Source: Nemertoderma westbladi (taxonomy: Eukaryota > Animalia > Xenacoelomorpha). From it: 64,000 nucleotides of DNA. How positions within the stretch are numbered: position 1 is the stretch's first letter; the number at the start of each line of letters is the position of its first letter. The translations under genes were made by a program, and so were the position numbers. Location of the stretch: NCBI GenBank assembly GCA_032718475.1, contig JAUCBJ010005005.1, positions 4,528-68,527 on the forward strand. The letters are read 5' to 3'. Below are positions 1 through 64,000 of this stretch, in pieces. The notes beneath the pieces were generated by a model. The model made no database searches. It was not told the origin of the DNA and was given only the letters and a program-made list of their open reading frames with translations.

Positions 1-848
1 AGGGAGTGGGTAGGAGTCCTGGTCCATTGGATTATCATACGGAGAAGGTTACAGCTCATCTTCCTTGTACTAGCAACGGAATCACTATGGGTATAAAACA
101 CTCTGAGTTCTGCGCTCCAATAATATTTGACCCAATTAACTAACTGAATGCAACTTTTTCATTACGGCAAGATCCACAATACTTTATGCAAATTTATTTG
201 GAACGCGAAAATCTAAGTTATAAAAAATGAAATTTGTTTGGCAAGAATTGTGTAATATATTATACAGTACAGTTTAGTATGAGGAGCGTAATATTCATAC
301 TGTATTTTTTTTTGCTTATAAATTCTTTAATGGATAGGAAATACGGCACTCCTTAAGCAAAAGGGTCCGTACTTCGCCCTTTCGGCACCCCCAGCCATAT
401 TTTGCACCGGTCCTTTTTTAGTGTTTTTTAATGTTTTTTTTTTGTATTGTTGAATGTTCTAGAACATTTTAGTAGATATATTTTATATGATAGCTAGTGT
501 TTTTTCAAGCTAGTATTTTTTGAAATTAGAAAATATGTGAAAGTATGGATATTTCAGATTTAAACTGTTGCAGAGTATATTATAGACCAAAATAATTTTC
601 AAAAATACAAGCTACCAAAAAAAATCTACTAAGCTTCTAAAACATTCACCAATATCAAAATAAACACTCAAAACAATATTAATTTTTTATTTTCAAGAAA
701 TACTTGCTAGTAAAAAAAACTCTTGCTAACATAAAAAAATACCTAAAAAAGGTGATTCTAGAACATTTACCAATATCAAAAAAGCTATAAAAAGCAGAAA
801 TTAAATAAAGGTTATTAAAACAACTCATACTTTTTCCGGAAATAAAAT

Positions 849-1229
849 CAGTGGCGGTCCGTGGTCAAAATTTTTGGTTGGGACAGACCGAAAACTTTAT
901 GAATACAGTGGACTTAGTAACACTGTAATAAATAAATACACATCAGATTGGTGTTAAGGAGGAGGGGGGGGGGGGGGGGGGGGGGGTGTTATTGTCGAAG
1001 AAAATAAAAATGGTTTTATCTAAATGACAACATTAAGTTATAGTTCACATCAGTACCTGTGGTATTTTCGTATTGTGAAAATAAGCATGTAAGTTTCAAG
1101 TAACGTATGTTATTGAGATATTGTTTATTGTTTTGGTTAAAAAAAAGCCCGCCACTGTAAACTGATCCTTTCCATTAATTAAGCAATCTAGTTTAGTTTA
1201 TTGTTTTGGTTAGAAAACACCGCCACTGT
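849..1229. mobile_element. Possible degraded MITE with CAGTGGCGG...CCGCCACTG ends
   Basis: CAGTGGCGG at 849; its reverse complement at ~1149 and ~1220; no clear TSD. Confidence 0.3.
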
Positions 1230-1321
1230 AACCTGCTCCTTTTGCCACAGGTACGCATATGAATGATAACTGAACATTATTATCTAAATTGAAATTCAGA
1301 ACACTTGTTCAGAATCAGAGG

Positions 1322-1601
1322 CCCATGTGAAGAATACCAGACTTTATCTGCTGTTATATTTCACTTTGCTGTTTATCCCCATGTGAAGATTACCAGGTTT
1401 TCACCAAAAACACAGGTTACAGAAGGGCTTAATCTACCCAAAACAATAAACGAATTTGTATATGTACAGGTTTTAAGACAGAAATGAGCTCTATAAAACA
1501 CTTAATAAAGATAAATTCAAAAATACACATTCTTCCTATATATAATTCCAATAAAATGTCGACCGAAAAGTGAAAACCTGGTATTCTTCACTTTACATGG
1601 G
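1322..1601. mobile_element. Short TIR repeat (MITE-like), with a related copy at ~60560-60937
   Basis: CCCATGTGAAGAATACCAG start and CTGGTATTCTTCAC..CATGGG end; internal sequence similar to 60646-60910. Confidence 0.6.
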
Positions 1602-1649
1602 CGGGATCAGAACGAAGTTCTGATCCCGCCCTGAACTATCTGAACGATC

Positions 1650-1850
1650 TGAACTACATCATATATAACAACAAGTGGAACCACATCATATATAACAACA
1701 AGTGGAACCACTTCATATATAACAACAAGTGGAACCACTTCATATATAACAACAAGCGGAACCACTTCATATATAACAACAAGTGGAACTACATCATATA
1801 TAACAACAAGTGGAACCACTTCCTTATATAACAACAAGTGGAACCACTTT
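1650..1850. repeat. 27-bp minisatellite (ACTTCATATATAACAACAAGTGGAACC), about 7-8 units
   Basis: Direct tandem copies; explains the periodic ORF 1607..1837. Confidence 0.9.
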
Positions 1851-3611
1851 CACTTCATATATAATGAAAAAGGAAGTGGAACCACTTTATCTACTATTAC
1901 AAGTGAAACCATTCCAAATTCAATGGTAAGAAGAACAATATCCGACCACTACGTCATCTACGACATTTTCCAGTAGGCCATTTAGTTTCCAAAGTTTCCA
2001 AAGAAACTGTCAATCTAAGAAAATCACAAGGTAGTAGCAAGAATGAACACAACAACTTTAAGCAACATCAAACGAGATACGAACAAGAAACCCAACGAAG
2101 CACCCCTTCCAACAAACGGAAGCAGTAGAAGCAGCACAGATATGAAGCGGAATAATAAAGGGTTTGATCTACACTACAAAACCTCTAGGGATTCATACTG
2201 GCACAATAACAATCAAGCTAATTATAATGGTAATCAATATAAATCTATCCTGCAAGATAATAATAGGCATACGGAGTATGTGGGGAACTCTTGGAGACAT
2301 GCCCAAGAATCATCTCGACACCAAAGTCAAACATACCAGCAGTATCAGAAGCACAGAGTGAGTAGACATGATTATCCACATCAACACTTCCCAAACCCTC
2401 ATCTAAGAGACCAATCTGAACATACCTCGTACCCCAGTAATGACCAATGTGGCATAACCTATGACAACAGGTATTACAACCGATCCAACAGAAGTCATAT
2501 GGCTAGGAATCGTTTTTAAGCTGGCTCCGAGTATCACAACTGGAGACCTAAATTTCAAAAATGCTGGAAATACGTGTAATATTTTGCAGAGAAGTGAAAT
2601 CAGTCGCCATAGGCAGCATATGAAGGATGATTTGCAACATGACAGCAAATTCTATTAAGTTCTAGAACAATGTCAGTGAATCTACCTTTGACTAAAAAAA
2701 ATGTAAAATTAAACGTTGAATATATGCTAGATACTATTTTCAGTTAATGAGTTTCTGAAGAATTTTAAGTTAATATTTTTTCTGTAGCATGATGCTTGGT
2801 TTTCAACATATATACAGTAAGTTTATTATTTTTTAGTAAAAAATAGATGACTACAGCAGTATCGCATTTACTGACGAAATTTCATATTTTTAAATAAATA
2901 TAACAGTACTTACTCAGTTTTTAAGACTTGCATTTTAATTTTCACATTTTTTACTCAAAATAGATAGATAGACAATTTGTTGTCAAAGAATAGTTAAGGA
3001 ATGTCTCGCAAAGTTTATTCATGGGATTTTTCAGTGAATCTAATTTCGCAATAAAAAAATGTCAAATTAATAGTGCTAAAACCCAGCATCACTCTGTAGA
3101 ACCAATATATTATAAAAAATGTAATATACTATATTAACACTGACACATTGACTTACCTACACATAGTTGCAACACTACAGTGTATACATGAGACATTGTT
3201 TCATAATGTTACATATCGAATAACACTATTACTGCTATATCTAGCACATACTCACCACAACAATCAATACCCCACATCTAAACATTAATTATCATTCCAT
3301 CTAATATTCAAACGTAATTAACCTGTCAATATTGTACTGATAATGTATGTAGAACAAGTAAATTATTATTATTAGTTAGATGTATTTCGTATTAATTAAT
3401 ATGCATTTTATGCTATCGAAATCATTAGAATAATTGGATCTCGTTGGTAACATATGCTATAGTATAGAATTCAATGAACAATAATTTATAATTGATACTA
3501 CCACAAGCTATTTGTAAACATCTGCGACCAGTTATGATGAATAAATCGATATTGAATAATTATTACTTGGCATTCAACAGCTATAACTCGGATATTTATC
3601 GCCTTTTTCTC

Positions 3612-3690
3612 TCGAGGTTGGGTGGAAGAGTGGGTAACGAGTTGTGAGGAGTTATAACAGTCCCGAGTTCGAACCCGGTTGAATATTTTG
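3612..3690 (+). promoter_or_regulatory. Degenerate tRNA-like/SINE-head Pol III promoter
   Basis: A-box-like TGGAAGAGTGG, B-box GAGTTCGAACCC, then a T-run; several ATTGG boxes downstream. Confidence 0.4.
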
Positions 3691-4654
3691 TTATCTGAAA
3701 AATTGCGAAATTAAATTTAGTTACTGGTGAAAAATAGCGATTTGAAAAATAATAGAAGTTACCTGATGCTAAGTGTAGACACCCGAACACCTGTAAAATA
3801 AAGGCTTATGATTGGATGCAGTACTAGAGTTGGGTGACTAATAACGCCTCTAGCGGAATAAGCGGGAACTTGAGAAGTTACCATGGTTACGGATGAAATG
3901 CTGACATCTGATTGGTTGAAATAATAACTAACGACCACTGGTAAAGGTTGAAATGGTGGCTTCTGATTGGATGCAGTACTAGAAATGGATGGTAATGATG
4001 GGCTACGGGTGACCTTGGGCGAGGGGCCATGTAATGTATACTACTACTAAAAAAGCATTGATACAGTATACAAGGTGGAACTGCGATGCAAGTAGCTAAA
4101 CTCAATCTTCACAATTTGTACTGATTTTGGAAAGAATAAGCCTACCGTAACGGATTTCAATTTCACTCCATACAGTAATGATATTGTTCCTTATGTCATT
4201 TTCTTATCATTCTGTGTGGTTATGCCCACTAATCAAGTATTACAAAGCTTTCGTAAGAATGTGAGATGGTAATCGTGGCATTGGTACCCCACACCTTGGG
4301 TACCCATTGACCAGATTATTTATACTAGCTAGTTTTTGCAAAGTTTTTTTATAAATGTTATAGAAGATGTGCTAGCTATCAATTTTGATAAATATTTTTG
4401 TTATAGAACAAATTTTTTTGTTCTAGAACATTTTCTGAAAAAAATAATACATGAATCATACATACATACAACCCTTATTAAAAATAAATCGTCATTTTAA
4501 ATTATTAGTAGACCTCCTAGACCTAGAACTGCAGTATTTTAAATTTAGAACTTATAACACACAAACACGCAGTTGTGTTAGATGTTCTCAATAAATCTAA
4601 ATATTTTTTTAATATCGTATAAAAAGTACAAGCTAACACAAAATCAAAATTACT

Positions 4655-4857
4655 TGTTCGCGCTTTTAGAGCTTTAACAGTTTAACTTGTTAATTTACGT
4701 GTCTTATGTTGTCTGACAGCCCGCACAAAATATGACCACAGAAGAAGTCAGTATAGTGTGGCGTCTGACCCACCGGATGTGGGAGACTGGATTCTATGGC
4801 AGAGAGAGAGATGTAGGCTACTTTGTATTATTCGATTGATCGCTACTATATAATCTC
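4655..4857 (-). repeat. Element C 3' LTR, part 1 (split by insertion of B)
   Basis: Starts TGTTCGCGCTTT like the B LTR, diverged from it; ends at the ATCTC TSD. Confidence 0.85.
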
Positions 4858-6026
4858 TGTTCGCGCTTTCAGACCTTTAGCAGTTTAACCTGCCAAATTT
4901 GGATGTCTTTTAGATGATAGATAGTCTTTAGCCTATGACAAGTATTTGATACACTACATTAGCCGAATCCAGTCCACGCGCGATCATTCACCCGCTGGAT
5001 ATACCCGGGAGACTGGATTCGGAAGCACAACCGTATTGCGGGGTAGGCCTACTGTATTATTCGACTGATCGTAATATATATAATCTCTGACAAATATTAT
5101 TCACTTTAGGGAAATATTAACAGTTCCTTTAGGACGTGGCGCTTTAAATATATAAACAGAGTTATGACTTAAACTAGACACAACGGGATGGCTATAGATT
5201 CACGTATATGGCGCATTCTTTAGGAGATGCTTCGTTATCAATCACAATCATACACAATACTGCACAATGCTGCACACTAATCTGCCGACCTTCACTAATT
5301 TTAGTCACATATAAGGAGAACAACAGACAATACGTGTAGGGCCTATAAAATAGCATTAGATTCACTTCAAACCACTTAATGTAAGTCGCAATCGTTATAT
5401 GTATCCGGTCTCTCTAACCTTTAGTATATCAAGAAGATTGGGGTGTCTGATTGTTTATCAGTATTCCAAATATAATATTCCATCAACAAATATAATGAAT
5501 AACCGACAGTAAATAGCAGTACGAAACACGGATTGAGTTAAGTAAGTTGTGTTGTGGTATGAGTTCAGTGAGGTATGTTGTGATAACGGATATACGTTCT
5601 ATAATTAAGCCTACTAATGTTGAGCTAAAGACTGAAACACGGAGGTTCCACGCCGGTGTTGTAGGCTGTGGACAAAATCACATACTGACTCACTTCACTA
5701 GTTTCTATATACAATCTCCAACACAGAGGCAAAAAAACGCTCTGATTGGTCGACCGAACAAAGAGAGAACAAAGAACAAAGAGATGTTCCACGTGGCAAT
5801 ATCAGCTGTTAGCCGTAGTCATGGTAGCTACACTGTTTCAAGAGGATCCGGCGTATTGTGTCATAGAATTGCTAATCATGTCCGCTAAAGTACACATACA
5901 GAAGAAATGGCTTTTATGTCCTCTAAAACAACAATACAGTAAGGACACGGCCTTTTATGCCTGTTAAACCAACTACAGAGTACTTTACGGGGAAAATAAC
6001 CGGCTAATTACGCAAAAGCCTTTACA
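4858..6026 (-). repeat. Element B 3' LTR (1169 bp)
   Basis: Near-identical to 25847-27014 (about 6 differences by eye). Confidence 0.95.
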
Positions 6027-6045
6027 CCGCTCCCAGAAAATGGGA
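6027..6045 (-). other. Element B short PPT with adjacent hairpin
   Basis: Sense strand TCCCA-TTTTC-TGGGA-GCGG abutting the 3' LTR. Confidence 0.65.
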
Positions 6046-6104
6046 TTTAAGTCTATAAAATATAACAAATCACAGTTTCTAAAATATAAAAATACTCTAA
6101 ACAG

Positions 6105-8342
6105 TTAGTCTTTCTTACGCGGACGGCGTTTAAGCAGTTTTTTGAGGTTAGCAAGAGTCCTTTTATCTTTGGGGCGAGCCACTTTACTAGGAGGGCTGTA
6201 ACTCCTGGGTGAAGGGTGCAATACAATTGCATCAGAAGGTTTAGGATTACGATCGGTGTATCCGCCGGTCGAGGTACCTGGTTGATCGATATCAACTTCA
6301 GTGGAGCGAGGTCTAACGGCTTTTAGGGCGCGTCTTAGGACAGCAGCTCCTACGGGTCCTTGACGGGTCGTCTGGACAATGGCGGTAGGCGGACCGTGAG
6401 TGGTGAGAAACTTCCTTGGTTTAATGGTTCTTTCCAGCTCGCGTTCTCGGGCTCGATATTCGTAGGGCCGTCGAGATACTTCCTGTAACTCAGGGTGCGA
6501 GTTGATAAATAAATCGCCATACTCAGGGTCTTGACGGATGAAATTGATCAAATGATATGAAGTAATATCGCTAGGATTGACGTTCCTAAGATATTTTCGA
6601 ACAAATTTGGTGGAAATACACTCACCAACACGCTTCATTAGTTCTTAACTCGGTGTGCGTGTTTTTTGTTCCACAGACGCGAATAAATAAGGATGGAACG
6701 CATAAACTCCCTCGTAAGAGCGTCCAGGGTAGTAGCGATGGCGAGCCTCACAATGTAAATCCGCGTTCGCTTCCCAAGCTCGGATGTAGCGCAAAGTAAT
6801 CATCTCATCTACGCTTTCTAAATCGCGGTTAAAGGGGCAATTATAACTGGCATGTCCTTTAAGTTGACAGTGGTGACATTGGGTCATAAATTGGGGGCAG
6901 ACTGCAAAAATATGCGAGTTATTAAGTCTGCAATAAGCACAATAGATCTCCATCATCGGTTGTTCGTGGAAATAGGAGCAGGGTACGTCTGAGTCCATAG
7001 GGGTGAAATGGTCTCTCGATGCGCATAATCTACAACGTTTTCGAGAAACATAGTTGGCGTGTCGATAATCGTATGCGGTGAGACATTGTGGACCTTGATA
7101 CCACTCCAAGACGTAATCGTTATCGCTGCTCCGGGGCGCTGTAGGCTGGATCGCTTCAGATTCTAAGCATATTGGTTCGTCTTCCAATTGCATAGCTGAG
7201 GTAGGTGCGGCTGTCTCCGCAAGCGGACCCACTGTCTGAACTTCCACGACAGAATAACCTGTGGGTATTCGGGGTCTTTGTATAACAGATGAATGTAAGT
7301 TCTGTATACAAACGTCCTGAAAGAGAGCAAATCCCGCGCTGTTTAGCTTCTCCGCAGCTGAGTCTCTTAGGCTGAGTTTGGTCAGAGCGCGGTCCTTGAA
7401 CTGACTATCAACGTTACGGAACGGAGTCAGAAAGCGCCTGAAACATTCGAAGCGGATGAATTTATTGTGTTCATATAACTTGGCGAGTTTGGTTCCAAGT
7501 ATTAAGGGATGGGTGCGTATGGTACGACTGCACACATCGGCTAGCCAACCGGCAAGTGCTGCGTTTTCAAAGATCGTGTATATAGCTAAGGAGGGACGAA
7601 GTGGAACACTCATAAAGCTATACACGGCGCCAGGTGCGGTCAATGGTCCATCAAAGTATAAATGAGAATAATGATCTCCATATACTTGTTGGTAATTTAT
7701 AGGATTTCCAACCTTGAAATTCCATCCGTATTCTTGAAAGGCAAGATGTCCGATGGAGGTTCGTTGTACTTTGGTAATGCAATGTAATGGGTGTATTGGC
7801 ATACATAGTGCGGAAGAAACCTCGGCCTTCTGCCCAGGGAGCAATCAGCTGAGTATCCACGAAAGGGTATGGAATGTTTTCCATATTCCGAAAGTCGTTT
7901 TGTAGATCTCCATAAACAGCCGAGCCGATTTTAAGGATTCTTTCGTTAAACAACATCTCGAGCACGGGTTGGGGTAACATCGATCCATCGATACCCATGG
8001 CCGGTTTGCGGTCGGTGTCGGCGACGTAACGCTGCGCGAGCTCGAATTGTCCATGTCGGAGTCTCTTTTGTGTCTCAGTAAGAGTTTCAAAAGAATAATC
8101 AATCACATCGGAACACGCTCGAGTAAATACGTGGGTAGAACCAGCGAGTCCTCGTATGTGTATCATCCGCATAGTTCCCAGTTCTCCAACCGGAACGCTA
8201 CCTTCGTAGTCGTAGGTGACAACTCCATACATCTCGATAACGTTAAGAGTCTCATTCCACTCTTTAGTGGCATTTTCGAGAGTCATTCCCACAGGATGCC
8301 ACAAGGTAGCGCATTCGCTAGCATTAGGTAAGTCTCTATACT
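6105..8342 (-). pseudogene. Element B accessory ORF, C-terminal part: DEDDy/WRN-like exonuclease, CCHC knuckles, basic tail
   Basis: ORF pieces 7651..8304, 6645..7844, 6105..6638 with motifs YDYEG, KIGSAVYGDL, FVDTQL, YTIFE, CHHCQLKGHASYNC; aligns by eye to 34122..36929; one frameshift and one in-frame stop. Confidence 0.75.
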
Positions 8343-8347
8343 TTAAA

Positions 8348-8877
8348 TGTTAGCTTATCCAATTCCGCTAACACCCCATAAAGTTATAAGCCGATAAGCA
8401 ATATTGGGAGCCACGAGATTGGATAATTAACCAACTCGTGCCATCCCAATAAGAGTGGGAAGCAAGCACACAATAAAGGGTCAGGGGCAAAACCCCTAAC
8501 CCAGAGAGAACAGATGGAGTGAACGGGAACACTCCACGGGGTGCCAACAAGGGCATCAACCAATCAGAGGGGGGCAAGGCATCGATTAGGTAGTAATTAG
8601 GCCAACCGTGCAATATAAAAAGTAATCCAATATCAGTAATTCAGTTATCTCAGTGCAGTAGTGCTAGCATAGGTTAATTAGTTTAGATAGGGGAGCACGG
8701 GACTTTTAGTTACCGTATCCCGCCTTCCATATACTATACAATATATCTATATCTTATACCTTTATTATTATACACCGAACTTCAGAACTCATTTTACTTT
8801 CATTCACTCTTTATACACGGCGGGGACGCGTGAACTAAATACCGGATAAATCGGGATCCCTCCTGGATCCCGTCACA
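8348..8877 (+). repeat. Element D 5' LTR
   Basis: Direct repeat of 15010-15539; TATAAAAA at ~8614 and TCAGTT initiator-like at ~8641. Confidence 0.95.
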
Positions 8878-8887
8878 GTAACTAAAA
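8878..8887 (+). other. Element D non-tRNA primer-binding site GTAACTAAAA
   Basis: Abuts the 5' LTR, lacks TGG, exact complement of LTR segment TTTTAGTTAC at 8704-8713. Confidence 0.75.
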
Positions 8888-8938
8888 CCAACCGCTGCCC
8901 TAGCTAGCCAAACCATCAGCCACCAATTACCAAAGGAG

Positions 8939-11900
8939 ATGAGTCAGTCAAGAAAGACGACACCGCCGCGGACCCCGGACGGCGATCTAACGATCCGCGA
9001 GGCCGCGACGAGACGGTATGCACCCACAACGCCGAACCCATCGAGAACGGGCCATCCGGCGATCCGAGACGAGGGGGGCCGTCTACAGCGAGAGGACGAG
9101 ACGGGAAGGAAGAAAGACGAGTCGACGCGGAGCGAGGGTCGACGTACCGATGTCGCCGGCCAGCCACAGGCCGAGGGCGACGGACGACCCACCGGAACGG
9201 CGACGGTGGGGCCGCCGGTACGACGTCGGGCCCGGAGAGACGGAGGAGAGGTCGGCGACGAGGACGTCGGGGTTTCTGATCGACTTCGACGGGCCTACCT
9301 CGCGACCCGGAAGCAACTGAGAGAGGCCAGAGGAAGGGCGAAGATAGACAAGGTGAGATTGACAAGAGGACTAGGTGAGTCGAGCAGATACTTTGATTAC
9401 CTAATGCGTTTTGGGCAGAGAGAACTAGCCGAGGAGAGGGCGAGGGGAGTTGCCAACGAACTGATTGAAGTATGGGAGTGTAGGGGTATGGAACCTAGCG
9501 TAGTGTACGTAGGGCCATACTTAGTCGATGCCCGGGGAGTAAAATTAGTGGGTTGGAAGAGACCTGAGGAGGGCGAATCCGAGGTTAAACCCGAGGATTC
9601 GGTCTCGTCGGTCGGAGGAAGTTCCGGGAGGCGGGGGAAAGTTGGTGGGACGGAGGGGCGACGGGAGTCCGTCGCAACCGATAAGTCTGCTACATCCTCC
9701 GCAAAAGAAAGAAGGGTGCGGGAGATAGGTCTGACGTGTGAATTAGAAACGGTGGCGAATGAGCAGAATGAGTTAGAGTGGCAATTGAGAGAGAAAACCG
9801 CATTGTTGGAGGGAGAAGAAGAGTGGGCGAGGGAGTGTAGAGAGGAAGCCGAGGGGTGTAGAGAGGGAGCCGAGGAGTGTAGAGAGGCAGCCGAGGAGTG
9901 TAGAGAGCGGGAGATGGGAGTAGAGAGCGAGTCGGCGAGGCGGTTGGAGATGACTGCGAGATGGTCAGAGTTGGAAGAACAGAATATGCGAGAGAGAGAG
10001 ATAGAGAGTAAGCGCGTGCAGGATGATTTGCGTGCCCAGCTAGAGAGGCTTACACAATATCAAGCCGAACTTAAACGGCGCCGACTAGAACTGGCGCGGT
10101 TGGAGATATCAGAGAGTGAGCCCCCACTTACGGGCACCGGGCGAGAGAACCAGAACTGGTGTAGCCGTACGGGCGGGGGGGGGGGGGGTAATAGTAGTAC
10201 GTTAGGAAATGTTAATATTAATAGTACCGTAGTAGATAATCCTAATCCCTTTATTGCAGCAAATAATATTTTACCTGGTAGTAGTAATTTAAATTTAAAT
10301 TCAAATAATAACATTCAATTCAAATAATTCGAATATTAATTTAAATTTTGAAAATAATAATAATCCTAATTTAATTAATTTAAATCTCGTTTCAAATTCT
10401 AACAATTTAATTGATTTAACAAATAATATTGGGAATGGTGCTATTAATATGAGCGTGTCGGACGTACATAACTCAGCAGACGAGGGCCTGGTAGGCCACG
10501 TAGTTAGTAGGCAGGAAGTGGCAGGGTTGAGCCAACCCGACGGCGGCCTGGTAGGCCACGTAGTTGGTAGGCAGGAGGTAGCGGGGTTGAGCCAACCCGA
10601 AGTGGGCCTGGTGGGCCACGCAGTAGTAGAGAGAGAGGCGGGGGTGAATAGACCCAGCCGTAGTAAAGACAGTGCGTCGACTAGAGAGGGGTGTAGAGAC
10701 GAAGTAAGAGATAGTGAAGTTAGATGTGGCGGGTGGGTGGGGGCTACCGGCGCCCCACCACATAAGATTAGTGGCGAGAGAGGGGGGGCAGAGAATGCCC
10801 CACAAGAGGGACGCAAAAGTGTAGTAAGAGATAGTGAAGTTAGAAGTGGCGGGTGGGGGGTGGCTACGGACACCCCACCGCGAGAAGTTAGTGGCGAGAG
10901 AGGGGGGGCAGAGAATGCCCCACAAGAGGGGTGTAGAAGTGTAGTAAGAGGTAGTGAAGTTAGAAGTGGCGGGTGGGGGGGGGGGGCTACGGGCACCCCA
11001 CCGCGAGAGATTAGTAGAGAGAGAGGGGGGGCAGAGAGTGTCCCACAGCCGTCAGCGGATAATGCGCGGGCCGAATCAGGTAAACCGCAACACCCGGCGA
11101 CGGAGAGTAATAGGGGGATTGCGAGTATCCCCAGCGGCGTGCGATCGAGCAGAGAGAGGCAGGTTGACGTCGCGAGAGGGCAGACGAAGCGTCGAGCCCG
11201 ATCAGAAGAGGGAAGAAGAACAGTGGAGTTTAACCGGGAGGTCGACGAGAGATCTCATGAGCCGGAATACTGCACTGAAAAGAGAAGAAGAGGAGATAGT
11301 AGAAAAAGTGTCGCCACGAACGATAGGAGTACGATGACGGATAACGGACCGTCGATAGTAGAGATGGAGTTGGGGAGTCAGTGGGGTCGAACTTCGGGAG
11401 ATTGCCGTCGCCCCGGAGAAACGCACCGCACGCCAAGAGAGGGGTACAGGACGTACAAATACGAAGTCGAGAACAGGAGAGGGGATCGAAGAGAAGCTTC
11501 CCGACGGGATATAGCTGCCGATCGAGAGTGCAGTAGTCGCGGGGAGATTCGAGATTCGCGAAGAATAAACTTCGGTTCGGAAGGGCACATGCAGACTGCA
11601 GGACATACTGTAGGCCTTACTGCACATACTATTATAGGCCATGCTGGGAGAGATAGAGTAGGCGATAGGGTAGCGCGAACGACGGGATTAAACCCGGAAG
11701 TCGCGGAGTACATACCGGTAGGTAGGCGAGAGGTAGGTAGGCCTATATCGGTACAGCAGCATGACTATAATACACAGGGACATAACATATATCCAGGGGA
11801 GGGGGGAGTTATTGGAGATAGACGTATGGGCCCCAATGTATTAACATCAACCCCAGTACCAAACATACCGGCCGGGGGGGGACAGGGTGACATTCCCCCA

Positions 11901-12740
11901 TCACAATATCGACAATATACCCCGATAGGAGCAAGAACATCGAACTCCCTGGACGAGAACAGGTCGTGCGGACAGTCACCACCACACGCGGCCGTACAGG
12001 GGACTGCTAGTCCACAGTTAGCTGGTAGCAGGGCCACACCGTGGCAGGGACAGAAAGAAAATAACACCATAAATAAACACAATCCCAATATACCCAGTAG
12101 GCCGAGTCTAGACAACCAAAACATTAAATCGGTACATATAAACCTAAGCGCGATACGTGAAGGACTATACAGGAAACGCTATAATCCAGGATTCCAATGT
12201 CAATTACATCGGGACGGAACCCATAAGACCAGGAGTTGTAAGTACTGGCAAGCGTTGCCCAAACGAGATCGTGTAGCCTACACAGACGCAAACGGACTAT
12301 GTCATCGATGTGTGGTAAAAGGACACAGATCCGGAGAGTGTTGGAAAGGGAGAGGATGTGAAAGGACTAAACCAGGGGCAGAGAAGCCCATTAGCAAACA
12401 TAAGGGAGTCGGGAAAGTAGGAGGAGGCGTGTTGCATACACACGCAGGACGGACACAGTGCGAGGGGGCATTGCACGGGCAGACACCGCGTATACCGAGG
12501 GACGAGCGGGGGTCGTCGAGGGCTCTAATGCCAGCGCACATACGAAGGGGGAGGCCAGCAAAGGTGGCACCGAAGAGAGTGTGGCGAAGAGTTAGAGGAC
12601 GTATAGGAGGGCAGCAGGAGAGTGCCTACTGGAAGAAGGGGCACGTGAGAGTTTTTAGTCGTCCAAAGTTTTGGACTGAGGGGGGTGGGAATGAGGGCGA
12701 GACGCCCTTCCCACGCACAAAATATAAAATAATTATTTAA
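8939..12740 (+). pseudogene. Element D gag-like ORF: coiled coil, Asn-rich island, repeats, C-terminal Cys/His knuckles; one frameshift at ~10315
   Basis: ORFs 8939..10327 and 10449..12740; CQLHRDGTHKTRSC and CHRCVVKGHRSGEC resemble Bel/Pao gag knuckles. Confidence 0.65.
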
Positions 12741-12779
12741 TTAGAATTAATGAAAATAATTAAATAATAGAGTAGGTAG

Positions 12780-14400
12780 AAGTTAGGTAGTAAGAATTAG
12801 TTAGTTAGAGGGTGGTACGTAGTACCGCTAGTTAGTTAGAGAGTTAGAGGGTACGTAAGTACCGCTAATTAGTTAGAGAGTTAGAGGGTACGTAAGTACC
12901 GCTAGTTAGTTAGAGTTAGAGGGTATGTAAGTACCGCTAGTTAGTTAGAGTTAGAGGGTACGTAAGTACCGCTAGTTAGTTAGAGAGTTAGAGGGTACGT
13001 AAGTACCGCTAGTTAGTTAGAGTTAGAGGGTACGTAAGTACCGATTAGAGAGTAAGAGTTAGAGGGTACGCAGTACCGTTAGAGAGTAGGAGTTAAGGGG
13101 TACGTAGTACCATTAGAGAGTAAGAGTTAGAGGGTACGTAGTACCGTTAGTTAGTGGAGTTAGAGTAAGAGTTAGAGGGTACGCAGTACCGTTAGAGAGT
13201 AGGAGTTAAGGGGTACGTAGTACCGTTAGAGAGTTAGTAAGAGTAAGAGGGTACGTAGTACCGCTAGCTAGTAGAGAGAGCTAGAGTAGTAAGAGGGTAC
13301 GTTGTACCGCTAGCTAGTAGAGAGAGCTAGAGTAGTAAGAGGGTACGTTGTACCGCTAGCTAGTAGAGAGAGCTAGAGTAGTAAGAGGGTACGTAGTACC
13401 GCTAGTTAGGGGTGTTAGTAGTAGCAGTAGAGGGTTGTGGGCACCACGCCACGTAGTTAAGCGCCACGTAGTTAGAGTTAGTAGGGAATGCGCTGAACTT
13501 AGTGGGGCACGGGCGTGATGATGTGTTTGATGTAAGAGCAGGGTATGTTAATTAGGGTGGGTGCCGGGCACAAGAGGTGCCGGGCACAAAAGGAGTTAGT
13601 TGAGTTAGTAGTAGAGTTAGTTGAGTTAGTAGAGAGTTAGTAGAGTTAGAAGGTGCCGGGCACAAGAGGTGCCGGGCACAAAAAGAGTTAGTAGAGTTAG
13701 AAGGTGCCGGGCACAAGAGGTGCCGGGCACAAAAAGAGTTAGTAAGAGTTAGTAGAGAGTTAGTAGAGTTAGTAGAGTCAGTAGTAGTTCACATAATTAA
13801 CGTACCCACTCTGCCGGCACTCCAGAGCGTCACGTGTAGGCGAGTAGACGTAAAGGGAGTAGATGCAAAGGAGGTAAGTTAGAGATAGAGTAGAGTAGCA
13901 GGGAGGGCACATAGGGTGCCAAGTAGTAGAGTTAGAGTGTTAGAGGTAGTAGAGAGGGCACATAGGGTGCCAGGTAGTAGAGTTAGAGAGGTAGTAGTGT
14001 AGTAGAGAGGGCACATAGGGTGCCAGGTAGTAGAGCTAGAGAGGTAGTTGAGTAGTAGAAGGGCACATAGGGTGCCAGATAGTAGAGTGGTTGTGGGCAC
14101 CGCAAGCGCCACGTAGTTAGAAGAGTGGAGTAGAGTTAGTAGAGCTAGTTAGTAGAGTTAGCAGAGCTAGTGGAGTAGAGTTAGCAGAGCTAGTGGAGTA
14201 GAGTTAGTAGAGCTAGTTAGCAGAGTTAGTAGACTCAGAGGAGTCAAGTAGAGTTAGTAGAAGTAGAAAGTTAGTAGGAGTTAGTTAGACTTAGTAGAGA
14301 GTTAGAGTCAGTAGAAAGTTAGAGGCTCTCAGTTAGAGCTAGAAGTAGTAAGAGTTAGTAGTTAGCAGAGTTAGTTAGATAGTTAGAGTTAGTAAGCAGT
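12780..14400 (+). repeat. Purine-rich tandem arrays with embedded mini-hairpins inside element D
   Basis: About 16 GGTAC-N3/4-GTACC units, then GGCAC/GTGCC units, spaced by GAGTTAGT-type sequence. Confidence 0.9.
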
Positions 14401-14971
14401 AGGTAGATAGTATGATAGCACAGGGGTAGCATTAGAGATTAAAGCCATAGGGAGTGACAAGAGAGTGGAGAGGTGATAGTGCGGAGTGCGGAGAGAGTGG
14501 TGTAAGTACTATAGTCATACAACCTTTCTCAATTAGCTACTGGGACTGGGGGGCTAACTGACTATGGCACTAGGGACAAGACGCCAGACGATTTCACATT
14601 TCCTGAGTGCGACGGCACGGAGGGGGGGTGAGATTCGTCAGAAGGGATAAGGTAGTCAAGGAGGGATGGAGTAATAGTGCGGAGTGCGAAGAGAGCGTGG
14701 GCGCAATTCAAGTGTGGGGGAGGAGAAGTGAGAGGAAGAGTGTGGGACGAGGAGGTCCGGGAGTATGGGAGAGTTGGAGTAGAGTGGTGAGAGTGTTGGG
14801 GAAACAAAAATTGTGTGAGAGAAGCGCACGATCGGCCCGACACGAGACGCCAGAGGGTAGTGACATCATACCCATAGGGAGCGGCCTGGAAAGCCGACTC
14901 CGAAAAAATATACCCACCCCACACCCGATGCTAGATCGGGATCCAGCGGAATTGTAGCGCACTTTAGTTGG

Positions 14972-15009
14972 ATGCTATCTTCTCACCGGGAAGATAGCAT
15001 GGGGGGGAG
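14972..15009 (+). other. Element D hairpin plus polypurine tract
   Basis: Perfect 11-bp stem ATGCTATCTTC/GAAGATAGCAT, then GGGGGGGAG abutting the 3' LTR. Confidence 0.8.
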
Positions 15010-15539
15010 TGTTAGCTTATCCAATTCCGCTAACACCCCATAAAGTTATAAGCCGATAAGCAATATTGGGAGCCACGAGATTGGATAATTAACCAACTCG
15101 TGCCATCCCAATAAGAGTGGGAAGCAAGCACACAATAAAGGGTCAGGGGCCAAACCCCTAACCCAGAGAGAACAGATGGAGTGAACGGGAACACTCCATG
15201 TGGTGCCAACAAGGGTATCAACCAATCAGAGGGGGGCAAGGCATCGATTAGGTAGTAATTAGGCCAACCGTGCAATATAACCAGTAACCCAATATCAGTA
15301 ATTCAGTTATCTCAGTGCAGTAGTGCTAGCATAGGTTAATTAGTTTAGATAGGGGAGCACGGGACTTTTAGTTACCGTATCCCGCCTTCCATATACTATA
15401 CAATATATCTATATCTTATACCTTTATTATTATACACCGAACTTCAGAACTCATTTTACTTTCATTCACTCTTTATACACGGCGGGGACGCGTGAACTAA
15501 ATACCGGATAAATCGGGATCCCTCCTGGATCCCGTCACA
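15010..15539 (+). repeat. Element D 3' LTR
   Basis: Direct repeat of 8348-8877. Confidence 0.95.
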
Positions 15540-17559
15540 TTAAATATTGTGTGGTATATGTTTCCACATCTCCATATCGTTGTATTCTTTCCTCCTCGAA
15601 TAACACGTCAAGATTCCAGTGTACTAAACGAGTTTTGATGAATCCATCAAGATTATACGGAGGTATTGTTTCTTTCTCTATTCTGGAAACATTGTATGGT
15701 TTTCGAAATGAGTTTATTTTAACCAACTGATCCAGATGTTTATGCAGTTGTTCGAGTTCGACAAGATCAAGAGGATTTATGAGTGGCAGAAACCTCAGAC
15801 TATGTGTAGGATCTTCCGGTTTTACCATGTAATATTGTGTTAGGTTAACGTAATAAGGGTGATCTTTGATCCCATAAAACGAGTCCGGTAAAGGTCTAGC
15901 GCGTATGTTTACATCGTGTACCATGCGACAGACAAGATCCGCTCTATTGTCCGGAGGTTCAACGAGTATACCATCTACACGAGCGGCTTCGATGGGTGGA
16001 CGTTGCAACATGGGAGCGTCAGCGATAAGCTCTCTAGATCTTAGGTTGATATCAACCGGTTGGGGTTGTATCGTCGCAAAGAGTTTGTCTCCGAAATGGG
16101 GAACCATCGAGGGATGAAGGATGGTTTTAGAGTAGAGATCCGTCATAAGGATTTGAGCTTCGGGTTGAGCTAAAGCTGCTTCATCTCTCTCATCTAGTTC
16201 TATATGTCTCTCCTCGAGCTGATTTTCCTCCGCTTGTTGTTGTAGACGCTCATCTAGGAACTCTTGTAAAGAGTAGGTTCGTCCACGTTCGATGTCCTCT
16301 TCGAGATTTTGTATTTCTCTATCGAACTGGGGTAAAGCTAATTCCTTCACCGCTTGGACTTGTTGTTGCAATTTATGTTTCTCCAAACAATCGTAAGTTC
16401 CTTTTCCTATTTTCTGCCGAATAGCATCTAACACGTTTCGTACGACGCTCTCTTCGACTTCCGTAACGGGTTATATCGAGGTGAAGCTGGGACGGTTGTG
16501 TGGGTTAAACGGCGATATTAGATGACCGCGTCCCAATCCAGTTAGGTAGGGTTGGCGAATATCTAGTGAGCCTACTACCGGAGTACCACCGATCAACTGT
16601 TCGGGTAACACTAGATCTTTGAACAGTGAGTACAGTTCGGGAGGATCCGTGATACTATTAGGATCAAGAGTCTGAGGTCTAACTGAGGAATGAGGAGGTC
16701 TGACCGAGTATTCCGGAACTCTGATCATTGGTTTGTTCAAGGATCGTTTGAGTCGAGCGACCGTAGGGGATACGTCGAACAGGTTTCGCTCGAAACTCCC
16801 ATAAGTATATCGTGTAAAACTGTGTTTAGCGCAACGTCTCCGCGGATGTTTATGTCTTTCCGTTTGCTGATTGGGTCTAGGGCATTCGTCGCAGTAATAC
16901 CAAAGACGCATGTCCTGCAGGGGAAACGCGGGTGATCGTTCTCCAGTTTTACAATATTCCTCCATCTGTTCGAAGCTATCTGGGACGACAGGTAGCGGTC
17001 GATCGGCGGTAAGATACATCATAGTGAAATAGAGTCGTTTGAGTTCTATCATAGGATCATGATGTATACCTTGGGGATATCGAGTTTCGAGATTTTGTTG
17101 ACTGGCAATATTGAGATATGTCTCTCTCAGGAATTCCAGATAATCGTTGAAGTCGCTGCGTTTATCCGGCTCTTCAACGTCTTCCCTTTTGAGTTTGTTT
17201 CGAATAGAGTTCTCGTGTTCTATTCTCGGTTTATTGTTCCGACTCCGCTGGGTATGATATTTAAATAAAACCATTTCCCTTTCGGTGTCTACATCGTCCG
17301 TATCGTGTAAATCGATAGGATGGCCAGTAGTTAAGAAGTCCATATACGTACCATTACGATGCGTATAGCGAGCGGTGAACTTTCTATAATCCAATTCACG
17401 CGTAAGTTGCTCCTGGGACATTGGCGGTTCGATATAACGACCATCATCCTCCGTAGTAGTTGGACCAGCGTCTCCGCGTATCAAGCTATCGACACACGCT
17501 TGTAAAGGTAGAGTATATCGCTCCCTAATACCGAGATCATCTTCTATCAACTCAGTCAT
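15540..17559 (-). pseudogene. Element B accessory ORF, N-terminal part (novel CxxC...CxxH domain plus helical region)
   Basis: ORFs 16471..17559 and 15535..16434 are in frame, separated by one TAA where C encodes Gln; similar to 36930..37847 (RLYxTMxYL, YYxCxxC, RCxxH). Confidence 0.75.
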
Positions 17560-18376
17560 ATCTGCTATGAGTTTATCAATATTATAATGAGTTTATATAT
17601 TAGGCTAGCGGGCGTCGCTGCCTACCCCTCTTTTGCCCCCGGACAGTGCAAGATCCTCAGCGCCGATGTACCGTCATCGCTGTGCTTTCGCCAACGATGT
17701 AGCTACACAACGACAACGATAACCGGCACAAGTCACTCCACTGTCCGTCCCAAAGGCTTAGATGTACTTCAGGTTCTTTCTGGAGAGTTAGGGTTACTTT
17801 CACAATTGCGACTAGCTACTGTAAACACACTTTAGCAGTAACATTCACCTATGAACGCACAAATTCAACACAACTGCCATAAACTGTATACATTCGGGCC
17901 ATTTGTCCGTTAGTCAGTACCTTCCAGAATGTCACTTTATTTATTATGTATCCTTGGATACTAGCAGTGCGCTATTTATTCCCTATGCTATTCAATGGGG
18001 CAAGCCTTCTATTGTTCTTTTAACTCACTTCTAATTCTAGCGTGGTTGTTGCCATGGTGACATTATGGAAAGCTAGCGGTAGAATTAGGGTAATTCTCAT
18101 GCATACAGATCTGGGATGCTATTTAATAGTAATTCTTTAATTGTCAATATCCTCTCTATATATGATTTTATGAATTTTATCGGCTATTGACTATATATTG
18201 GAGATTCTCGCACACAAATACACTTAATAGAGTGAATCTCCGCTCCCATGATCTATTAATTAATGGAATTTTGGGAATGTTATAAATTGTATAAAATGAC
18301 AATTTATTAAATTCATTGAAATATCTGAATTTAAATTTATTCCCGTAAATTTTATTATTTAATGTTAAATAGACAC

Positions 18377-18642
18377 AATTTTATTCCAGAACGTGTCTGG
18401 GGACTGGGATCCTTGATTCTAGGAATTTTGTCTTTTTAAGAGTATCGGTAAGTGCTACGATATCTTAATCGACTAGAATTTTAAAGGATCTGAATTTGAC
18501 AGATTTTGTAAATATTAATAATTAATATTTAGGATGGGCACCAGTTTATTCCAGAACTTGTCTGGGGACGTTAACCACTGATTCTAGAATTTGTCTTTCA
18601 AGTATATCGGTGGGTGCCGCGATATCTTAATCGACTAGAATT
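18377..18642. repeat. Diverged direct repeat (2 copies) in the B intergenic spacer
   Basis: TTTATTCCAGAAC.TGTCTGGGGAC...GATATCTTAATCGACTAGAATT occurs twice. Confidence 0.75.
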
Positions 18643-19189
18643 ACAGATGGTCAAAGGGTTTAACAGCTTTATTTTGCGTTATACGCTACTGTTAAAAGGA
18701 CATCACGCTACTATATGTATTATTTAATATACGGTATGAGAGCAATATCGCACGAAGCAATGTCAGTGTGAAGAGGCAAGTCGTTTCCAAGGTCTACCCA
18801 GAGCTTGGTTTAGCCGAGACACGAGGATCTGAATTTTGCATTCCTAATACTCTGCTTACCAATAATACTTAAATATAGTAGGAGCTTTATTGTACTTTAA
18901 TAAGTACGGATATTTCATCTTACTGTAGTCACGTATTTATAATATGATACGGACAGTAAGGAAAGAGAAAAAGAATTATTTCTCGCCGTCGCACTAAATA
19001 TAATATATAAGTAATTAAGTAATAAACACTAATATATTGCACTAATCTACTAAATAATCGCTAAATAACATTCTACTAAATAAAATTAAAGAAAACGATT
19101 ATAATAAAATTACATAATAATACATACATAATATAAAAAAATAAAAATAAATATAAAATAATATAGTCACACACCCACTCCGTATGTTG

Positions 19190-20623
19190 TTACGTTATGG
19201 AGTCCCTAGATATTTGTTGGATTAGGGAGGTGGTCGTGGGAAGAGTATCTTGCCTTCCATAGTTTCCGGACAGTTTTCGGTCTCTTTCCAGTAAATATAA
19301 ACGACCAGCTGGGCGATTGAGTGGTTGTGTTACTTTCTCCGCTCCCTTGGCCTGTCTAATCTTAGTCGGGTTAAGGTGGGGAGGCCATTCATCTTCTTTA
19401 CTTAGGAAGTCGGGTTCACCTAACCAGTCTGGAATATCTGTCAGTTCTTGAGGAGTTGCTCCTCTGGAGGCGATGTCGGCTAGATTGATCGTCTCGGGGC
19501 AATGTCTCCATTGATCTACATTGGAGTTGATGTCGTCATTATCTGAGGAGTATGGTGTTCCCTCAGTTGGGTCGTCAACTTCACTGCTCTCCACTTCCCG
19601 TTCACTTAATTGATATACCTGTTCTTTTGGTAATCTTTCCATAAGAGTTCTACGAGAAGGGCCAGTAAAGTACCAACCTACTCTAGTTCTTCCCGCATAG
19701 ACTTGTAGTGGTTGCGGTTGAGCAGGCCGTTTCTCCAATGTCTCGAGCGCCTCATGCGCATTTTTGACCGATGAGTATTTGGACTCCAGGGTAATCGGTG
19801 TTGAATCTAGGTATTTCAAGCTGCTGGGTGAAATCGTCCTCATCCCAGTTATAAGGTTCCACTTGGCTGGTCGCGAAGTTCTTTATCGCTACCATATTTA
19901 CTGACCTTATGCTGTGTTCTCCTAGTTCATCCTGGGGGGTGGACAACGCGCCTACATAATAATCCGCTATTACGGTAGATTTCCAAACCTGCATAATTCC
20001 TGACATGTTTAGCTTAGTTCGGAACTTGGGTTGTCCAGCAAAGATGTCTTCGGCTAGTTCTTTGTCGATGAATGTTCCTGTGCTACCGGAGTCAAGGAGG
20101 GCGTTCACTATATAACTCCTTGTACGTCTGTGGACCCTTAACTGTACTACAGGAAATTCTCGGATTCCTACATATTGGAAGTTGGTGCTTTCCAAGATGG
20201 TTGTCTGTCAGAAGTAGTTAGGGGGAGCTCGCTATCGGTGTCCTTTTCATACGTAAGTGCTCGATACACTGCGGTATTTGTCAGGTAACAGGATTCGTTT
20301 TCGTCGGAGAATTCGTCCGTATAGAATCCTTCCATCTCAGAATATTGGTCAGTGTCGTTCACATCACTGAATTGGACATGTAGTTCGGACTCACTTACCT
20401 GACTCGGGCTGTTTCGTTCGAATTCCGTGTGCAACAAGATATGATGTTTTGCGCCGCACTTTGCACACCTTGCGTCGGAGTAACAGGTTCGCCGTTGGTG
20501 TCCTCGTCTGAGGCAATTATAACACAACCGCTTATCCCACATGACTTCACGTCTATCCTTTAATGATTTCTTTAGGAATTTATCACACATATTCAAACGG
20601 TGGCCCCGTCGCACAGCACACAT
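19190..20623 (-). pseudogene. Element B gag zinc knuckles and aspartic protease, frameshifted; pol ends before RT
   Basis: CYNCLRRGHQRRTC, CAKCGAKHHILLH, ALLDSGSTGTFI and RTRVGWYFTGP lie in three frames. Confidence 0.85.
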
Positions 20624-23600
20624 TTTGGTTTGATGTTACTTACCTTATTTTGAATAACATTGTGCACACTCGTTCTTTCTTCGGACTTTCTCACCTGAAT
20701 TCTCTTAGGAGACGTAGGAGGAGTTTTTCTTACCTGTTCTCTCCTGTCATTGGTTCGAGACTTGAGTTTACTTACCTGTTCTTTAGGCATTTTATTGACA
20801 TAATAAGATCTTTCAGTGTCTTTCCCGCTATCTTCTCCTTGAGAAGTCTGGCTTTCGCCGTCGTCTATATAACACACTGGTGTTACCTTTCTCCTAGAAA
20901 CGGGTTTCTCACTTACCTTGTTTTCCGGTGTCTTCTCTCTGGACTGCTTTATGAGCTGTAATTTCACTTCGCCATCCAAGAATGACATGAGATCAGCCAT
21001 GGTAGGGTCTCGTTGTTGTTGTTCCATCATATATATCATTTTCTTGTCCCAGCGTGTACCTACTCCACCCTTCGGTAAAGTAGAAGCCACTGCTCTAATA
21101 ACCATAGCACTCTGATACTCATGAGACTTACCTAGCCAATCTAATTGTCTGCAGATCTCCTGAATCTCATCGGAAAACTCTATAATCCCGCTGCTAATAA
21201 ACTTTTGGGGCGCTACCAACTTTGCATACAAATACCCAGCTATGTTATTCCTATTACCATACCTGATGTTTAGTGTATCCCAAACTTGTCTTAATCCGTC
21301 TGGATGTCCAATAAACTTTAACGCCATTAACTTGGGAGATCCTTCCAAGCACTCGATGAGGAATCTAAGTTTCTCTCCATTAGATAGCACAGAGTTCTGT
21401 ATGTTATCTTTGTAATATTCATTAAAAGGTAACCATTTCATCTCATCTCCATTGAACTTGACTATCTCTCCCACCTTTACCGCTTGGCGGGCTTCGGTTC
21501 TAGCCATTTGACGCGTAAAACTTTCTTGGGCCATCGTGTTATTTAATATCGAGTTATCGGTATATAAATTTCTTGGATTATGATCAGGTCTATAGGGAAT
21601 ATCACTATCAACAGGTCTATAATTACCCTTAATAGGGTTTACTATAGGAGTTTCTACTTCGCTAGCAGTATAGATGCGTGTAGGCTCCACACCTTGCGCA
21701 TGAGATACTTCAGACCTAACGGGTTGACATATTGTTACAGAGGGTGGTGATATACCCTTTTGTAAATTTACTAATTTATCGCGTTCTAGCGCGATACTTT
21801 GCTGCACTTCTTGCAACTCTAACCTACTTTCCTTTACGGTTCCCTTTAACTGTTGAACAGTCCCTTCTAACTCTCGGACCTGTTGGGAGGAGCGCACTCG
21901 ATTCTCCTTCATCTCTCCAAGGAGAATGTCCATCCCCCGCCGTCTCTCGTCTACCCAATCAACCGCCGAAGCGGGATCCGCCAACGTCGTAGCGGGCAGA
22001 CGAGGGACTACGGGCGATATATCCTTTAAATTTCGCTCGGAGTCCAGGACCGACACTGTTTCAGGGGCTGTTCCTCTAGGCACAGATAATTTGGTGCTGT
22101 GTAAAGGGAATTTAAAGGTGGGTTCTGGGAGCACAGGTGTCTCTATCACCGAAGGGGTGATTTCAAGAACAGGCCTAATTATTTCAGGCTCATCTACTAT
22201 AGTAGGGAGTCTTTCTATTTTAATTATTTGGTCTGTGGGTTCTGTACTACCTAAATCTGTGTTAGTTAGTTGCCTTCTAACAGCTGGGGGCAAATCAGGC
22301 AATTTGTGACGGTGAGATGTTCTTCTACGTCTACTTAGACGAGATCTATTTCCTCCGCCTTCAGGATCGGTGGTATCGCCTTCCTCAGATGAGGTATAAC
22401 CTTGTCTTTTGGGAGTAGATCTATTCATCATCTGCATATTACTAGCTGTTAACTGTTTACTGAAGTTGTCTTGCTTCTCTTGAAGATTTTCCAACTCTAG
22501 TTGGGTTGTCTCTTCAGATGCCCTCCGTTCTGCTTCTGCCACTGCTATTTTTGCCTCTGCCGCTGCCTCTGCCACTGCCGCCTTTCTTTCTGCTTCTGCC
22601 ACTGCTGCTGCCGCTGCTGCTATCTTTCTGTCTTCTATACGTTTTTTCTTTACTTGTTCTTCTTGAACCTTAGCGATGCAGATGCTTTCATTGAATTTAG
22701 CTTGGTTCGCAGCTAACCTATCCACATCGATTGCGTCCAACACACGCTGGGCTCCTTCACTATTAGGGCTAAGCCCCTCTAGTCTTCTCCTCAACTCTTC
22801 ATCTCCTACAAAACGTTGATAGTCCGACAGATAGATGTCAATGGCATCCCTCTTATGCGGCTTCTCTGCCGTCGCTTCACTTTCCACTTGGGAAAAAGTA
22901 GCGTCTGTTGATTCTCCATGGGTTGAGCGCTCATCCAGTTGGGCTTTCCACTGAGTCGTTCCTTGCACCTGGAGGCTCACCCGTTGAAACCAAGTCTTTA
23001 CGGCAACTTGCAACGACGTGTCTTGTCTTCTTTTAGAAGCCTCCTCAAAGGCCGATAAGATTAGCCTGATTCGTAGAATTCTTTCTCTAACTCGATAAAG
23101 CAGCTGTCCCTGCTCTTGAGGTCCTTGGGGTTGTTGAAACAGTTGTTTTTCTAATCGCTCCATGGAGCTGAAGAATCCCTGTACGTATCCGGCTGCGGAC
23201 CTCTTCCACACAGCTGGATCGATGGTTTCCTTGGTTACTCCCATCCTGTGTATATCTTCCCAAGCAGCTTCTGATAAATTTAACGGGAGTCCGGGTCCGG
23301 GGAAGTTCCATTGCGACTCGACAATAGACTTCAGTTCTTCCCTTGTGTATCCCGCATAACTATCTTTAGTCGATCGCTTACTTCTCGCCCAATCGATCTG
23401 GTGTTCTTCCACCGCAATCAATAACCTAGTGAGTACGGCTGCAGGAAGGATGAGAAGGGGATCCGAATAAACCGCATCCGTCATCTTTGCTCCGCGCTCG
23501 GGTGTCAGCTCTACAGTATCCTCACTACTGGAGCTGTCGGGCCATTGAGAAATAAGTTCTTGGCTCGCGGGTTGTTGTTGTTCCGCTGCTTCTTGGTCCC

Positions 23601-23799
23601 GCTTGACCTGAGCTCTAGTGCCTATGATAGACCTACGGTGTTGGACCAGCCTAGGTTCTGATATTACTACTGGGGGAATGATCTTTCTTACAGTAGGAGG
23701 TGAGTTGAACTTCGGTCTAACACGTTCCACACTCCTGTCTAGGTCACATATGGTTGTATCTAGGAGACTGTCTGACAGATTTTGCTTTGTGTCAGACAT
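20593..23799 (-). CDS. gag: Element B Gag (Bel/Pao, DUF1759-like capsid region)
   Basis: 1068 aa; KFNGDEMKWLPF...EKLRFLIECLEG signature; leads into the Cys/His knuckles. Confidence 0.85.
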   Translation of the reverse strand: MSDTKQNLSDSLLDTTICDLDRSVERVRPKFNSPPTVRKIIPPVVISEPRLVQHRRSIIGTRAQVKRDQEAAEQQQPASQELISQWPDSSSSEDTVELTPERGAKMTDAVYSDPLLILPAAVLTRLLIAVEEHQIDWARSKRSTKDSYAGYTREELKSIVESQWNFPGPGLPLNLSEAAWEDIHRMGVTKETIDPAVWKRSAAGYVQGFFSSMERLEKQLFQQPQGPQEQGQLLYRVRERILRIRLILSAFEEASKRRQDTSLQVAVKTWFQRVSLQVQGTTQWKAQLDERSTHGESTDATFSQVESEATAEKPHKRDAIDIYLSDYQRFVGDEELRRRLEGLSPNSEGAQRVLDAIDVDRLAANQAKFNESICIAKVQEEQVKKKRIEDRKIAAAAAAVAEAERKAAVAEAAAEAKIAVAEAERRASEETTQLELENLQEKQDNFSKQLTASNMQMMNRSTPKRQGYTSSEEGDTTDPEGGGNRSRLSRRRRTSHRHKLPDLPPAVRRQLTNTDLGSTEPTDQIIKIERLPTIVDEPEIIRPVLEITPSVIETPVLPEPTFKFPLHSTKLSVPRGTAPETVSVLDSERNLKDISPVVPRLPATTLADPASAVDWVDERRRGMDILLGEMKENRVRSSQQVRELEGTVQQLKGTVKESRLELQEVQQSIALERDKLVNLQKGISPPSVTICQPVRSEVSHAQGVEPTRIYTASEVETPIVNPIKGNYRPVDSDIPYRPDHNPRNLYTDNSILNNTMAQESFTRQMARTEARQAVKVGEIVKFNGDEMKWLPFNEYYKDNIQNSVLSNGEKLRFLIECLEGSPKLMALKFIGHPDGLRQVWDTLNIRYGNRNNIAGYLYAKLVAPQKFISSGIIEFSDEIQEICRQLDWLGKSHEYQSAMVIRAVASTLPKGGVGTRWDKKMIYMMEQQQRDPTMADLMSFLDGEVKLQLIKQSREKTPENKVSEKPVSRRKVTPVCYIDDGESQTSQGEDSGKDTERSYYVNKMPKEQVSKLKSRTNDRREQVRKTPPTSPKRIQVRKSEERTSVHNVIQNKVSNIKPKCVLCDGATV

Positions 23800-23929
23800 G
23801 TTGGTTTGTACAGTTGAATGCCTACTACTATATTACAGTTTAAGCAAGTTTAGTAATTCAGTATCAACTGTTAGCCTAGTAATTAATTACCGATACTGCT
23901 ACTTAGTGTAGCGTGATATATGTATAATA

Positions 23930-24315
23930 TATTAGAATACCGGTATGCTTATAGTATATATATAAGTATTATTACAGACTAGGTTTGTCACAGGATACCG
24001 GTATGTAATTCCAGCACAAATATATATAAATATATAATAGGCCTATCGTGAATACCGGTATGCAGCTTACACTTATAGTACATATAAGTATAATTATTAA
24101 CTACAATTAATTACAGAATACCGGTATGATTTCAGCCTAAATTTATAGAAATAAATATAATAAGCCTATCGTGAATACCGGTATACAGCTTACACTTATA
24201 ATGTATATATATAAGTGTAATTACAGACTAGAATTAATTACAGAACACCGGTATGATTTCAGCCTAAATTTATAGAAATAAATATAATAAGCCTATCGTG
24301 AATACCGGTATGTCA
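23930..24315. repeat. Tandem repeats with palindrome ATACCGGTAT in the B leader
   Basis: About 7 copies at roughly 60-bp spacing just upstream of gag. Confidence 0.8.
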
Positions 24316-25257
24316 ATTATTTTAAATAATTGAATTTCTGAATTTTAAGGGTTACTTGGTTACTTTAACTTACTTTATTACCGTTATTTAAGCAGTAGTC
24401 CAACTGATATTTAGACCTAATTGTTGTATGGCAGGCCTACTATTTATAAATCTTTGAGTTGATTTATAATATATATACCCGTTATAATGGGTTTTTTGTC
24501 AATATTTGAAATAAATGTTATTATTTCTGGGGGGAGTCACTACACAGAAGCTGTGCGCTCTCAGTGGAGTGCTACTTGTTGGACACTAAAATAAATAATT
24601 CTAATTTACCTAAGTTACTTAATACTACAAATTACATACAGTTCGGGGTGAGATTACAATCTCTAAATAAACACAAAAATTACAAATACGAATTTTTAGG
24701 GTAATTTTTACAGGGAATCTACAAACCAGCCTAACAAAGGGTTATAATTCTGGTTATTACAACGGACAGAGTACTACGGTATTTGAAAATAATAAGTAGT
24801 AGTAAATATACTGCGTTGTCCAGATAGAAAAATACCACCGTCTGACGACTTATAGCCGTATCGCTATAAGTACTACGTTATGTATCACGGAGTGTTCCTA
24901 CCTAGAAGTTAATTACCGCGGTCTACCAGAACCAACGTGCCTATTAACCACTTTACAACACAAATATACTGCCTACACACTAATTTCCTTCGGAAAGCAC
25001 TGTACACTAAACCCTAAATTAGGTACAAGTACTTATACAACAAATAATTAGTAGTTAAAATACTTGAACAGCTAAAAGAACCACGGTATCTGCCGGAGTG
25101 ACCAAAGCACAAAATCTCCAGTCTTTACCTACGCCGAGCAGCCCTGATGTAGTACCGGGGTTAGTTTAACTGTAACGGTATATATAACAAGCACAATTAC
25201 TGCAGGAATAAACTTGGGGAATGAATGTTGCGAATAATCGCATAAACTCTGAATAAT

Positions 25258-25825
25258 AAATATTACGCTACGCGTACAGACTACTCAAACAAAATGCAGA
25301 CCAAATACTGACAGACTACTATCAAGCCCAAGCAAACTACGGTATATGCAGACTCCGAAATGGTTAGTTAGTATGCGTCCTAACCTAGTGGGACGACTTA
25401 TTCTTTCGAGGGGGTTTACCTCACAACTCTGGAAGCCCCTACGTTCCCAACTGGCACTTTATCAGACATACACTCTACACACACCGAAATCTCTCAAGAC
25501 CTAACAACAGCCAGACAAAATCCAGCCTACAAATTATCTAAGTAAGAAATATTACGCTACCCGTACAGACTATACAAACAAGGTACAGACCAAACGCTGG
25601 CAGACTACTATCAAGCCTAAATAAACTACAGTATATGCAGACTCCGAAATGGTTAGTTAGTATGCGTTCTAACCGAGTAGTACGACTTATTCTTTCGAGG
25701 GGGTTCACCTCACAGCACTGGCAGCCCCTACTTTCCTAACTAGTACTTTTTCGGACATATGCTCTACACACACTACAGTCCCTTCAGACTTAACAACAGT
25801 CAGACAACAGTCTAGCCTACTGAAA
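25258..25825. repeat. Tandem duplication of about 290 bp in the B leader
   Basis: AATATTACGCTAC...CAGCCTAC unit present twice. Confidence 0.85.
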
Positions 25826-25834
25826 TACAGAAGC

Positions 25835-25846
25835 TATATCCGTTAT
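25835..25846 (-). other. Element B non-tRNA primer-binding site ATAACGGATATA
   Basis: Abuts the 5' LTR; exact complement of the sense LTR segment at 26572-26583 (5583-5594 in the 3' LTR). Confidence 0.8.
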
Positions 25847-27014
25847 TGTTCGCGCTTTCAGACCTTTAGCAGTTTAACCTGCCAAATTTGGATGTCTTTT
25901 AAATGATAGATAGTCTTTAGCCTATGACAAGTATTTGATACACTACATTAGCCGAATCCAGTCCACGCGCGATCATTCACCCGCTGGATATACCCGGGAG
26001 ACTGGATTCGGAAGCCCAACCGTATTGCGGGGTAGGCCTACTGTATTATTCGACTGATCGTAATATATATAATCTCTGACAAATATTATTCACTTTAGGG
26101 AAATATTAACAGTTCCTTTAGGACGTGGCGCTTTAAATATATAAACAGAGTTATGACTTAAACTAGACACAACGGGATGGCTATAGATTCACGTATATGG
26201 CGCATTCTTTAGGAGATGCTTCGTTATCAATCACAATCATACACAATACTGCACAATGCTGCACACTAATCTGCCGACCTTCACTAATTTTAGTCACATA
26301 TAAGGAGAACAACAGACAATACGTGTAGGGCCTATAAAATAGCATTAGATTCACTTCAAACCACTTAATGTAAGTCGCAATCGTTATATGTATCCGGTCT
26401 CTCTAACCTTTAGTATATCAAGAAGATTGGGGTGTCTGATTGTTTATCAGTATTCCAAATATAATATTCCATCAACAAATATAATGAATAACCGACAGTA
26501 AATAGCAGTACGAAACACGGATTGAGTTAAGTAAGTTGTGTTGTGGTATGAGTTCAGTGAGGTATGTTGTGATAACGGATATACGTTCTATAATTAAGCC
26601 TACTAATGTTGAGCTAAAGACTGAAACACGGAGGTTCCACGCCGGTGTTGTAGGCTGTGGACAAAATCACATACTGACTCACTTCACTAGTTTCTATATA
26701 CAATCTCCAACACAGAGGCAAAAAACGCTCTGATTGGTCGACCGAACAAAGAGAGAACAAAGAACAAAGAGATGTTCCACGTAGCAATATCAGCTGTTAG
26801 CCGTCGTCATGGTAGCTACACTGTTTCAAGAGGATCCGGCGTATTGCGTCATAGAATTGCTAATCATGTCCGCTAAAGTACACATACAGAAGAAATGGCT
26901 TTTATGTCCTCTAAAACAACAATACAGTAAGGACACGGCCTTTTATGCCTGTTAAACCAACTACAGAGTACTTTACGGGGAAAATAACCGGCTAATTACG
27001 CAAAAGCCTTTACA
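25847..27014 (-). repeat. Element B 5' LTR (1168 bp)
   Basis: Repeat of 4858-6026; CCAAT, TATATAGAA and TCAGT on the minus strand. Confidence 0.95.
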
Positions 27015-27019
27015 ATCTC

Positions 27020-27876
27020 CGACAACTATATTTACTTTCAGGGAAATATTAGCAGTTCCATTGAGATATGGCGCTTTAAGTATCACGCAGAGTTATGACT
27101 GACACTAATTACAATGAATGGTCATGAGACTACACAGTATTTACATTGTTTAGGAATGTATAATTATTCGCTCGCATTTCTACACTCACGTCACTGACAA
27201 TAGTACTGAAACACACTAATTTGCCGTCTGTCACTGATTTTAGTCATATATAAGGAGGATTGCAACTCACATGCGTTGGGGTTATGAAATAGCATTAAAT
27301 TCATACAGACCACTATAAATTAGGCCACAATTGCTACTGATACACCCTTCTGCTTACCTCAGTAATTAAGAAAGTTAAGGGGGATTTAACGATTATTCAT
27401 CAGTATTCTCCAAATATTAGCAGTAATCAAATAGGTTACAAACACAGTATTATAACAATATAAACAATATAAGTTACGCGGTATGCCGCATTTAATCATC
27501 AGTCAGATGTTGTGTTAGAGAGTGTAAAGAGAGAGATAATTTACTGTGTTTTATAATTCTCTGACACTCTAGCCACAGATGGTCCATTGGGCAAAGTCAG
27601 AAATGTTAGAATGAATGATTGAATGAGTTCTGAAAGAAATTTGCCGCATTGCGTCATTTTACATAGGCTACAGAGCACAGGTAAAGGGAGATCGCGCTGA
27701 TTGGCTGAAATATGTCAACAAATAACACAGGTCCTAAGCACAAAGAAACAGCTGGTAGATTTCGTCATCTCAGCTCTGAGTTTGGACAAACGCTTAGTTG
27801 CATAAGTTTATAGGTCCTTTAGAGTATTTCAGCGCATCGCTCAAAATGACTTATTTTGCCCGCAAAAGCTTTTACA
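27020..27876 (-). repeat. Element C 3' LTR, part 2
   Basis: Diverged homolog of the B LTR; ends AAAAGCTTTTACA, followed by the same PPT motif CCGCTCTCAGAAAATGGGA. Confidence 0.85.
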
Positions 27877-28833
27877 CCGCTCTCAGAAAATGGGATTTAA
27901 GTCTATAAAATAGACATAAAATCACAGTTCCTAATATAAAAATACTCTAAACTATCAGTCCTTCTTTCACGAATGGCGTTTACGGAGTTTCTTAAAACTT
28001 GCGATAGTCTTTTTCTCCTTGGGGCGAGCCACTTTACTAGGAGGGCTATAACTCCTGGGGGAAGGGTGCAATACTATTACATCGGAAGGGTTAGGATTGC
28101 AGTCGGTGTATCCGCCGGTCGAGGTATCCGGTTGATCGATATCCATATCGGGGGATTGGGATTGAACAACCTTTAGGGCTCGTTTCAGGACAGCAGCTCT
28201 TACTGGTCCTTGATTGGTTGTCTGTACGACAGTGGTAGGTCGACCGTACGTAGTAAGGAATTTTCTCGGTTTAATCGTTCTTTCTAATTCGTGCTCCCTT
28301 GCTTTGTATTCATATGGTCGCCTATGAACTTCTTGTAATTCCGGGTGTGCGTTTATGAATAACTCACCGTATTCTTTCTTCCTCGAACAATACATATAAA
28401 TTCTAATGGACTATTCGAGTTTTAATAAATCCATCGAGGTTATATGGAGGTATTATTATGTCATTTTCTATTCTGGAGATGTTATAAGGTTTTCTAAATG
28501 AGTTTGCTTTAACTAATTGGTCAAAATGTTTTGGTAGTTGTTCAAGTTCAACAAGATCTAGGGGATTTATCAATGGTAGAAACTTTAAACTATGTGTAGG
28601 ATCTTCGGGTTTCACCATATAATATTGAGCTAAGTGGACATAGTAGGGGTGGTCTTTGATCCCGTAAAATGAGTTCTGTAAAGGTCTAGCGCGTATGTTA
28701 ACCTCGTGTACCATACGACGGACAAGGTCTGCTCGATTGTCCAGAGGTTCACCGAGTATACCGTCGACACGAGCAGCTTCAATCTGCGCACGTTGTAACA
28801 TAGGAGCGTCAGCGATAATATCTCGAGATCTAA
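27877..28833 (-). pseudogene. Element C accessory ORF remnant (3' part; exonuclease/knuckle region deleted)
   Basis: ORFs 27967..28395 and 28403..28801 closely match B 6105..6638 and 15535..16434. Confidence 0.85.
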
Positions 28834-30809
28834 CCGTTTAACGCCCATTGCACCTTAAATGGAACATGGCATTTGGAGAGACATGGGCGGCTGCTGCTTT
28901 GAAAAAAACGTGATTTTTTTTTGATATGAGTAAATTACATGTTTCCTCACATAATCACACCTTACTTGACCAAATTTTATCAATTTCAAAACTGGAAAAT
29001 GCCTGTTGAAAAGTGAAATTTTTGAAAAATTTAGGTGTCTTTTTGAATCTTAAAATTATGAGATGTAAGCAAGCAAGCAAGCAAACAGTCGGCCGAAGCC
29101 GGAGGCGACCCGAAGGCTCCTCTTTCGATAGCTGCTACCCGAGGGTAGGGGTGGGCGCTACTCCTATCCCAAGATTTGCTCCCAGTTATTTAACTGGTAC
29201 TCATTTTATCGACCCCAATGGATGAAAGGCTTAGTGGACCATGAGATGTGGGATGGTCAACAATTTTCGAAAATTAGCTTTCCTGTTGGCCTGAATGCTA
29301 TTTTAATCATTTTTATCAGTATTAGCTTTCAAATTTTTATTTAACAATGTTTAATACAGCAGCAAAGTGAAATGTTCCATTCAAGGTGCGTTGGGACTTC
29401 AAACTCATTTTTTTTTACATTTTTTTTAAAATTGCTTCACATAGTCCACATTCTACACCTGACTCGAATAAATTGCATTTTCTTGACCTGATTTTGATTA
29501 ACTTTGAAAAAATGTCTACAAGTTCTCCAAAAGACCAGTGGAAATGTGAAGAACATAACTCGATTGTCGAGTGTACTGTACCGTACATTGTATAGGTCTA
29601 TACTGTAGGTACAGTCAAGGCCTAGATACGGCAGAACACAGTGTAGATTAGTATATTTTTTAGCTAGTTTGTATTAGGCCTACTATTTTTTTTTTTTCAA
29701 TGTAACAATATTTTTTAAGATTATATATATAAGAAAGGACAAACGAAGAGACAGCAGAAACAAGTGGGGTGAACCCGACCCCGGAGCTGTGACACTCACG
29801 ATCTTCCGCTCCCGGCCTCAGTAAGGGCATGTCCAGGTTTGCTGGGTGGTGGGGACAGGAAAAGCGGAGGTTGATGCCCTCTCGGGTTCCTCTGCAGATG
29901 TGGAGAGGGAGGTTAGGGCAGGATCTAGGTGTGGGATGGCTGGTTGGTGGCCAAGGATGAGGGAAATAAGGGGTCCAGCCCTTCAAACGGAGTCTACATA
30001 TGCAGCTGGTACATGGTCAGTTGCCTTGCGCAGGCCTAGACCCCCCATAGCGGGTGGAAAGCATGCATTGTTGTATGACCAGTGGGAGAGCGAACCTCCG
30101 ACCAGGTCAGACAAGGAGTCACGCATGATGAGGTCAAATTCCAAGGAATACTGCACTACCAGAGATGGAGGGCAACAGCGCAGGGCGAAGACGACCTTGG
30201 GGCAAGCAGGAGCGGAGGAGGGCAGTTTCTATCTGCGAGTCCTGCAGGTCTGGCAGGCATGCAATTATGGCACGGACCTTTATTGATCCGTCCCATAACA
30301 GTATAAGGATCAGCATCAGTATATCGGAACAGCAGTACTTTGCACAATGTGCACAATGAACTTCTTGATACAAAAGTCGAGAACTTTATAGGCCTAGTAT
30401 GGTATGGTATAGTATAGTATAGTATGTGTACTTTGCATGTGTAGGCCCACTCTAGAGGCAAGGCATTACGCATTATATACTATACCTATAGGCCTATAAA
30501 CGGAACTCGATAAACCGAAAGTAAATCTGACAGAACATCCCTGATAAACGGCTACCGGAACCTATCTTAACAACAGTAACTTTTTTCCAGTTAGTTTATA
30601 TCAGTAAGCCGATGACCTGCTTATCCATACTGTAGCTGCATAGCCTAACTAAGTGCAGTAGCTTCTGAGCAATCAATGGGGTCCTATATAATTTATGTTA
30701 TTTATTTATTTATGTTTTTTTGCAAAAGTGTAAAAGTAAAGTTACTTTATTGGGCCATTTTGAGATAGTTTCCAAAATATGAAACATTTTTTAAGTGGGC
30801 GTTAAATGG
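28834..30809 (+). mobile_element. Non-autonomous piggyBac-like DNA transposon inserted in C
   Basis: TIRs CCGTTTAACGCCCA / TGGGCGTTAAATGG; flanks (T)TAA; degenerate Cys-rich remnant (RRRAVSICESC) at ~30150-30260; C ORF resumes on both sides. Confidence 0.7.
29085..29240 (-). mobile_element. SINE fragment (Meta-domain-like core)
   Basis: GGTACTCATTTTATCGACCCC..GGATGAAAGGCT core as recalled from metazoan SINEs; adjacent (AAGC)n tail. Confidence 0.55.
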
Positions 30810-30813
30810 TTAA

Positions 30814-31489
30814 GTTGATATCAACCGGTTGAGGTTGTGCTGTCGCGAAGAGTATATTTCCGAACTGAGGAACCATCGAAGGATGAATGATGGTTTTGGA
30901 GTAGAGATCAGTCATAAGTATCTGTGCTTCAGGTTGAGCTAAAGCTACTTCTTCTCTCTCGTCCATTTCGAAATGTTTCTCCTCTAGCTGATTCTCCTCT
31001 GCTTGTCTTTTAAACCGTTCGCACAAGAACTCTTGTAACGAATATGTACATCCAAGTTCAACATCTCCCTCCAGATTTTCGATTTCTCGATCAAACTGAG
31101 GTAAAGCTAATTCTTTTACCGCTTGTACTTGTTGATGTAATCTATGTTTGTCTAAACAATCATAGGTTTCTTTTCTGATCTTTTGCCGAATTGCGTCCAT
31201 TGCGTTCCATATGACACTTTCGTCCACTTCGGTTACAGATTGTATCGGAGTCAAACCGGGATGAATATACGGGTTGAATGGAGATATTAGATGCCCAGTG
31301 GGCATCTATCAGTGGACGTCCCAATCCGGCTTGGTAGGAAGGGCTAATATCCAAGGAGCCCACAACCGGAGTGCCACTGACCAATTGTTTGGATAGCACC
31401 AGATCTTTGAACAACGAGTACAACTCAGTAGGATCTGTCATACTGTCAGGGTCGAGAGTCTGCGGTCGCACCGGGGAATAAGGAGGTCT
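30814..31489 (-). pseudogene. Element C accessory ORF remnant (middle)
   Basis: ORFs 30802..31305 and 31160..31495 match B 16050-16705. Confidence 0.85.
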
Positions 31490-31494
31490 GACCA

Positions 31495-33387
31495 TATTGG
31501 AAGAGACAGCAACAATACCTGCAATATCCTACTGTAAAGTTTGTGAATCAAATCATAAATCCGACCTTCTCACCAAAACAGTAAACTCTAAGTAAGCGAA
31601 TATATTGCAGTATCGATCTCTTATAACCGGTGAGGCAGAAAACAGTCTACGAGCAGACAAACTTCGATGAAACAAAATCCCGCGCAGCGAATCCTAAAAT
31701 CAGGCTGACTCACTGACGGACTAAGGGGCTCGTATACTTTGCCGCGGTGTGATTTATATGGTTGGGCGAAAGAGACGCTAGCTAGGTACAGAGGCAGAGA
31801 TTTGGAGATGTCTAACTAGCGGGCAAAGCACAGTACGGACAAAAGTTAATTTTATATATTTTGAGGTGTAAATAATTTCTAACGCGCGTGTTAATTCTGA
31901 ACGGTCAAAAGCAGTTTTGCTCCTTCACATATATAATTACTGGGTACGGTGTGCATTTTACGAATATTCTAATTTTGTAACTCGTAGGTCCAATACTCAC
32001 GAATGATAAGGTTCCTTCCCCTCTTGCGTATTTCCAGGACTCAAATTCAGGCATAAGGTTAATGCTACGCCCAGAATTCGGCAATTTTAGGTACCAGGTC
32101 CCTGATACTAAGAAGAGATGTGTTAGTTTACTACTGTAGGCGTACAGTTACTAATAGCTATCCTGGCTCCTATCTAGAATTTTAGTCACCCAGGTAGTCC
32201 GGGTAACTTCCTATTAGGGCGTTGGCGGGGACACGGTAGATGTTAGTATCCCTAATAGCCTCAATTTATTTGCGCCTAGCTGTAAACTGCCCTACCGCCT
32301 GAACGGTACAATCCCAATTCAGGTGAAAACACAGCAACCCCTCTAGCCTACAAGTTCTAATGCAATGGACACCGTTGTACTACAAATAGTCGCACACGCA
32401 CCTGCACTTAGCAAGAGTTAGGCGTACAGTTTGCTGCACCCTACCAATTTGTATGCTTCGTACCAGTGTGCCTACGTCCTATCTGCGTACTAGTATCTGC
32501 CTGCTCTTTCCCTCTCCCCCCGTAGGAATGTGAAGGTCTACTGTGGGTTTTCCTGAATCAAGACAGTACAGTCCCTAAGATGTAATTTTAGGCTCACAGC
32601 GTGTCACTACTTCTACCTTTTGATCTTTTGGTCTTACACTTAGGTAGCAAGGCGTCGAACGCTGTCTAACCTTTCAGGCGATGGGTGAATAACTCAAGAT
32701 GGTATTGCGGGTTGTCTCTTGTCTACATTCCCCCGATGTTCCCGTTCATTGCTGCGGCCCGATCTCTAGCTGGCCATCCTGTCCCTTAGCTGGGTTCACC
32801 GTAGTGAATCATGGTAAAACAGATAGAAAAAAGCAGATTAGCGATAATTCTGACTTTATTACAGAAGATATAATTATAATACAATGTAATCTGAAATAAA
32901 CTAAGCACGACAGAATTAAAGTGATGTGTGTGATAGATATTGAATGAGATAACTAATGAACAAATCGCACCTTTATATACTAAATTTGTGCCGCAATCAA
33001 TCGAGAAAATTCTCGATTGTTCTATAGGTTCTAACAGGTTTTTAAAGATAGCTATTGGTCCAGCTAATATATAACTTGCACGACATTGGTTACAATCAAA
33101 TAACTACAGTCTCATTGGTACAGACAAATGCAATTAATTTGTAGCGGTTAATTTAAATGAGTTGAAATTCTGCACAAAAATAATTCGCACTTACTAGGAT
33201 TCGAACTCAATACCTACTACACATATAATTTCCAACGCTCTACCGACTGAGCTACTGAACCACTTGACCAATAGGCGTATAAATAGAAATAGCAATACAA
33301 ATGAGGACTCAAAGCAATCTTTACAAAGTTAATTCGAATAAAATAAAATTTTGAAAATCCACGGCATTTAGGGAATATAATTCTATA
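31495..33387 (-). repeat. Element A 3' LTR (1893 bp, TA...TA termini)
   Basis: About 4 substitutions and one 20-bp indel versus the 5' LTR (by eye). Confidence 0.95.
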
Positions 33388-34121
33388 CCGCTCCATGAAA
33401 ACAGGATATTATCGTGCATAAAATATACGGTTTTCACCAATAATCAATCAAACTATAGAGTACTTAGGGCGTACTTACATATTTACAATTAAATTTCAAA
33501 CAATACTTCCTTTCTACGTAATGATTCGATACAAAAATAATTACAAATTCAAACTTTACGTATTTAAGGCTTTATTAAGTAAGTACAATATAAATCTAAA
33601 TTAAATTCACCAATATAAATCTATTGCATCTCAATATTGCATAAATTCAAACAATTACAAATATATTGCATCTCAAATATTGCATAAATTCAAACAATTA
33701 CAAATACAAATAAATGAAAACAATAAGAAAGGCTCGCGAGTCTTCCATCTACTATTACTTTCTGTTTCACTGTAAATACTGCCTATAAAATGTAAATTGC
33801 ATAATATTCGGAACAATATAAATTGCATAAGTTCGGAATAATTACAAATATAAAATATAAATTCTTACAAATATAAGTCTTACTAAATATAAGTATAAAC
33901 TGCATAAGTTTAGAATAATATAAACTCCTTTGCATCTCAAATATGAAACATAAATCTTTCAAATATAAGTTCCTTCTAAATATAAACTTTCTAAATTTCA
34001 TAAATTCGGAACAATACAAATTGCTTAAGTTCGGAATAAACACAAATATAAATATAAATTCAAATAAATCACAAATCATAAGAAAGGCTCACGAGTCTTC
34101 CGTCCACCCTTGCCCTCCCTT

Positions 34122-36929
34122 TTATCGCTTAGTGGATCGAGCCCTGCCGCGTCCTCGAAAACTGCGCACAGGTGACTTTGCTCGCGATATGGGACTCGTG
34201 GGGCGAGTCACTGGTTTCGTTTGGACGTTGAGAGACGGTGCGACCATTTCCTCGCAAATTCGTCTATTTGGCATCCCAAAACTTCGACCGATTCCTCGTG
34301 ACCGATCAGTTGTCACTACAGTTGGTAGAACGTCTGGGAACGCGCGAGAAGCGGACGACGCAGACCCAAGAGTAGCTTGCGCCCCCTGTTGATCAGCTGG
34401 TGTATGTCCCGATCCTCCTACTGGTTCTCTAGGAAGCGATACCGTATCCCGAGTAATTCGAATGGTCGGCTCAACTCCCTTGCGTTCTTCTACATTAATA
34501 ATTTTCTTTAATTGTTGGCCCACTTTCTGGACCCGTATGATCCTACCCTGTCCGTCCTCCCGAGGGTGACGTGCAGACGGCGCAACCGGAGTGGCTGGTA
34601 TATTTGTCGCCTCTAGGACCTCTTCTTCCTCGAATACGCTCGCTCGTATACGTTTATGGTAAAACGCGGCTCGGTACGCCCATGCGACGGTTAACCAAGC
34701 TCCTTTGTTCCGCTTTTCAGTTCGGAAACGATCGAATTCACCATACGTAATGCGATTAACGACTTTCTGAAAATTCCACGTGTTTTTGTTATCCGGGTGA
34801 ATCTGTAGTAGATACTCGCGCACCACTCGGAATCCGCTGTCGTGGGGCAAAATATCGACAACCTCGATAAGTTCGTCATATTGGGGCATAGCGGAGATGT
34901 ATCCTTCCGACATCATCGTTTGGGGATTTACCGCCCAAAATCCAAGATGCGCTCTCATCGGAAACCGTCTTCTTTGTGCTGATACATGTTCGTCGGCTAA
35001 ATCTTCCCACTCATCAAATAACTTCCTCACGAGTTTTACAGATTCGTGTTCATAAGGTATATCTCTTAGTTGGCATTCAGATGCTCGATGTCCTTTTATA
35101 TTGCAGTAAGTACATTGAGCCATAAATCTCCAGCAAGTATAAAAGGTATGAGACCCTTGATCCCCACACCATCCACAGATTAGCTGAGTCGTAGTAATGT
35201 GCTTTCCACTGCACTTTGTCATATGATGTCCAGCGACGCCACATTTACTACACATCGTATTGGCAGGGTACCACACTCGTTCGTATATAAGATCTCCAAT
35301 CGGTCGAGCGCTTCCTCCCACACTATAATCGTAATCATCTGGGTCTATGGGTTGGTAGGTTTCTGAAGGTTGTATACAAACTATAGCATCTGTTGCTTCA
35401 AGTTGTCGAATCTCCGTCTGAGATTTCTTCGGGAGGTTCCTTTCTATCTCAAGAAGTTCCTCTAAAGGATCATCGGCGATCGTAGTAGTTACTTCGAAAT
35501 CATCACCAAGGTGACCGATAGGCGCGCGCGTCTGCCGTGATTCTTCCGTAATCTCCACGATACGTTCTCCTTCATAGGGTAACAATGTAAACATAGATGG
35601 TCTTTCGATAAGAGATCCCGCACAGCGAAGATACACGTCTCGAAATATACTAAATCCTGCTCGAGTAAAGGCATTACACTGAGCGTCGGAGTTGTAGAAG
35701 GGTTCAAGGAATCGTCTAAACACGTCGGTACGAATTCTCCCTTCCATGTAGAACGTATGATCTTCTCCGAGACAAAGTGGATGTCTTTTGAGAGTCCGAG
35801 ACACAATGTCGGCGATTAGGCAAACATTCACTGACAACTCTATTGCTAAATAATATTGTAGGACCGCTCTTGGAGGTGACGTAATAGCCCAATACACGCA
35901 TCCTCTCCATTTAAGCTGTGATTCAAACTCACTCATATCTGGAGTATCACCTTCTCCATAAGTTTCAATATACTTGTTTCTCTTATTTTCCTTATAATCC
36001 CAATTGAATAACAGGTAGGAAATGTATCCAGTTCCAGTCTTCTGAGTATTATACTCACGAAAATATCCCTGTTCTATAGACCACAAAATAAGAGGTCGAG
36101 TGTCGACGTAAGGTGTCGGTAGTCGGTCATCGCTGTCCGTCATGCCGGCGAAGTCGCTAATTAAATCCTCCCTTACTCCTGATCCAATCTTTACAACAGT
36201 TTTATCTAAAATCATGTTTCTTACCATCTTCGGTAGCATTCTAGCGTCAATATTACAAGCTTGGTCCATCTTCTTTACTATGTCGGTGATAAGATGGTGT
36301 CGCTTTGTATTCGCTGGAGGTATCGGCATTCGTTTGTCGCTCCTCTGTCTACTGAAAACGTGCAGGACTCCGTCCGCCGCTCTAATTTGTATAGTCTTAG
36401 AAGTCAAACTCTTCTGATGACTGCCGCCCTCGTTATCGTAAAACATGTAACCGTTTTCCTGAAACGATCTAAATGTCCTATTCCATTCATCCAACAATTC
36501 TTCCGAAGGTTGCCAAATCTTCTCTATGTCCTTATCATCTTCGAAACGAATAACCTTACCTCGCCAATCTGCGGCAATATCTGTATCCGACTCGAAGGTT
36601 CCGGTTCCAATCCATAAACGAATCGTCTTGGTTAAATATCCTTTCAAATTACTCGGAGCTATATCGGCACCAGCTCTATCCAGTTCCTTGAAGTCTTGGA
36701 TATGAGGTGGGACGTTGTACACGACCTTTTGAGTAATATGTCTACGTAAATCATATATCTTGCTCATATCGCTGAAAACAACTGCAGGAAGAAACTCCAA
36801 GTTCGAAATGATTTCTGGATGATCCACGATGGGTATTTCGTACGTCGTATCCTGTCGGACTGGTATACTAATAGGGAAATTGAGTGTCGTACTCAATGGT
36901 TTCGTAGTTGATGTACTATACGGTTGCAT
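34122..36929 (-). CDS. Element A ORF3: DEDDy/WRN-like 3'-5' exonuclease domain plus three CCHC zinc knuckles
   Basis: 935-aa intact ORF; FYDNEGG, VVKIGSGVREDL, YVDTRPL, YLAIE; CSKCGVAGHHMTKC, CGWCGDQGSHTFYTC, CTYCNIKGHRASEC. Confidence 0.75.
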   Translation of the reverse strand: MQPYSTSTTKPLSTTLNFPISIPVRQDTTYEIPIVDHPEIISNLEFLPAVVFSDMSKIYDLRRHITQKVVYNVPPHIQDFKELDRAGADIAPSNLKGYLTKTIRLWIGTGTFESDTDIAADWRGKVIRFEDDKDIEKIWQPSEELLDEWNRTFRSFQENGYMFYDNEGGSHQKSLTSKTIQIRAADGVLHVFSRQRSDKRMPIPPANTKRHHLITDIVKKMDQACNIDARMLPKMVRNMILDKTVVKIGSGVREDLISDFAGMTDSDDRLPTPYVDTRPLILWSIEQGYFREYNTQKTGTGYISYLLFNWDYKENKRNKYIETYGEGDTPDMSEFESQLKWRGCVYWAITSPPRAVLQYYLAIELSVNVCLIADIVSRTLKRHPLCLGEDHTFYMEGRIRTDVFRRFLEPFYNSDAQCNAFTRAGFSIFRDVYLRCAGSLIERPSMFTLLPYEGERIVEITEESRQTRAPIGHLGDDFEVTTTIADDPLEELLEIERNLPKKSQTEIRQLEATDAIVCIQPSETYQPIDPDDYDYSVGGSARPIGDLIYERVWYPANTMCSKCGVAGHHMTKCSGKHITTTQLICGWCGDQGSHTFYTCWRFMAQCTYCNIKGHRASECQLRDIPYEHESVKLVRKLFDEWEDLADEHVSAQRRRFPMRAHLGFWAVNPQTMMSEGYISAMPQYDELIEVVDILPHDSGFRVVREYLLQIHPDNKNTWNFQKVVNRITYGEFDRFRTEKRNKGAWLTVAWAYRAAFYHKRIRASVFEEEEVLEATNIPATPVAPSARHPREDGQGRIIRVQKVGQQLKKIINVEERKGVEPTIRITRDTVSLPREPVGGSGHTPADQQGAQATLGSASSASRAFPDVLPTVVTTDRSRGIGRSFGMPNRRICEEMVAPSLNVQTKPVTRPTSPISRAKSPVRSFRGRGRARSTKR

Positions 36930-37847
36930 TTATCTTGTCCTCTCCGGGGATGCAATCTGTAGTCTCTGAATAACGTTTTGAGCAAAGTTTATGCTCTCGA
37001 AAACTTCCGGTGTCATCTCCTTAGCTGGAGTTTGATCGTGTGACGTCCAATGGTAAGGTAGGCTCGCGAGTCTTCCGCCCCATTCTTCCATCTCACCTTT
37101 CTCGAAAGCCTTGTAGGCTCTGTATAGGCTAAGAGCTTCTTTCTTTTCGCGGGTTGACTGATTTGCCTCGTCCAGCGTAAGTTCAAATACATCGGGTTCA
37201 ACAACCTTAGGTGGGTAAATGACAGTTTCTCCCGCCTTTGGTCCGGTCATAGCAAATGAATGATATGGATTCGATAAAGGATACCCTCCTTCCTGGTAGC
37301 GTAGTTGTTGATGGTTCGAACACCTCGCCAATATCGGTTCGGGATTTTCCTTATTCAAATGCATCGGAATCGCATTTCGTTGTTCGCGCATACAAGAACC
37401 GCATTGATAATAAAGTTTATAAACTGAAAATGCTTCCTTGGTTTCTCTATCGTCCCCTCGAGTTCGTCTGTAAAGATGCATTCCATCAAATTCATCTCGT
37501 ACCGCGGGCATAGGTTCGTGCGCCTTCAGGTATTGCATGGTATGATACAAACGACTAATTTCAGTATCGGGGTCTTCGCTAATGTCTCCCGTATCACACA
37601 AAGCGTCGTACGGATAAAGTTCGTTGAAGGTTTGGCGCAAACTTTCGATTCTTTCGTTTAATGCGTTTTGCCTTCTCTTTAATACGTTCGAGTCATATTT
37701 AGTTCTCGCGAGTTTCGCTGTACTTTCCGATAATTCCTTTATACCGAATATAGTATAGTCCTTGGCTCCAAATCTTTCGCATGGCGCTGCTGCCTCCTCT
37801 TGGATATCATATCCCCATCTCGGCTCTCCTTGTATCCCTTTCTCCAT
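36930..37847 (-). CDS. Element A ORF2: unknown protein with putative Zn site (CxxC...CxxH)
   Basis: 305 aa; homologous by eye to the N-terminus of the B/C accessory ORF; its stop abuts the ORF3 ATG in frame. Confidence 0.7.
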   Translation of the reverse strand: MEKGIQGEPRWGYDIQEEAAAPCERFGAKDYTIFGIKELSESTAKLARTKYDSNVLKRRQNALNERIESLRQTFNELYPYDALCDTGDISEDPDTEISRLYHTMQYLKAHEPMPAVRDEFDGMHLYRRTRGDDRETKEAFSVYKLYYQCGSCMREQRNAIPMHLNKENPEPILARCSNHQQLRYQEGGYPLSNPYHSFAMTGPKAGETVIYPPKVVEPDVFELTLDEANQSTREKKEALSLYRAYKAFEKGEMEEWGGRLASLPYHWTSHDQTPAKEMTPEVFESINFAQNVIQRLQIASPERTR

Positions 37848-38506
37848 AATTAGGGGTGTAGTTACATAATCATTACTACTAGAGGGAATACAACAGAGTT
37901 TGTAGTTAGTTGTGAGGAGACGTGAGAGTTTCGTCTGCCCTTTGGGCTCGACAACGCTCTAACCTCCTACCCATAGCCTAAGATCTAGGGTTTCTTTAAT
38001 GACACGCTGCTTCTTATCTAAAATTTTTGCCGAAATAAAAACGAATTTGGGCTAAACTGGCCGTGAGTCTAAAATACTCACCTTTTGATCCCAAACTATT
38101 ATCAGAAAATAAGCAATCAAGAATTAGTAATAAATATAGGGGAGTCTATTTTGACGTAACTTATTGAAACAAGACCGTGTAAAATTTAATTAAAATTTTT
38201 AAGAAAGGCTCGCAAGTCTTCCTCTCTTGTTTCTCTAATTTTAAGTTCCACCCGACTGTACCCTGAAATCTATTCACTGGAGAAAATTTTAAAATTTTTT
38301 CAAATCCAAATGGATTGTCTAAAATTTCGAAAATGTCTCAATATTGTGAGTTCCAAGTAGAATTCCATTTCTTATACCTACAAATCCCGCTCCTATGTGA
38401 CACATAAGGGTACTACCCTCAATGTTCACATATAAAGACAATGGAATTCTACCGCTGTCCTTACTACGGTGTACAGGTACGTGGAAATCTATTTGTAAAC
38501 TCCTAA

Positions 38507-41500
38507 TTATTTACTAGTATTAGGTGGAGATTTGTAGTCTCCAGATTCGTTACGAGTCTCTTCAAGAAGTACGAGACGTTGAGTCGGTCTGTCTACTGTA
38601 CGACCGTCAATTGTCCGTACCGTCACAGTTCTTGTCACTCCATCCATAGATGGATGTGTGGCTAAAATTACACCTGTTATCCAGAAGCGTCTTTTTAGAT
38701 TCACTTCTGCCAACAGCACGTGATCTCCCGGCTTTAATGCGCGGGTGTTATTATACCAAGTTGTTCTGGCAGAAATAGAGGGCAAATAATGGTTTTGCCA
38801 TATTTCCCAGAATTTGTTAGCTAGTAGTTGCGTGATTTTCCACGCTTTTCTACCGTAGCTGTCGCTTTCTATTGGAATAGAAATAGGTGTCAAAGTTGTC
38901 GGTGCCTGCATAAGCAGGTGTGCCGGTGTCAAAGCGAACTGAGATTGTTTGTCATCGGGTACTAATACTATTGGTCTAGTATTTAGTATTGCCTCGATTT
39001 CAACAAACAGTGTTGTCAGTTGGTCGTCTGTCAATATGTGGTTTACTGGAATGACTTTTGCCATTGCCGTCTTTATAGATCTAATCAATCTCTCCCAGAC
39101 TCCGCCTCTCCAAGGACTATCTGGAGGATTGAACTTCCAAACAATCTTGTGAGGTTGCAGTTCGTTCGAGATTTGATCATGATCTAATTTCTTAAAGGCT
39201 CTAGCAATCTCATTTCGAGCACCAACAAAGTTTGTCCCTTGGTCTGAGTACAAGCATTTTACTAGTCCGCGTCTAGCGATAAATCGCCGCAAGGCTAGTA
39301 TAAACGCGTTGGTGGAAAGATCCATCACACGTTCAATGTGAACTGCCCTACTGGACATACATGTGAAAATCAGTCCCCAGCGTTTTACTAGTATACGTCC
39401 ACGTTTCGTATGTATGGGACCAAAGCAATCAATTCCAGTCTCTGTAAAAGGTGGTCTGAATGCTTGAAGTCGTGCTTGTGGTAGTTCACTCATTTCTTGG
39501 GTACCTATTCTAGAATGTACCTTTTTACAAATAATACACGTACGTGTCACTGAACTTAACGCTTTACTGGGTCTAATTAATACAAATCTTGTACGTAAGT
39601 AGGAAAGACAGTGGTGTCTTCCAGCGTGTTTTAGATGTAAATGTGCATCCAGTATCATTGCACGTTGTAGTTCGTGATGTTGCGGTATTATTATTGGGTA
39701 CCTAAAGTTTGTGTTAAAGTCAATGTTTTGAAGCCGAGATTTATGACAAATTAAGTCATTGTAAATAATCGGACTCCAACTCAGTATTGGTGACGACTTG
39801 ATTGGTTGACCTTGATTTATGGACGTGAATTCGCGCGCGAAATATCGCAGTTGGTAATGGCGAATTAATTTAATCTCACACCTCTCAATCTCAGTCAATG
39901 TAAGTCGACGTGTAAAGTCACGTTTGCCTTTAACGTATTGTACAAAACGTACAATCCACGCTAATTTTCGGCAAGCGCTTGTCCAAGAGTCTGTTAAGTT
40001 TACAATCCGGTCGACGTGAGTATTTGTGACGTCATCAGGTAAGTCAATGGAGATTTTGGAAGGTTTTGAATTACTAGAAGGGCCCACGGGTCCGCCGGTA
40101 AGTATTCCCTTGTTGACTGTTGATCCTTCCGGGTCTACAAGTAATTTGTCCTTCTTCGTCTTCTTACCTTGATTGTCGGTACTTTGTAAGTCGATCGTTA
40201 ATGGTGGTTTGAACTCTATGGGGTCAGCAGGTTTCGGTAAACTTAATTTGCTGCCAACATTAATCCCAGGTTTCACCATAGGTTGCAAGTTCGGTATGTC
40301 TCTTGAGCGCAAAGTAACACCTGTATTTACATTAGCGTAGGTACTACCCACATCTGTAATACATGAGGTTTCACCGTGCTTATGGTTGCTCAAGTGTGTC
40401 AAAATTGGTAGTTTGTCAATACAAGGCCGCTCCAATAGGGAAACTGCGGCTTCACTATTTGTCAGTACGTTACTAGTGTCTAGTCGACTGTCTAGTAATG
40501 TGTCTGGCGATACGTCTGGTAACGTATCTGGTTGTTTGTCAATAGAAGGCCGCTCCAACAGAGAAACTGCGGCTTTACTGTTTGTCAATGCGTTACTAAT
40601 GTCTGGTAGAATGTCTGATTGACCGTCTAGTAACGTGTCTGGTTGACCGTCTGGTAACGTGTCTGGTTGACCGTCTGGCGATATGTCTGGTGTAGAAAGG
40701 CTCGCAAGTCTTCCTCTCTTGACCTTTGAAGTTATCGCTTTCCATTTCGCCTTCGGTTTTTTCTTGAGTTTTGCCGTCGTCGTCTTTTTCTTTGCCTTCC
40801 CCTTTTTTGGTTTCTTGATTTCGGCGTCCTTAGGGATGGTGTTAGACTTGTTGTCGTATAACGGTGGCCAATCTTGCGTCGATTTCTGCAAGAATTGGGG
40901 TCCGTGTTGCCAAAATTCTTTGTTCTCCGGTTTACAGAATTCCTCAGACATCATTCCTCGCGACGCAATATCAGCTGGGTTTTGTGGTCCGGGACAATGT
41001 CGCCAATCCTCTTTTATTGAACGGTCTAGAATTTCTGCGCGACGGTTAGCTACGAATGTCTTGAATTCAAGTGTGTCGTTGTTTATGTAAAATAAAACCA
41101 ACGTCGCGTCAGTCCAATAAAATATCTGTAAACTTGACTGTAGTTCTGTCTGTATAAGGTTTACGATGGTGGTTGATAGTGTTGCGGCTTGTAGCTCAGC
41201 TCGTGGTGTCGTCATATACTTAGTAGGCATTGTTTTTGCCTTAGAAGTAATGAGCGAAACATCGAATGCTTCTGAGTCTACTTGTCTGCGCAAGTACGCT
41301 GCCACACCAAAACCGTTGTCACTGGCGTCAGAAAAACAGTGTAGTTCCAAGTTGTCAGGAAATGTACTTTGTAATGGAAAGTAAACTCTGGGTATGGAAT
41401 ACTCCTCTAGCGAAGATAATTCCGCCTCCCAGGTCTTCCATAAGTCCACTTGGTCTGATGAGATCGGCTCGTCCCATGTTAGTCCATCCTTCCAAATACT

Positions 41501-44500
41501 GCGCATATAAATGCGGGCTTGCAGTATTACTGGACTGATGAATCCTAACGGATCGAACAATCGGCTCAATTTTGACAAGCATGATCTCTTTGTCAGTGTG
41601 TTCTCTTGACTGTCCAGTCTCACCTTCACTCGGAAGTTGTCCGTGTTTGGGTCCCAAAAGAGCCCCAACACCTTGGTCGTCGGTAGTGGTTCGAACTCTA
41701 GGTCTATGTCACCACCTCCATGCTCAGTCGTTCCGAATGAGTCTACTAATTCGGCACTGTTTGAGGCGAATTTGGTGAGGTTGAAACCTCCGCCCGCCAA
41801 GCAGTCCCGTAATTGATGTGCTACTGTTGTAGCACGTTCTACTGTGTCGCAACTCTGTAATCCGTCGTCGACGTAAAAGTCACGTTCCACAATCCTAATT
41901 ATCTCTGGGTCATATAGGTGTTTCTGATCTCTAGCGGCTTGTTTTAGGGCGTACATCGTGCAGTTTGGGCTGTCCCTGGCACCGAAAACGCGAACTTGCA
42001 TTTGGTAAGTCGTCGGTGGTAGACTTAAGTCTCCTTCCGGGTACCAGAGGAACCGCAAACTGTCTCTGTCTCGCTCTAACGCTCTCACTTGGTGAAACAT
42101 CGCTTCAACGTCGCAAGTAAAAGCTACTTGACGCTGACGGAAGCGCATAATCACCCCCATAAGATAATTATTCATGTTTGGTCCATCCATCAACTCGCTA
42201 TTGAGGGACATTCCCTCAAACAGAGCCGCACAGTCGTTGACTACGCGTACTTTGTCTGGTTTGTCGGGGTGTCTCACGTAGTGATGTGGCAAGTAATACG
42301 TCTGGTCAGTCACTCGCTCCGGGTTAGTCATCCGGATAGCGTATCCCTTGGTCAAATACGTCTCCATCTGAGTGTTGTACTGCAGATGGGCTTTCTCGTC
42401 CTTTAATAGACGTTGTCGGATTGAGTGTAGACGTCTTAACGCTAGTGGGTAGTTGTTTATAAGTTTAGGACTTTGGCTACGCCATAACATCCCCACCTCG
42501 TAATGTCCGTCCTCCGTCTGTCGGATAGTATCTTCCATGATCTTCAGAGATTGTTTCTCCTGTTCCGACATACAAAGTTCGTAGCTACCAGGTTCAGCTG
42601 TATCTTGTTCTAACCACCTGATAGTCTTCTCCGTTAATTCCTTGTCCAGTGCAGCTTGTTCCATTTGATGATTTCTCAACGCGTCATCATCGATCTCGAC
42701 GGGCATTGTTGATGTCGTTGGGGTAGGTAGACTCGCAAGCCTTCCGGCGTTATCATCTGTCGTCGATGGAATCTCTAGCTGACTCGTCTTCTCCCCAAGT
42801 TCTAAACTCCGCTGGTGGATTAGCTGCTCCTTGTGACTTATCATACTAGTCACACGTCTGTCACGTTTTGTCGACTGTAGTGTAGTATGGTTCACGTCGT
42901 GTGAGAAGGAATGAATTGAATTTGTAGTTAATAAACTACATGTACTTTGTACATCGTCTTCCTCGTCACTTACGTCTAGTGTGCGCACAGGCGCTCGAGT
43001 ATACCACCCTATCGGCGTTCTGCAGCCGTATGCGTTTCCCGCTACGACTGCCGATGGTCTGGTTTCCCACCCCTGATGTAGGTTGAATTGGTCTGTCCCG
43101 ATCAGCATGGCTACCGATCGATAATTGACAGGACATTCAGGTACACCAAGGTGTCTGAAATACTTACGGTCCTCCAAGGATTGTTCTGGGACCGGACCTA
43201 GTAGGTTACTAAAGTCTTTTGTGGCCGCAAAGGTCAAATCCTTGAAGGGTAACAAAGACCTCTCCCTCTCGCTGTGTTGCGATTTCGGAAGAAGAGAGTC
43301 TAAGTTTAACTTGACTCGTGTCACTGGTATTGCACGCTGTCCGTGCATACTACTTACGGTATAACTGACGCGCTTACCTTGTCTGAGATCCGTCACGACG
43401 TCAGCTATCTTTTCATCCACGTAGCTGTGAGATGAGGCTGAATCTAGAATCGCGTAGATTCTCTTACTCCCCTTTGTGCCAGTAATCTTAATTGGAATTA
43501 CACTGAATCCCTTCAGTTGGTCAGTAGTCAGAAGCGCGATCGATGGCTGTTCATCTCCATCCGAATATACGTCGTCGTCTTCTGACTCTTCGTCCGACGA
43601 TCCGGATTGTTCTGAGAAGCAATCCTCAATATGGGTCACGAAGGTCGGAGTCGTTTTCGATTCTCGTTTTCTGTAGGCCGCATCACATCTCGCTGCTGCT
43701 TCCGGGTGTTCCCTGGCGAAGCGTTTTGTCGGCGTGTGGCTGTCCGTGTGGAGCAGACCGTCGTGGTTGCGTCCACAGGATGGACAAGTGTCGGTATTTG
43801 GGCAATCTTTACGGACGTGTCCGTGTCGCGTACACCGCCAACAAGAGTCCAATGGCCGTATTTGCAGCCGTCGTTCTTCCGAGTTCAACTCGCGAAACTG
43901 TCGACAACCTCGCAACTTGTGACCGATATACCGCTTGCCTAAATGCTCGCAGTATTGGCAGCCGCTGAAGTCGGTACTGAGTTGTTGTCTCGTCTGTTTT
44001 GTCCCAATGGGCGCAGATACCCTACTACCGTCCGAGAATTGTCGTGATTCCGTCGGTGTGGCGTAAGTGGCCGTCTTGGTGGATGTTGTCTGAGGTTTTT
44101 GTCGGTTGGAGGATGGCAAGGTGATCCCTTCTGCTACGATGTGCTGGTCAGTGTAGTTGGATCGAGTTTCTACAACTGCTTCCCTGGATATCAAAAGATA
44201 CACATCCTCTAATTTTAAGAATCCACCCCGCTCTTCTCGCTGGTATTCGATCTTTCTCCACTCCCGACGAAGTCGATGGTGGAGTCGTCCTATGATTTTT
44301 AATAGGACTGTAGGGGTATTCCCGTAGTCAAGTTGTCCAATGGATCTTAAAGTAGTGATAGCGTTCTTTATCTCGTCGGCCAGTTTTAATAAGTCGACGG
44401 GTTTAGTGATAGCCCCTCCCTTACAGAGTTCCTCTATTACTGACCTGGCCATACTGACTGTACCTCCGTATATCGAAGTTAAACGATCGTACGCTAGTTC

Positions 44501-46378
44501 GAAGGCGTCCGGTACACCAACGAAGGTCTCTGCCAAACGTTTAGGTTCTCCTGACAACGTTTGAAGCAGGTAATTAAACTTCTCCCGTGATGTAAAGGCG
44601 CACACGGCGATCTGAGATTCGATATAGTCTACGAATGTGTGCCAGTGTTTTGAACTACCGGAAAACTTCGGTGGTTGTTGTACCGGCAATCCTTGCCTGG
44701 CTGCGAATTTCGCTATCTCCTCGGCAACGTTCAGAGTTTCGCGTCCTTGGTTGGTAACCTGGTTGGTGTTCTCCCTTCTTGGCGCTTTTCCCTGATACGA
44801 TGTATGTTTTGAAGGTACCGGTCTTTGTGGTTCCTTCGGGTGTCTATTGTGTTCGAATTCGGAATTTCTCGAACTGTCGGTGTAACCTTCCTCCAGACGC
44901 TCCTCGATCTGAGCCAACTTGTTAACAACTGGTCGCAGGATGTCGGCGAACTGTTGTGCACTGATTGCGTCCGTTGGTTGTAACGCCTTCTGTGTTGGTG
45001 TATTCTGTGGAGGATTGTCTACAAAGGAGTTATCTGAACGCTCGCGTTTATATTCATCGGCCGCCCCTGTTCTAAATACCTCGCGTTTCGGGTAATCCGA
45101 TTCGCTCGAAGTACTACTATCATCTGGATATGGTGGTCGACGTGCTCGCGTCCGTTGCGTCGTACGAATTCTAACATTTCGCTTTGGAACATCGTCCACT
45201 GATCTCCGTTGTTCGGTAGGCTCACAAGTCTTCCTCGAAGTCGTAGATTGCGATGTAAACTGATTGAACGGTCGCGTATCCACTGTTCTCCATTGTTCGG
45301 TAGGCTCACAAGTCTTCCTCGAAGTCGTAGATTGCGATGTAAACTGATTGAACGGTCGCGTATCCACTGTTCTCCGTTGTTCGGTAGGCTCACAAGTCTT
45401 CCTCGAAGTCGTAGATTGCGATGTAAATTGAACCAGTGGTCGAGTAACAGCGTTTGAATCCAAAGGCCTTGTTGGCCTAAACGTCATTGGGTAAGCATAG
45501 TGTGTAACAGGTTTTGGCGTCAGAGGTGGACTCACCTGTTTTGTCGTCAGTAGTGCAGGTCCGACTAATAAACTACTACGATCTGTAATCGGCGGGTTAC
45601 TTACCTTTGGAATAGGCGACGACGTTGCTCTTGGCGGTGTAAACTTGTCCGGAATAATAAACCTGTGTTCCGTCGCACCATGGATAGGAGAAATATCACT
45701 ACTACCCGCAATCGAAACAGGTTTCTTAGTTGTAACTGGTGCGAACATAGGGGTTACTTGAGGGAATCTTTGACATAAGTCCTTTACTAATTGTCGTTCC
45801 CGTCCAGGTGCTCCTATCGAACCTTCCTTCATTCGTTCCTGGATTTGGCGATGCCTTACCTCTATCTGGTCCAAATCATGTCCGTCACGAGATCTCATCG
45901 ATCGATCACGGGCTAGAAGATCCAGATTTTCCTTGGTTTCGGCTAATTCTCTCGCCCTTTTCTCAAGTTCGAAACGAAGTTTAACTTCCTTTTCTCGTTG
46001 TTCCGTTTGTTGTTGTTGCGCCTCGAACTCTGCTTGTCGTATCGCTTGTTGGGCTTTTATTTGCCGTGTCTTCATCTCGACTCTGGCTTCTGAAACTAAC
46101 CTTTTTCTTTCTAACTCTGCCGCTGCCGTTTGTCGCTCTAACTCGGCTGCCGCCGTTTGTCGCTCTAACTCGGCCGCTGCCGCTGCCGCTGCCGTTTGTC
46201 GCTCTAACTCGGCTGTTGCCGTTCGTTGCGCTAACTCGGCCGCTGCCGCTTGTTGGGCAATGTCCAACTCTAACCTTTCCATTTCGGCCGCTTCGAGTTC
46301 GGCTTGTTCCTGCAGATGAGAGATTCTCGCTACATTCGCAACACGTATTTTCTCTTCCTCTACCGCTGTTTGTATCAT
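38507..46378 (-). CDS. gag-pol: Element A Gag-Pol polyprotein, main part: gag, knuckles, PR, RT, RNase H, integrase
   Basis: 2623 aa; ILDSASS (PR), YYLPHH and FYVDDG (RT), FSDAS/PRAEL/WTD/NPADIASRG (Pao RNase H), HHCC plus GIDCFGP/SDQGTNF/GGVWERLI (IN). Confidence 0.97.
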   Translation of the reverse strand: MIQTAVEEEKIRVANVARISHLQEQAELEAAEMERLELDIAQQAAAAELAQRTATAELERQTAAAAAAAELERQTAAAELERQTAAAELERKRLVSEARVEMKTRQIKAQQAIRQAEFEAQQQQTEQREKEVKLRFELEKRARELAETKENLDLLARDRSMRSRDGHDLDQIEVRHRQIQERMKEGSIGAPGRERQLVKDLCQRFPQVTPMFAPVTTKKPVSIAGSSDISPIHGATEHRFIIPDKFTPPRATSSPIPKVSNPPITDRSSLLVGPALLTTKQVSPPLTPKPVTHYAYPMTFRPTRPLDSNAVTRPLVQFTSQSTTSRKTCEPTEQRRTVDTRPFNQFTSQSTTSRKTCEPTEQWRTVDTRPFNQFTSQSTTSRKTCEPTEQRRSVDDVPKRNVRIRTTQRTRARRPPYPDDSSTSSESDYPKREVFRTGAADEYKRERSDNSFVDNPPQNTPTQKALQPTDAISAQQFADILRPVVNKLAQIEERLEEGYTDSSRNSEFEHNRHPKEPQRPVPSKHTSYQGKAPRRENTNQVTNQGRETLNVAEEIAKFAARQGLPVQQPPKFSGSSKHWHTFVDYIESQIAVCAFTSREKFNYLLQTLSGEPKRLAETFVGVPDAFELAYDRLTSIYGGTVSMARSVIEELCKGGAITKPVDLLKLADEIKNAITTLRSIGQLDYGNTPTVLLKIIGRLHHRLRREWRKIEYQREERGGFLKLEDVYLLISREAVVETRSNYTDQHIVAEGITLPSSNRQKPQTTSTKTATYATPTESRQFSDGSRVSAPIGTKQTRQQLSTDFSGCQYCEHLGKRYIGHKLRGCRQFRELNSEERRLQIRPLDSCWRCTRHGHVRKDCPNTDTCPSCGRNHDGLLHTDSHTPTKRFAREHPEAAARCDAAYRKRESKTTPTFVTHIEDCFSEQSGSSDEESEDDDVYSDGDEQPSIALLTTDQLKGFSVIPIKITGTKGSKRIYAILDSASSHSYVDEKIADVVTDLRQGKRVSYTVSSMHGQRAIPVTRVKLNLDSLLPKSQHSERERSLLPFKDLTFAATKDFSNLLGPVPEQSLEDRKYFRHLGVPECPVNYRSVAMLIGTDQFNLHQGWETRPSAVVAGNAYGCRTPIGWYTRAPVRTLDVSDEEDDVQSTCSLLTTNSIHSFSHDVNHTTLQSTKRDRRVTSMISHKEQLIHQRSLELGEKTSQLEIPSTTDDNAGRLASLPTPTTSTMPVEIDDDALRNHQMEQAALDKELTEKTIRWLEQDTAEPGSYELCMSEQEKQSLKIMEDTIRQTEDGHYEVGMLWRSQSPKLINNYPLALRRLHSIRQRLLKDEKAHLQYNTQMETYLTKGYAIRMTNPERVTDQTYYLPHHYVRHPDKPDKVRVVNDCAALFEGMSLNSELMDGPNMNNYLMGVIMRFRQRQVAFTCDVEAMFHQVRALERDRDSLRFLWYPEGDLSLPPTTYQMQVRVFGARDSPNCTMYALKQAARDQKHLYDPEIIRIVERDFYVDDGLQSCDTVERATTVAHQLRDCLAGGGFNLTKFASNSAELVDSFGTTEHGGGDIDLEFEPLPTTKVLGLFWDPNTDNFRVKVRLDSQENTLTKRSCLSKLSRLFDPLGFISPVILQARIYMRSIWKDGLTWDEPISSDQVDLWKTWEAELSSLEEYSIPRVYFPLQSTFPDNLELHCFSDASDNGFGVAAYLRRQVDSEAFDVSLITSKAKTMPTKYMTTPRAELQAATLSTTIVNLIQTELQSSLQIFYWTDATLVLFYINNDTLEFKTFVANRRAEILDRSIKEDWRHCPGPQNPADIASRGMMSEEFCKPENKEFWQHGPQFLQKSTQDWPPLYDNKSNTIPKDAEIKKPKKGKAKKKTTTAKLKKKPKAKWKAITSKVKRGRLASLSTPDISPDGQPDTLPDGQPDTLLDGQSDILPDISNALTNSKAAVSLLERPSIDKQPDTLPDVSPDTLLDSRLDTSNVLTNSEAAVSLLERPCIDKLPILTHLSNHKHGETSCITDVGSTYANVNTGVTLRSRDIPNLQPMVKPGINVGSKLSLPKPADPIEFKPPLTIDLQSTDNQGKKTKKDKLLVDPEGSTVNKGILTGGPVGPSSNSKPSKISIDLPDDVTNTHVDRIVNLTDSWTSACRKLAWIVRFVQYVKGKRDFTRRLTLTEIERCEIKLIRHYQLRYFAREFTSINQGQPIKSSPILSWSPIIYNDLICHKSRLQNIDFNTNFRYPIIIPQHHELQRAMILDAHLHLKHAGRHHCLSYLRTRFVLIRPSKALSSVTRTCIICKKVHSRIGTQEMSELPQARLQAFRPPFTETGIDCFGPIHTKRGRILVKRWGLIFTCMSSRAVHIERVMDLSTNAFILALRRFIARRGLVKCLYSDQGTNFVGARNEIARAFKKLDHDQISNELQPHKIVWKFNPPDSPWRGGVWERLIRSIKTAMAKVIPVNHILTDDQLTTLFVEIEAILNTRPIVLVPDDKQSQFALTPAHLLMQAPTTLTPISIPIESDSYGRKAWKITQLLANKFWEIWQNHYLPSISARTTWYNNTRALKPGDHVLLAEVNLKRRFWITGVILATHPSMDGVTRTVTVRTIDGRTVDRPTQRLVLLEETRNESGDYKSPPNTSK
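45200..45430. repeat. 84-bp in-frame tandem repeat (about 3 copies) in A gag
   Basis: QFTSQSTTSRKTCEPTEQ repeated three times. Confidence 0.9.
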
Positions 46379-46380
46379 TC

Positions 46381-47560
46381 ACTTGTGTCCTTCTGGGCTC
46401 CTCCCCGAGGCGCACCCACGAGGCGGACACCTTTCCACCACCCTTGGGGCCAGTCCGACAGATGTTATTATCAGACCGGGCCGGAGGGTGGCCTGATGCT
46501 TCCCGGGTTCTGTTTTCGGTCCCCCGATCACACCAGCACAGCTCGTCGAACGTGTAGCCAGATGGGCGGCTACTGTCAATTTACTGTGGCCTGACTGTAC
46601 ATTGAGCCAACTCAAAGTATAACAAAGAGTCAACCGGCAGGTGGACCAGTCGATAGCGATCGAGCACCAAGGTCGCCCTTGGGCCTAACCGACGGTCTTG
46701 TCCCAAGCGGGCTTGCGCTACCCAACATTGGAATTTTGACACGTTTTCACCTGCCTCGCCGGCAGTATTGAGGGGACACCGTTCCTCAACAATACTGACT
46801 AGCTCGAAAGCTAGGAACAAGTAACCACTTACCCTTCCTGTACACGTGTACTCAACAGATGTTCACGAATATCAAGTACACTACGGTAAACACAAAATCT
46901 GACACATACCATGCACACACAGAGGACATAATCGGGTAAGACAAAATCGGGGTCAAATCAGAGGGGACAAATTGTATCGACGAGAACAACAGGAAAGAGT
47001 CGAGAGTACTTTATTTTACCGACAGGGTAAAATAACTTTGTGTGCACAAAGTATGCTGGGGTGCAGTAAAGTATGGTCCTACTAATACCAGCGGCGTCTT
47101 GTCCAACTGGCAAGGGTTCCCATACCCACTCGCAGTGGCCACACATACAATCACGTGTACTCACGTACCCACAGCAACAGAAAGCTCAAGACCCGACGGT
47201 TTATTCCAATGCCACCAAAGACCAATCAGCTGAACATGGAGACAATAACATATAGTATCAAAAAAACGGAACAGCTGACGGTCAATGGAACCATCCAAGC
47301 CCCAAGCAAACTGCCACTGATCGCCCACATACAAAACATAGTTCGCGCCACATGAACCACAAATCACGCCATGCCACCACCCCTACTGTGTACAGGACTG
47401 GCAGTACGGCAACAGGCCGACTAGACGGTACCACGGCACCATGGCAATTCATGGTTCGTTAGACACGAGGGCCTTCAGTATCTCCCTTGCACTTAAACTC
47501 GATTTAACGTGCCCCCAGACCCTCACGAGTCCGCCGCCGCCTGTTACTGCCACCCCTATA
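46381..47560. mobile_element. Unclassified insertion of about 1.18 kb interrupting A gag
   Basis: gag frame breaks at ...EVRSL and resumes at MIQTAVEEE; no TIR, TSD or TG..CA ends found. Confidence 0.6.
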
Positions 47561-47796
47561 GAGACCTCACCTCTTTAGGTAGCAGTTGAGTTTGTTCTTC
47601 CATCTCGTGTTGCTGTCTGTAGAACTGTTGCTGTTGTCGAGCAACTTCTGACGTGACCATGCTTACCTCGTTAATCTCGCTGCGAATACTCACCAGTGAT
47701 TGATTCAGTATTCCCGGTGCCGATTCGATTCGTACGGGTGAAGTTTCCCTCGTATATTCCGGCACGGTTTCCCAATCTCCGACATCCTCGCCGCAC
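47561..47796 (-). pseudogene. Element A gag internal fragment
   Basis: Joins 49499..50162 in frame (HLRM-CGEDVGDWETVPEY) once the 47797-49498 insertion and one AC TSD are removed. Confidence 0.85.
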
Positions 47797-49498
47797 CCCA
47801 GTTAAACATGAGTATGTGTTTCATATATGGTTGCCATAAATAATTCGACATGTGATACATATATGTAAATGTTACAGTGTTGTCAAATGTGATCCATATG
47901 TGGAATGTTCACATGTGATACACATATGTTTTTTATGTGACAAGTGCGACAAAAAGAGTAAAAATTTAAACTGAGACCGACCAATCACTGGTGTGGGTCT
48001 GCATTTCCTATAGAGAGGTGGGGCGGGGGGGGGGGGTAGCCTACCTCAGTGCCATTATCCTATCCAATCCCTACACCCTATCCTACGGCCCTACACCTAC
48101 CCTATACATTTAGAGAAGGAAGCATCGGAGTATATATGACAATATTTAATCCATAGTGATATGAGAGTATCCTTAATAGATTTTGGTGATGATCCGTAAA
48201 TTCGTATTCTATTAGTTAGATTTAATTAAGTTATCTAATTTCCAGCTATAATAGATTATTCATTTTGATAAATCTTCGAAAATTAATTAATTCTAAGATC
48301 ATATAAATGCTCATATGATATTTTATATCTAATTTTAAGACATCTTTTCCCTACAACATATATATACCACATATGAAACATATGTTCAATTTTTTAACGG
48401 GATAAGAACTGCAATAGGCCTGCCTACCTTACGGATGGTATAGTGCAAGTATGTTATCTGTCTATGTCTGTACCCCTTACTGATACTTAGCAGCGCAGAT
48501 GACAATGCACAACCACAACCTGACAAGTGAAAACCACCATACAGTCATACATATGTTTGTCTAATTCTGTTAATACAGCACTGTACAGTGCAAATGCACA
48601 GCACAATGTGCATAGTGCAAGGCAGAAAGCAGGCAAGTCACACACTGCATCACTGAACAATTGAGTGGACTATGATAAGCGGTAGGCTTATGCAACGCAT
48701 TATGCTGTTATGGGTAAAATATAAAATAATTTGCGATTCACTAGCTAAACTGCAAGCGACACGACGTGGTTAAGAAGAAAGATTGCAGGATCAGACTATG
48801 AAATGCCTATCATTTGAAGAATGTGTCCCACCACCAGCCCTCCAATGCAATAAACAAAACAATTGGACGATCGACTATGGTTACTTCAATTTAGTGTCCA
48901 TACAGCCTTCACAGATCATTCAAACCTTATAGCAGGCCTATGTCTGTATGTATTGATTATACATTATATGGTTAAATAGCCGGTACTTTGAAAATACAGT
49001 ATAACAAAAAATATAGATTCAACGTATTATACTGCTGATTAAAACGATATTTGTTCTTAATGCAAAAAGCTGAGTAGTGACATCAACAAATTCCGCATCC
49101 CCCCTCGTTATTCTTTTCTGTACATGTATTACTGTAAGGCCTGTATTACCATAAGGCAAACATGTGTGCAACATATAAAATCCATGTACTGGATTACAAA
49201 ATTACGAATTGAATAGTTTATAGATTGAAATTTAACTTCGGAGTCTTGGCTATGGCTATTTCACATATGCTCGACATATATTATTCACATGCGCATTCTC
49301 ACACATTTATTTATGATAAATTCATATGTGCAACATATAAATACCATAAATGGCGATACACACATTCTAAGTGTATGTATCACCGCATGCGTGACATGTA
49401 TTATTCATACATGAGCATAAAAACCCAATTTCCAGACACACCTATTCCATACAACATATATATACCACATATGAAACATAAGTTCATGTTTAACTGGG
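47797..49498. mobile_element. Non-autonomous CMC/EnSpm-like DNA transposon in A gag
   Basis: TIRs CCCAGTTAAACATGA / TCATGTTTAACTGGG; 2-bp TSD AC; CATAT(A)TG-rich subterminal repeats; a second end-like motif at ~48370-48400. Confidence 0.8.
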
Positions 49499-50162
49499 AC
49501 ATACGTAAGTGGTCCGTCAGATGTTTCAATTGTCCATCCAGTCGGTACAGTTCCTGTTCTTCCTCGGGCTGTAATAATTCGTCCGAAACTGACTCACCTA
49601 ACAACTGGTCCGCTTGTTCCTGTTGTATCTGTCTAATCGTCGACTTAAACTGAATCAGTTTCTCTCTAGCGATCATTAGTTTCTCGAGGATTCTAAGTTG
49701 AGTATCCATGTCCTGTCTCTGTCTAGCTAGATCTTGTAGGCCAACTAGATTATCTACGGACTTATATACTTTACTCTGTACTCTAACCTGGAGGGTGTAG
49801 AACTCGAATCGAGACATCGGAGCGGTCAACTCGTCTAATATGCGTTGGCCTTCTCCAATACTCCTGGTAATATGCGCCATGTATCCACCGACGCTTCTAA
49901 CCACGCTCTCCTGGCTTCCTGCTGAACTTACCATGTCCGTTTCCCTGTATCTAGGTTGCGGAACAGTTAGAAAGTCCTCGGTCCTGCCGTCGCCTCGTAC
50001 TACGGCATCCGGTACTCCCGTTGGATGTACTGGTGACGCACACGGTGTAGGTTCGGTAGGCTCGCGAGTCTTCCCCTGTTGTTCTTCCGCTGCTGACTTA
50101 TCCGCGTCACACGAGTCATAGTCGGTAGGTGTGTTCTTCGTATAGTCTTGTTTGTCACTCAT
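49499..50162 (-). pseudogene. gag: Element A gag N-terminus
   Basis: MSDKQD start downstream of the leader (compare B MSDTKQ); cut by the EnSpm-like insertion. Confidence 0.85.
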
Positions 50163-50960
50163 TTCGGTAGTTGTAAGTCAAGTAAAGTGAGTGTCAAAGT
50201 ATCGAGTTTACCGTATTTATATCTAAACGGTACTAATTACAGTCATATAAAATTAGCCTACCGGCCGATTTTATAGCAGATGGATAAAATTAGCCTAAAC
50301 GGCCAATTTTACAGCAAATAAATGTCACGGAATAAGTATATAATAAAATTAGCCTAGCGGCCAATTTTATAACAAATAAATCGGATAACGATATGCGTTA
50401 TCAAAAGGTAAATTAAATACAATAATACGGACTAATTCAGCAATGAACAAAGAAATCATACGGAATGCATAAATACTTGAGACAGTGGAACCCACAATAA
50501 TTTTAACTAATACGGTAATGCCTAACTTATTTATGCAACTTTTCAAACTCACCCACTCCAATAATTCTCCAGAAAAACAGATTCCCAGATACAAACCGAA
50601 CGTGAACCTTTCCGTTTCCAGCGTTGCGGACGAAACGCGATTTTCCCAACCAAAGTTGTTGAGTTATCTATCTCCCAAACTTGCTAAACACGGTCTTGCT
50701 CCCGTTACAGTCTAGAAATGAGTTCTGAATCCTGAAAAAACAAAAGAGTTAGGTTTTACTTTACGAAAATTTTGTACCGGTACAATATGGTATTTAAACC
50801 CTTTTAAACACCGGTATTCAATTCCAAAAATATTTTACGCGCGGTTCAAATCAAATTTTATTTCAAAAAATTAGCACTTAGCTAATCAAATATAAATTTT
50901 TACCTCAAAATACAAAATTTTCAAATAACTTTAGTCCTACCGAACCGTAGTTCAGTAAAA

Positions 50961-50971
50961 CACATTCCTAC
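50961..50971 (-). other. Element A non-tRNA primer-binding site GTAGGAATGTG
   Basis: Abuts the 5' LTR; exact complement of sense LTR segment CACATTCCTAC at 51999-52009 (32522-32532 in the 3' LTR). Confidence 0.8.
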
Positions 50972-52435
50972 TATTGGAAGAGACAGCAACAATACCTGCA
51001 ATATCCTACTGTAAAGTTTGTGAATCAAATCATAAATCCGACCTTCTCACCAAAACAGTAAACTCTAAGTAAGCGAATATATTGCAGTATCGATCTCTTA
51101 TAACCGGTGAGGCAGAAAACAGTCTACGAGCAGACAAACTTCGATGAAACAAAATCCCGCGCAGCGAATCCTAAAATCAGGCTGACTCACTGACGGACTA
51201 AGGGGCTCGTATACTTTGCCGCGGTGTGATTTATATGGTTGGGCGAAAGAGACGCTAGCTAGGTACAGAGGCAGAGATTTGGAGATGTCTAACTAGCGGG
51301 CAAAGCACAGTACGGACAAAAGTTAATTTTATATATTTTGAGGTGTAAATAATTTCTAACGCGCGTGTTAATTCTGAACGGTCAAAAGCAGTTTTGCTCC
51401 TTCACATATATAATTACTGGGTACGGTGTGCATTTTACGAATATTCTAATTTTGTAACTCGTAGGTCCAATACTCACGAATGATAAGGTTCCTTTCCCTC
51501 TTGCGTATTTCCAGGACTCAAATTCAGGCATAAGGTTAATGCTACGCCCAGAATTCGGCAATTTTAGGTACCAGGTCCCTGATACTAAGAAGAGATGTGT
51601 TAGTTTACTACTGTAGGCGTACAGTTACTAATAGCTATCCTGGCTCCTATCTAGAATTTTAGTCACCCAGGTAGTCCGGGTAACTTCCTATTAGGGCGTT
51701 GGCGGGGACACGGTAGATGTTAGTATCCCTAATAGCCTCAATTTATTTGCGCCTAGCTGTAAACTGCCCTACCGCCTGAACGGTACAATCCCAATTCAGG
51801 TGAAAACACAGCAACCCCTCTAGCCTACAAGTTCTAATGCAATGGACACCGTTGTACTACAAATAGTCGCACACGCACCTGCACTTAGCAAGAGTTAGGC
51901 GTACAGTTTGCTGCACCCTACCAATTTGTATGCTTCGTACCGGTGTGCCTACGTCCTATCTGCGTACTAGTATCTGCCTGCTCTTTCCCTCTCCCCCCGT
52001 AGGAATGTGAAGGTCTACTGTGGGTTTTCCTGAATCAAGACAGTACAGTCCCTAAGATGTAATTTTAGGCTCACAGCGTGTCACTACTTCTACCTTTTGA
52101 TCTTTTGGTCTTACACTTAGGTAGCAAGGCGTCGAACGCTGTCTAACCTTTCAGGCGATGGGCGAATAACTCAAGATGGTATTGCGGGTTGTCTCTTGTC
52201 TACATTCCCCCGATGTTCCCGTTCATTGCTGCGGCCCGATCTCTAGCTGGCCATCCTGTCCCTTAGCTGGGTTCACCGTAGTGAATCATGGTAAAACAGA
52301 TAGCTAAACTGGCTAAAACAGATAAAAAAGCAGATTAGCGATAATTCTGACTTTATTACAGAAGATATAATTATAATACAATGTAATCTGAAATAAACTA
52401 AGCACGACAGAATTAAAGTGATGTGTGTGATAGAT

Positions 52436-52620
52436 ATTGAATGAGATAACTAATGAACAAATCGCACCTTTATATACTAAATTTGTGCCGCAATCAATCG
52501 AGAAAATTCTCGATTGTTCTATAGGTTCTAACAGGTTTTTAAAGATAGCTATTGGTCCAGCTAATATATAACTTGCACGACATTGGTTACAATCAAATAA
52601 CTACAGTCTCATTGGTACAG
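52436..52620 (-). promoter_or_regulatory. Putative Pol II promoter of the A LTR
   Basis: Three CCAAT boxes (~52551, 52582, 52611), TATATAAAG at ~52468-52476, TCATT initiator-like at ~52441. Confidence 0.6.
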
Positions 52621-52671
52621 ACAAATGCAATTAATTTGTAGCGGTTAATTTAAATGAGTTGAAATTCTGCA

Positions 52672-52760
52672 CAAAAATAATTCGCACTTACTAGGATTCG
52701 AACTCAATACCTACTACACATATAATTACCAACGCTCTACCGACTGAGCTACTGAACCAC
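52672..52760 (-). promoter_or_regulatory. tRNA-like Pol III cassette in A U3 (also ~33175-33263)
   Basis: TAGCTCAGTCGGTAGAGC (A box), GAGTTCGAATCC (B box), TTTTT. Confidence 0.65.
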
Positions 52761-52889
52761 TTGACCAATAGGCGTATAAATAGAAATAGCAATACAAATG
52801 AGGACTCAAAGCAATCTTTACAAAGTTAATTCGAATAAAATAAAATTTTGAAAATCCACGGCATTTAGGGAATATAATTCTATAGACCA

Positions 52890-53500
52890 AGTATTCCGGA
52901 ACTCTGATCAAAGGTTTACTTAAGGATCGTTTGAGTCGAGCGAGCGTGGCTGGCACGTCGAACAGGTTTCGCTCAAAACTCCCTTAAGTATAGCGAGTGA
53001 AACTATGTTTAGCGCAACGTCTCCGCGGGTGTTTATGGCGTTCCGTTTGTTGATTGGGTCTAGGGCATTCATCGCAGTAATACCAAAGACGCGCGTCTTG
53101 TAAAGGAAACGCTGGCGACTTTTCTCCTGTTTTACAATATTCCTCCATCTGTTCGAAGCCATCCGGTACAACAGGTAGGGGTTGATTAGCGGTAAGATAC
53201 ATCATAGTGAAATACAATTGTATAAGTTCCATCATAGGATTAGGATGTATACCTTGCGGATATCGAGTTTCTAAATTTTGTTGACTAGCTACATTGAGAT
53301 AAGTTTCTCTCAGGAACTCTAAATATTCGTAAAAGTTAGTACGCTTGTCTGGTTCTTCAACATCTTCTCTTTCGAGTCGGTTTCGAATAGAATTTTCATG
53401 TTCGATTCTCAGTTTGTCGTTCCGACTCCGCTGGGTGTGATATTTAAATAAAATCATCTCCCTTTCGGTATCCACATCGTCCGTATCGATGCGTATAGCG
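52890..53500 (-). pseudogene. Element C accessory ORF remnant (5' part); C is truncated at ~53500
   Basis: ORF 52984..53565 closely matches B 16471..17559 up to DTDDVDTERE. Confidence 0.85.
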
Positions 53501-54144
53501 TTTCCTTGGGAAGGTTTCCAAGTTGCCTTGGGAAGGAGCCCGACCCCAGACCAGATACAATCCACATTATCCCAGGCAGGTTGCCAAAGAAAATAAGTAG
53601 TAGAAAGGAGACCATTACAGTATTATACCCCATCAAAGTGTTGTTAGGCCTATATTATATAATCTCTCAACCAGTTTAATAGTCTGTAATGTAACGCAAT
53701 GAAATGGAGCCCAATTGACCACTGCAAGGGGGGCGCCCACTGGCTCCTGCCTTTGTTTCTGTGCTTTGGTTAGACGACGTCGCTGTGCGCTGTGCCTTGC
53801 CTGTCAAGCAGGGTTCAATATATACCAATGAACGATAGCATAAATAAGATAGGCACTCTGACTCTGATGATATATAATGAATTATGTAATTTTTTCTGGG
53901 CACACTGACCAACGTGATTGGATATTGCGTAGCTTGTCTTGCCGAGTCACAACTAAATAACCTGTGGGTGGCTATGTATTTTAATTCAATATTATTATTA
54001 ATACCATGAAAATTACTTTGAAATGTAATTAATTAGAACATTAATTTTTTTCAACAAAAAATTTTTTTTTGACTTTCAACAAATCAAAAAAGTGTATTTC
54101 ATAATGTACAGGTACCATAATTAGTTCAATTTCAAAATGTGGCA

Positions 54145-54586
54145 GTTTATCTCCAGCTATACTCACTACCGGTTGAACATCTCCCGCTACACACAATACC
54201 GGTTGAACATATCCAGTTACACTCACTACCAGTTGAACATCTTCAGTTACACTCAATACAGGTTGAACATCTTCAGTTACACTCACTACCGGTTGAACAT
54301 CTCCAGCTACACTCACTACCGGTTGAACATCTCCAGTTCCTCTCACTACCAGTTGAACATCTTCAGTTACACTCAGTACTGGTTGAACATCGTCAGCTAC
54401 ACTCACTACCGGTTGAACATCTCCAGCTACTCTCACTACCGATTGAACATCTTCAGTTACACTCACTACCAGTTAAAAATCACCAGTTACACTCAGTACT
54501 GGTTAAACATCTTCAGCTGCACTCACTACTGGTTGAACATCTTCAGCTACACTCACTACTGGTTGAACATCTTCAGCTACACTCAC
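54145..54586. repeat. 30-bp minisatellite (GGTTGAACATCTTCAGCTACACTCACTACC), about 14 units
   Basis: Tandem copies; explains the periodic ORFs on both strands. Confidence 0.92.
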
Positions 54587-54629
54587 CTAGAGTATATCTA
54601 CAGTTCTATAAAGTAACTTGTAAATGGAC

Positions 54630-54876
54630 CAGTAGACTTGTAAATAATCTTGTACTCGCAAGTACGCAGTCTCATGGAGTGAATAAGCATAGTAGTGGAC
54701 AGCCCATGACTTTCTTGAGGCACATCTCAAAGGACACTGGCCTTGAAGATGCGGATGATCTAGCAAATGTCATGGGTAATAGGGATTTGTCGCGTTGCAA
54801 TTTTGTGGACATGCCGGCACAGCATTCTTAAAATTCACCTGCAATGAAGCGTACCGATCCTAGTAGTAGTAGTAGT
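54630..54876 (+). mobile_element. 3' end fragment of an RTE-like LINE with (TAG)n tail
   Basis: CTCATGGAGTGAATAAGCAT shared with ~61594; TAGTAGTAG tail. Confidence 0.6.
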
Positions 54877-57198
54877 GTAAATTGACCCCCCTCCCCAGAT
54901 TTTCGCCAAAGGTTAAAATAAGCATTACAAATTTTCAGCTATTTAAAAATACTGTTAGGTGTTGAGTAGGCAACCTATTCATTTAATACTAATACCGTAG
55001 ACCTACTTCAAAACTCACTCCATTAATTAATTCAAGGCCAATTATCCTATCATATTGTGGCAAACGGGCATTTTGGGGGTTTTATCAGAACGAATAATTA
55101 AAAGTCCCTCTGACATTTAACAAATAAGAAACCCCCTAATATCTAATTTAAGGGGTTTTATCAGAAATTAAACTCCATATTGAAGGTGCTTAAACAGAGT
55201 TTTTTCCTACTTAGGGGGTTTTAACAGATCAAGCGATATTTAGACGGGATCTTATTTTGCGTTTTTCTCCGTTATTAACGCTGTTTTAACTTCTTTTCAG
55301 TTTCATTCATACATGGGCAATGTAGCCAAATAAAGCCGACCGCACAATTACAGTAATTGACGAAACAAATACAAAACTAGAACAGAGCATATCCAAACTT
55401 GTAGATACACAAAAACCACATAGATTTAGAAAGAAGCACAAAGGACAAAGCTAATAAGTGTACACGATATTAACTGTAGAGGAGGGTACTGTCTCCTGCG
55501 CAAAGCAAAATCTAATCATGAGTATTATTTTACTGTAACTCGTAACTCAAAGAAAATGGGCCTTTTTCGAAGAAATCCTACATGGGCACATTTTGGAGTT
55601 AACCCGGCAAGAAGGCTTGGCTCATTGGAAGTGTATTTCGGTAAAGCTCAAAAGTATGCTCTGTTTAAAGCATAACACGGCCAGACGACAGACATTAGGA
55701 TGGGAACACGAACACACCATATTATCCTTCCCCTATTCATTCCAATGGTAGCCAGCTTGTCTTTCCGGCACTGGGGGTAGACCATTGGCTAGCTTTATGC
55801 ATTGTGTTATACAGAGACAACAGCGGCAGGATAAAGAGAAATACCGATCTCGCTAATAATGGGCTGGTCCCACAGGTCAGTTAAAGGTAGGTGGTACAGT
55901 AGGTACTACAGTTTGCATGTGCAAGGGCGCCAGTCCCTATTCGCTAGCCCAGTCTGCCATGAAGTTCCTGTAAAGCATTCAGACCCTTTCACTCTGTAGT
56001 ATCCTAGCGTCCAGGAAGTTGTGAGTTGAGTGTGGGTAGGGTGGGTGGAGTGATTGACAGGTTGTTGGAAGTTGTCTGATTCTGTTTGAAGCTATCTGAA
56101 ATTGTTTGAAGCTGTCTGAATCTGTTGGAAGTTGTTAGACTGTTGGAGTTTGTTGGAAAGTGTTTGAAGCTGTGTTGGATCCGATCGGTTCAGATCGGAT
56201 CCGATGGCACTCTGTTGGTGAGCGGGACTGTACCTAGGAAATAACTAATTACAGGTAGCAATATAAGATGTTGCAGTATTTGTATATCCCACTGTTCCCA
56301 CATTTTTTTTTCAAAAAAAAATGCAAAAATTTTTTTAAAATATTTCTTTAACAATATTAATAGTTTCAAAATGTTAAAAAGTTGTATAAAAAGCCGAATA
56401 ACATTGAGCTGCCTAACTATATAGTAAGAATTGCTATGATATTATTAATATTTTCCATTTTTTTTATAACAAAATTATTTTGAAAAGAGCTACCCGATTC
56501 ACCTTCACATAAATCGCTATAACTTTTTTTGGAAATAGATATTGAGACACCGTTTTTTTTTGTTAAAATATCTGGAAAATTCTGCATCTCATAGGCCATC
56601 TCATAACTCAAAATTGACCTCCGGTGACATAAGGTCCCTTTTCTCGTGGCCAGCCACCGCTTGGACAGTTGGATGTTGGATCTACATTCATCAAAGAATT
56701 TCACGAATACAGGATCTAAGTTCGTGTTATTGTTGTATTGTATTACATTTCTGCTGTACCAGTGTACCGTACCGCAGTACCGGCAATTTCCGACATTGTA
56801 ATACTGTAATACCATGGTAATACACAGATATATTTGTGAAAATTTAATAAATAGGCTATAAATACGGTACTGAAATAGGCTACCTACCTACTGTGTACTG
56901 GTATTCATTGTCCAGTTGTCAGATTGTAACTGCAGTACTGCTGAACTCTGGTCATAAGTCAATCAATACAGTCATCATAACACTGTACTGCTGTAACAGC
57001 ATACAGCATAGCCTAAACAGCTAACACTAACAGGCTAAAGGAATCAAAAACAGGTTTGTCGGATCAGCAAAATGTATACATGCAATGTATACAGGCACTC
57101 AGGCAGACAGGTCCAGATTTCAAAGTATGGCAAACCTGCGCCTGGACTTGTACGGTACTTCAATCACATACCGGTATTTATTTCTACGCCACAATATT

Positions 57199-57325
57199 AT
57201 CTGCGCCTGAGTCAAAAATTTTGCGCTTGAACAACGTTTTTCTGCGCCTGTGTCAAAAATTCTGCGCTTGAACAACGTTTTTCATTTTTCTGCGCCTGAG
57301 TAAAAAATTATGCACTTGAACAAAA
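57199..57325. repeat. Tandem repeat of about 41 bp, 3 copies
   Basis: TCTGCGCCTG.GTCAAAAATT.TGCGCTTGAACAA units. Confidence 0.75.
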
Positions 57326-59621
57326 AAAATTTGCACCGGGTGGCAGGGTGCCGGGCACCTGGCTGCCTGGGTTTGGGTATTCTGGCAGTCTGGTATTAAC
57401 TGATTAATGTATTAAATTCTGCACCTGGCTGCCTGGGTAGGCAGGTAGGCCTGTATGTAGGCCTGCCTGCCTGTAGGAGGCCCTACTACCTGACTACAGC
57501 TGGATTAAATAGAGGCCCTACTTACCTCGCAAAAATTATCGGTCCTACGAATTATCTGTATTTGTACGGTAGGCCTACATAATACCGATAAATAAATAAT
57601 TTTTATGTTATGTGTATTACAGTATTACAGTGTACTGTACCGGTATTACTGTAGGCCTATTAATTCTGTTGTAAGCCTACCGGTACCGTAATTAAAACAG
57701 ACTTGTATTTGTGTACTGTGACTGTCTCTGTCTATGTACCAATGATGTACATAAGACGTAACGTACCGTACAGTGTACGGATGTACCTTACTCAGTAGGG
57801 AACATACCCTTAAATAAGCTCCAAAAGTGGGTTCTTATTTAATGAAAATGGCTCTTATTTAGGGGTTTTTGGGCCTTTTTTGGATATTTTTTCGATTTAA
57901 TATGCAATAACTTGTTTCAGGAAAAAATACCGCATAATTTTATTTCACAATGTAAAAGTTGGGTCTTTCTTGAACATAAAGCAAAAAACCAGAAAACATT
58001 TCACCGTCCGGTTTTTTTTCTACAAGGTTTTAAAATTGCATCAAAAATAAGTCCCTAAATAAGTTCCTAAATAAGGGGGATTTTTTAAATTTACCTTATT
58101 TCTGTATTTAGGATATCGAAATTGTACACATAAATACTAAAAGTCCCTAAATAAGAACTTTTTGACCTGGGTTTCTTATTTAGGAATACAATTGTATTCC
58201 AAAATCTGCACATTCCTTAAGTAAAATAAATATTCCTTATTCCTTACAGTATGTGTTACACTTCTTCGTATATTGCTAATTGGTGGGTTAAGGATAAGGA
58301 CAATGGTTGCACTGCACTCTATAAATCCTCTATAGAATATCGTATCATAATGAAGTTGCTAGCACTGGCATTCTTAGCTCGCATGGTAGCATAGAATAGC
58401 CCATTGATATTCAAAAGAATAGCCCATCGCCCATCTGAGCGCACATACGTCATACATTGTCACGTATTTCGATGAGACATGACTCATGTAACTGGACATC
58501 GCCGCACAGTTTCGAAAAACTAACTTGTGTCGTGCATTTCCTCTTCTGCTCCGCGTTACGCCCCACTTAGATGGATTGTCCACAAGTTGTACTTGAAAGG
58601 TGTGAAAAAAAAACCAATGTTAATGTAGGCACAAAGATGGTTCGGTTGGGCAGCTGATAGACGTTATGAAGGTTAAAGATGATGACTGGATGACGTTTTG
58701 GCTCAACTGGCTCAGGCAGCAGTGGGACACGTTCGTGGGACCTTTGCACAGCATGAAGTGAGCAAAGCCTCAGCTATCCCTAGCTGATAGGGGCCCCACT
58801 CCATTAACGTGTTGTCTTTCGTTAGTCAGAGGTCGTTCAACACAATACTTGTCTCCATAATTTGCCTCATTGCGTTTGTTTGTTTTTTACCAAACTTCAG
58901 ATTATTTATAATCTTTTGACAGACTACATTGGCCTACAGACATACATACCAAGTTTCATTTAATTTCATCAAGGAATGACCGAGTTAATAGCGATAATAA
59001 ATTTACAACGATGACAGACAACTCGTTAATAGCACCCATATGCTAAGGCTTCGCTCTGACTATGTTCTACGCATGTCCTTAGATCATCATAATGATGATG
59101 GGGTGATGATAACTCCACCTACTGGCTCCAGAAGTCGAGGAAATCCTGCCAAGTACCTAACTGATCTAGACTTTGCTGATGACTTAGGAGTACTCTCAGA
59201 ATCACTACGGCACTAGAGGGAGCCCAACGGCTCCTCAGCTCATTAGAACATGCTGCTTCTAGTGTTGGTCTTTTTATTAACTCCAGAAAGACCAAAATTT
59301 TGACAGTTAACTTTGAAAGTCCTCAGCAAGTCTCTGATCGGATGAGCATAAGCTCAAAAGATGGTATGCTTGAGCATGTGGAAGACTTCTGTTACCTGGG
59401 ATCATGGATCCGGAAGTCAGGTGAGGACCTTCGAATACGTAAGGGAAAGGCATGGGCAGCCTTGAATAGGCTTTCCAGGATTTGGAAGTCACCGAGAATT
59501 AATCGGAAACTTAAGGTCCGATTATTTAGAGCAGCAGTAGTTCCAGTACTCCTCCATGGGAGTCCATGCTGGGCTCTAACTGCTGAGGACACCAAATCTC
59601 TGGATGGCACATTCACAAGAA

Positions 59622-61385
59622 GAGGTAGAATAAAACGTCTGTCCTTATCTGATCTGATCTGATCTGATCTGACAGCATCTGATCCTATAACCAATCAGGA
59701 GAAAGAGTTATAATATTTACCTAACTGTCTGTTAGGTAAATAGCCAATAGCTGAATAGGGGATCACGTTTCACTTGCCTGTTTATGTATCAGTATCATCA
59801 TATGACATAGCAGTACAGGCATACCGGTATGCATATAATGCACAAAGGCATATTATTATATATTAAAAATGCGATATAGGATGAAGGATGGCGGGTATGA
59901 AAGTTGTGTGATTGTCCCAGCAGAGATGGATAGTTTCAGATGTAAACAACTTTCGTAGATTTAGTTGGTGTTGAAAGATTAAACATTTACCGGTATTAAA
60001 AACAATACAGCCTTTGCTGCAATATTTTCGTAAATCTTTCTTGTTAATAGTTATCATTAATAATAGTTAAAGTTAATTATATTAATTATAATTAATATTA
60101 TTAATTAAGTAATGATACGTATTAATACATTACATTTAAAATATTTATTGTTTGTTTGTTACGCTAAACAGCTAAAGGGAAGGCAGGAAAGGGTATCTCT
60201 CTAGGCCTACTGTGTAGTGTGTGTAGTGTGTATATGACGAAACACTTAACATGCCCCATATTGCCAGCTGATACAGTGGAGTTTATACTCAGACCATGAA
60301 GGAATATGGGAAGGTGGATGGGAATGTGGGAATTAATAAACGTTGTTGTTACCTTCCAATTGAAGGAAAAGAGCAGGTTACAGCGGCTGTAATTTCTAAC
60401 CAAAACAATAAACGACGTTTTACCTACAAATTGAGGGAAAGGAGAATATGTTACCGCGGCGGCTTGTTTACACCCACCTTCTTACTAACCATCCGACTGA
60501 CTGATCAATAGATCATCCCCCTCAAAAATAAAGGACATCGCGCACGCGCATATAACACTTACAGTAATAAAGATACATTTAATAAAAAATATCGACCAAT
60601 AAAAAATCGACCAAAAAGTGAAATCCTGGTATTCTTTACATGGGCGAAGAATACCAGACTTTATGCCGTTATATTTCACTTTGCAGTTACCCCCATGTGA
60701 AGAATACCAGGTTTTCACCAAAAACATAGATTACAGAACGGCTGAATATAACCAAAACAATAAACGAATTAGTATATTTACAGGTTATAAGACATAAATA
60801 AGCTCTATAATACACTCAATAAAGATAAATTAAAAAAGAATTAAAATCTTCACATATAAAATTCCAGTAAAAGTCGACTGAAAAGTGAAATCCTGGTATA
60901 CTTCACATGGCAGCATGGGCGGTATTCTTCACATGGGCCGGCACCAAAATTTGGCACCAGCCGCTAAAAACAAATTTAAGACTTCTAGCTTATTTTATTT
61001 GAATTCCTTTTAGTTCGTTTCAGTTAGTCTTTTAGTTAGTATCGTTAGTTTCAGAGCGGGAGGTGTTATATAGACACCCCCCCCCCCCCCGGGTTTAAGG
61101 GGAATACCGGGGAAACTTCACATGATGATCGACATAGGCAGAAAGTCCAGTACTCATTTAGCTACCATTTAAGGATGCAAGGCAGAGATTCCTCGCTAAA
61201 CCTTTCGAAACATTCGTGCCGAAACGGAAACTACCTTGGCCCCCCACGCCGGGGTTGAACCCACAACCTCCGAGATATGTAAATTCAATATAACCACTAC
61301 ACCAAGGTGCGCTCTGAACCAAGGTGGAACAAGTGTCAGATACCGTCAGATCAGATCAGATAAGGACAGACGTTTTAGCCATCCT
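59622..61385. mobile_element. Non-autonomous TIR element (MULE-like by TSD length) containing MITE and SINE pieces
   Basis: Inverted TAAAACGTCTGTCCTTATCTGATCTGATCTG ends; duplication ATTCACAAGAA at 59611-59621 and 61386-61396. Confidence 0.7.
61120..61320 (-). mobile_element. tRNA-derived SINE
   Basis: GGTTCAGAGC..GGAGGTTGTGGGTTCAACCCC head, followed by a core resembling 29190-29240. Confidence 0.5.
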
Positions 61386-62704
61386 ATTCACAAGAATGCT
61401 ACACCGGGTTCATTGTGTCAAGTACAATGCACACATCTCCAACCAGACACTATATAACAATAACATTGGAGGTGTTTGGGTGGTGTCTCATTGGTTCCCC
61501 CAAGCTTGACACTAGAACAAAATCGCCTCCGCTTTGCAGGACATTGCTTTCGCCGTGAGGACCAGCCAGTGCATAATCTTGTACTTTGGCACCCTCATGG
61601 AGTGAATAAGCATGGTGGACATCCCATACTCTATGTGTCTATGTGCAGATCCAGATGTGGTCTTATTTCAGTATTTTGTCACATTAGACAAGGGAGTGAT
61701 TCCATTCAAATTCGACAAATCTCGGTGGCACTCATTTTTTTAAAATGATTCGATCTTTACCAAATTTACAGGGTCTGACGATATTGCTATTATTAAGTTA
61801 TGTTGAAAATTTCAGCAAATTTGGTTCATTAGAACCGAAGTTATGGCCATTTTAAATATCGTGTTTTTAATAAAATTCAATATTATCAAAAATAAAACTT
61901 AATGTAACTTTGGTGTACATAGTCACCAGATTTCAAACACACATCAAATTATAATATATAGAGTAGTACTGTTTGCTACTGAAAGCGCGAAGAACAACAA
62001 TTTTTAAAACCAATTTTATTTTTACTTTAATTTGGTCATATTTTATATTTTCCAATAATATACCCCAATTTAATAGTTAATTTTATTCACTTCAGAATTA
62101 GATAATTAACCAAGCTTTGCGGCAACTTTATACATACACTATTTATAAACCAGATTATATTTATTATAAACATCAATTATCAATATAAGCGTTTTTATAA
62201 TTAATTTAATTTAGCAAAAATGTCAAAAAGTCGTTTTTTAAAAGTGCCTGTACAAATGAATTTTTAATTAATATTTGGTATGTAAGTTCATTGTAGATAA
62301 TTAAATCGATGTAGAAAGTGTGAATAGATAACGGGCTTTAGCGTTGATTTAATTTACATTCAAAGTTTAGTGCGGGGCGGCATTTCTTCAAACAAACCGC
62401 CCATTGATTGACAGCCAACTAGTAGCGCCTCTCTGCTGGAGATCGCTGCTCCAGCTCTGCTTTAGGCTTTTAGCGGCAGTCCAGTTAGTTAGACTTGGTT
62501 TCTCTGTTCAGAGTTCGGCTCCCAGCAACTTGATTCACTCGGATTAAACTTTCGGTTCTACTTAAATTCTCAAGTTCGTTATGTTAACATAGATTATGAT
62601 TTGGAAATACATAATTTTGTTACGTTTTTAACATAAATTTAAACTTGTAATACAATAAGTCTAATAAGATAAATAATAAGTAATAATAGGGTGTAAACGT
62701 TAAG

Positions 62705-63303
62705 CAGACAGTGGTGCAGACAGTGGTGCAGACAGTGGTGCAGACAGTGGTGCAGACACTCGTGCAGACAGTGGTGCATACAGTGGTGCAGACACTCGTG
62801 CAGACAGTGATGCAGACAGTGGTGCAGACAGTGGTGCAGACACTGGTGCAGACAGTGGTGCATACAGTGGTGCAGACACTGGTGCATGCAGTGGTGCATG
62901 CACTGGTGCAGACAGTGGTGCAGACACTGGTGCAGACAGTGGTGCAGACACTGGTGCACTGGTGTAGACAGTGGTGCAGACAGTGGTGCTACCACTGGCG
63001 CAGACAGTGGTGCATACAGTGGTGCAGACACTCGTGCAGACAGTGGTGCATACAGTGGTGCAGACACTCGTGCAGACACTGATGTATACAGTGGTGCAGG
63101 CACTGGTGCATACAGTGGTGCAGACACTGGTGCAGACACTGGTGTAGACAGTGGTGCAGACAGTGGTGCAGACACTGGTGCAGGCATTAGTGCAGACACT
63201 GGTGCAGACAGTGGTGCAGACATTGGCGCAGATAGTGGTGCAGACAGTGGTGTAGACATTGGTGCAGATAGTGGTGCAGACAGTGGTGCAGATACCTGGT
63301 GCA
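62705..63303. repeat. 12-bp minisatellite (CAGACAGTGGTG), about 50 units
   Basis: Tandem array; explains the periodic ORFs in four frames. Confidence 0.95.
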
Positions 63304-64000
63304 GCCATCTCTATCTGATAGATTAAGTTCAATATATAACGCAATTTAAATTGCATTTAATTATGTAATATAATTTGACCAGTACAAGGGCGCGGATAAA
63401 ATATATTTATATAACACATGTACGACTGTTCGTACATTATTATGTATAACACACACTAGGGCGATATAAATTAAGCTCAATATAACGAATTTAAATTGCA
63501 TTTAATTATAAATATATAAACCTATCCAGATAATGAAGCTACTTGTTTGACTTCCAGTTCTAATGTGTCCCAAGACCCAAACATTTCCAGCACCTTTTCT
63601 TCAAACTCGACAGTGCTACGGCAATTGCAAAGAGTTTCAATAACGTTTTTATACAGTACTACTAAAATTCTACTACATTACAGTTATAATAATAAGAGTG
63701 TTAATTTCCAATACTTATTTATCGAATATCGATAATAACAATTACATTCGAATTAGTTGCCAACAAGTCAGACTGACGACTGAGCATGAGACAATAATTT
63801 GATTATCCCGTTTTATTATAAGCTGTGACTCCAGTAAAGGTAAACAAATTAAACATACCCGCATCTCGTTATTTAACATTTTAATTTCAACTTGGATCTT
63901 TTATGATTAAAAAGTATATTAACCTCTCGGTTAGACATTTAACATTTATATTATTTGGTTTTGCGGTAAAGTTTTCAAGGAATTAGGATTAAGCAACAGC

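Follow-up and report, generated by a model that had tools for sequence, protein, structure and literature searches.

A primer binding site complementary to its own LTR suggests self-priming in BEL/Pao retrotransposons

The primer binding site (PBS) of element B, an LTR retrotransposon in the 64,000-nt stretch of DNA analysed here (the window), is the exact complement of a 12-nt segment within the element's own LTR, and this match is real and not a product of chance. We propose that B primes reverse transcription not with a tRNA but with an internal, 5'-derived RNA of its own LTR that is cut at the 3' end of the segment, and that B is an intron-less form of such a system; we assign this reading a probability of roughly 0.6. 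That self-priming takes place in some form is very probable. The argument is carried by the geometry of the match, its recurrence, paired changes in related families, and the lack of a match in a relative with a TGG-type site, from which we infer the cut and the priming; the start site and the splicing are predictions from the DNA.

LTR elements are nested within one another in the window (4656-53622). B lies inside an LTR of its relative B2, element N lies inside the extra ORF of B, and element C, together with a 2-kb insert (28831-30810), lies inside the extra ORF of B2. The features of B are as follows.

25847-27014, minus strand: 5' LTR of B, 1168 nt, TG..CA
4858-6026, minus strand: 3' LTR of B, 1169 nt, 6 differences from the 5' LTR
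25835-25846, minus strand: PBS of B, 12 nt, flush with the 5' LTR end (offset 0), without TGG
26572-26583, minus strand: candidate self-primer segment, exact complement of the PBS, LTR position 432-443, ends A-T, next base C
5583-5594, minus strand: second copy of the segment, in the 3' LTR
26673-26737, minus strand: predicted promoter (prediction only), CCAAT 26737, TATA 26700, TCAGT initiator 26677, +1 at about 26675
20593-23832, minus strand: gag ORF, DUF1759 (E 9.5e-11)
19190-20635, minus strand: zinc knuckle, protease motif and short RNase H-region tail, frames broken

The target-site duplication (TSD) of B is ATCTC. Reverse transcriptase (RT) and integrase are missing from the element, and B is therefore non-autonomous; since its LTRs also differ at only 6 positions and its gag carries DUF1759, we classify it, from its sequence, as a young non-autonomous BEL/Pao derivative. 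Directly after the PBS, within the 2-kb leader, there is a 289-nt tandem duplication (25248-25820) whose copies are 85% alike. No tRNA genes or Rfam families were detected in the window by ARAGORN and Rfam, and a scan of viral contigs gave no relative. A decayed stretch at 59120-59660 resembles, by eye only, a fragment of a non-LTR reverse transcriptase.

The first-pass annotation had described a 12-nt complementarity between PBS and LTR in B, and both 12-mers were indeed found at these positions as exact complements; the segment is identical in the two LTRs. The pairing also ends at the LTR boundary as described, for a C.A mismatch comes directly after it, and beyond that nothing more pairs on that side. 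The distance of about 90 nt between a predicted start and the segment was computed as 92 nt, from the CCAAT/TATA/TCAGT prediction only, the three blocks lying at LTR positions 278, 315 and 338. When the LTR was subjected to dinucleotide shuffling, a 12-mer at offset 0 appeared in 9 of 20,000 shuffles, and in 16 of 20,000 at offsets 0-6. The 12-bp core helix has a value of only -13.3 kcal/mol. On its far side the helix is extendable past a 2x2 loop by 7 bp and then more, giving -29.7 kcal/mol, with 31 of 1000 shuffled arms as good; a shorter test of the same arm was not significant (473 of 1000 as good). A search for an intron across the segment of B itself gave nothing convincing, the single match using the segment's own GT.

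RNA folding had been proposed as a check. If the RNA is made to end at the segment, a two-strand fold gives the core helix of B a probability of 0.87-0.97; when the whole leader from the predicted start was folded, the probability was 0 in B, compared with 0.44 in N and 0.18 in C. Tf1-type flanking duplexes were not found in B (140/300 and 133/300 shuffles as good). The AATAAA signal was not found in B either, which leaves its R region undefined.

Comparison with other B copies, which had also been proposed, was possible on the segment side only, in the contigs of run X1, whose kind is uncertain and which contain diverged B-like sequence. Two diverged contigs keep the segment region as an island:

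26570-26610, minus strand: island kept in the X1 contigs, the segment plus about 27 nt upstream that could extend the duplex

One of them matches only this island out of the 281-nt stretch compared, with 6 differences. The other holds the exact 12-mer, in a loose end, and its spacing to the CCAAT block is 93 nt versus 95 nt while the intervening letters differ. This pattern of conservation suggests selection on the segment. The 12-mer of B was not found in the LTR of B2, but the PBS of B2 lies outside the window and so B2 is uninformative. In the B2 LTR (27515-27555) a TATAAAA is seen by eye some 29 nt ahead of where the segment of B aligns.

The same geometry was found in the other two elements of the window with a readable PBS.

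31495-33387 and 50972-52884, minus strand: LTRs of C, TA..TA instead of TG..CA, clean 5-bp TSD GACCA
38507-46378, minus strand: gag-pol ORF of C, 2623 codons in a single frame, with DUF1759, Peptidase_A17 and DUF5641
50961-50971, minus strand: PBS of C, 11 nt, offset 0, without TGG
51999-52009, minus strand: LTR segment complementary to the PBS of C, LTR position 876-886
8348-8877 and 15010-15539, plus strand: LTRs of N, TG..CA, TSD TTAAA; N is gag-only and nested in B
8878-8887, plus strand: PBS of N, 10 nt, offset 0, without TGG
8704-8713, plus strand: LTR segment complementary to the PBS of N, LTR position 357-366

All three elements (3/3) thus show a perfect complement of 10-12 nt at offset 0, in unrelated sequences. 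For C, a match at offset 0 was reached in 9 of 20,000 shuffles and at offsets 0-6 in 70 of 20,000; the corresponding counts for N are 20 and 56. C carries its own RT, RNase H and integrase in the order PR-RT-RH-IN, and its RT-RH region is 39-44% identical to many BEL/Pao polyproteins, the named ones being from marine invertebrates. RT, RNase H and integrase are absent from N, whose only link is a weak knuckle match to the gag of C (E 0.007), and its membership in BEL/Pao is tentative. The PBS-LTR match is still kept in B and N, both of which are without RT. In none of the three elements does a TGG occur within 10 nt of the LTR end; a match to an internal part of a host tRNA may still exist.

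The segment of C is directly followed by a run of purines resembling a polypurine tract (51980-51998), which can pair with the last bases of the LTR at a borderline level (21/300 shuffles as good). In the U3 of the C 5' LTR (about 52695-52760, minus strand) a tRNA-like A-box and B-box are seen by eye, uncalled by ARAGORN and Rfam, and upstream of the C gag there is a 258-codon frame (49401-50177) with no Pfam match. The 3' half of N (12781-14100) is occupied by long purine-rich tandem repeats where pol would be.

The recurrence extends to BEL/Pao relatives outside the window. A metagenome scan gave 608 confirmed stretches, and the best 80 of these provided 79 BEL/Pao loci. From them, 20 relatives with a readable LTR and PBS were chosen; the LTR end was fixed by two copies in 12 and was set by eye, after the pattern had been noticed, in the other 8. 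Two of the 20, L045 and L047, belong to a single family. In most of the 20 the contiguous match is at most 7 nt, and the PBS matches instead the joint left when a GT..AG intron is removed from the LTR. Under strict splice rules, a self-match of at least 10 nt was found in 16/20 (14 spliced and 2 contiguous), compared with 6/480 mismatched PBS-LTR pairs; 9 of the 12 relatives with independently fixed LTR ends reach this length. When any GT..AG was allowed, the count rose to 18/20 against 32/480 in the control (8/480 at 11 nt or more). L035 and L068 were missed by the strict filter and found under the relaxed rules, while L079, with 12 nt at offset 9, was also missed by the strict filter and was seen by eye only. 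An automated scan of the 79 loci found a spliced match of at least 11 nt in 26/79, including one at a wrong site (L046), versus 1/79 on the reverse strand; contigs that have no LTR are among the 53 misses.

The 16 distinct joints that remain have consensus donors, offsets of 0-5 and a second exon of 4-7 nt, with splicing predicted from the DNA. They belong to families that share ancestry and so do not count as 16 independent events. All 16 joints end in AC or AT, and in 14/16 the next base is C. The ends in the window elements (AT|C in B, AC|C in N and AC|G in C) fit this A-pyrimidine register, and the fact that families this divergent have an A-pyrimidine|C end in common suggests that the cut is sequence-specific. 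In related families (L014, L053 and L059) paired changes occur on the PBS side and the segment side. The only relative with a TGG site is L048 (PBS at offset 5, L048:56-80), which has an LTR of 194 nt, no intron and no self-match, and which appears to be a tRNA-primed contrast to the others.

Since most of these relatives contain the complement only once the predicted intron is removed, the complement must function at the RNA level, and this argues against the segment of B being in untranscribed U3, the outcome that would have spoken against the original proposal. In 13/20 relatives a poly(A) hexamer lies downstream of the segment, which is thereby placed in R. The spacing between TATA and segment is far from constant, ranging over 31-465 nt. 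In a quick tree, from which 6/48 loci with short matches were excluded, the contiguous forms L049, L056 and L079 are interspersed with spliced ones, a pattern consistent either with introns having been lost repeatedly or with contigs that derive from spliced RNA. C forms a long branch in this tree, and its link to the spliced relatives is uncertain.

These elements can be compared with known systems. According to ICTV, Belpaoviridae have an 18-nt PBS for tRNA-Arg or tRNA-Gly (PMC8742986). B, C and N resemble them in their LTRs and TSDs, B and C in the DUF1759 gag, and C in the PR-RT-RH-IN order; there is no 18-nt PBS of the tRNA-Arg or tRNA-Gly type in the three elements, although the protein domains are still BEL/Pao. 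In Tf1, Tf2 and Tj1 of the Tf1/sushi group, the sections available describe a PBS by the 5' LTR that complements 10-12 nt of the element's own LTR RNA, no tRNA site, and a cut that frees a 3'-OH (PMC7175516, PMC4600332); for Tf1 they describe RNase H cutting between bases 11 and 12 (PMC7175516), and a primer consisting of the first 11 nt of the RNA that needs a three-duplex pretzel (bioRxiv 2022.12.06.519325). The PBSs of B, C and N likewise complement their own 5' LTR over 12, 11 and 10 nt at offset 0, within a criterion of at least 10 nt at 0-5 nt from the LTR. This is also the form in which self-priming is predicted, in the accessible text of PMC6317226, for the TAR lineage of Ty1/copia (Houba, Osr-1) and for Tcn1 (at least 10 nt complementary, site 0-5 nt after the LTR). 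On the other hand, the domains here are BEL/Pao and not those of a Ty3/gypsy chromovirus pol, the primer is predicted 52-445 nt inside the RNA and is split by an intron in many relatives, and there is no pretzel, as the flanking duplexes of B are no better than shuffles and C has one borderline arm. The TAR lineage and Tcn1 are plant copia and gypsy lineages, and a split primer is unmentioned in the part of that source available. The BEL/Pao system therefore works like Tf1, but B, C and N are not members of Tf1/sushi.

No report of self-priming in BEL/Pao was found in literature searches whose reach ended at subscription journals, the Repbase and GyDB texts and supplements. In a BEL/Pao survey, a term search showed that PBS, primer, tRNA and intron do not occur (PMC3118150). 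The accessible portions of the Sinbad paper mention neither PBS nor tRNA (PMC554778), those of PMC8220671 and PMC3601003 hold nothing on BEL/Pao self-priming, and those of PMC7175516, PMC4600332, PMC6317226 and bioRxiv 2022.12.06.519325 describe self-priming only for gypsy and copia lineages.

The suggestion that the segment of B serves as its own primer, ending where DNA synthesis must start, is supported by the recurrence of this geometry, with different sequences, in C, N and many BEL/Pao relatives. Under the proposed mechanism, transcription of B would start about 92 nt upstream of the segment, at the predicted promoter. The 5'-derived leader, either of the same RNA molecule or of a short LTR transcript, would anneal to the PBS. 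A cut just past the A-pyrimidine would then leave a 3'-OH at the LTR edge or at most 5 nt from it, and by analogy with Tf1 the cutter is probably the RNase H of a helper element. Strong-stop DNA would copy only the part of the LTR downstream of the cut and then jump to the 3' LTR. In many relatives, splicing of the LTR intron 4-7 nt before the cut would complete the segment; the intron would persist, since strong-stop DNA stops short of it, and it would be inherited from an unspliced copy. B, C and N would be the intron-less form of this system. Several observations weigh against the model: the whole B leader does not fold into the helix, the 12-bp core is of low stability, Tf1-type flanking duplexes are lacking in B, TATA-to-segment distances are widely spread, B has no AATAAA, the placement of C is uncertain, and relaxed splice rules raise the control counts.

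Could the pairing be structural only? The segment, in its 5' or 3' copy, and the PBS region might fold or circularise the RNA or aid strand transfer, with a host RNA such as a tRNA fragment as the primer. The helix of B being extendable past 12 bp fits such a role. Against it, each family has the match placed exactly where the primer sits, with its end 0-5 nt away from the LTR edge, the PBS sequences differ among families without a common host-RNA motif, and the single TGG-type relative has no self-match. We regard this explanation as unlikely.

Slightly less likely still is a mechanism identical to that of Tf1, where the RNA would begin with the segment itself, its first 12 nt would serve as the primer, and the TATA/TCAGT block upstream would not mark where genomic RNA begins. 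The TATA box of L033 lies 31 nt before its segment, the TATAAAA of B2 noted above has a similar placement by eye, and the TATA/TCAGT stretch of B is not kept in one X1 contig. Nevertheless, B lacks a TATA box some 30 nt ahead of its segment, CCAAT-TATA-initiator blocks stand 90-465 nt upstream in B, C and N, and the pretzel was not found.

Of equally low standing is priming from the 3' end, which may involve the extra ORFs that B, C and B2 have in common between pol and the 3' LTR.

34122-36929, minus strand: extra ORF of C
6105-8349 and 15535-17592, minus strand: extra ORF of B
27873-31493 and 52885-53622, minus strand: extra ORF of B2

One of these ORFs resembles 3'-5' exonucleases (Atlas score 0.92; 24/30 matches in the PF01612 set), followed by zinc knuckles; the copy in B is broken into pieces. 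Searches gave no sequence homologue and none in PDB or Pfam, none of the searches made showed it to be env-like, and the single-sequence fold gave no usable model (pLDDT 31.5). Any link between this ORF and priming is speculative. In this alternative, the segment copy in the 3' LTR is trimmed as far as the edge of the duplex, primes synthesis from the PBS and circularises the RNA, and the exonuclease-like product could do the trimming. The identity of the segment in both LTRs of B, the lack of a poly(A) hexamer in B, the exonuclease-like ORF in B and C, and the offset of 0 in all three window elements are consistent with it. It is opposed by the short 3' non-coding regions of the inspected relatives, which by eye have no room for such an ORF, and by L033, where the segment is at the predicted cap so that no repeat remains for strand transfer. 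Finally, a chance inverted repeat, for which a single 12-mer has a probability near 1 in 1000-2000, is refuted by the recurrence in 3/3 window elements and 26/79 loci versus 1/79.

Returning to priming by an internal LTR RNA, the observations can be joined in a wider reading, which we hold tentatively and at somewhat less than even odds. A large animal branch of BEL/Pao may have swapped tRNA priming for a primer that is cut from within the RNA of the element's own LTR, the cut falling at a conserved A-pyrimidine|C register. Most members would have this primer assembled from two LTR exons by the host spliceosome, separating primer RNA from genome RNA, while B, C and N would be an intron-less lineage that has also acquired a 3'-5' exonuclease-like gene whose product could give the primer its finished end.

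If the proposal is true, a third superfamily has reached self-priming by another route, with the primer inside the RNA and dependent on splicing in many members, and retrotransposition would be tied to splicing control. It would explain BEL/Pao elements without a recognisable PBS, and it would specify exactly, in a form open to testing, which RNA should be attached to the 5' end of strong-stop DNA.

Follow-up and report, generated by a model that had tools for sequence, protein, structure and literature searches.

Organization of the element

The window that we analysed is a 64,000-nucleotide stretch of Nemertoderma westbladi DNA (assembly GCA_032718475.1, contig JAUCBJ010005005.1, positions 4,528 to 68,527). 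It contains a long retroelement, element A, whose LTRs, ORFs and motif copies lie on the minus strand (Table 1). A single ORF encodes, in this order, Gag (with DUF1759 and zinc knuckles), protease, reverse transcriptase (RT), RNase H and integrase, together with Peptidase_A17 and DUF5641 domains. The RT-RNase H region is closest to BEL/Pao proteins: all 120 listed of its 998 matches carry PF05380, at 31-43% identity. By its domain order, its RT-RNase H matches, its paired LTRs and its target duplication, element A is a BEL/Pao LTR retrotransposon. The usual, non-defining TG...CA termini and tRNA-type primer site are not present: the LTRs have TA...TA ends and no TGG follows the 5' LTR. In three elements of the window, the primer site is complementary to the LTR of the element itself. 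A search for tRNA genes found none, and an Rfam covariance-model search of positions 31400-53000 gave no matches at E-values up to 5. The element nested in ORF0 is skipped in contigs from three of the four runs.

Table 1. Features of element A and copies of the dispersed motif.
Feature	Position	Strand	Remarks
Element A	31495..52884	-	BEL/Pao LTR retrotransposon, 21,390 bp
Target duplication	31490-31494 and 52885-52889		GACCA, 5 bp
5' LTR	50972..52884	-	1,913 bp; termini TATA...AATA (vs TG...CA); without full motif copy
3' LTR	31495..33387	-	98.7% identity to 5' LTR (4 substitutions plus gaps)
LTR match to motif positions 9-18	52066..52075 (also 32589-32598)	-	10 nt; may be chance
Primer-binding-site position	50961..50971	-	No TGG; 11 nt complementary to LTR-internal 51999-52009
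ORF0	49401..50177	-	No Pfam match; split by 1.7-kb inverted-repeat element
Nested element in ORF0	47797..49498		35-bp terminal inverted repeats; motif-free
Gag-Pol	38507..46378	-	2,623 aa; DUF1759, knuckles 846 and 865, protease LDSAS, RT YVDD, Peptidase_A17, integrase, DUF5641
ORF2	36930..37958	-	342 aa stop to stop; C-x2-C...C-x2-H, kept in elements B and C
ORF3	34122..36929	-	935 aa; D165, E167, D255, Y360-x3-E364; CCHC knuckles 560, 585, 606; basic tail
Motif copy 1	50055..50074	-	In ORF0; loop CGCG
Motif copy 2	45383..45402	-	Gag N-terminal 84-bp repeat; loop TGTG
Motif copy 3	45299..45318	-	84-bp repeat; loop TGTG
Motif copy 4	45215..45234	-	84-bp repeat; loop TGTG
Motif copy 5	42726..42745	-	Protease-RT linker; G6/T15 variant; loop TGCG
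Motif copy 6	40695..40714	-	RNase H-integrase linker; loop TGCG
Motif copy 7	38203..38222	-	Non-coding, Gag-Pol/ORF2 interval; loop TGCG; sole confidently predicted sense hairpin
Motif copy 8	37057..37076	-	End of ORF2; loop CGCG
Motif copy 9	35517..35536	-	In ORF3; degenerate, changed symmetrically at 8 and 13 of the motif; missing from initial annotation
Motif copy 10	34082..34101	-	3' UTR, 20 nt past ORF3 stop; loop CGTG
Motif copy 11	33727..33746	-	3' UTR; loop CGCG; in 89-nt unit tandemly duplicated in other family copies

A 20-nt palindrome is dispersed along element A

The initial annotation had reported ten copies of a 17-nt motif in element A, all on one strand. All ten are there: AGGCTCRCRAGTCTTCC matches exactly at nine of the ten positions, on one strand only and with no matches in 100 shuffles, and the copy at 42729 is a two-mismatch variant. 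The count and the length needed revision, because there is an eleventh copy and the conserved unit is the 20-nt pseudo-palindrome GGAAGACTYGYGAGCCTWYC. As had been proposed, the motif is tied to element A and to one strand: within the window, its 11 copies lie only inside the element, with the remaining 42.6 kb serving as the control. The added copy scores 20.6 bits on a matrix built from eight other copies, compared to 11.0 bits for the best non-motif site in the window. Allowing up to three mismatches, we found 15 matches at 11 places, since four of the palindromic sites are also matched on the opposite strand; in shuffles the mean was 0.27 matches and the maximum 1. The motif array is therefore real and beyond chance.

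The motif is the sole dispersed k-mer family in the 17.6-kb interior of the element, and 11 of its 20 columns are invariant (nine loci). Neither of the 1.9-kb LTRs has a full copy. Duplicated units hold five of the 11 copies, three of them in the 84-bp tandem repeat (45195-45431) already recognized in the initial annotation. With the nested element removed, the largest gap between copies is 3,052 nt; a test for even spacing gives P = 0.01-0.09, according to the way in which loci are counted. Scans of other sequences gave two motif loci in viral contigs and 26 in metagenome contigs. We considered these 28 loci as possible relatives and rejected them: 26 are single-site and two have one extra two-mismatch site. 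None of them resembles the window or the proteins encoded in it, and we take them to be chance matches. A search of viral contigs for related loci found none. We thus found no relative that carries the motif.

Eight of the 11 copies are in ORFs, where they occupy two reading frames, and the motif also occurs in UTRs. The peptides described previously are indeed encoded, with three occurrences of GRLASL and four of KT[RC]EPT; motif-coded peptides are absent from the 120 homologues listed, and at each of the five motif sites in Gag-Pol only 0-9 of 120 homologues align. Constraint at the peptide level is ruled out by the two frames together with the UTR copies, and motif positions that are synonymously free stay fixed in both frames. 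In the 30-nt flanks, most pairs of copies share just 4-15 of 30 letters. Because the motif is kept in two frames and in UTRs, between unrelated flanks and in protein-tolerant linkers, with gaps of at most about 3 kb, we agree with the initial annotation that the constraint acts on nucleic acid.

Variation among copies has a direction. Motif positions 9, 11 and 19 vary between C and T only, and their palindromic partners G12 and G10 (the putative loop G residues) and G2 are fixed in all 11 copies. This bias, with at least five changes counted by hand, has a one-sided significance of about 0.03, calculated post hoc; background substitutions in run X1 are symmetric (C>T at 163 places, G>A at 158). 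C/U variation opposite a fixed G leans towards RNA pairing. Among 40 listed of 1,151 variant places none is inside a motif, which is not informative with an expectation of about 0.5. A 9-nt indel at 42742, seen in contigs of three of the four runs, deletes motif positions 1-4, and in runs X3 and X5 there are contigs with a duplication of the 89-nt unit that includes copy 11.

Folding and pairing of the motif

The motif had been described as a 5-bp stem with a YGYG tetraloop. In sense RNA this hairpin is marginal (-0.4 to -2.0 kcal/mol), with an A.C mismatch in the stem of 10 of the 11 copies, and it is predicted in 200-nt context for two of the 11. On the antisense strand a hairpin is predicted in context for eight of the 11 copies, and as RNA it has -3.9 to -5.1 kcal/mol in 10 of the 11. 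As DNA the motif folds at 0 to -1.7 kcal/mol, no better than shuffles (seven copies, both strands). Predicted duplexes from copy to copy average -19.7 kcal/mol in sense and -20.5 kcal/mol in antisense. Stem covariation is not above that in shuffles, of which 83 in 500 reached the observed score. The changed stem bases that the initial annotation pointed out at 42729 do exist, but their value as evidence of covariation is weak because both changes are synonymous third-position transitions.

Candidate reader proteins

Two proteins that had been suggested as readers of the motif, Gag and ORF3, do contain zinc knuckles. ORF3 had no Pfam match and no match in word-index searches, and its single-sequence fold reached a pLDDT of only 31. 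A fold model with a pLDDT of 52 overall (60-82 across most of residues 11-160) was compared to 48,161 chains; the best was EXD2 (Z 9.2, rmsd 4.5, 107 residues aligned), the top rows from Foldseek were DEDD nucleases (best E-value 1.2e-3), and the Atlas lead was 0.83. The D-x-E of ExoI and the D of ExoII are aligned in ORF3 of elements A and B and in P0125 and P0126. The ExoIII motif Y-x3-D is not found in this form, being Y-x3-E in A, B and P0126, with D only in P0125. ORF3 is likely to be exonuclease-like, with a putative DEDD 3'-5' exonuclease fold and three knuckles. For ORF2, we identified no relatives outside the window and no Atlas match, and neither ORF2 nor ORF3 gave a VANC-like match. 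The sister element B, a deleted copy, keeps homologues of both proteins, with the same knuckles in ORF3, and shows no dispersed motif (0 seeds).

Possible functions of the motif

Our preferred reading, which we hold tentatively, is that the eleven self-complementary 20-nt tags are dispersed RNA packaging signals that are read by the Gag knuckles and pair from copy to copy. The tags would act in sense RNA as metastable units: a YGYG loop could be presented to a CCHC knuckle, or two copies could open and pair over 20 bp. Many weak contacts over about 18 kb of RNA would allow Gag to prefer the full-length genome over deleted or sister-family RNAs, as well as to capture, dimerise and compact it. 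In favour of this reading are the uniqueness of the motif in the interior, its conservation between diverged flanks, its placement in linkers, its spacing, its C/T-only variation opposite fixed G residues, the lack of full copies in the LTRs, and predicted sense duplexes far more stable than the hairpin. The loop UGCG is carried by three of the 11 copies; in the account of Rous sarcoma virus (RSV) in PMC5035970, a UGCG tetraloop is bound by the nucleocapsid knuckle, and its mutation did not reduce the selectivity of full Gag in vitro. Particle capacity is described as setting the size limit of retrotransposons (PMC6431247), and packaging signals of the dispersed type are known from MS2 and hepatitis B virus (PMC6281560). 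Our literature search on retrotransposons with multiple dispersed stem-loop packaging signals returned viruses only, to which subscription journals, Repbase and supplements may add.

Several points count against packaging. Among them are the rarely predicted sense hairpin beside a more often predicted antisense one, the equal stability of antisense duplexes, covariation no higher than in shuffles, the indel at 42742, the RSV mutant and the lack of a dispersed motif in element B. The 3' part of the element holds five of the 11 copies and would probably be shared by ORF2/ORF3 messages, which makes it a poor design for genome-selective packaging. Typical knuckle sites are shorter and less strict, and a nearly invariant 20-nt dyad resembles the site of a dimeric DNA-binding protein. 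The single orientation is also expected from tandem or template-switch copying. We also consider it possible, if speculative, that this BEL/Pao element has evolved a multi-site self-recognition code, in which near-identical 20-nt palindromic tags, placed in all the linkers and UTRs that tolerate them along 18 kb of RNA, would be zipped together and read by the element's own zinc-knuckle proteins (Gag or the exonuclease-knuckle accessory protein), in a lineage that may prime reverse transcription without a tRNA.

An unlikely but credible alternative is recognition as double-stranded DNA: the motif would be bound by a dimeric factor, either ORF2 or a host protein, with a family-specific role in anti-silencing or activation like that of VANC in VANDAL transposons. 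Such a site would account for the dyad symmetry and high information content, for the weakness of the sense-RNA hairpin, and for copy 5, which fits the inverted orientation equally well (two mismatches either way). Growth by tandem duplication, seen in the 84-bp repeat of Gag, in the pair of 3' UTR copies and in the 89-nt unit duplicated in X3 and X5, also recalls VANC targets. Those motifs, however, are described as non-coding (PMC5735166), whereas the copies here are mostly in ORFs and none is in the LTRs. A DNA site at promoter level is disfavoured by this absence, since the LTRs are where it would be expected. In the loop, C-to-T changes are confined to one strand, and symmetric CpG decay predicts otherwise; ORF2, moreover, is without an identified relative beyond the window. 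CpG enrichment, which we considered as a sign of anti-silencing and rejected, is not specific to element A: ORF2/ORF3 of element B have CpG ratios of 1.17-1.34 without the motif.

By analogy with Rev or Egalitarian, the motif could be an RNA tag whose reader, ORF3 or a host protein, would decide whether the RNAs of the element, all of them, are protected, exported or carried in germline transport, a proposal that we regard as improbable. It would suit the copies in the 3' part, which probable subgenomic RNAs would share. ORF3 has an architecture like that of TbRND, an RNase D whose CCHC fingers are reported to bind RNA (PMC7797062); Egalitarian, in a complex that binds stem-loops, uses a domain homologous to exonucleases (PMC13186709); and DEDDy accessory ORFs are described from rotifer LTR elements (PMC5408684). 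Element B argues against this proposal, having the ORF3 homologue and its knuckles but no motif family. Localisation signals also usually have longer stems.

It is still less probable that the motif is functionless, a short palindrome copied in element RNA by template switching and surviving where proteins tolerate it. Its single orientation fits this idea, part of the family has a changed copy at one locus, and shared flanks (7 nt on the 5' side of the copies at 40695 and 38203, 4 nt on the 3' side of those at 50055 and 45383) suggest short-patch copying. However, no other interior sequence has been copied to three dispersed places, and the sharp borders and decayed flanks indicate that the motif core has outlived its surroundings. 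None of the 26 contig joints listed (there are 54 further joints) lies inside a motif, which also led us to reject the motif as a recombination hot spot. Finally, it is very improbable that the working form is the opposite-strand hairpin, in minus-strand cDNA or antisense RNA, acting for example as a pause, internal priming or termination signal in the copying of a very long genome: the antisense hairpins and the purine-rich 5' flanks at several copies point that way, but DNA folding does not exceed shuffles, the positions are unlike that of the 3' polypurine tract, and the C/T changes break pairs on the opposite strand.

Comparison with known systems

Outside a few models, little is known of how an LTR retrotransposon selects its own RNA for packaging, or of how giant elements exceed the particle size limit. 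The motif is short, sharply defined and present eleven times, and so offers a direct handle for telling RNA recognition from DNA recognition. If the RNA reading is true, dispersed packaging signals extend to retroelements; if the DNA reading is true, self-recognition of the VANC type would have a counterpart in an animal retroelement. For BEL/Pao, both outcomes would be novel in the literature that we searched, to which subscription journals, Repbase and supplements may add.

HIV-1 SL2/SL3 and DIS are comparable, the likeness being a putative G-rich YGYG loop and a palindrome that could switch from hairpin to extended duplex. Retroviral Psi is one compact region in the 5' leader, whereas here 11 copies are spread over 16 kb (50074 to 33727), including ORFs and the 3' UTR. 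The putative YGYG loop resembles the UGCG loop of RSV SL-C, a G-rich loop of the kind bound by CCHC knuckles (PMC5035970).

At the primer-binding position, element A resembles the self-priming Tf1/Sushi, Tcn1 and TAR elements, in which 10-12 nt past the 5' LTR pair with the LTR and not with a tRNA end. Self-priming is reported there for Gypsy and Copia lineages (PMC6317226), whereas the present candidate is BEL/Pao. Our literature search for self-priming in BEL/Pao LTR retrotransposons found none; subscription journals, Repbase entries and supplements may hold such elements.

ORF3 resembles TbRND in combining a putative exonuclease fold with C-terminal CCHC fingers (PMC7797062), and its place downstream of pol is like that of the 3'-5' exonuclease-type ORFs in rotifer Juno/Vesta LTR elements and Terminons. 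It differs from the latter in its BEL/Pao carrier and in its third acidic motif, Y-x3-E, and the passages describing those elements make no mention of a dispersed motif (PMC5408684).

The VANC/VANDAL system of Arabidopsis shares with element A a short motif that is specific to the family and multiplied over the length of the transposon, partly in tandem, and accessory proteins encoded by the element; VANDALs are, in contrast, DNA transposons with 8-9-nt non-coding motifs, and here a 20-nt dyad lies mostly in the ORFs of a retroelement (PMC5735166). The likeness to MS2 and hepatitis B virus is that short sites with one recognition motif occur across the genomic RNA, overprinted on coding sequence. 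Their sites are degenerate stem-loops (PMC6281560), whereas the motif in element A, a candidate binding site, is 20 nt long, nearly invariant and self-complementary, with a marginal sense hairpin, and its carrier is an LTR retrotransposon.

Copies and extent of the motif

The interior of element A carries a 20-nt pseudo-palindrome (sense strand GGAAGACTYGYGAGCCTWYC) at 11 places. The initial annotation had listed ten places for a 17-nt pattern within this unit. By scanning 64 kb for that pattern we found nine exact matches, all on the plus strand (0 of 100 shuffles gave any); these are nine of the listed places, and the tenth (42729, our copy 42726-42745) is a variant. Allowing up to three mismatches gives 15 matches, which fall at the 11 places; in four cases a palindromic site is simply matched again on the other strand. 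The eleventh copy, at 35517-35536 within ORF3, was absent from the earlier list; in a weight matrix built from eight other copies it scores 20.6 bits, compared to 11.0 for the top site unrelated to the motif. Taking only one copy of the 84-bp repeat, whose tandem array in the Gag N-terminus accounts for three motif copies, 11 of the 20 columns are invariant over nine loci, and conservation drops sharply in the flanks. No other k-mer family recurs at three or more scattered sites in the interior of A. No motif-bearing relatives were retrieved from viral or metagenome contigs, and no dispersed family was found in the sister element B, which is without most of pol, using 16-mers with two mismatches.

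Features of the elements and their reading frames
Feature	Coordinates	Strand	Description
Element A	31495-52884	minus	BEL/Pao LTR retrotransposon; all motif copies in its interior
Gag-Pol of A			2,623 aa; BEL/Pao domains
ORF0 of A			split by 1.7-kb inverted-repeat element
Nested element	47797-49498		non-coding; 35-bp inverted repeats; inside ORF0
ORF3 family	34122-36929 (A); 6549-8349 (B)		BEL/Pao accessory ORF
ORF2 family	36930-37958 (A); 16471-17592 (B); 52984-53622 (C)		conserved C-x2-C...C-x2-H
Element B	4858-27014		LTRs 1,168 bp, 99.5% identical; pol mostly deleted
Element C	27015-31489 with 52885-53622		76-85% identical relative of B; hosts A insertion
Element D	8348-15539		LTRs 530 bp; interrupts B; ORFs of 481 and 813 aa, no Pfam match
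Candidate self-priming pair, A	50961-50971 with 51999-52009		
Candidate self-priming pair, B	25835-25846 with B LTR offset 431		
Candidate self-priming pair, D	8878-8887 with D LTR offset 356		

The motif is constrained as nucleic acid

Of the 11 copies, three are non-coding and the other eight lie within ORFs, where they occupy two frames; the peptides are as first described (GRLASL three times, KT[RC]EPT four times). Synonymously free positions of the coding copies remain fixed. All five Gag-Pol copies, in the Gag N-terminus and two Pol linkers, are in regions where 0-9 of the 120 listed homologues align, and none of the 120 has the motif-coded peptides. Copy flanks are unrelated, apart from two short patches that some copies share and a module duplicated in the 3' UTR. 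The two frames and non-coding copies, the fixed synonymous positions, the unrelated flanks and the tolerance of the sites bear out the original proposal that the constraint acts on nucleic acid. The largest gap between copies is 3,052 nt (nested element removed), and the copies are spaced somewhat more evenly than expected at random (P = 0.01-0.09 in three ways of counting). In other copies of the family, an 89-nt tandem duplication takes in copy 33727 and a 9-nt indel deletes the first four positions of copy 42726.

Element A and its accessory proteins

Element A belongs to BEL/Pao; its ends and accessory genes are unusual. Its 1.9-kb LTRs are 98.7% identical and flanked by a clean 5-bp target duplication; their termini (31495 and 52884) are TA...TA, not the TG...CA of elements B and D. 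Among the matches listed, the nearest database proteins have at most 43% identity over RT-RNase H, and most of those that are named come from marine invertebrates. Many contigs in public sequencing runs are variant (in run X1, 20,438 contigs placed on A, with variation at 1,151 places in 17.6 kb), so we read A as a member of a probable multi-copy family. The nested element has an apparent 2-bp target duplication, and contigs of three of the four runs skip it. A 1.2-kb stretch between ORF0 and Gag-Pol (46379-47579), whose edges are not canonical splice sites, is missing from a minority of contigs in three of the four runs.

From its sequence, A likely makes subgenomic RNAs. There is a splice-like donor at 38084, upstream of ORF2, and a splice-like acceptor at 36794, early in ORF3; inspection by eye also suggests a branch point with an acceptor at about 50730, directly after the 5' LTR. 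Also by eye, the LTR has tRNA-like A and B boxes (about 52680-52765, and in the 3' LTR), for which ARAGORN and Rfam give no match.

ORF3 most likely contains a 3'-5' exonuclease fold of the DEDD type, with three CCHC knuckles after it. Its moderate structural model has EXD2 as the top of 48,161 chains (Z = 9.2), and DEDD nucleases fill the Foldseek list, with weak E-values. D165-x-E167 and D255 align in two remote homologues and in element B's copy; the third acidic motif is Y-x3-E, and catalysis is putative. The top PDB sequence match, via the knuckles, is TbRND, an RNase D with CCHC fingers (PMC7797062). Accessory ORFs with a DEDD-type exonuclease are known in rotifer Gypsy-like elements (PMC5408684). 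Element B's ORF3 and the relatives P0125 and P0126 have the same layout of likely exonuclease fold and knuckles, and element B's ORF2 and ORF3 are about 27-33% identical to those of A.

Pairing and strand

The hairpin proposed in the initial annotation is less well supported than it suggested: in 200-nt context it is predicted on the sense strand in two of the 11 copies and on the antisense strand in eight. Sense RNA has an A.C mismatch in 10 of the 11, with marginal energy: -0.4 to -2.0 kcal/mol in nine of the ten mismatched copies and +0.9 kcal/mol in the degenerate copy. Only copy 42726 reaches -4.9 kcal/mol. The double change reported there is present, but is weak as covariation, both changes being synonymous; this copy fits equally well as an inverted copy. 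The motif's covariation score is matched by 83 of 500 shuffles, and in DNA folding neither strand beats shuffles. Pairing of two copies as a 20-bp sense duplex (mean -19.7 kcal/mol, range -8.2 to -32.3) is much more stable than the hairpin; since antisense duplexes come to nearly the same value (-20.5 kcal/mol), energy alone cannot choose the strand.

Across the 11 copies, positions 9, 11 and 19 show only C/T variation, and their dyad partners G12, G10 and G2 are fixed. Since sense RNA is the one form in which G can pair with either C or U, this pattern leans to RNA (at least five changes by hand count; post hoc, about 0.03 one-sided). Background changes in X1 are about equal (C>T at 163 places, G>A at 158).

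Possible self-priming

A TGG primer site is absent in A, B and D. Instead, the 11, 12 and 10 nt after their respective 5' LTRs are complementary to the element's own LTR (chance 5e-4, 7e-5 and 5e-4), which suggests that all three may use tRNA-free self-priming. In A, TATA-like boxes at LTR offsets 314 and 408 are well upstream of the match at offset 875. Such complementarity is a self-priming signature in Gypsy and Copia lineages (PMC6317226), and we found no report of self-priming in BEL/Pao in the open-access literature.

Outside the elements, a palindrome with a TTCTAGAA core, presumably heat-shock-element-like, occurs at three or four places (453-4423).

Possible functions of the motif

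We infer function throughout. RNA-level readings, taken together, are somewhat favored, and the foremost, held tentatively, is that the copies are dispersed RNA tags for packaging. The RNA of A, estimated as the element minus its nested insertion, would be about 18 kb, far above the usual size. Weak YGYG-bearing units, one per 0.4-3 kb, would offer Gag knuckles many contacts and could bring genomes together in matching register; the loop and the dimer of HIV-1 offer analogies. How much a particle can hold is known to be limiting (PMC6431247), and in MS2 and hepatitis B virus it is dispersed signals that drive assembly (PMC6281560). In RSV a UGCG loop serves as the binding site of a knuckle, although in one assay full Gag kept its selectivity without that loop (PMC5035970).

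The main rival, which we hold less likely, is that the motif is bound as DNA by a dimeric factor. The strict dyad recalls VANC targets, as does growth through tandem repeats (PMC5735166), but copies are absent from the LTRs and mostly in ORFs, and CpG enrichment is not peculiar to A. More doubtful, with Egalitarian as the analogy (PMC13186709), is that the motif is a tag read by ORF3 or by a transport factor of the host. A self-propagating sequence without function is improbable, and action as an antisense or cDNA hairpin very improbable.

The motif is real, sharply defined and cheap to test; the mechanism is a proposal. In the open-access literature we did not find any LTR retrotransposon along which a palindromic, nearly invariant tag is repeated in this way. 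Judged from sequence, the motif would act much as dispersed packaging signals do, or as VANC targets do, yet it can be assigned to neither class: it departs from Psi and from VANC targets in a tested feature each.

Follow-up and report, generated by a model that had tools for sequence, protein, structure and literature searches.

What does the reading frame lodged in the env position of a 21.4-kb LTR retrotransposon of Nemertoderma westbladi encode, and what could it do for the element that carries it? The window, a 64,000-nt stretch (GCA_032718475.1, contig JAUCBJ010005005.1, positions 4,528-68,527), is the source of three elements with copies of this accessory frame, referred to here as A, B and C. 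All features described below lie on its minus strand.

Host elements and the env-position reading frame

Element A is a BEL/Pao element and a young insertion, bounded by a 5′ LTR of 1913 nt (50972..52884; TA..TA ends, 5-nt target duplication) and a 3′ LTR of 1893 nt (31495..33387) that differs from it by 4 substitutions. Its gag-pol (38507..46378) is a single open frame of 2623 codons with matches to DUF1759, Peptidase_A17, Integrase_H2C2 and DUF5641, and so presents the BEL/Pao set of a DUF1759 gag, a Pao peptidase/RNase H region and an integrase with DUF5641; no dUTPase match was found in P0003. Element B is delimited by LTR comparison, with a 5′ LTR at 25847-27014 and a 3′ LTR at 4858..6026 (5 substitutions between them, TG..CA ends), and also has a 5-nt target duplication. 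It retains gag (DUF1759 and a knuckle) and protease at 19190..23832, and measures 15.0 kb even though reverse transcriptase (RT), RNase H and integrase are absent. Both hosts are assigned to BEL/Pao on the basis of Pfam domains, paired LTRs and target duplications. The LTRs of A and B have nothing in common except chance words of 11-14 nt, and their gag proteins are 27% identical over 165 columns, which bears out the strong divergence described in an earlier note on this DNA.

The accessory coding region of element A occupies positions 37847-34122, between the end of pol (38507) and the 3′ LTR (33387-31495), and thus the env position, as the earlier note had placed it. That note had called the copy intact, but it has an in-frame stop at 36930-36932, with an N-terminal part of 305 codons (P0002, 36930..37847) on one side and, in the same frame, a C-terminal part of 935 codons (P0001, 34122..36929) on the other. 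The latter comprises a pre-exonuclease segment, an exonuclease-like domain, a linker, three knuckles, a helical tail and a basic low-complexity end. At the stop, 99.8-100% of contig depth carries another letter in all four runs (three samples). The stop is private to the copy of element A found here, so the family ORF is a single frame of ~1241 codons, and programmed stop-restart or readthrough at 36930 was rejected for the same reason.

In element B, the N-terminal part of the accessory ORF (15545..17592) has one stop near 16470 and is interrupted by a nested element, while the part with the exonuclease-like domain, knuckles and tail (6105..8347) has a frameshift near 7805 and a stop near 6645; together the pieces cover ~4.3 kb once the nested element is discounted, which agrees with the decayed frame of about 1400 aa proposed earlier. 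The two accessory ORFs match in tblastn at 33% (169 columns) and 27% (455 columns) identity (E=1e-50). Element C retains three pieces (53490-52885, 31494-30810 and 28831-27900) that are ~75-85% identical to B at the nucleotide level; the parts on either side of the exonuclease and knuckles are kept, as had been noted, and the intervening ~1.86 kb is deleted near 28370. All three window copies therefore have this ORF broken or deleted. The exonuclease domain itself is unbroken in family A, a high-depth family, and two low-depth joints, 35563-37688 and 35675-37708, remove it.

An env identity was rejected, in agreement with the earlier note. No signal peptide or transmembrane anchor was apparent in a Kyte-Doolittle scan of the seven ORF pieces, their N-termini are polar, and the top 19-residue hydropathy, 1.62, is located on the ExoIII helix of the exonuclease-like domain.

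The exonuclease-like domain and its zinc knuckles

Single-sequence searches of Pfam, NCBIfam and PDB missed the exonuclease in P0001, and PF01612 is reached weakly by five of 13 alignment members (best E=0.01). A profile combining A, B and their relatives matches EXD2 (E=1.9e-10), Egalitarian (E=2.5e-5) and WRN (E=0.009), and places a DnaQ/DEDDy-fold domain at 35784..36512, approximately residues 140-382 of P0001. Residues 33-317 of the structural model match NrnC/diDNase (Z 11-12.3), Nibbler (11.5), WRN (10.7), RNase D (10.7) and T. brucei RNase D (10.1-10.3), over spans of 154-181 residues with an rmsd of 3.3-5 and a structural identity of 9-18%. All 50 structural matches listed are DnaQ-fold proteins, and PF01612 appears in 24 of 30 matches by ESM features. 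The matches extend to Pol I exonuclease domains, beside WRN and EXD2, and to Egalitarian and Exd1, which are inactive RNA-binding relatives; Foldseek against viral models returned weak exonuclease matches (best E=3.3e-3). The mean pLDDT of the model is 48, with 44-87 in the exonuclease blocks, and the top Z values are tied within ~1, so that no nearest subfamily within the PF01612 group is singled out. As modelled, the accessory ORF almost certainly encodes an exonuclease fold. The likeness to WRN, EXD2, Mut-7 and RNase D that had been read from the sequence is upheld by the profile match to EXD2 and by model Z values of 10.7-12.3, and the DnaQ/RNase H-like fold, whose absence the earlier note had named as a refuting outcome, is indeed predicted.

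The key residues of P0001 are D165 (36437), E167 (36431), D255 (36167), D259 (36155), Y360 (35852) and E364 (35840). D165, E167, K247, G249, S250, D255, D259 and Y360 are identical in all 12 covering rows of an alignment with an overall identity of 20-26%. D165 and E167 form the ExoI D-x-E on strand E56-62 of the model, and D255 aligns with the ExoII Asp of EXD2; judged by topology, the catalytic residues fall on the strands and helices where they would be expected in a model whose pLDDT is low, and the four acids may cluster in one two-metal site. ExoIII departs from the canonical Y-x3-D: Y360 is kept, and the motif reads Y-x3-E in A, B and the relative P0005, so the domain is filed as a DEDDy-derived variant rather than a canonical member. 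Among 10 relative rows, the fourth acidic position is Asp in eight, Asn in one and Glu in one (P0005). The replacement of the fourth Asp by Glu thus holds for both A and B, as first observed, but is not unique to them. Other motifs reported as common to A and B were recovered as well (D-N/Y-E, KIGSxVxxDL, [V]DT and Y-x3-E, plus three knuckles). The domain is probably catalytically active.

Three Cys/His knuckles follow ~180 residues C-terminal to the exonuclease domain in A (35073..35252; residues 560, 585 and 606 of P0001), in the order C-x2-C-x4-H-x4-C, C-x2-C-x5-H-x4-C and C-x2-C-x4-H-x4-C, and their profile matches include Air2 and Lin28. The count of three CCHC knuckles stands for A and B, but not all are canonical, as the middle one is C-x2-C-x5-H-x4-C in both elements and the first in B has a 9-residue H-C gap. 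At the other end of the protein, ~440 residues carry no assigned domain. A C-x2-C-x23-C-x2-H motif in this region of A (37311..37403) is a candidate Zn site, and its equivalent with an x16 spacer occurs in B and C, so that the motif is kept in all three copies. The region has no Pfam, NCBIfam or PDB match, and its AlphaFold pLDDT of 35 is uninformative. This lack of a match or usable model does not argue for a new fold; of the novel Zn domain proposed earlier, a conserved motif is what was recovered.

Relatives and purifying selection

Hmmsearch gave ten matches; two of them, P0004 (fasciclin repeats) and P0012 (PKD repeats), were discarded as spurious, and the cluster member P0015 stood in for P0007. 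Eight unannotated relatives are counted, five of which have all three knuckles and one of which has Glu at the fourth acidic position. Sequence likeness assigns them to an unannotated family of exonuclease and three-knuckle proteins that falls below Pfam cut-offs. Word-indexed searches yielded none of 5459 candidates for P0001 40-720 and none of 5319 for alignment A2, and P0009 found itself only. No related loci were found in the viral contigs or metagenome contigs searched, and a degenerate motif scan returned four loci, none of which fits the family profile. The nearest Atlas cluster to P0009 is a euglenozoan one with PF01612 and zf-CCHC (0.90), a domain order also seen in T. brucei RNase D, and the second is an EXD1-like piRNA-factor cluster (0.84), which is a lead only. 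In trees, A groups with B with support but P0005 finds no stable place, so the trees do not show that the Glu arose just once.

The accessory ORF is under strong purifying selection. The dN/dS comparison suggested by the earlier note gave 0.085 for B and C over 514 codons, in parts outside the exonuclease, whereas the synonymous distance between A and B is saturated. Within family A, 28 of 54 variants, the best-supported part of a larger set, are synonymous, against an expectation of 22% (p=1.5e-6), or of 33% if all were transitions (p=0.003). Six of the 11 variants in the exonuclease are synonymous, and the catalytic codons are hit by none. Among the best 12 of 13 indels in family A, none falls within the accessory ORF.

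Self-priming, possible function and known systems

The primer-binding site (PBS) of element A (50961..50971) is 11 nt long, carries no TGG and is the exact complement of LTR position 876-886; by this complementarity, the candidate self-primer lies at 52009-51999 in the 5′ LTR. In element B, the 12-nt PBS at 25846-25835 is the exact complement of LTR position 432-443 (26583-26572), and the nested element has 10 nt of such complementarity at offset 0. Equivalent complementarity arose in 5/5000 null cases for A, 1/5000 for B and 3/5000 for the nested element, all at offset 0, and the PBS letters of A and B are unrelated to each other. A tRNA-type primer site (TGG) is absent from all three elements, and the window contains no tRNA genes. 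An extended R-U5 duplex is clear in A (predicted -39 kcal/mol, Tf1-like); in B and in the nested element the pairing is weak. Read from sequence, A, B and the nested element show Tf1-like self-priming geometry; the earlier note mentions neither this geometry nor the BEL/Pao identity of the hosts. The nested element shows it without an exonuclease ORF, and self-priming is therefore not necessarily tied to the exonuclease.

The favoured reading, tentative and credible without being probable, is that the knuckle-tethered exonuclease would trim the 3′ termini of RNA from its own element. The accessory ORF would, like an env gene, be expressed from a spliced message; splice-like signals lie 5′ of it in A (37876..38081), with a donor-like AG|GTGAGT at 38081 and a branch point, pyrimidine tract and AG at 37879/37876, as a consensus match only. 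As in T. brucei RNase D, the knuckles would hold single-stranded RNA and present its 3′ terminus to the active site; in the element protein, D165, E167, D255, Y360 and E364 would bind two metals with Glu substituting for the fourth Asp. The substrate would be element RNA, with the self-primer as the leading candidate: after a cut in the 5′ end of the transcript, the enzyme would digest an unpaired 3′ tail until it reached the 11-12-bp primer duplex abutting the LTR. A second candidate activity is the removal of tails that the host adds to element RNA. The product would work in trans, so that deleted copies such as C could still be carried along. That the enzyme acts specifically on the self-primer is rather unlikely. 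The fullest version is doubtful: a giant self-primed BEL/Pao lineage would have swapped env for a dedicated primer-maturation enzyme, in which knuckles grip the folded RNA 5′ end while a D-E-D-E exonuclease shortens the cleaved 3′ tail to the 11-12-bp duplex where reverse transcription begins, as part of a wide, unannotated exonuclease-knuckle family moving among retroelements. If true, this would mark the first link between an accessory enzyme and tRNA-independent priming.

Other functions would fit parts of the same evidence. The presence of the small-RNA trimmer Nibbler (Z 11.5) and of Exd1 among close structural neighbours points to a counter-defence nuclease that would trim or destroy host piRNAs, siRNAs or their precursors and so weaken silencing of the element. 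This is somewhat unlikely, though the EXD1-like second cluster of P0009 (0.84, a lead only) agrees with it, a separate env-position ORF acting in trans suits an accessory conflict gene, and rotifer elements captured exonucleases more than once (PMC5408684). The strong purifying selection, while compatible with an arms race, bears no sign of one. An RNA-binding adaptor like Egalitarian or EXD1, catalytically weak or dead and serving in transport, packaging or protection of element RNA, would accord with the fourth Asp-to-Glu change in A and B, with Egalitarian in second place among profile matches, and with the three nucleocapsid-like knuckles and ~440-residue N-terminal region. It is improbable given that 12/12 rows keep the Tyr and the three remaining acids unchanged and that the canonical Asp occurs in eight of the 10 relative rows; a fourth Glu is also compatible with catalysis in other RNase H-fold enzymes, namely RNase HIII and PhoExo I, although neither is a DEDDy enzyme (PMC4538837).

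The sizes of A (21.4 kb) and B (15.0 kb even in its reduced state), together with the WRN, EXD2 and Pol I exonuclease matches, might instead suggest a proofreader or end-polisher of reverse transcription, which would strip mismatched or non-templated 3′ nucleotides from cDNA and permit a genome near 20 kb. The analogy is nidovirus ExoN. Such a role is quite improbable for a domain that lacks fusion to RT and is encoded in its own, probably spliced ORF, with knuckles that suggest RNA. A neutral passenger, acquired from the host or another mobile element, would explain why the ORF is broken or deleted in all three window copies, and the rotifer ORF3s analysed showed no clear departure from neutrality (PMC5408684). 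This explanation is very improbable and largely refuted by the dN/dS of 0.085, by catalytic motifs kept across a saturated synonymous distance, and by a family ORF that is open in 4/4 runs.

For RNA 3′-end trimming, co-occurrence with self-priming supplies a concrete candidate substrate, and the exonuclease domain of family A, being unbroken, could be assayed in its natural form. In the portions of the Tf1, Tf2 and Tj1 papers available (PMC7175516, PMC4600332, PMC6317226), an 11-12-nt PBS lies flush with the 5′ LTR and is complementary to an LTR site, as here, and R-U5 pairing is described like that predicted in A. Those elements are Ty3/gypsy (Tf1/sushi group, with self-priming proposed for some copia elements too) rather than BEL/Pao, where the geometry is read from the DNA. 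The same portions do not mention an accessory exonuclease for Tf1, and its primer is there made by RNase H alone (PMC7175516).

The fusion of exonuclease and knuckles, once thought unusual, is present, but the unannotated relatives share it, and a cellular enzyme of solved structure, T. brucei RNase D (PDB 7c42/7c45), parallels it. This enzyme also has a DEDDy exonuclease followed by several CCHC fingers, which bind RNA upstream of the trimmed end (PMC7797062); unlike the protein here, it is a cellular mitochondrial enzyme of ~380 aa with four fingers and a 28-residue linker. The two likely arose as parallel fusions. EXD2, WRN-exo, Nibbler (Mut-7), Egalitarian-EXD1 and NrnC (PF01612) share the fold and the ExoI-III motifs with A and B and differ in the Y-x3-E, a natural site that probes DEDDy active-site variability.

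The closest arrangement in mobile elements is that of the rotifer Juno, Vesta and Athena/Terminon elements, which carry a DEDDy ORF3, so that the capture cited in the earlier note is published (Rodriguez et al., 2017; PMC5408684). No BEL/Pao case of DEDDy capture was found in print. Like the ORF described here, Juno and Vesta ORF3 is a separate DEDDy-type exonuclease ORF in the env position, with no transmembrane or signal segment and one altered acidic position; in contrast, the rotifer hosts bear a dUTPase between PR and RT, and the host of A is BEL/Pao. The A and B ORFs are also distinguished by their ~1240-1400 codons, three knuckles and long N-terminal region, and by a fourth acid that is Glu, whereas the rotifer text gives 'DEED' (PMC5408684). 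Selection on the rotifer ORF3 is unclear in that text, whereas purifying selection on the ORF of A, B and C is clear. The env-position exonuclease arrangement is thus extended to the BEL/Pao superfamily, and with it the question, standing since the 2017 rotifer report, of why retroelements repeatedly acquire 3′-5′ exonucleases.

The accessory ORF and its predicted exonuclease domain

The env-position ORF of element A lies within a nest of LTR retrotransposons and spans 37847-34122 in one reading frame, divided into 305 and 935 codons by one stop at 36930-36932. The present copy is thus not intact, contrary to the earlier note. At this codon, another letter makes up 99.8-100% of contig depth in all four sequencing runs (three samples from three studies; one sample may be the source sample). 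This indicates that the stop is private to the present copy and that the family ORF is single, of ~1241 codons, and a stop-restart signal at 36930-36932 is therefore rejected.

Element B retains this module in fragments, with identities to A of 30% in the N-terminal region, 25% (E=3e-4) in a short stretch before the exonuclease, 33% in the exonuclease, and 27% in the remainder through the knuckles. The B-related remnant, element C, lacks ~1.86 kb that spans the exonuclease and knuckles. In DNA runs, low-depth contig joints at 35563-37688 and 35675-37708 skip ~2.0-2.1 kb of family A, losing the N-terminal motif and exonuclease and retaining the knuckles. No ORF piece appears membrane-bound, in keeping with the view that this is not env. 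As for a novel Zn domain, a C-x2-C..C-x2-H motif recurs in 3/3 copies, and nothing further is established for the N-terminal region.

Single-sequence searches with the A ORF detect just one knuckle. A profile of A and B searched against 1.84 billion representatives yields 10 matches, two of which were dropped as repeat-protein artefacts; the other eight are unannotated relatives drawn from ENA, Logan, and NCBI sequences. Five share the whole core of exonuclease, linker, three knuckles, and helical tail (P0005, P0008, P0009, P0011, and P0013; 545-691 aa), P0010 has a single knuckle-like stretch, and the sequences of P0006 and P0007 end short. The profile of A, B, and relatives matches EXD2 (E=1.9e-10), Egalitarian (2.5e-5), and WRN (0.009), and its knuckle region matches Air2/Lin28. 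An AlphaFold model of residues 106-720, poor overall (pLDDT 48) and fair across the exonuclease core, aligns with NrnC/diDNase (Z 11-12.3), Nibbler (11.5), WRN (10.7), RNase D (10.7), and T. brucei RNase D (10.3); no subfamily stands out as the nearest. ESM features agree with the assignment from profile and structure, and all three lines back the earlier proposal of a DEDDy-like exonuclease.

Residues D165, E167, D255, and Y360 (numbered on the 935-codon part) are invariant in 12/12 covering rows at an overall identity of 20-26%, as are K247, G249, S250, and D259. At position 364, Glu is shared by A, B, and P0005; eight rows have Asp, and one row, which is apparently frameshifted, has Asn. 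Glu as the fourth acid thus stands for A and B but is not confined to them. The predicted fold and three of four acids are thus canonical, with an ExoIII motif of Y-x3-E. According to PMC4538837, RNase HIII and PhoExo I use a terminal Glu, which makes activity of a Y-x3-E domain, and by analogy catalysis by the A/B domain, plausible.

The dN/dS comparison proposed among the copies gives 0.085 for B vs C (514 codons, outside the exonuclease), but synonymous sites are saturated between A and B. Among the family-A variants listed inside the ORF, a subset beyond which the two tables have 172 and 17 further rows, 28/54 are synonymous (22% expected), including 6/11 in the exonuclease, and none of the 54 hits a catalytic codon; six clustered rows at 37080-37107, which originate from a divergent relative, are excluded. 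None of the 12 indels listed (of 13) falls within the ORF. On the B vs C ratio, the synonymous excess, and the lack of listed ORF indels, a passenger gene is rejected, and the accessory gene is maintained.

The elements and their primer sites

Element A (52884-31495, minus strand; 21,390 nt) has LTRs of 1913 and 1893 nt with 4 differing sites, ends in TA..TA rather than TG..CA (31495 and 52884), and is flanked by a clean 5-nt target duplication. It is inserted in C, which has 75-85% nucleotide identity to B. A 2-kb insertion in C (28832-30809) holds a fragment that reads like what is presumably the end of a non-LTR retrotransposon RT. The single-frame gag-pol of A (2623 codons) contains DUF1759, Peptidase_A17, Integrase_H2C2, and DUF5641, which identifies A as BEL/Pao, a group described as metazoan only (PMC3601003). 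A partly palindromic motif of 17-22 nt is dispersed ten times across coding and non-coding parts of A (33731, 34086, 37061, 38207, 40699, 42725, 45219, 45303, 45387, and 50059). A null of 100 resamples gives a mean of 0.03 copies and a maximum of 1, and the remaining 46 kb have none. The motif is absent from B and C and is a possible packaging or protein-binding signal.

Element B (27014-4858, minus strand) has LTRs unrelated to those of A, which differ from each other at only 5 sites, and carries gag, protease, and the accessory ORF without RT, RNase H, or integrase (17600-23832); it is a non-autonomous copy mobilised recently. Its polypurine-tract-like word has a second, internal copy at 18236-18250, upstream of the accessory ORF. 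Nested in B, and dividing it, is a plus-strand LTR element (8348-15539) that has LTRs of 530 nt and a 5-nt duplication. Its two ORFs, of 481 and 813 codons, overlap; it shows a gag-like Cys/His end and tandem repeats at 12800-13400, but no Pfam match and no pol. Further tandem arrays lie at 1620-1900 (27-nt units), 54059-54660 (30-nt), and 62596-63310 (12-nt).

No TGG-type tRNA primer site is found in A, B, or the nested element. Instead, the 11 nt directly after the 5′ LTR of A (50961-50971) exactly complement position 876 of its own LTR (51999-52009), the corresponding 12 nt of B (25835-25846) exactly complement position 432 (26572-26583), and 10 nt of the nested element (8878-8887) are complementary to position 357. 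The offset is 0 in each, the letters are unrelated between elements, and Markov nulls give 5, 1, and 3 per 5000, respectively. These are all three LTR elements of the window whose primer-binding position is intact. For A, a duplex of -39 kcal/mol is predicted between the U5 end and the bases behind the primer.

Possible role and known systems

The nearest known architecture is T. brucei RNase D, whose CCHC fingers hold the RNA at 5-9 nt from the terminus trimmed by the DEDDy domain (PMC7797062). This likeness leads us to read the accessory protein as an RNA-tethered 3′ trimmer: by analogy, the knuckles would tether RNA and the exonuclease domain would trim its 3′ end. The protein is probably made from a spliced message, judging from sequence, where an acceptor-like signal occurs at 37879, and would act in trans.

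Of the substrate classes considered, RNA ends of the element itself have the best support and are tentatively preferred. The self-primer is the sharpest single candidate, itself doubtful, and a dedicated primer-maturation enzyme is more doubtful still. Counter-defence, with the protein acting against small RNAs, is somewhat unlikely. An inactive RNA adaptor, set beside the invariant active-site residues, is improbable, and proofreading of cDNA, for a genome near 20 kb, is less probable again.

Neither a BEL/Pao element with an exonuclease ORF nor a self-primed BEL/Pao was found in the open-access literature as far as its texts were accessible; the word exonuclease is absent from the main text of PMC13524379. 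A record may exist that is unpublished or confined to databases (Repbase, GyDB, Dfam), to subscription journals, or to the Terminon paper. In the portions of the literature available, self-priming is described for Tf1/sushi, Tcn1, and some copia (PMC6317226), and Tf1 has the same geometry as here, with an RNase H cut after base 11 (PMC7175516, PMC4600332). Env-position DEDDy ORF3s are likewise described in rotifer Juno, Vesta, and Terminons (PMC5408684, PMC6431247, PMC6338049). The rotifer ORF3 text available from PMC5408684 gives the motif as DEED and mentions no knuckles, whereas A and B combine Y-x3-E with three knuckles.

Follow-up and report, generated by a model that had tools for sequence, protein, structure and literature searches.

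Primer binding sites complementary to their own LTRs suggest tRNA-independent self-priming in Bel/Pao retrotransposons

The window analyzed here, meaning the whole 64-kb stretch of DNA, contains three LTR pairs, which delimit elements A (31495-52884, reverse strand, 21.4 kb), B (4858-27014, reverse strand), and D (8348-15539, forward strand, nested in B). Each element is flanked by a 5-bp target duplication, namely, GACCA (A), ATCTC (B), and TTAAA (D), and these duplications, together with the divergence between LTR copies, make the LTR ends of all three secure. A fourth, kin element is 5' truncated and has no 5' LTR, so that a self-match could not be scored for it. The insertions are nested over positions 4655-53488: B is inserted in the 3' LTR of the fourth element, D lies in B between the two accessory ORFs of the latter, and A is inserted in the accessory region of the fourth element, a region that also harbors an unrelated 2-kb insert (28831-30810). 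Neither tRNA genes nor Rfam matches were found in the 64-kb window.

The 5' LTR of A (50972..52884, reverse strand) measures 1913 bp, and the 3' LTR (31495..33387, reverse strand) measures 1893 bp; the two copies are 4 substitutions and one 20-nt indel apart, and the GACCA duplication occupies 31490-31494 and 52885-52889. Both ends of both LTRs read TA, not TG...CA, despite the perfect 5-bp duplication and the near identity of the LTRs; in one relative, L015, the LTR ends are TG...TA. A 4.6-kb leader, with a 258-codon open frame that has no Pfam match (49401-50177, reverse strand), lies upstream of the gag-pol ORF (38507..46378, reverse strand, 2623 amino acids), which encodes, in order, DUF1759, protease, RT (YVDD), Peptidase_A17/RNase H, integrase, and DUF5641. 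The RT, RNase H, and integrase motifs are intact. The 120 nearest proteins listed for A are Bel/Pao polyproteins, with 39 to 44% identity over RT-RNase H, and the hosts named among them are molluscs, cnidarians, echinoderms, a brachiopod, and a hemichordate. On the basis of its predicted protein domains and their order, A is firmly assigned to Bel/Pao (Belpaoviridae).

Two accessory ORFs lie behind pol and are homologous between A (34122-37958) and B (6645-8349 and 15535-17592) at about 30% identity; the fourth element keeps accessory pieces resembling those of B (27861-31493 and 52885-53622). In A, the first (36930..37958, reverse strand) is homologous to B 16471-17592, and the second (34122..36929, reverse strand, 935 amino acids) carries zinc knuckles and an exonuclease-like region, the latter being a lead only, with an atlas score of 0.87, under the reliable range. 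For this second ORF, a word search returned no homologue, HMMER returned 3 weak matches, and there was no relative among solved structures. The shared accessory ORFs identify A and B as kin; their LTRs do not align.

Element B has a 1168-bp 5' LTR with TG...CA ends (25847..27014, reverse strand) and a 3' LTR at 4858..6026 (reverse strand), where the ATCTC duplication is found, and its LTR copies are 5 substitutions apart. Its gag ORF (20593..23832, reverse strand) contains DUF1759, and only protease-region and RNase H remnants are left downstream, the RT having been lost. The DUF1759 gag and the RNase H remnant give fair grounds for placing B in Bel/Pao. The leader of B contains tandem units of 289 nt (25254-25820) and 127 nt (23948-24311). 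For the fourth element, a PBS predicted from the LTR position homologous to the B segment was sought in loose contig ends, but these ends were mixtures (agreement, 0.5).

Element D has a 530-bp 5' LTR (8348..8877, forward strand) and a 3' LTR (15010..15539, forward strand) located behind a G-rich polypurine tract and followed by the TTAAA duplication; the copies are 7 substitutions apart. It encodes two overlapping gag-like ORFs (8882..12740, forward strand) without a Pfam match and has no pol. The gag end shows a Bel/Pao-like zinc knuckle spacing (pairwise E of 0.036 to the A knuckles), and this spacing and the 5-bp duplication hint that D might also belong to Bel/Pao. Its 3' region contains long AG-rich tandem arrays (12800-14400).

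In all three elements with a 5' LTR, the PBS is the exact reverse complement of a segment of the element's own LTR. The match spans 11 nt in A (PBS GTAGGAATGTG, 50961..50971; candidate self-primer CACATTCCTAC, 51999..52009, LTR positions 876-886; both reverse strand), 12 nt in B (PBS ATAACGGATATA, 25835..25846; candidate self-primer TATATCCGTTAT, 26572..26583, LTR positions 432-443; both reverse strand), and 10 nt in D (PBS GTAACTAAAA, 8878..8887; candidate self-primer TTTTAGTTAC, 8704..8713, LTR positions 357-366; both forward strand). Each match begins at offset 0, with zero gap to the 5' LTR, does not extend into the LTR, and has the right polarity for extension into U5. The PBS of A lacks TGG, and the first TGG behind the 5' LTR is found only after 145 nt in A, 254 nt in B, and 329 nt in D, confirming the sequence-only reading, which had described a missing TGG PBS and an abutting exact complement of the LTR. 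Its further claim that the pairing is kept while the sequence differs also stands, as the three PBSs are different and each matches the other two LTRs over 3 to 6 nt only. Every segment has three occurrences in the window, one in each LTR and one at the PBS, and the variants listed for contigs of the A family include none in the PBS or the segment. The single run guessed to be RNA, which speaks in neither direction, covers neither of these two sites. Comparison of the two kin elements, A and B, indicates at the sequence level that PBS and segment have been altered together since their divergence.

The chance of such a match, calculated from LTR composition, is 3.7e-4 (A), 2.3e-4 (B), and 5.1e-4 (D), giving a product of 4e-11. 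Equally long matches were obtained from 6/3000 (A), 0/3000 (B), and 4/3000 (D) internal start points and from 1/2000, 3/2000, and 4/2000 resampled LTRs, respectively. The 1e-4 to 5e-4 per element proposed earlier is thus in line with composition (2.3e-4 to 5.1e-4) but slightly low compared to the empirical value, which reaches up to about 2e-3 per element. The joint chance for the three elements ranges from 4e-11 to about 6e-9, a figure to be read with the kinship of A and B, and the presence of RT in A only, in mind.

According to the available parts of two sources (PMC7175516, PMC4600332), the primer of Tf1 consists of the first 11 bases of its own RNA, cut by RNase H. As in the Tf1/Tf2 (Schizosaccharomyces pombe), Tj1, Tf1/sushi, and Tcn1 groups of Ty3/gypsy treated there, A, B, and D have no tRNA PBS, about 11 PBS bases complement their own 5' LTR, and RNase H is intact in the autonomous element, here A. 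All three elements display the Tf1-type arrangement, in which 10 or more bases adjoining the 5' LTR complement the own LTR and a tRNA PBS is missing. Unlike in Tf1, the segment of A, B, and D is predicted to lie 60 to 440 nt behind the RNA start, and relatives appear to build the segment by splicing. Membership in the Tf1/sushi group implies a Ty3/gypsy chromovirus polyprotein, whereas the domains and homologues of A are those of Bel/Pao. We infer by analogy that priming in A, B, and D would work like that of Tf1, yet in elements outside the Tf1/sushi group.

Neumann et al. predicted self-priming for Tcn1 and for the plant Ty1/copia TAR lineage (PMC6317226, available in part). The match used there for TAR elements (Houba, Osr-1), at least 10 bp located 0 to 5 bp behind the 5' LTR, is also found in A, B, and D; TAR elements differ in being plant Ty1/copia, and the available part of that source describes no splice-built primer. 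The previous statement that self-priming is known from Ty3/Gypsy is correct for Tf1 (PMC7175516, in part) but too narrow, TAR of Ty1/copia having been predicted earlier (PMC6317226, in part). Bel/Pao elements are indeed described as tRNA primed, as had been stated: the ICTV account of Belpaoviridae describes a PBS of 18 nt that fits tRNA-Arg or tRNA-Gly, with LTRs measuring 0.2 to 1.2 kb and genomes 4.2 to 10 kb long, and calls replication poorly understood (PMC8742986). A agrees with this account in gag-pol domain content and order, LTRs, and PPT but departs from it by the lack of a tRNA PBS, a 1.9-kb TA...TA LTR, two accessory ORFs, and a length of 21.4 kb (PMC8742986). The LTRs, PPT, and short target duplication typical of Bel/Pao are present, with 5-bp duplications in A, B, and D; the 18-nt tRNA PBS is absent from all three, and the family was assigned by protein. 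A term search of three Bel/Pao surveys (PMC3118150, PMC554778, PMC6238403) returned no mention of PBS or tRNA, and the available parts of PMC6934838, PMC3601003, PMC13524379, and PMC3286476 added nothing on Bel/Pao priming. No report of self-priming in Bel/Pao was found in the literature searched, most subscription journals, Repbase notes, and supplements aside.

A scan of metagenome contigs confirmed 572 Bel/Pao loci, of which the best 80 served as relatives. Among these 80 loci, 50 had no flanking repeat and 30 had one, with the right LTR end fixed in 13, only the left end in 11, and neither in 6; the right end of L026 was fixed via its sister, L034. Both contiguous and spliced PBS-LTR matches were scored, at offsets 0 to 4. 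Eleven of the 13 loci with a fixed right end lacked TGG, and all 11 showed a self-match of 10 to 15 nt, the pairing thus recurring with differing letters. In two of the 11, the match was contiguous, as in A, B, and D, while in nine, it required joining the two sides of a GT-AG junction within the LTR, with GTAAG (8/9) or GTACGT (1/9) as the donor and pyrimidine-rich YAG acceptors. Since a junction-spanning sequence exists only in RNA, a tRNA or a DNA duplication would be hard put to explain these matches. The two TGG loci had no self-match (best, 4 nt contiguous and 6 nt spliced). When PBS-LTR pairs were swapped as a control, 10 nt were reached in 10/238 pairs, 6 of these 10 being among three kin families that share one PBS.

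In the other 11 loci, those with only the left end fixed, 157 ACA ends were scanned blind. A match emerged in 7 loci, of which 3 were known families again and 4 were new, compared to 5/578 control positions; L050 had a TGG site like that of L067, and nothing was found in 3/11 loci. A wider scan added a match in L061, and neither scan gave a convincing self-match in L007 or L048. A 16-nt junction match in L007, located 1264 nt from the LTR start and with poor splice sites, was not counted. Predicted LTR introns of 71 to 426 nt split the primer segment in L004, L006, L010, L013, L014, L015, L019, L020, L023, L026, L060, and L061. A splice-junction primer was rejected for A, B, and D, the best spliced match of 8 nt being shorter than the unspliced ones of 11, 12, and 10 nt. 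Nor do we propose that an intron ends immediately before the unspliced segments: acceptor-like sites scored high only in D and L057 and were poor in A, L027, and L058. The viral contigs searched contained no relative. The self-match is not restricted to one small lineage but is spread over most readable relatives, and by sequence, A, B, and D seem to be unspliced representatives within a wide branch of self-matching elements rather than something that arose locally.

The predicted primer ended in AY in 13/14 families (background, 0.13) and in AY followed by C or G in 12/14 (background, 0.05), a pattern that was spotted post hoc; the way in which matches terminate also limits, in part, which base can come next. 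A common cutting or initiation preference would give such an AY end. In 10 of the 13 elements scanned, AATAAA or ATTAAA followed the segment at a distance of 12 to 251 nt; neither signal was present there in B, D, or L006. In A, the AATAAA at 51742..51747 (reverse strand), 251 nt downstream of the segment, would place R past the cut site, and another copy of this motif, 359 nt upstream of where the segment ends, would make R end too early, if used. This upstream AATAAA sits within a 144-nt LTR block (52304-52447) that contigs of two runs skip, that is missing from many contigs of the family, and whose depth is about tenfold below that of its flanks.

Promoter motifs place the predicted start upstream of the segment by about 60 nt in D, 90 nt in B (TATA-like motif only), and 435 nt in A. 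Motif scans found a predicted TATA box (52470..52476, reverse strand, LTR position 409) and initiator-like motifs (LTR positions 432 and 441) in A and CCAAT (LTR position 213), TATA (267), and the initiator TCAGTT (294) in D; the segment start of A also carries an initiator-like motif, seen in the sequence. A second helix, between the 20 nt upstream of the segment and the leader behind the PBS, ranked in the top 4% of windows in 6/13 elements (combined p, 3e-7). In D, one of these six, pairing of the leader with the 25 nt preceding the segment was better than for 453/453 control windows, while the ranks of 0.22 in A and 0.14 in B do not stand out. This upstream helix points to an RNA start ahead of the segment, in agreement with the TATA and initiator motifs. 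Whole-RNA folding gave the segment-PBS helix a probability of about 0.42 in A, about 0.44 in D, and 0 in B, and the D region folded no better than shuffles (z, -1.2). Priming of the Tf1 type reportedly needs a further stem with U5. A purine run after the A segment is able to pair with the U5 end, and pairing between the post-segment sequence and U5 ranked 0.02 in A and 0.36 to 0.93 in the other 12 elements scored.

A quick, unrooted RT-RNase H tree was built from A and 69 loci, L060 being omitted since it had no long segment; 49 rows were unlabelled, and A formed a long branch of unsure place. One branch parted 18 self-matching rows from 3 TGG rows representing 2 families (SH-aLRT, 96; 2/500 shuffles). 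An origin independent of Tf1 is likely, although the tree is unrooted and has no Tf1-group outgroup.

Taken together, these data make self-priming of minus-strand DNA synthesis with the element's own RNA the best explanation for A, B, and D, to which we assign a probability of roughly 75%. The 10 to 12 bases of the 5' LTR segment complement the PBS, and the transcript would fold back onto the latter. By analogy with Tf1, cleavage of the RNA would occur immediately 3' of the segment and would probably be carried out by the RNase H of the element; the resulting 3'-OH would be base paired to the first position of the PBS. Starting at the LTR end, RT would then copy 164 to 1027 nt, up to the cleavage point, which corresponds to extension into U5, and the cDNA would be transferred to the 3' LTR, whose RNA must reach past the segment. 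The primer would probably be a longer 5' RNA fragment and not the first 11 bases; the tRNA-independent self-priming proposed by the sequence-only reading is well supported by the comparison with relatives, but the Tf1 model would not be transferable as is, given predicted starts 60 to 435 nt upstream. B and D would have to borrow the enzymes of an intact relative, such as the family of A. The segment is predicted to be splice assembled in many relatives and to be ready-made in A, B, and D. We lean slightly toward the broader view that self-priming is the normal mode of a large marine-animal Bel/Pao branch, using an internal, AY-ending LTR segment on a longer 5' RNA, which in most families would be put together by the host spliceosome and in others, such as A, B, and D, would be present unspliced.

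The pairing might instead form a structural element closing the LTR-leader region, for packaging, dimerization, or a translation switch, with priming by another RNA or at another site. The extension of helices past the core in 6/13 elements and the predicted location of the segment away from the RNA 5' end would suit such a role, but the helix always starts at, or at most 4 nt from, the LTR boundary, the only place where a primer must end for the LTR end to come out right, no TGG lies within 145 nt in A, B, and D, and a stem has no need of a shared AY end; we consider this explanation unlikely. Less likely still is self-priming in trans or without RNase H, by a short separate LTR transcript that ended prematurely or was trimmed at its 3' end by a host or element exonuclease and annealed to the PBS of the full-length RNA. 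It would fit with an intramolecular helix that does not dominate in folding and with the accessory ORF of A and B with exonuclease-like features (atlas score of 0.87, under the reliable range). This ORF was found in none of the best 80 of 572 loci, which keep the signature, and we thus rejected accessory ORF 2 as a requirement for priming; in addition, no termination signal is located just upstream of the segment end, and Tf1 uses RNase H in cis (PMC7175516, in part).

Priming by a small RNA of the host (half of a tRNA, a tRNA fragment, or another species), as in some Ty1/copia lineages, with the LTR match being incidental, appears improbable. Half-tRNA priming does exist (PMC6317226, in part), but a host primer would predict few shared PBS types, whereas those of A, B, and D and about 13 more PBS types all differ and each matches its own LTR only, often across a splice junction. 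Finally, single matches of 10 to 11 nt arise by chance at up to 2 in 1000 positions, but the joint chance given above, the recurrence in relatives with different letters, and the 4 substitutions and one indel between the LTRs of A, which indicate that this family moved recently without a tRNA PBS, leave chance or a functionless relic of an inverted duplication with hardly any weight.

What appears new here is the self-priming signature in Bel/Pao, with another predicted primer position and, in relatives, a probable dependence on splicing; the Tf1-type mechanism is known. If self-priming is real, it would have arisen in all three LTR superfamilies, Bel/Pao being the third superfamily free of tRNA primers, and annotation tools relying on the PBS would miss such elements. 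The elements would be freed from the host tRNA supply and might also escape silencing by tRNA fragments, and the junction-type families would tie DNA synthesis to splicing, as the making of their primer would depend on it. If most readable marine relatives self-prime, the tRNA-primed description of ICTV would fail for a large part of Bel/Pao. For every family, self-priming specifies a single exact RNA 3' end and a single joint between RNA and cDNA.

Outside the elements, the window contains minisatellites with units of 30 nt (54149-54586), 12 nt (62704-63304), and 27 nt (1651-1849). What appears by eye to be a decayed LINE-type RT fragment occupies 59100-59620 and 61400-61630 and is split by an insert with 65-nt inverted ends (59610-59674 and 61334-61398).
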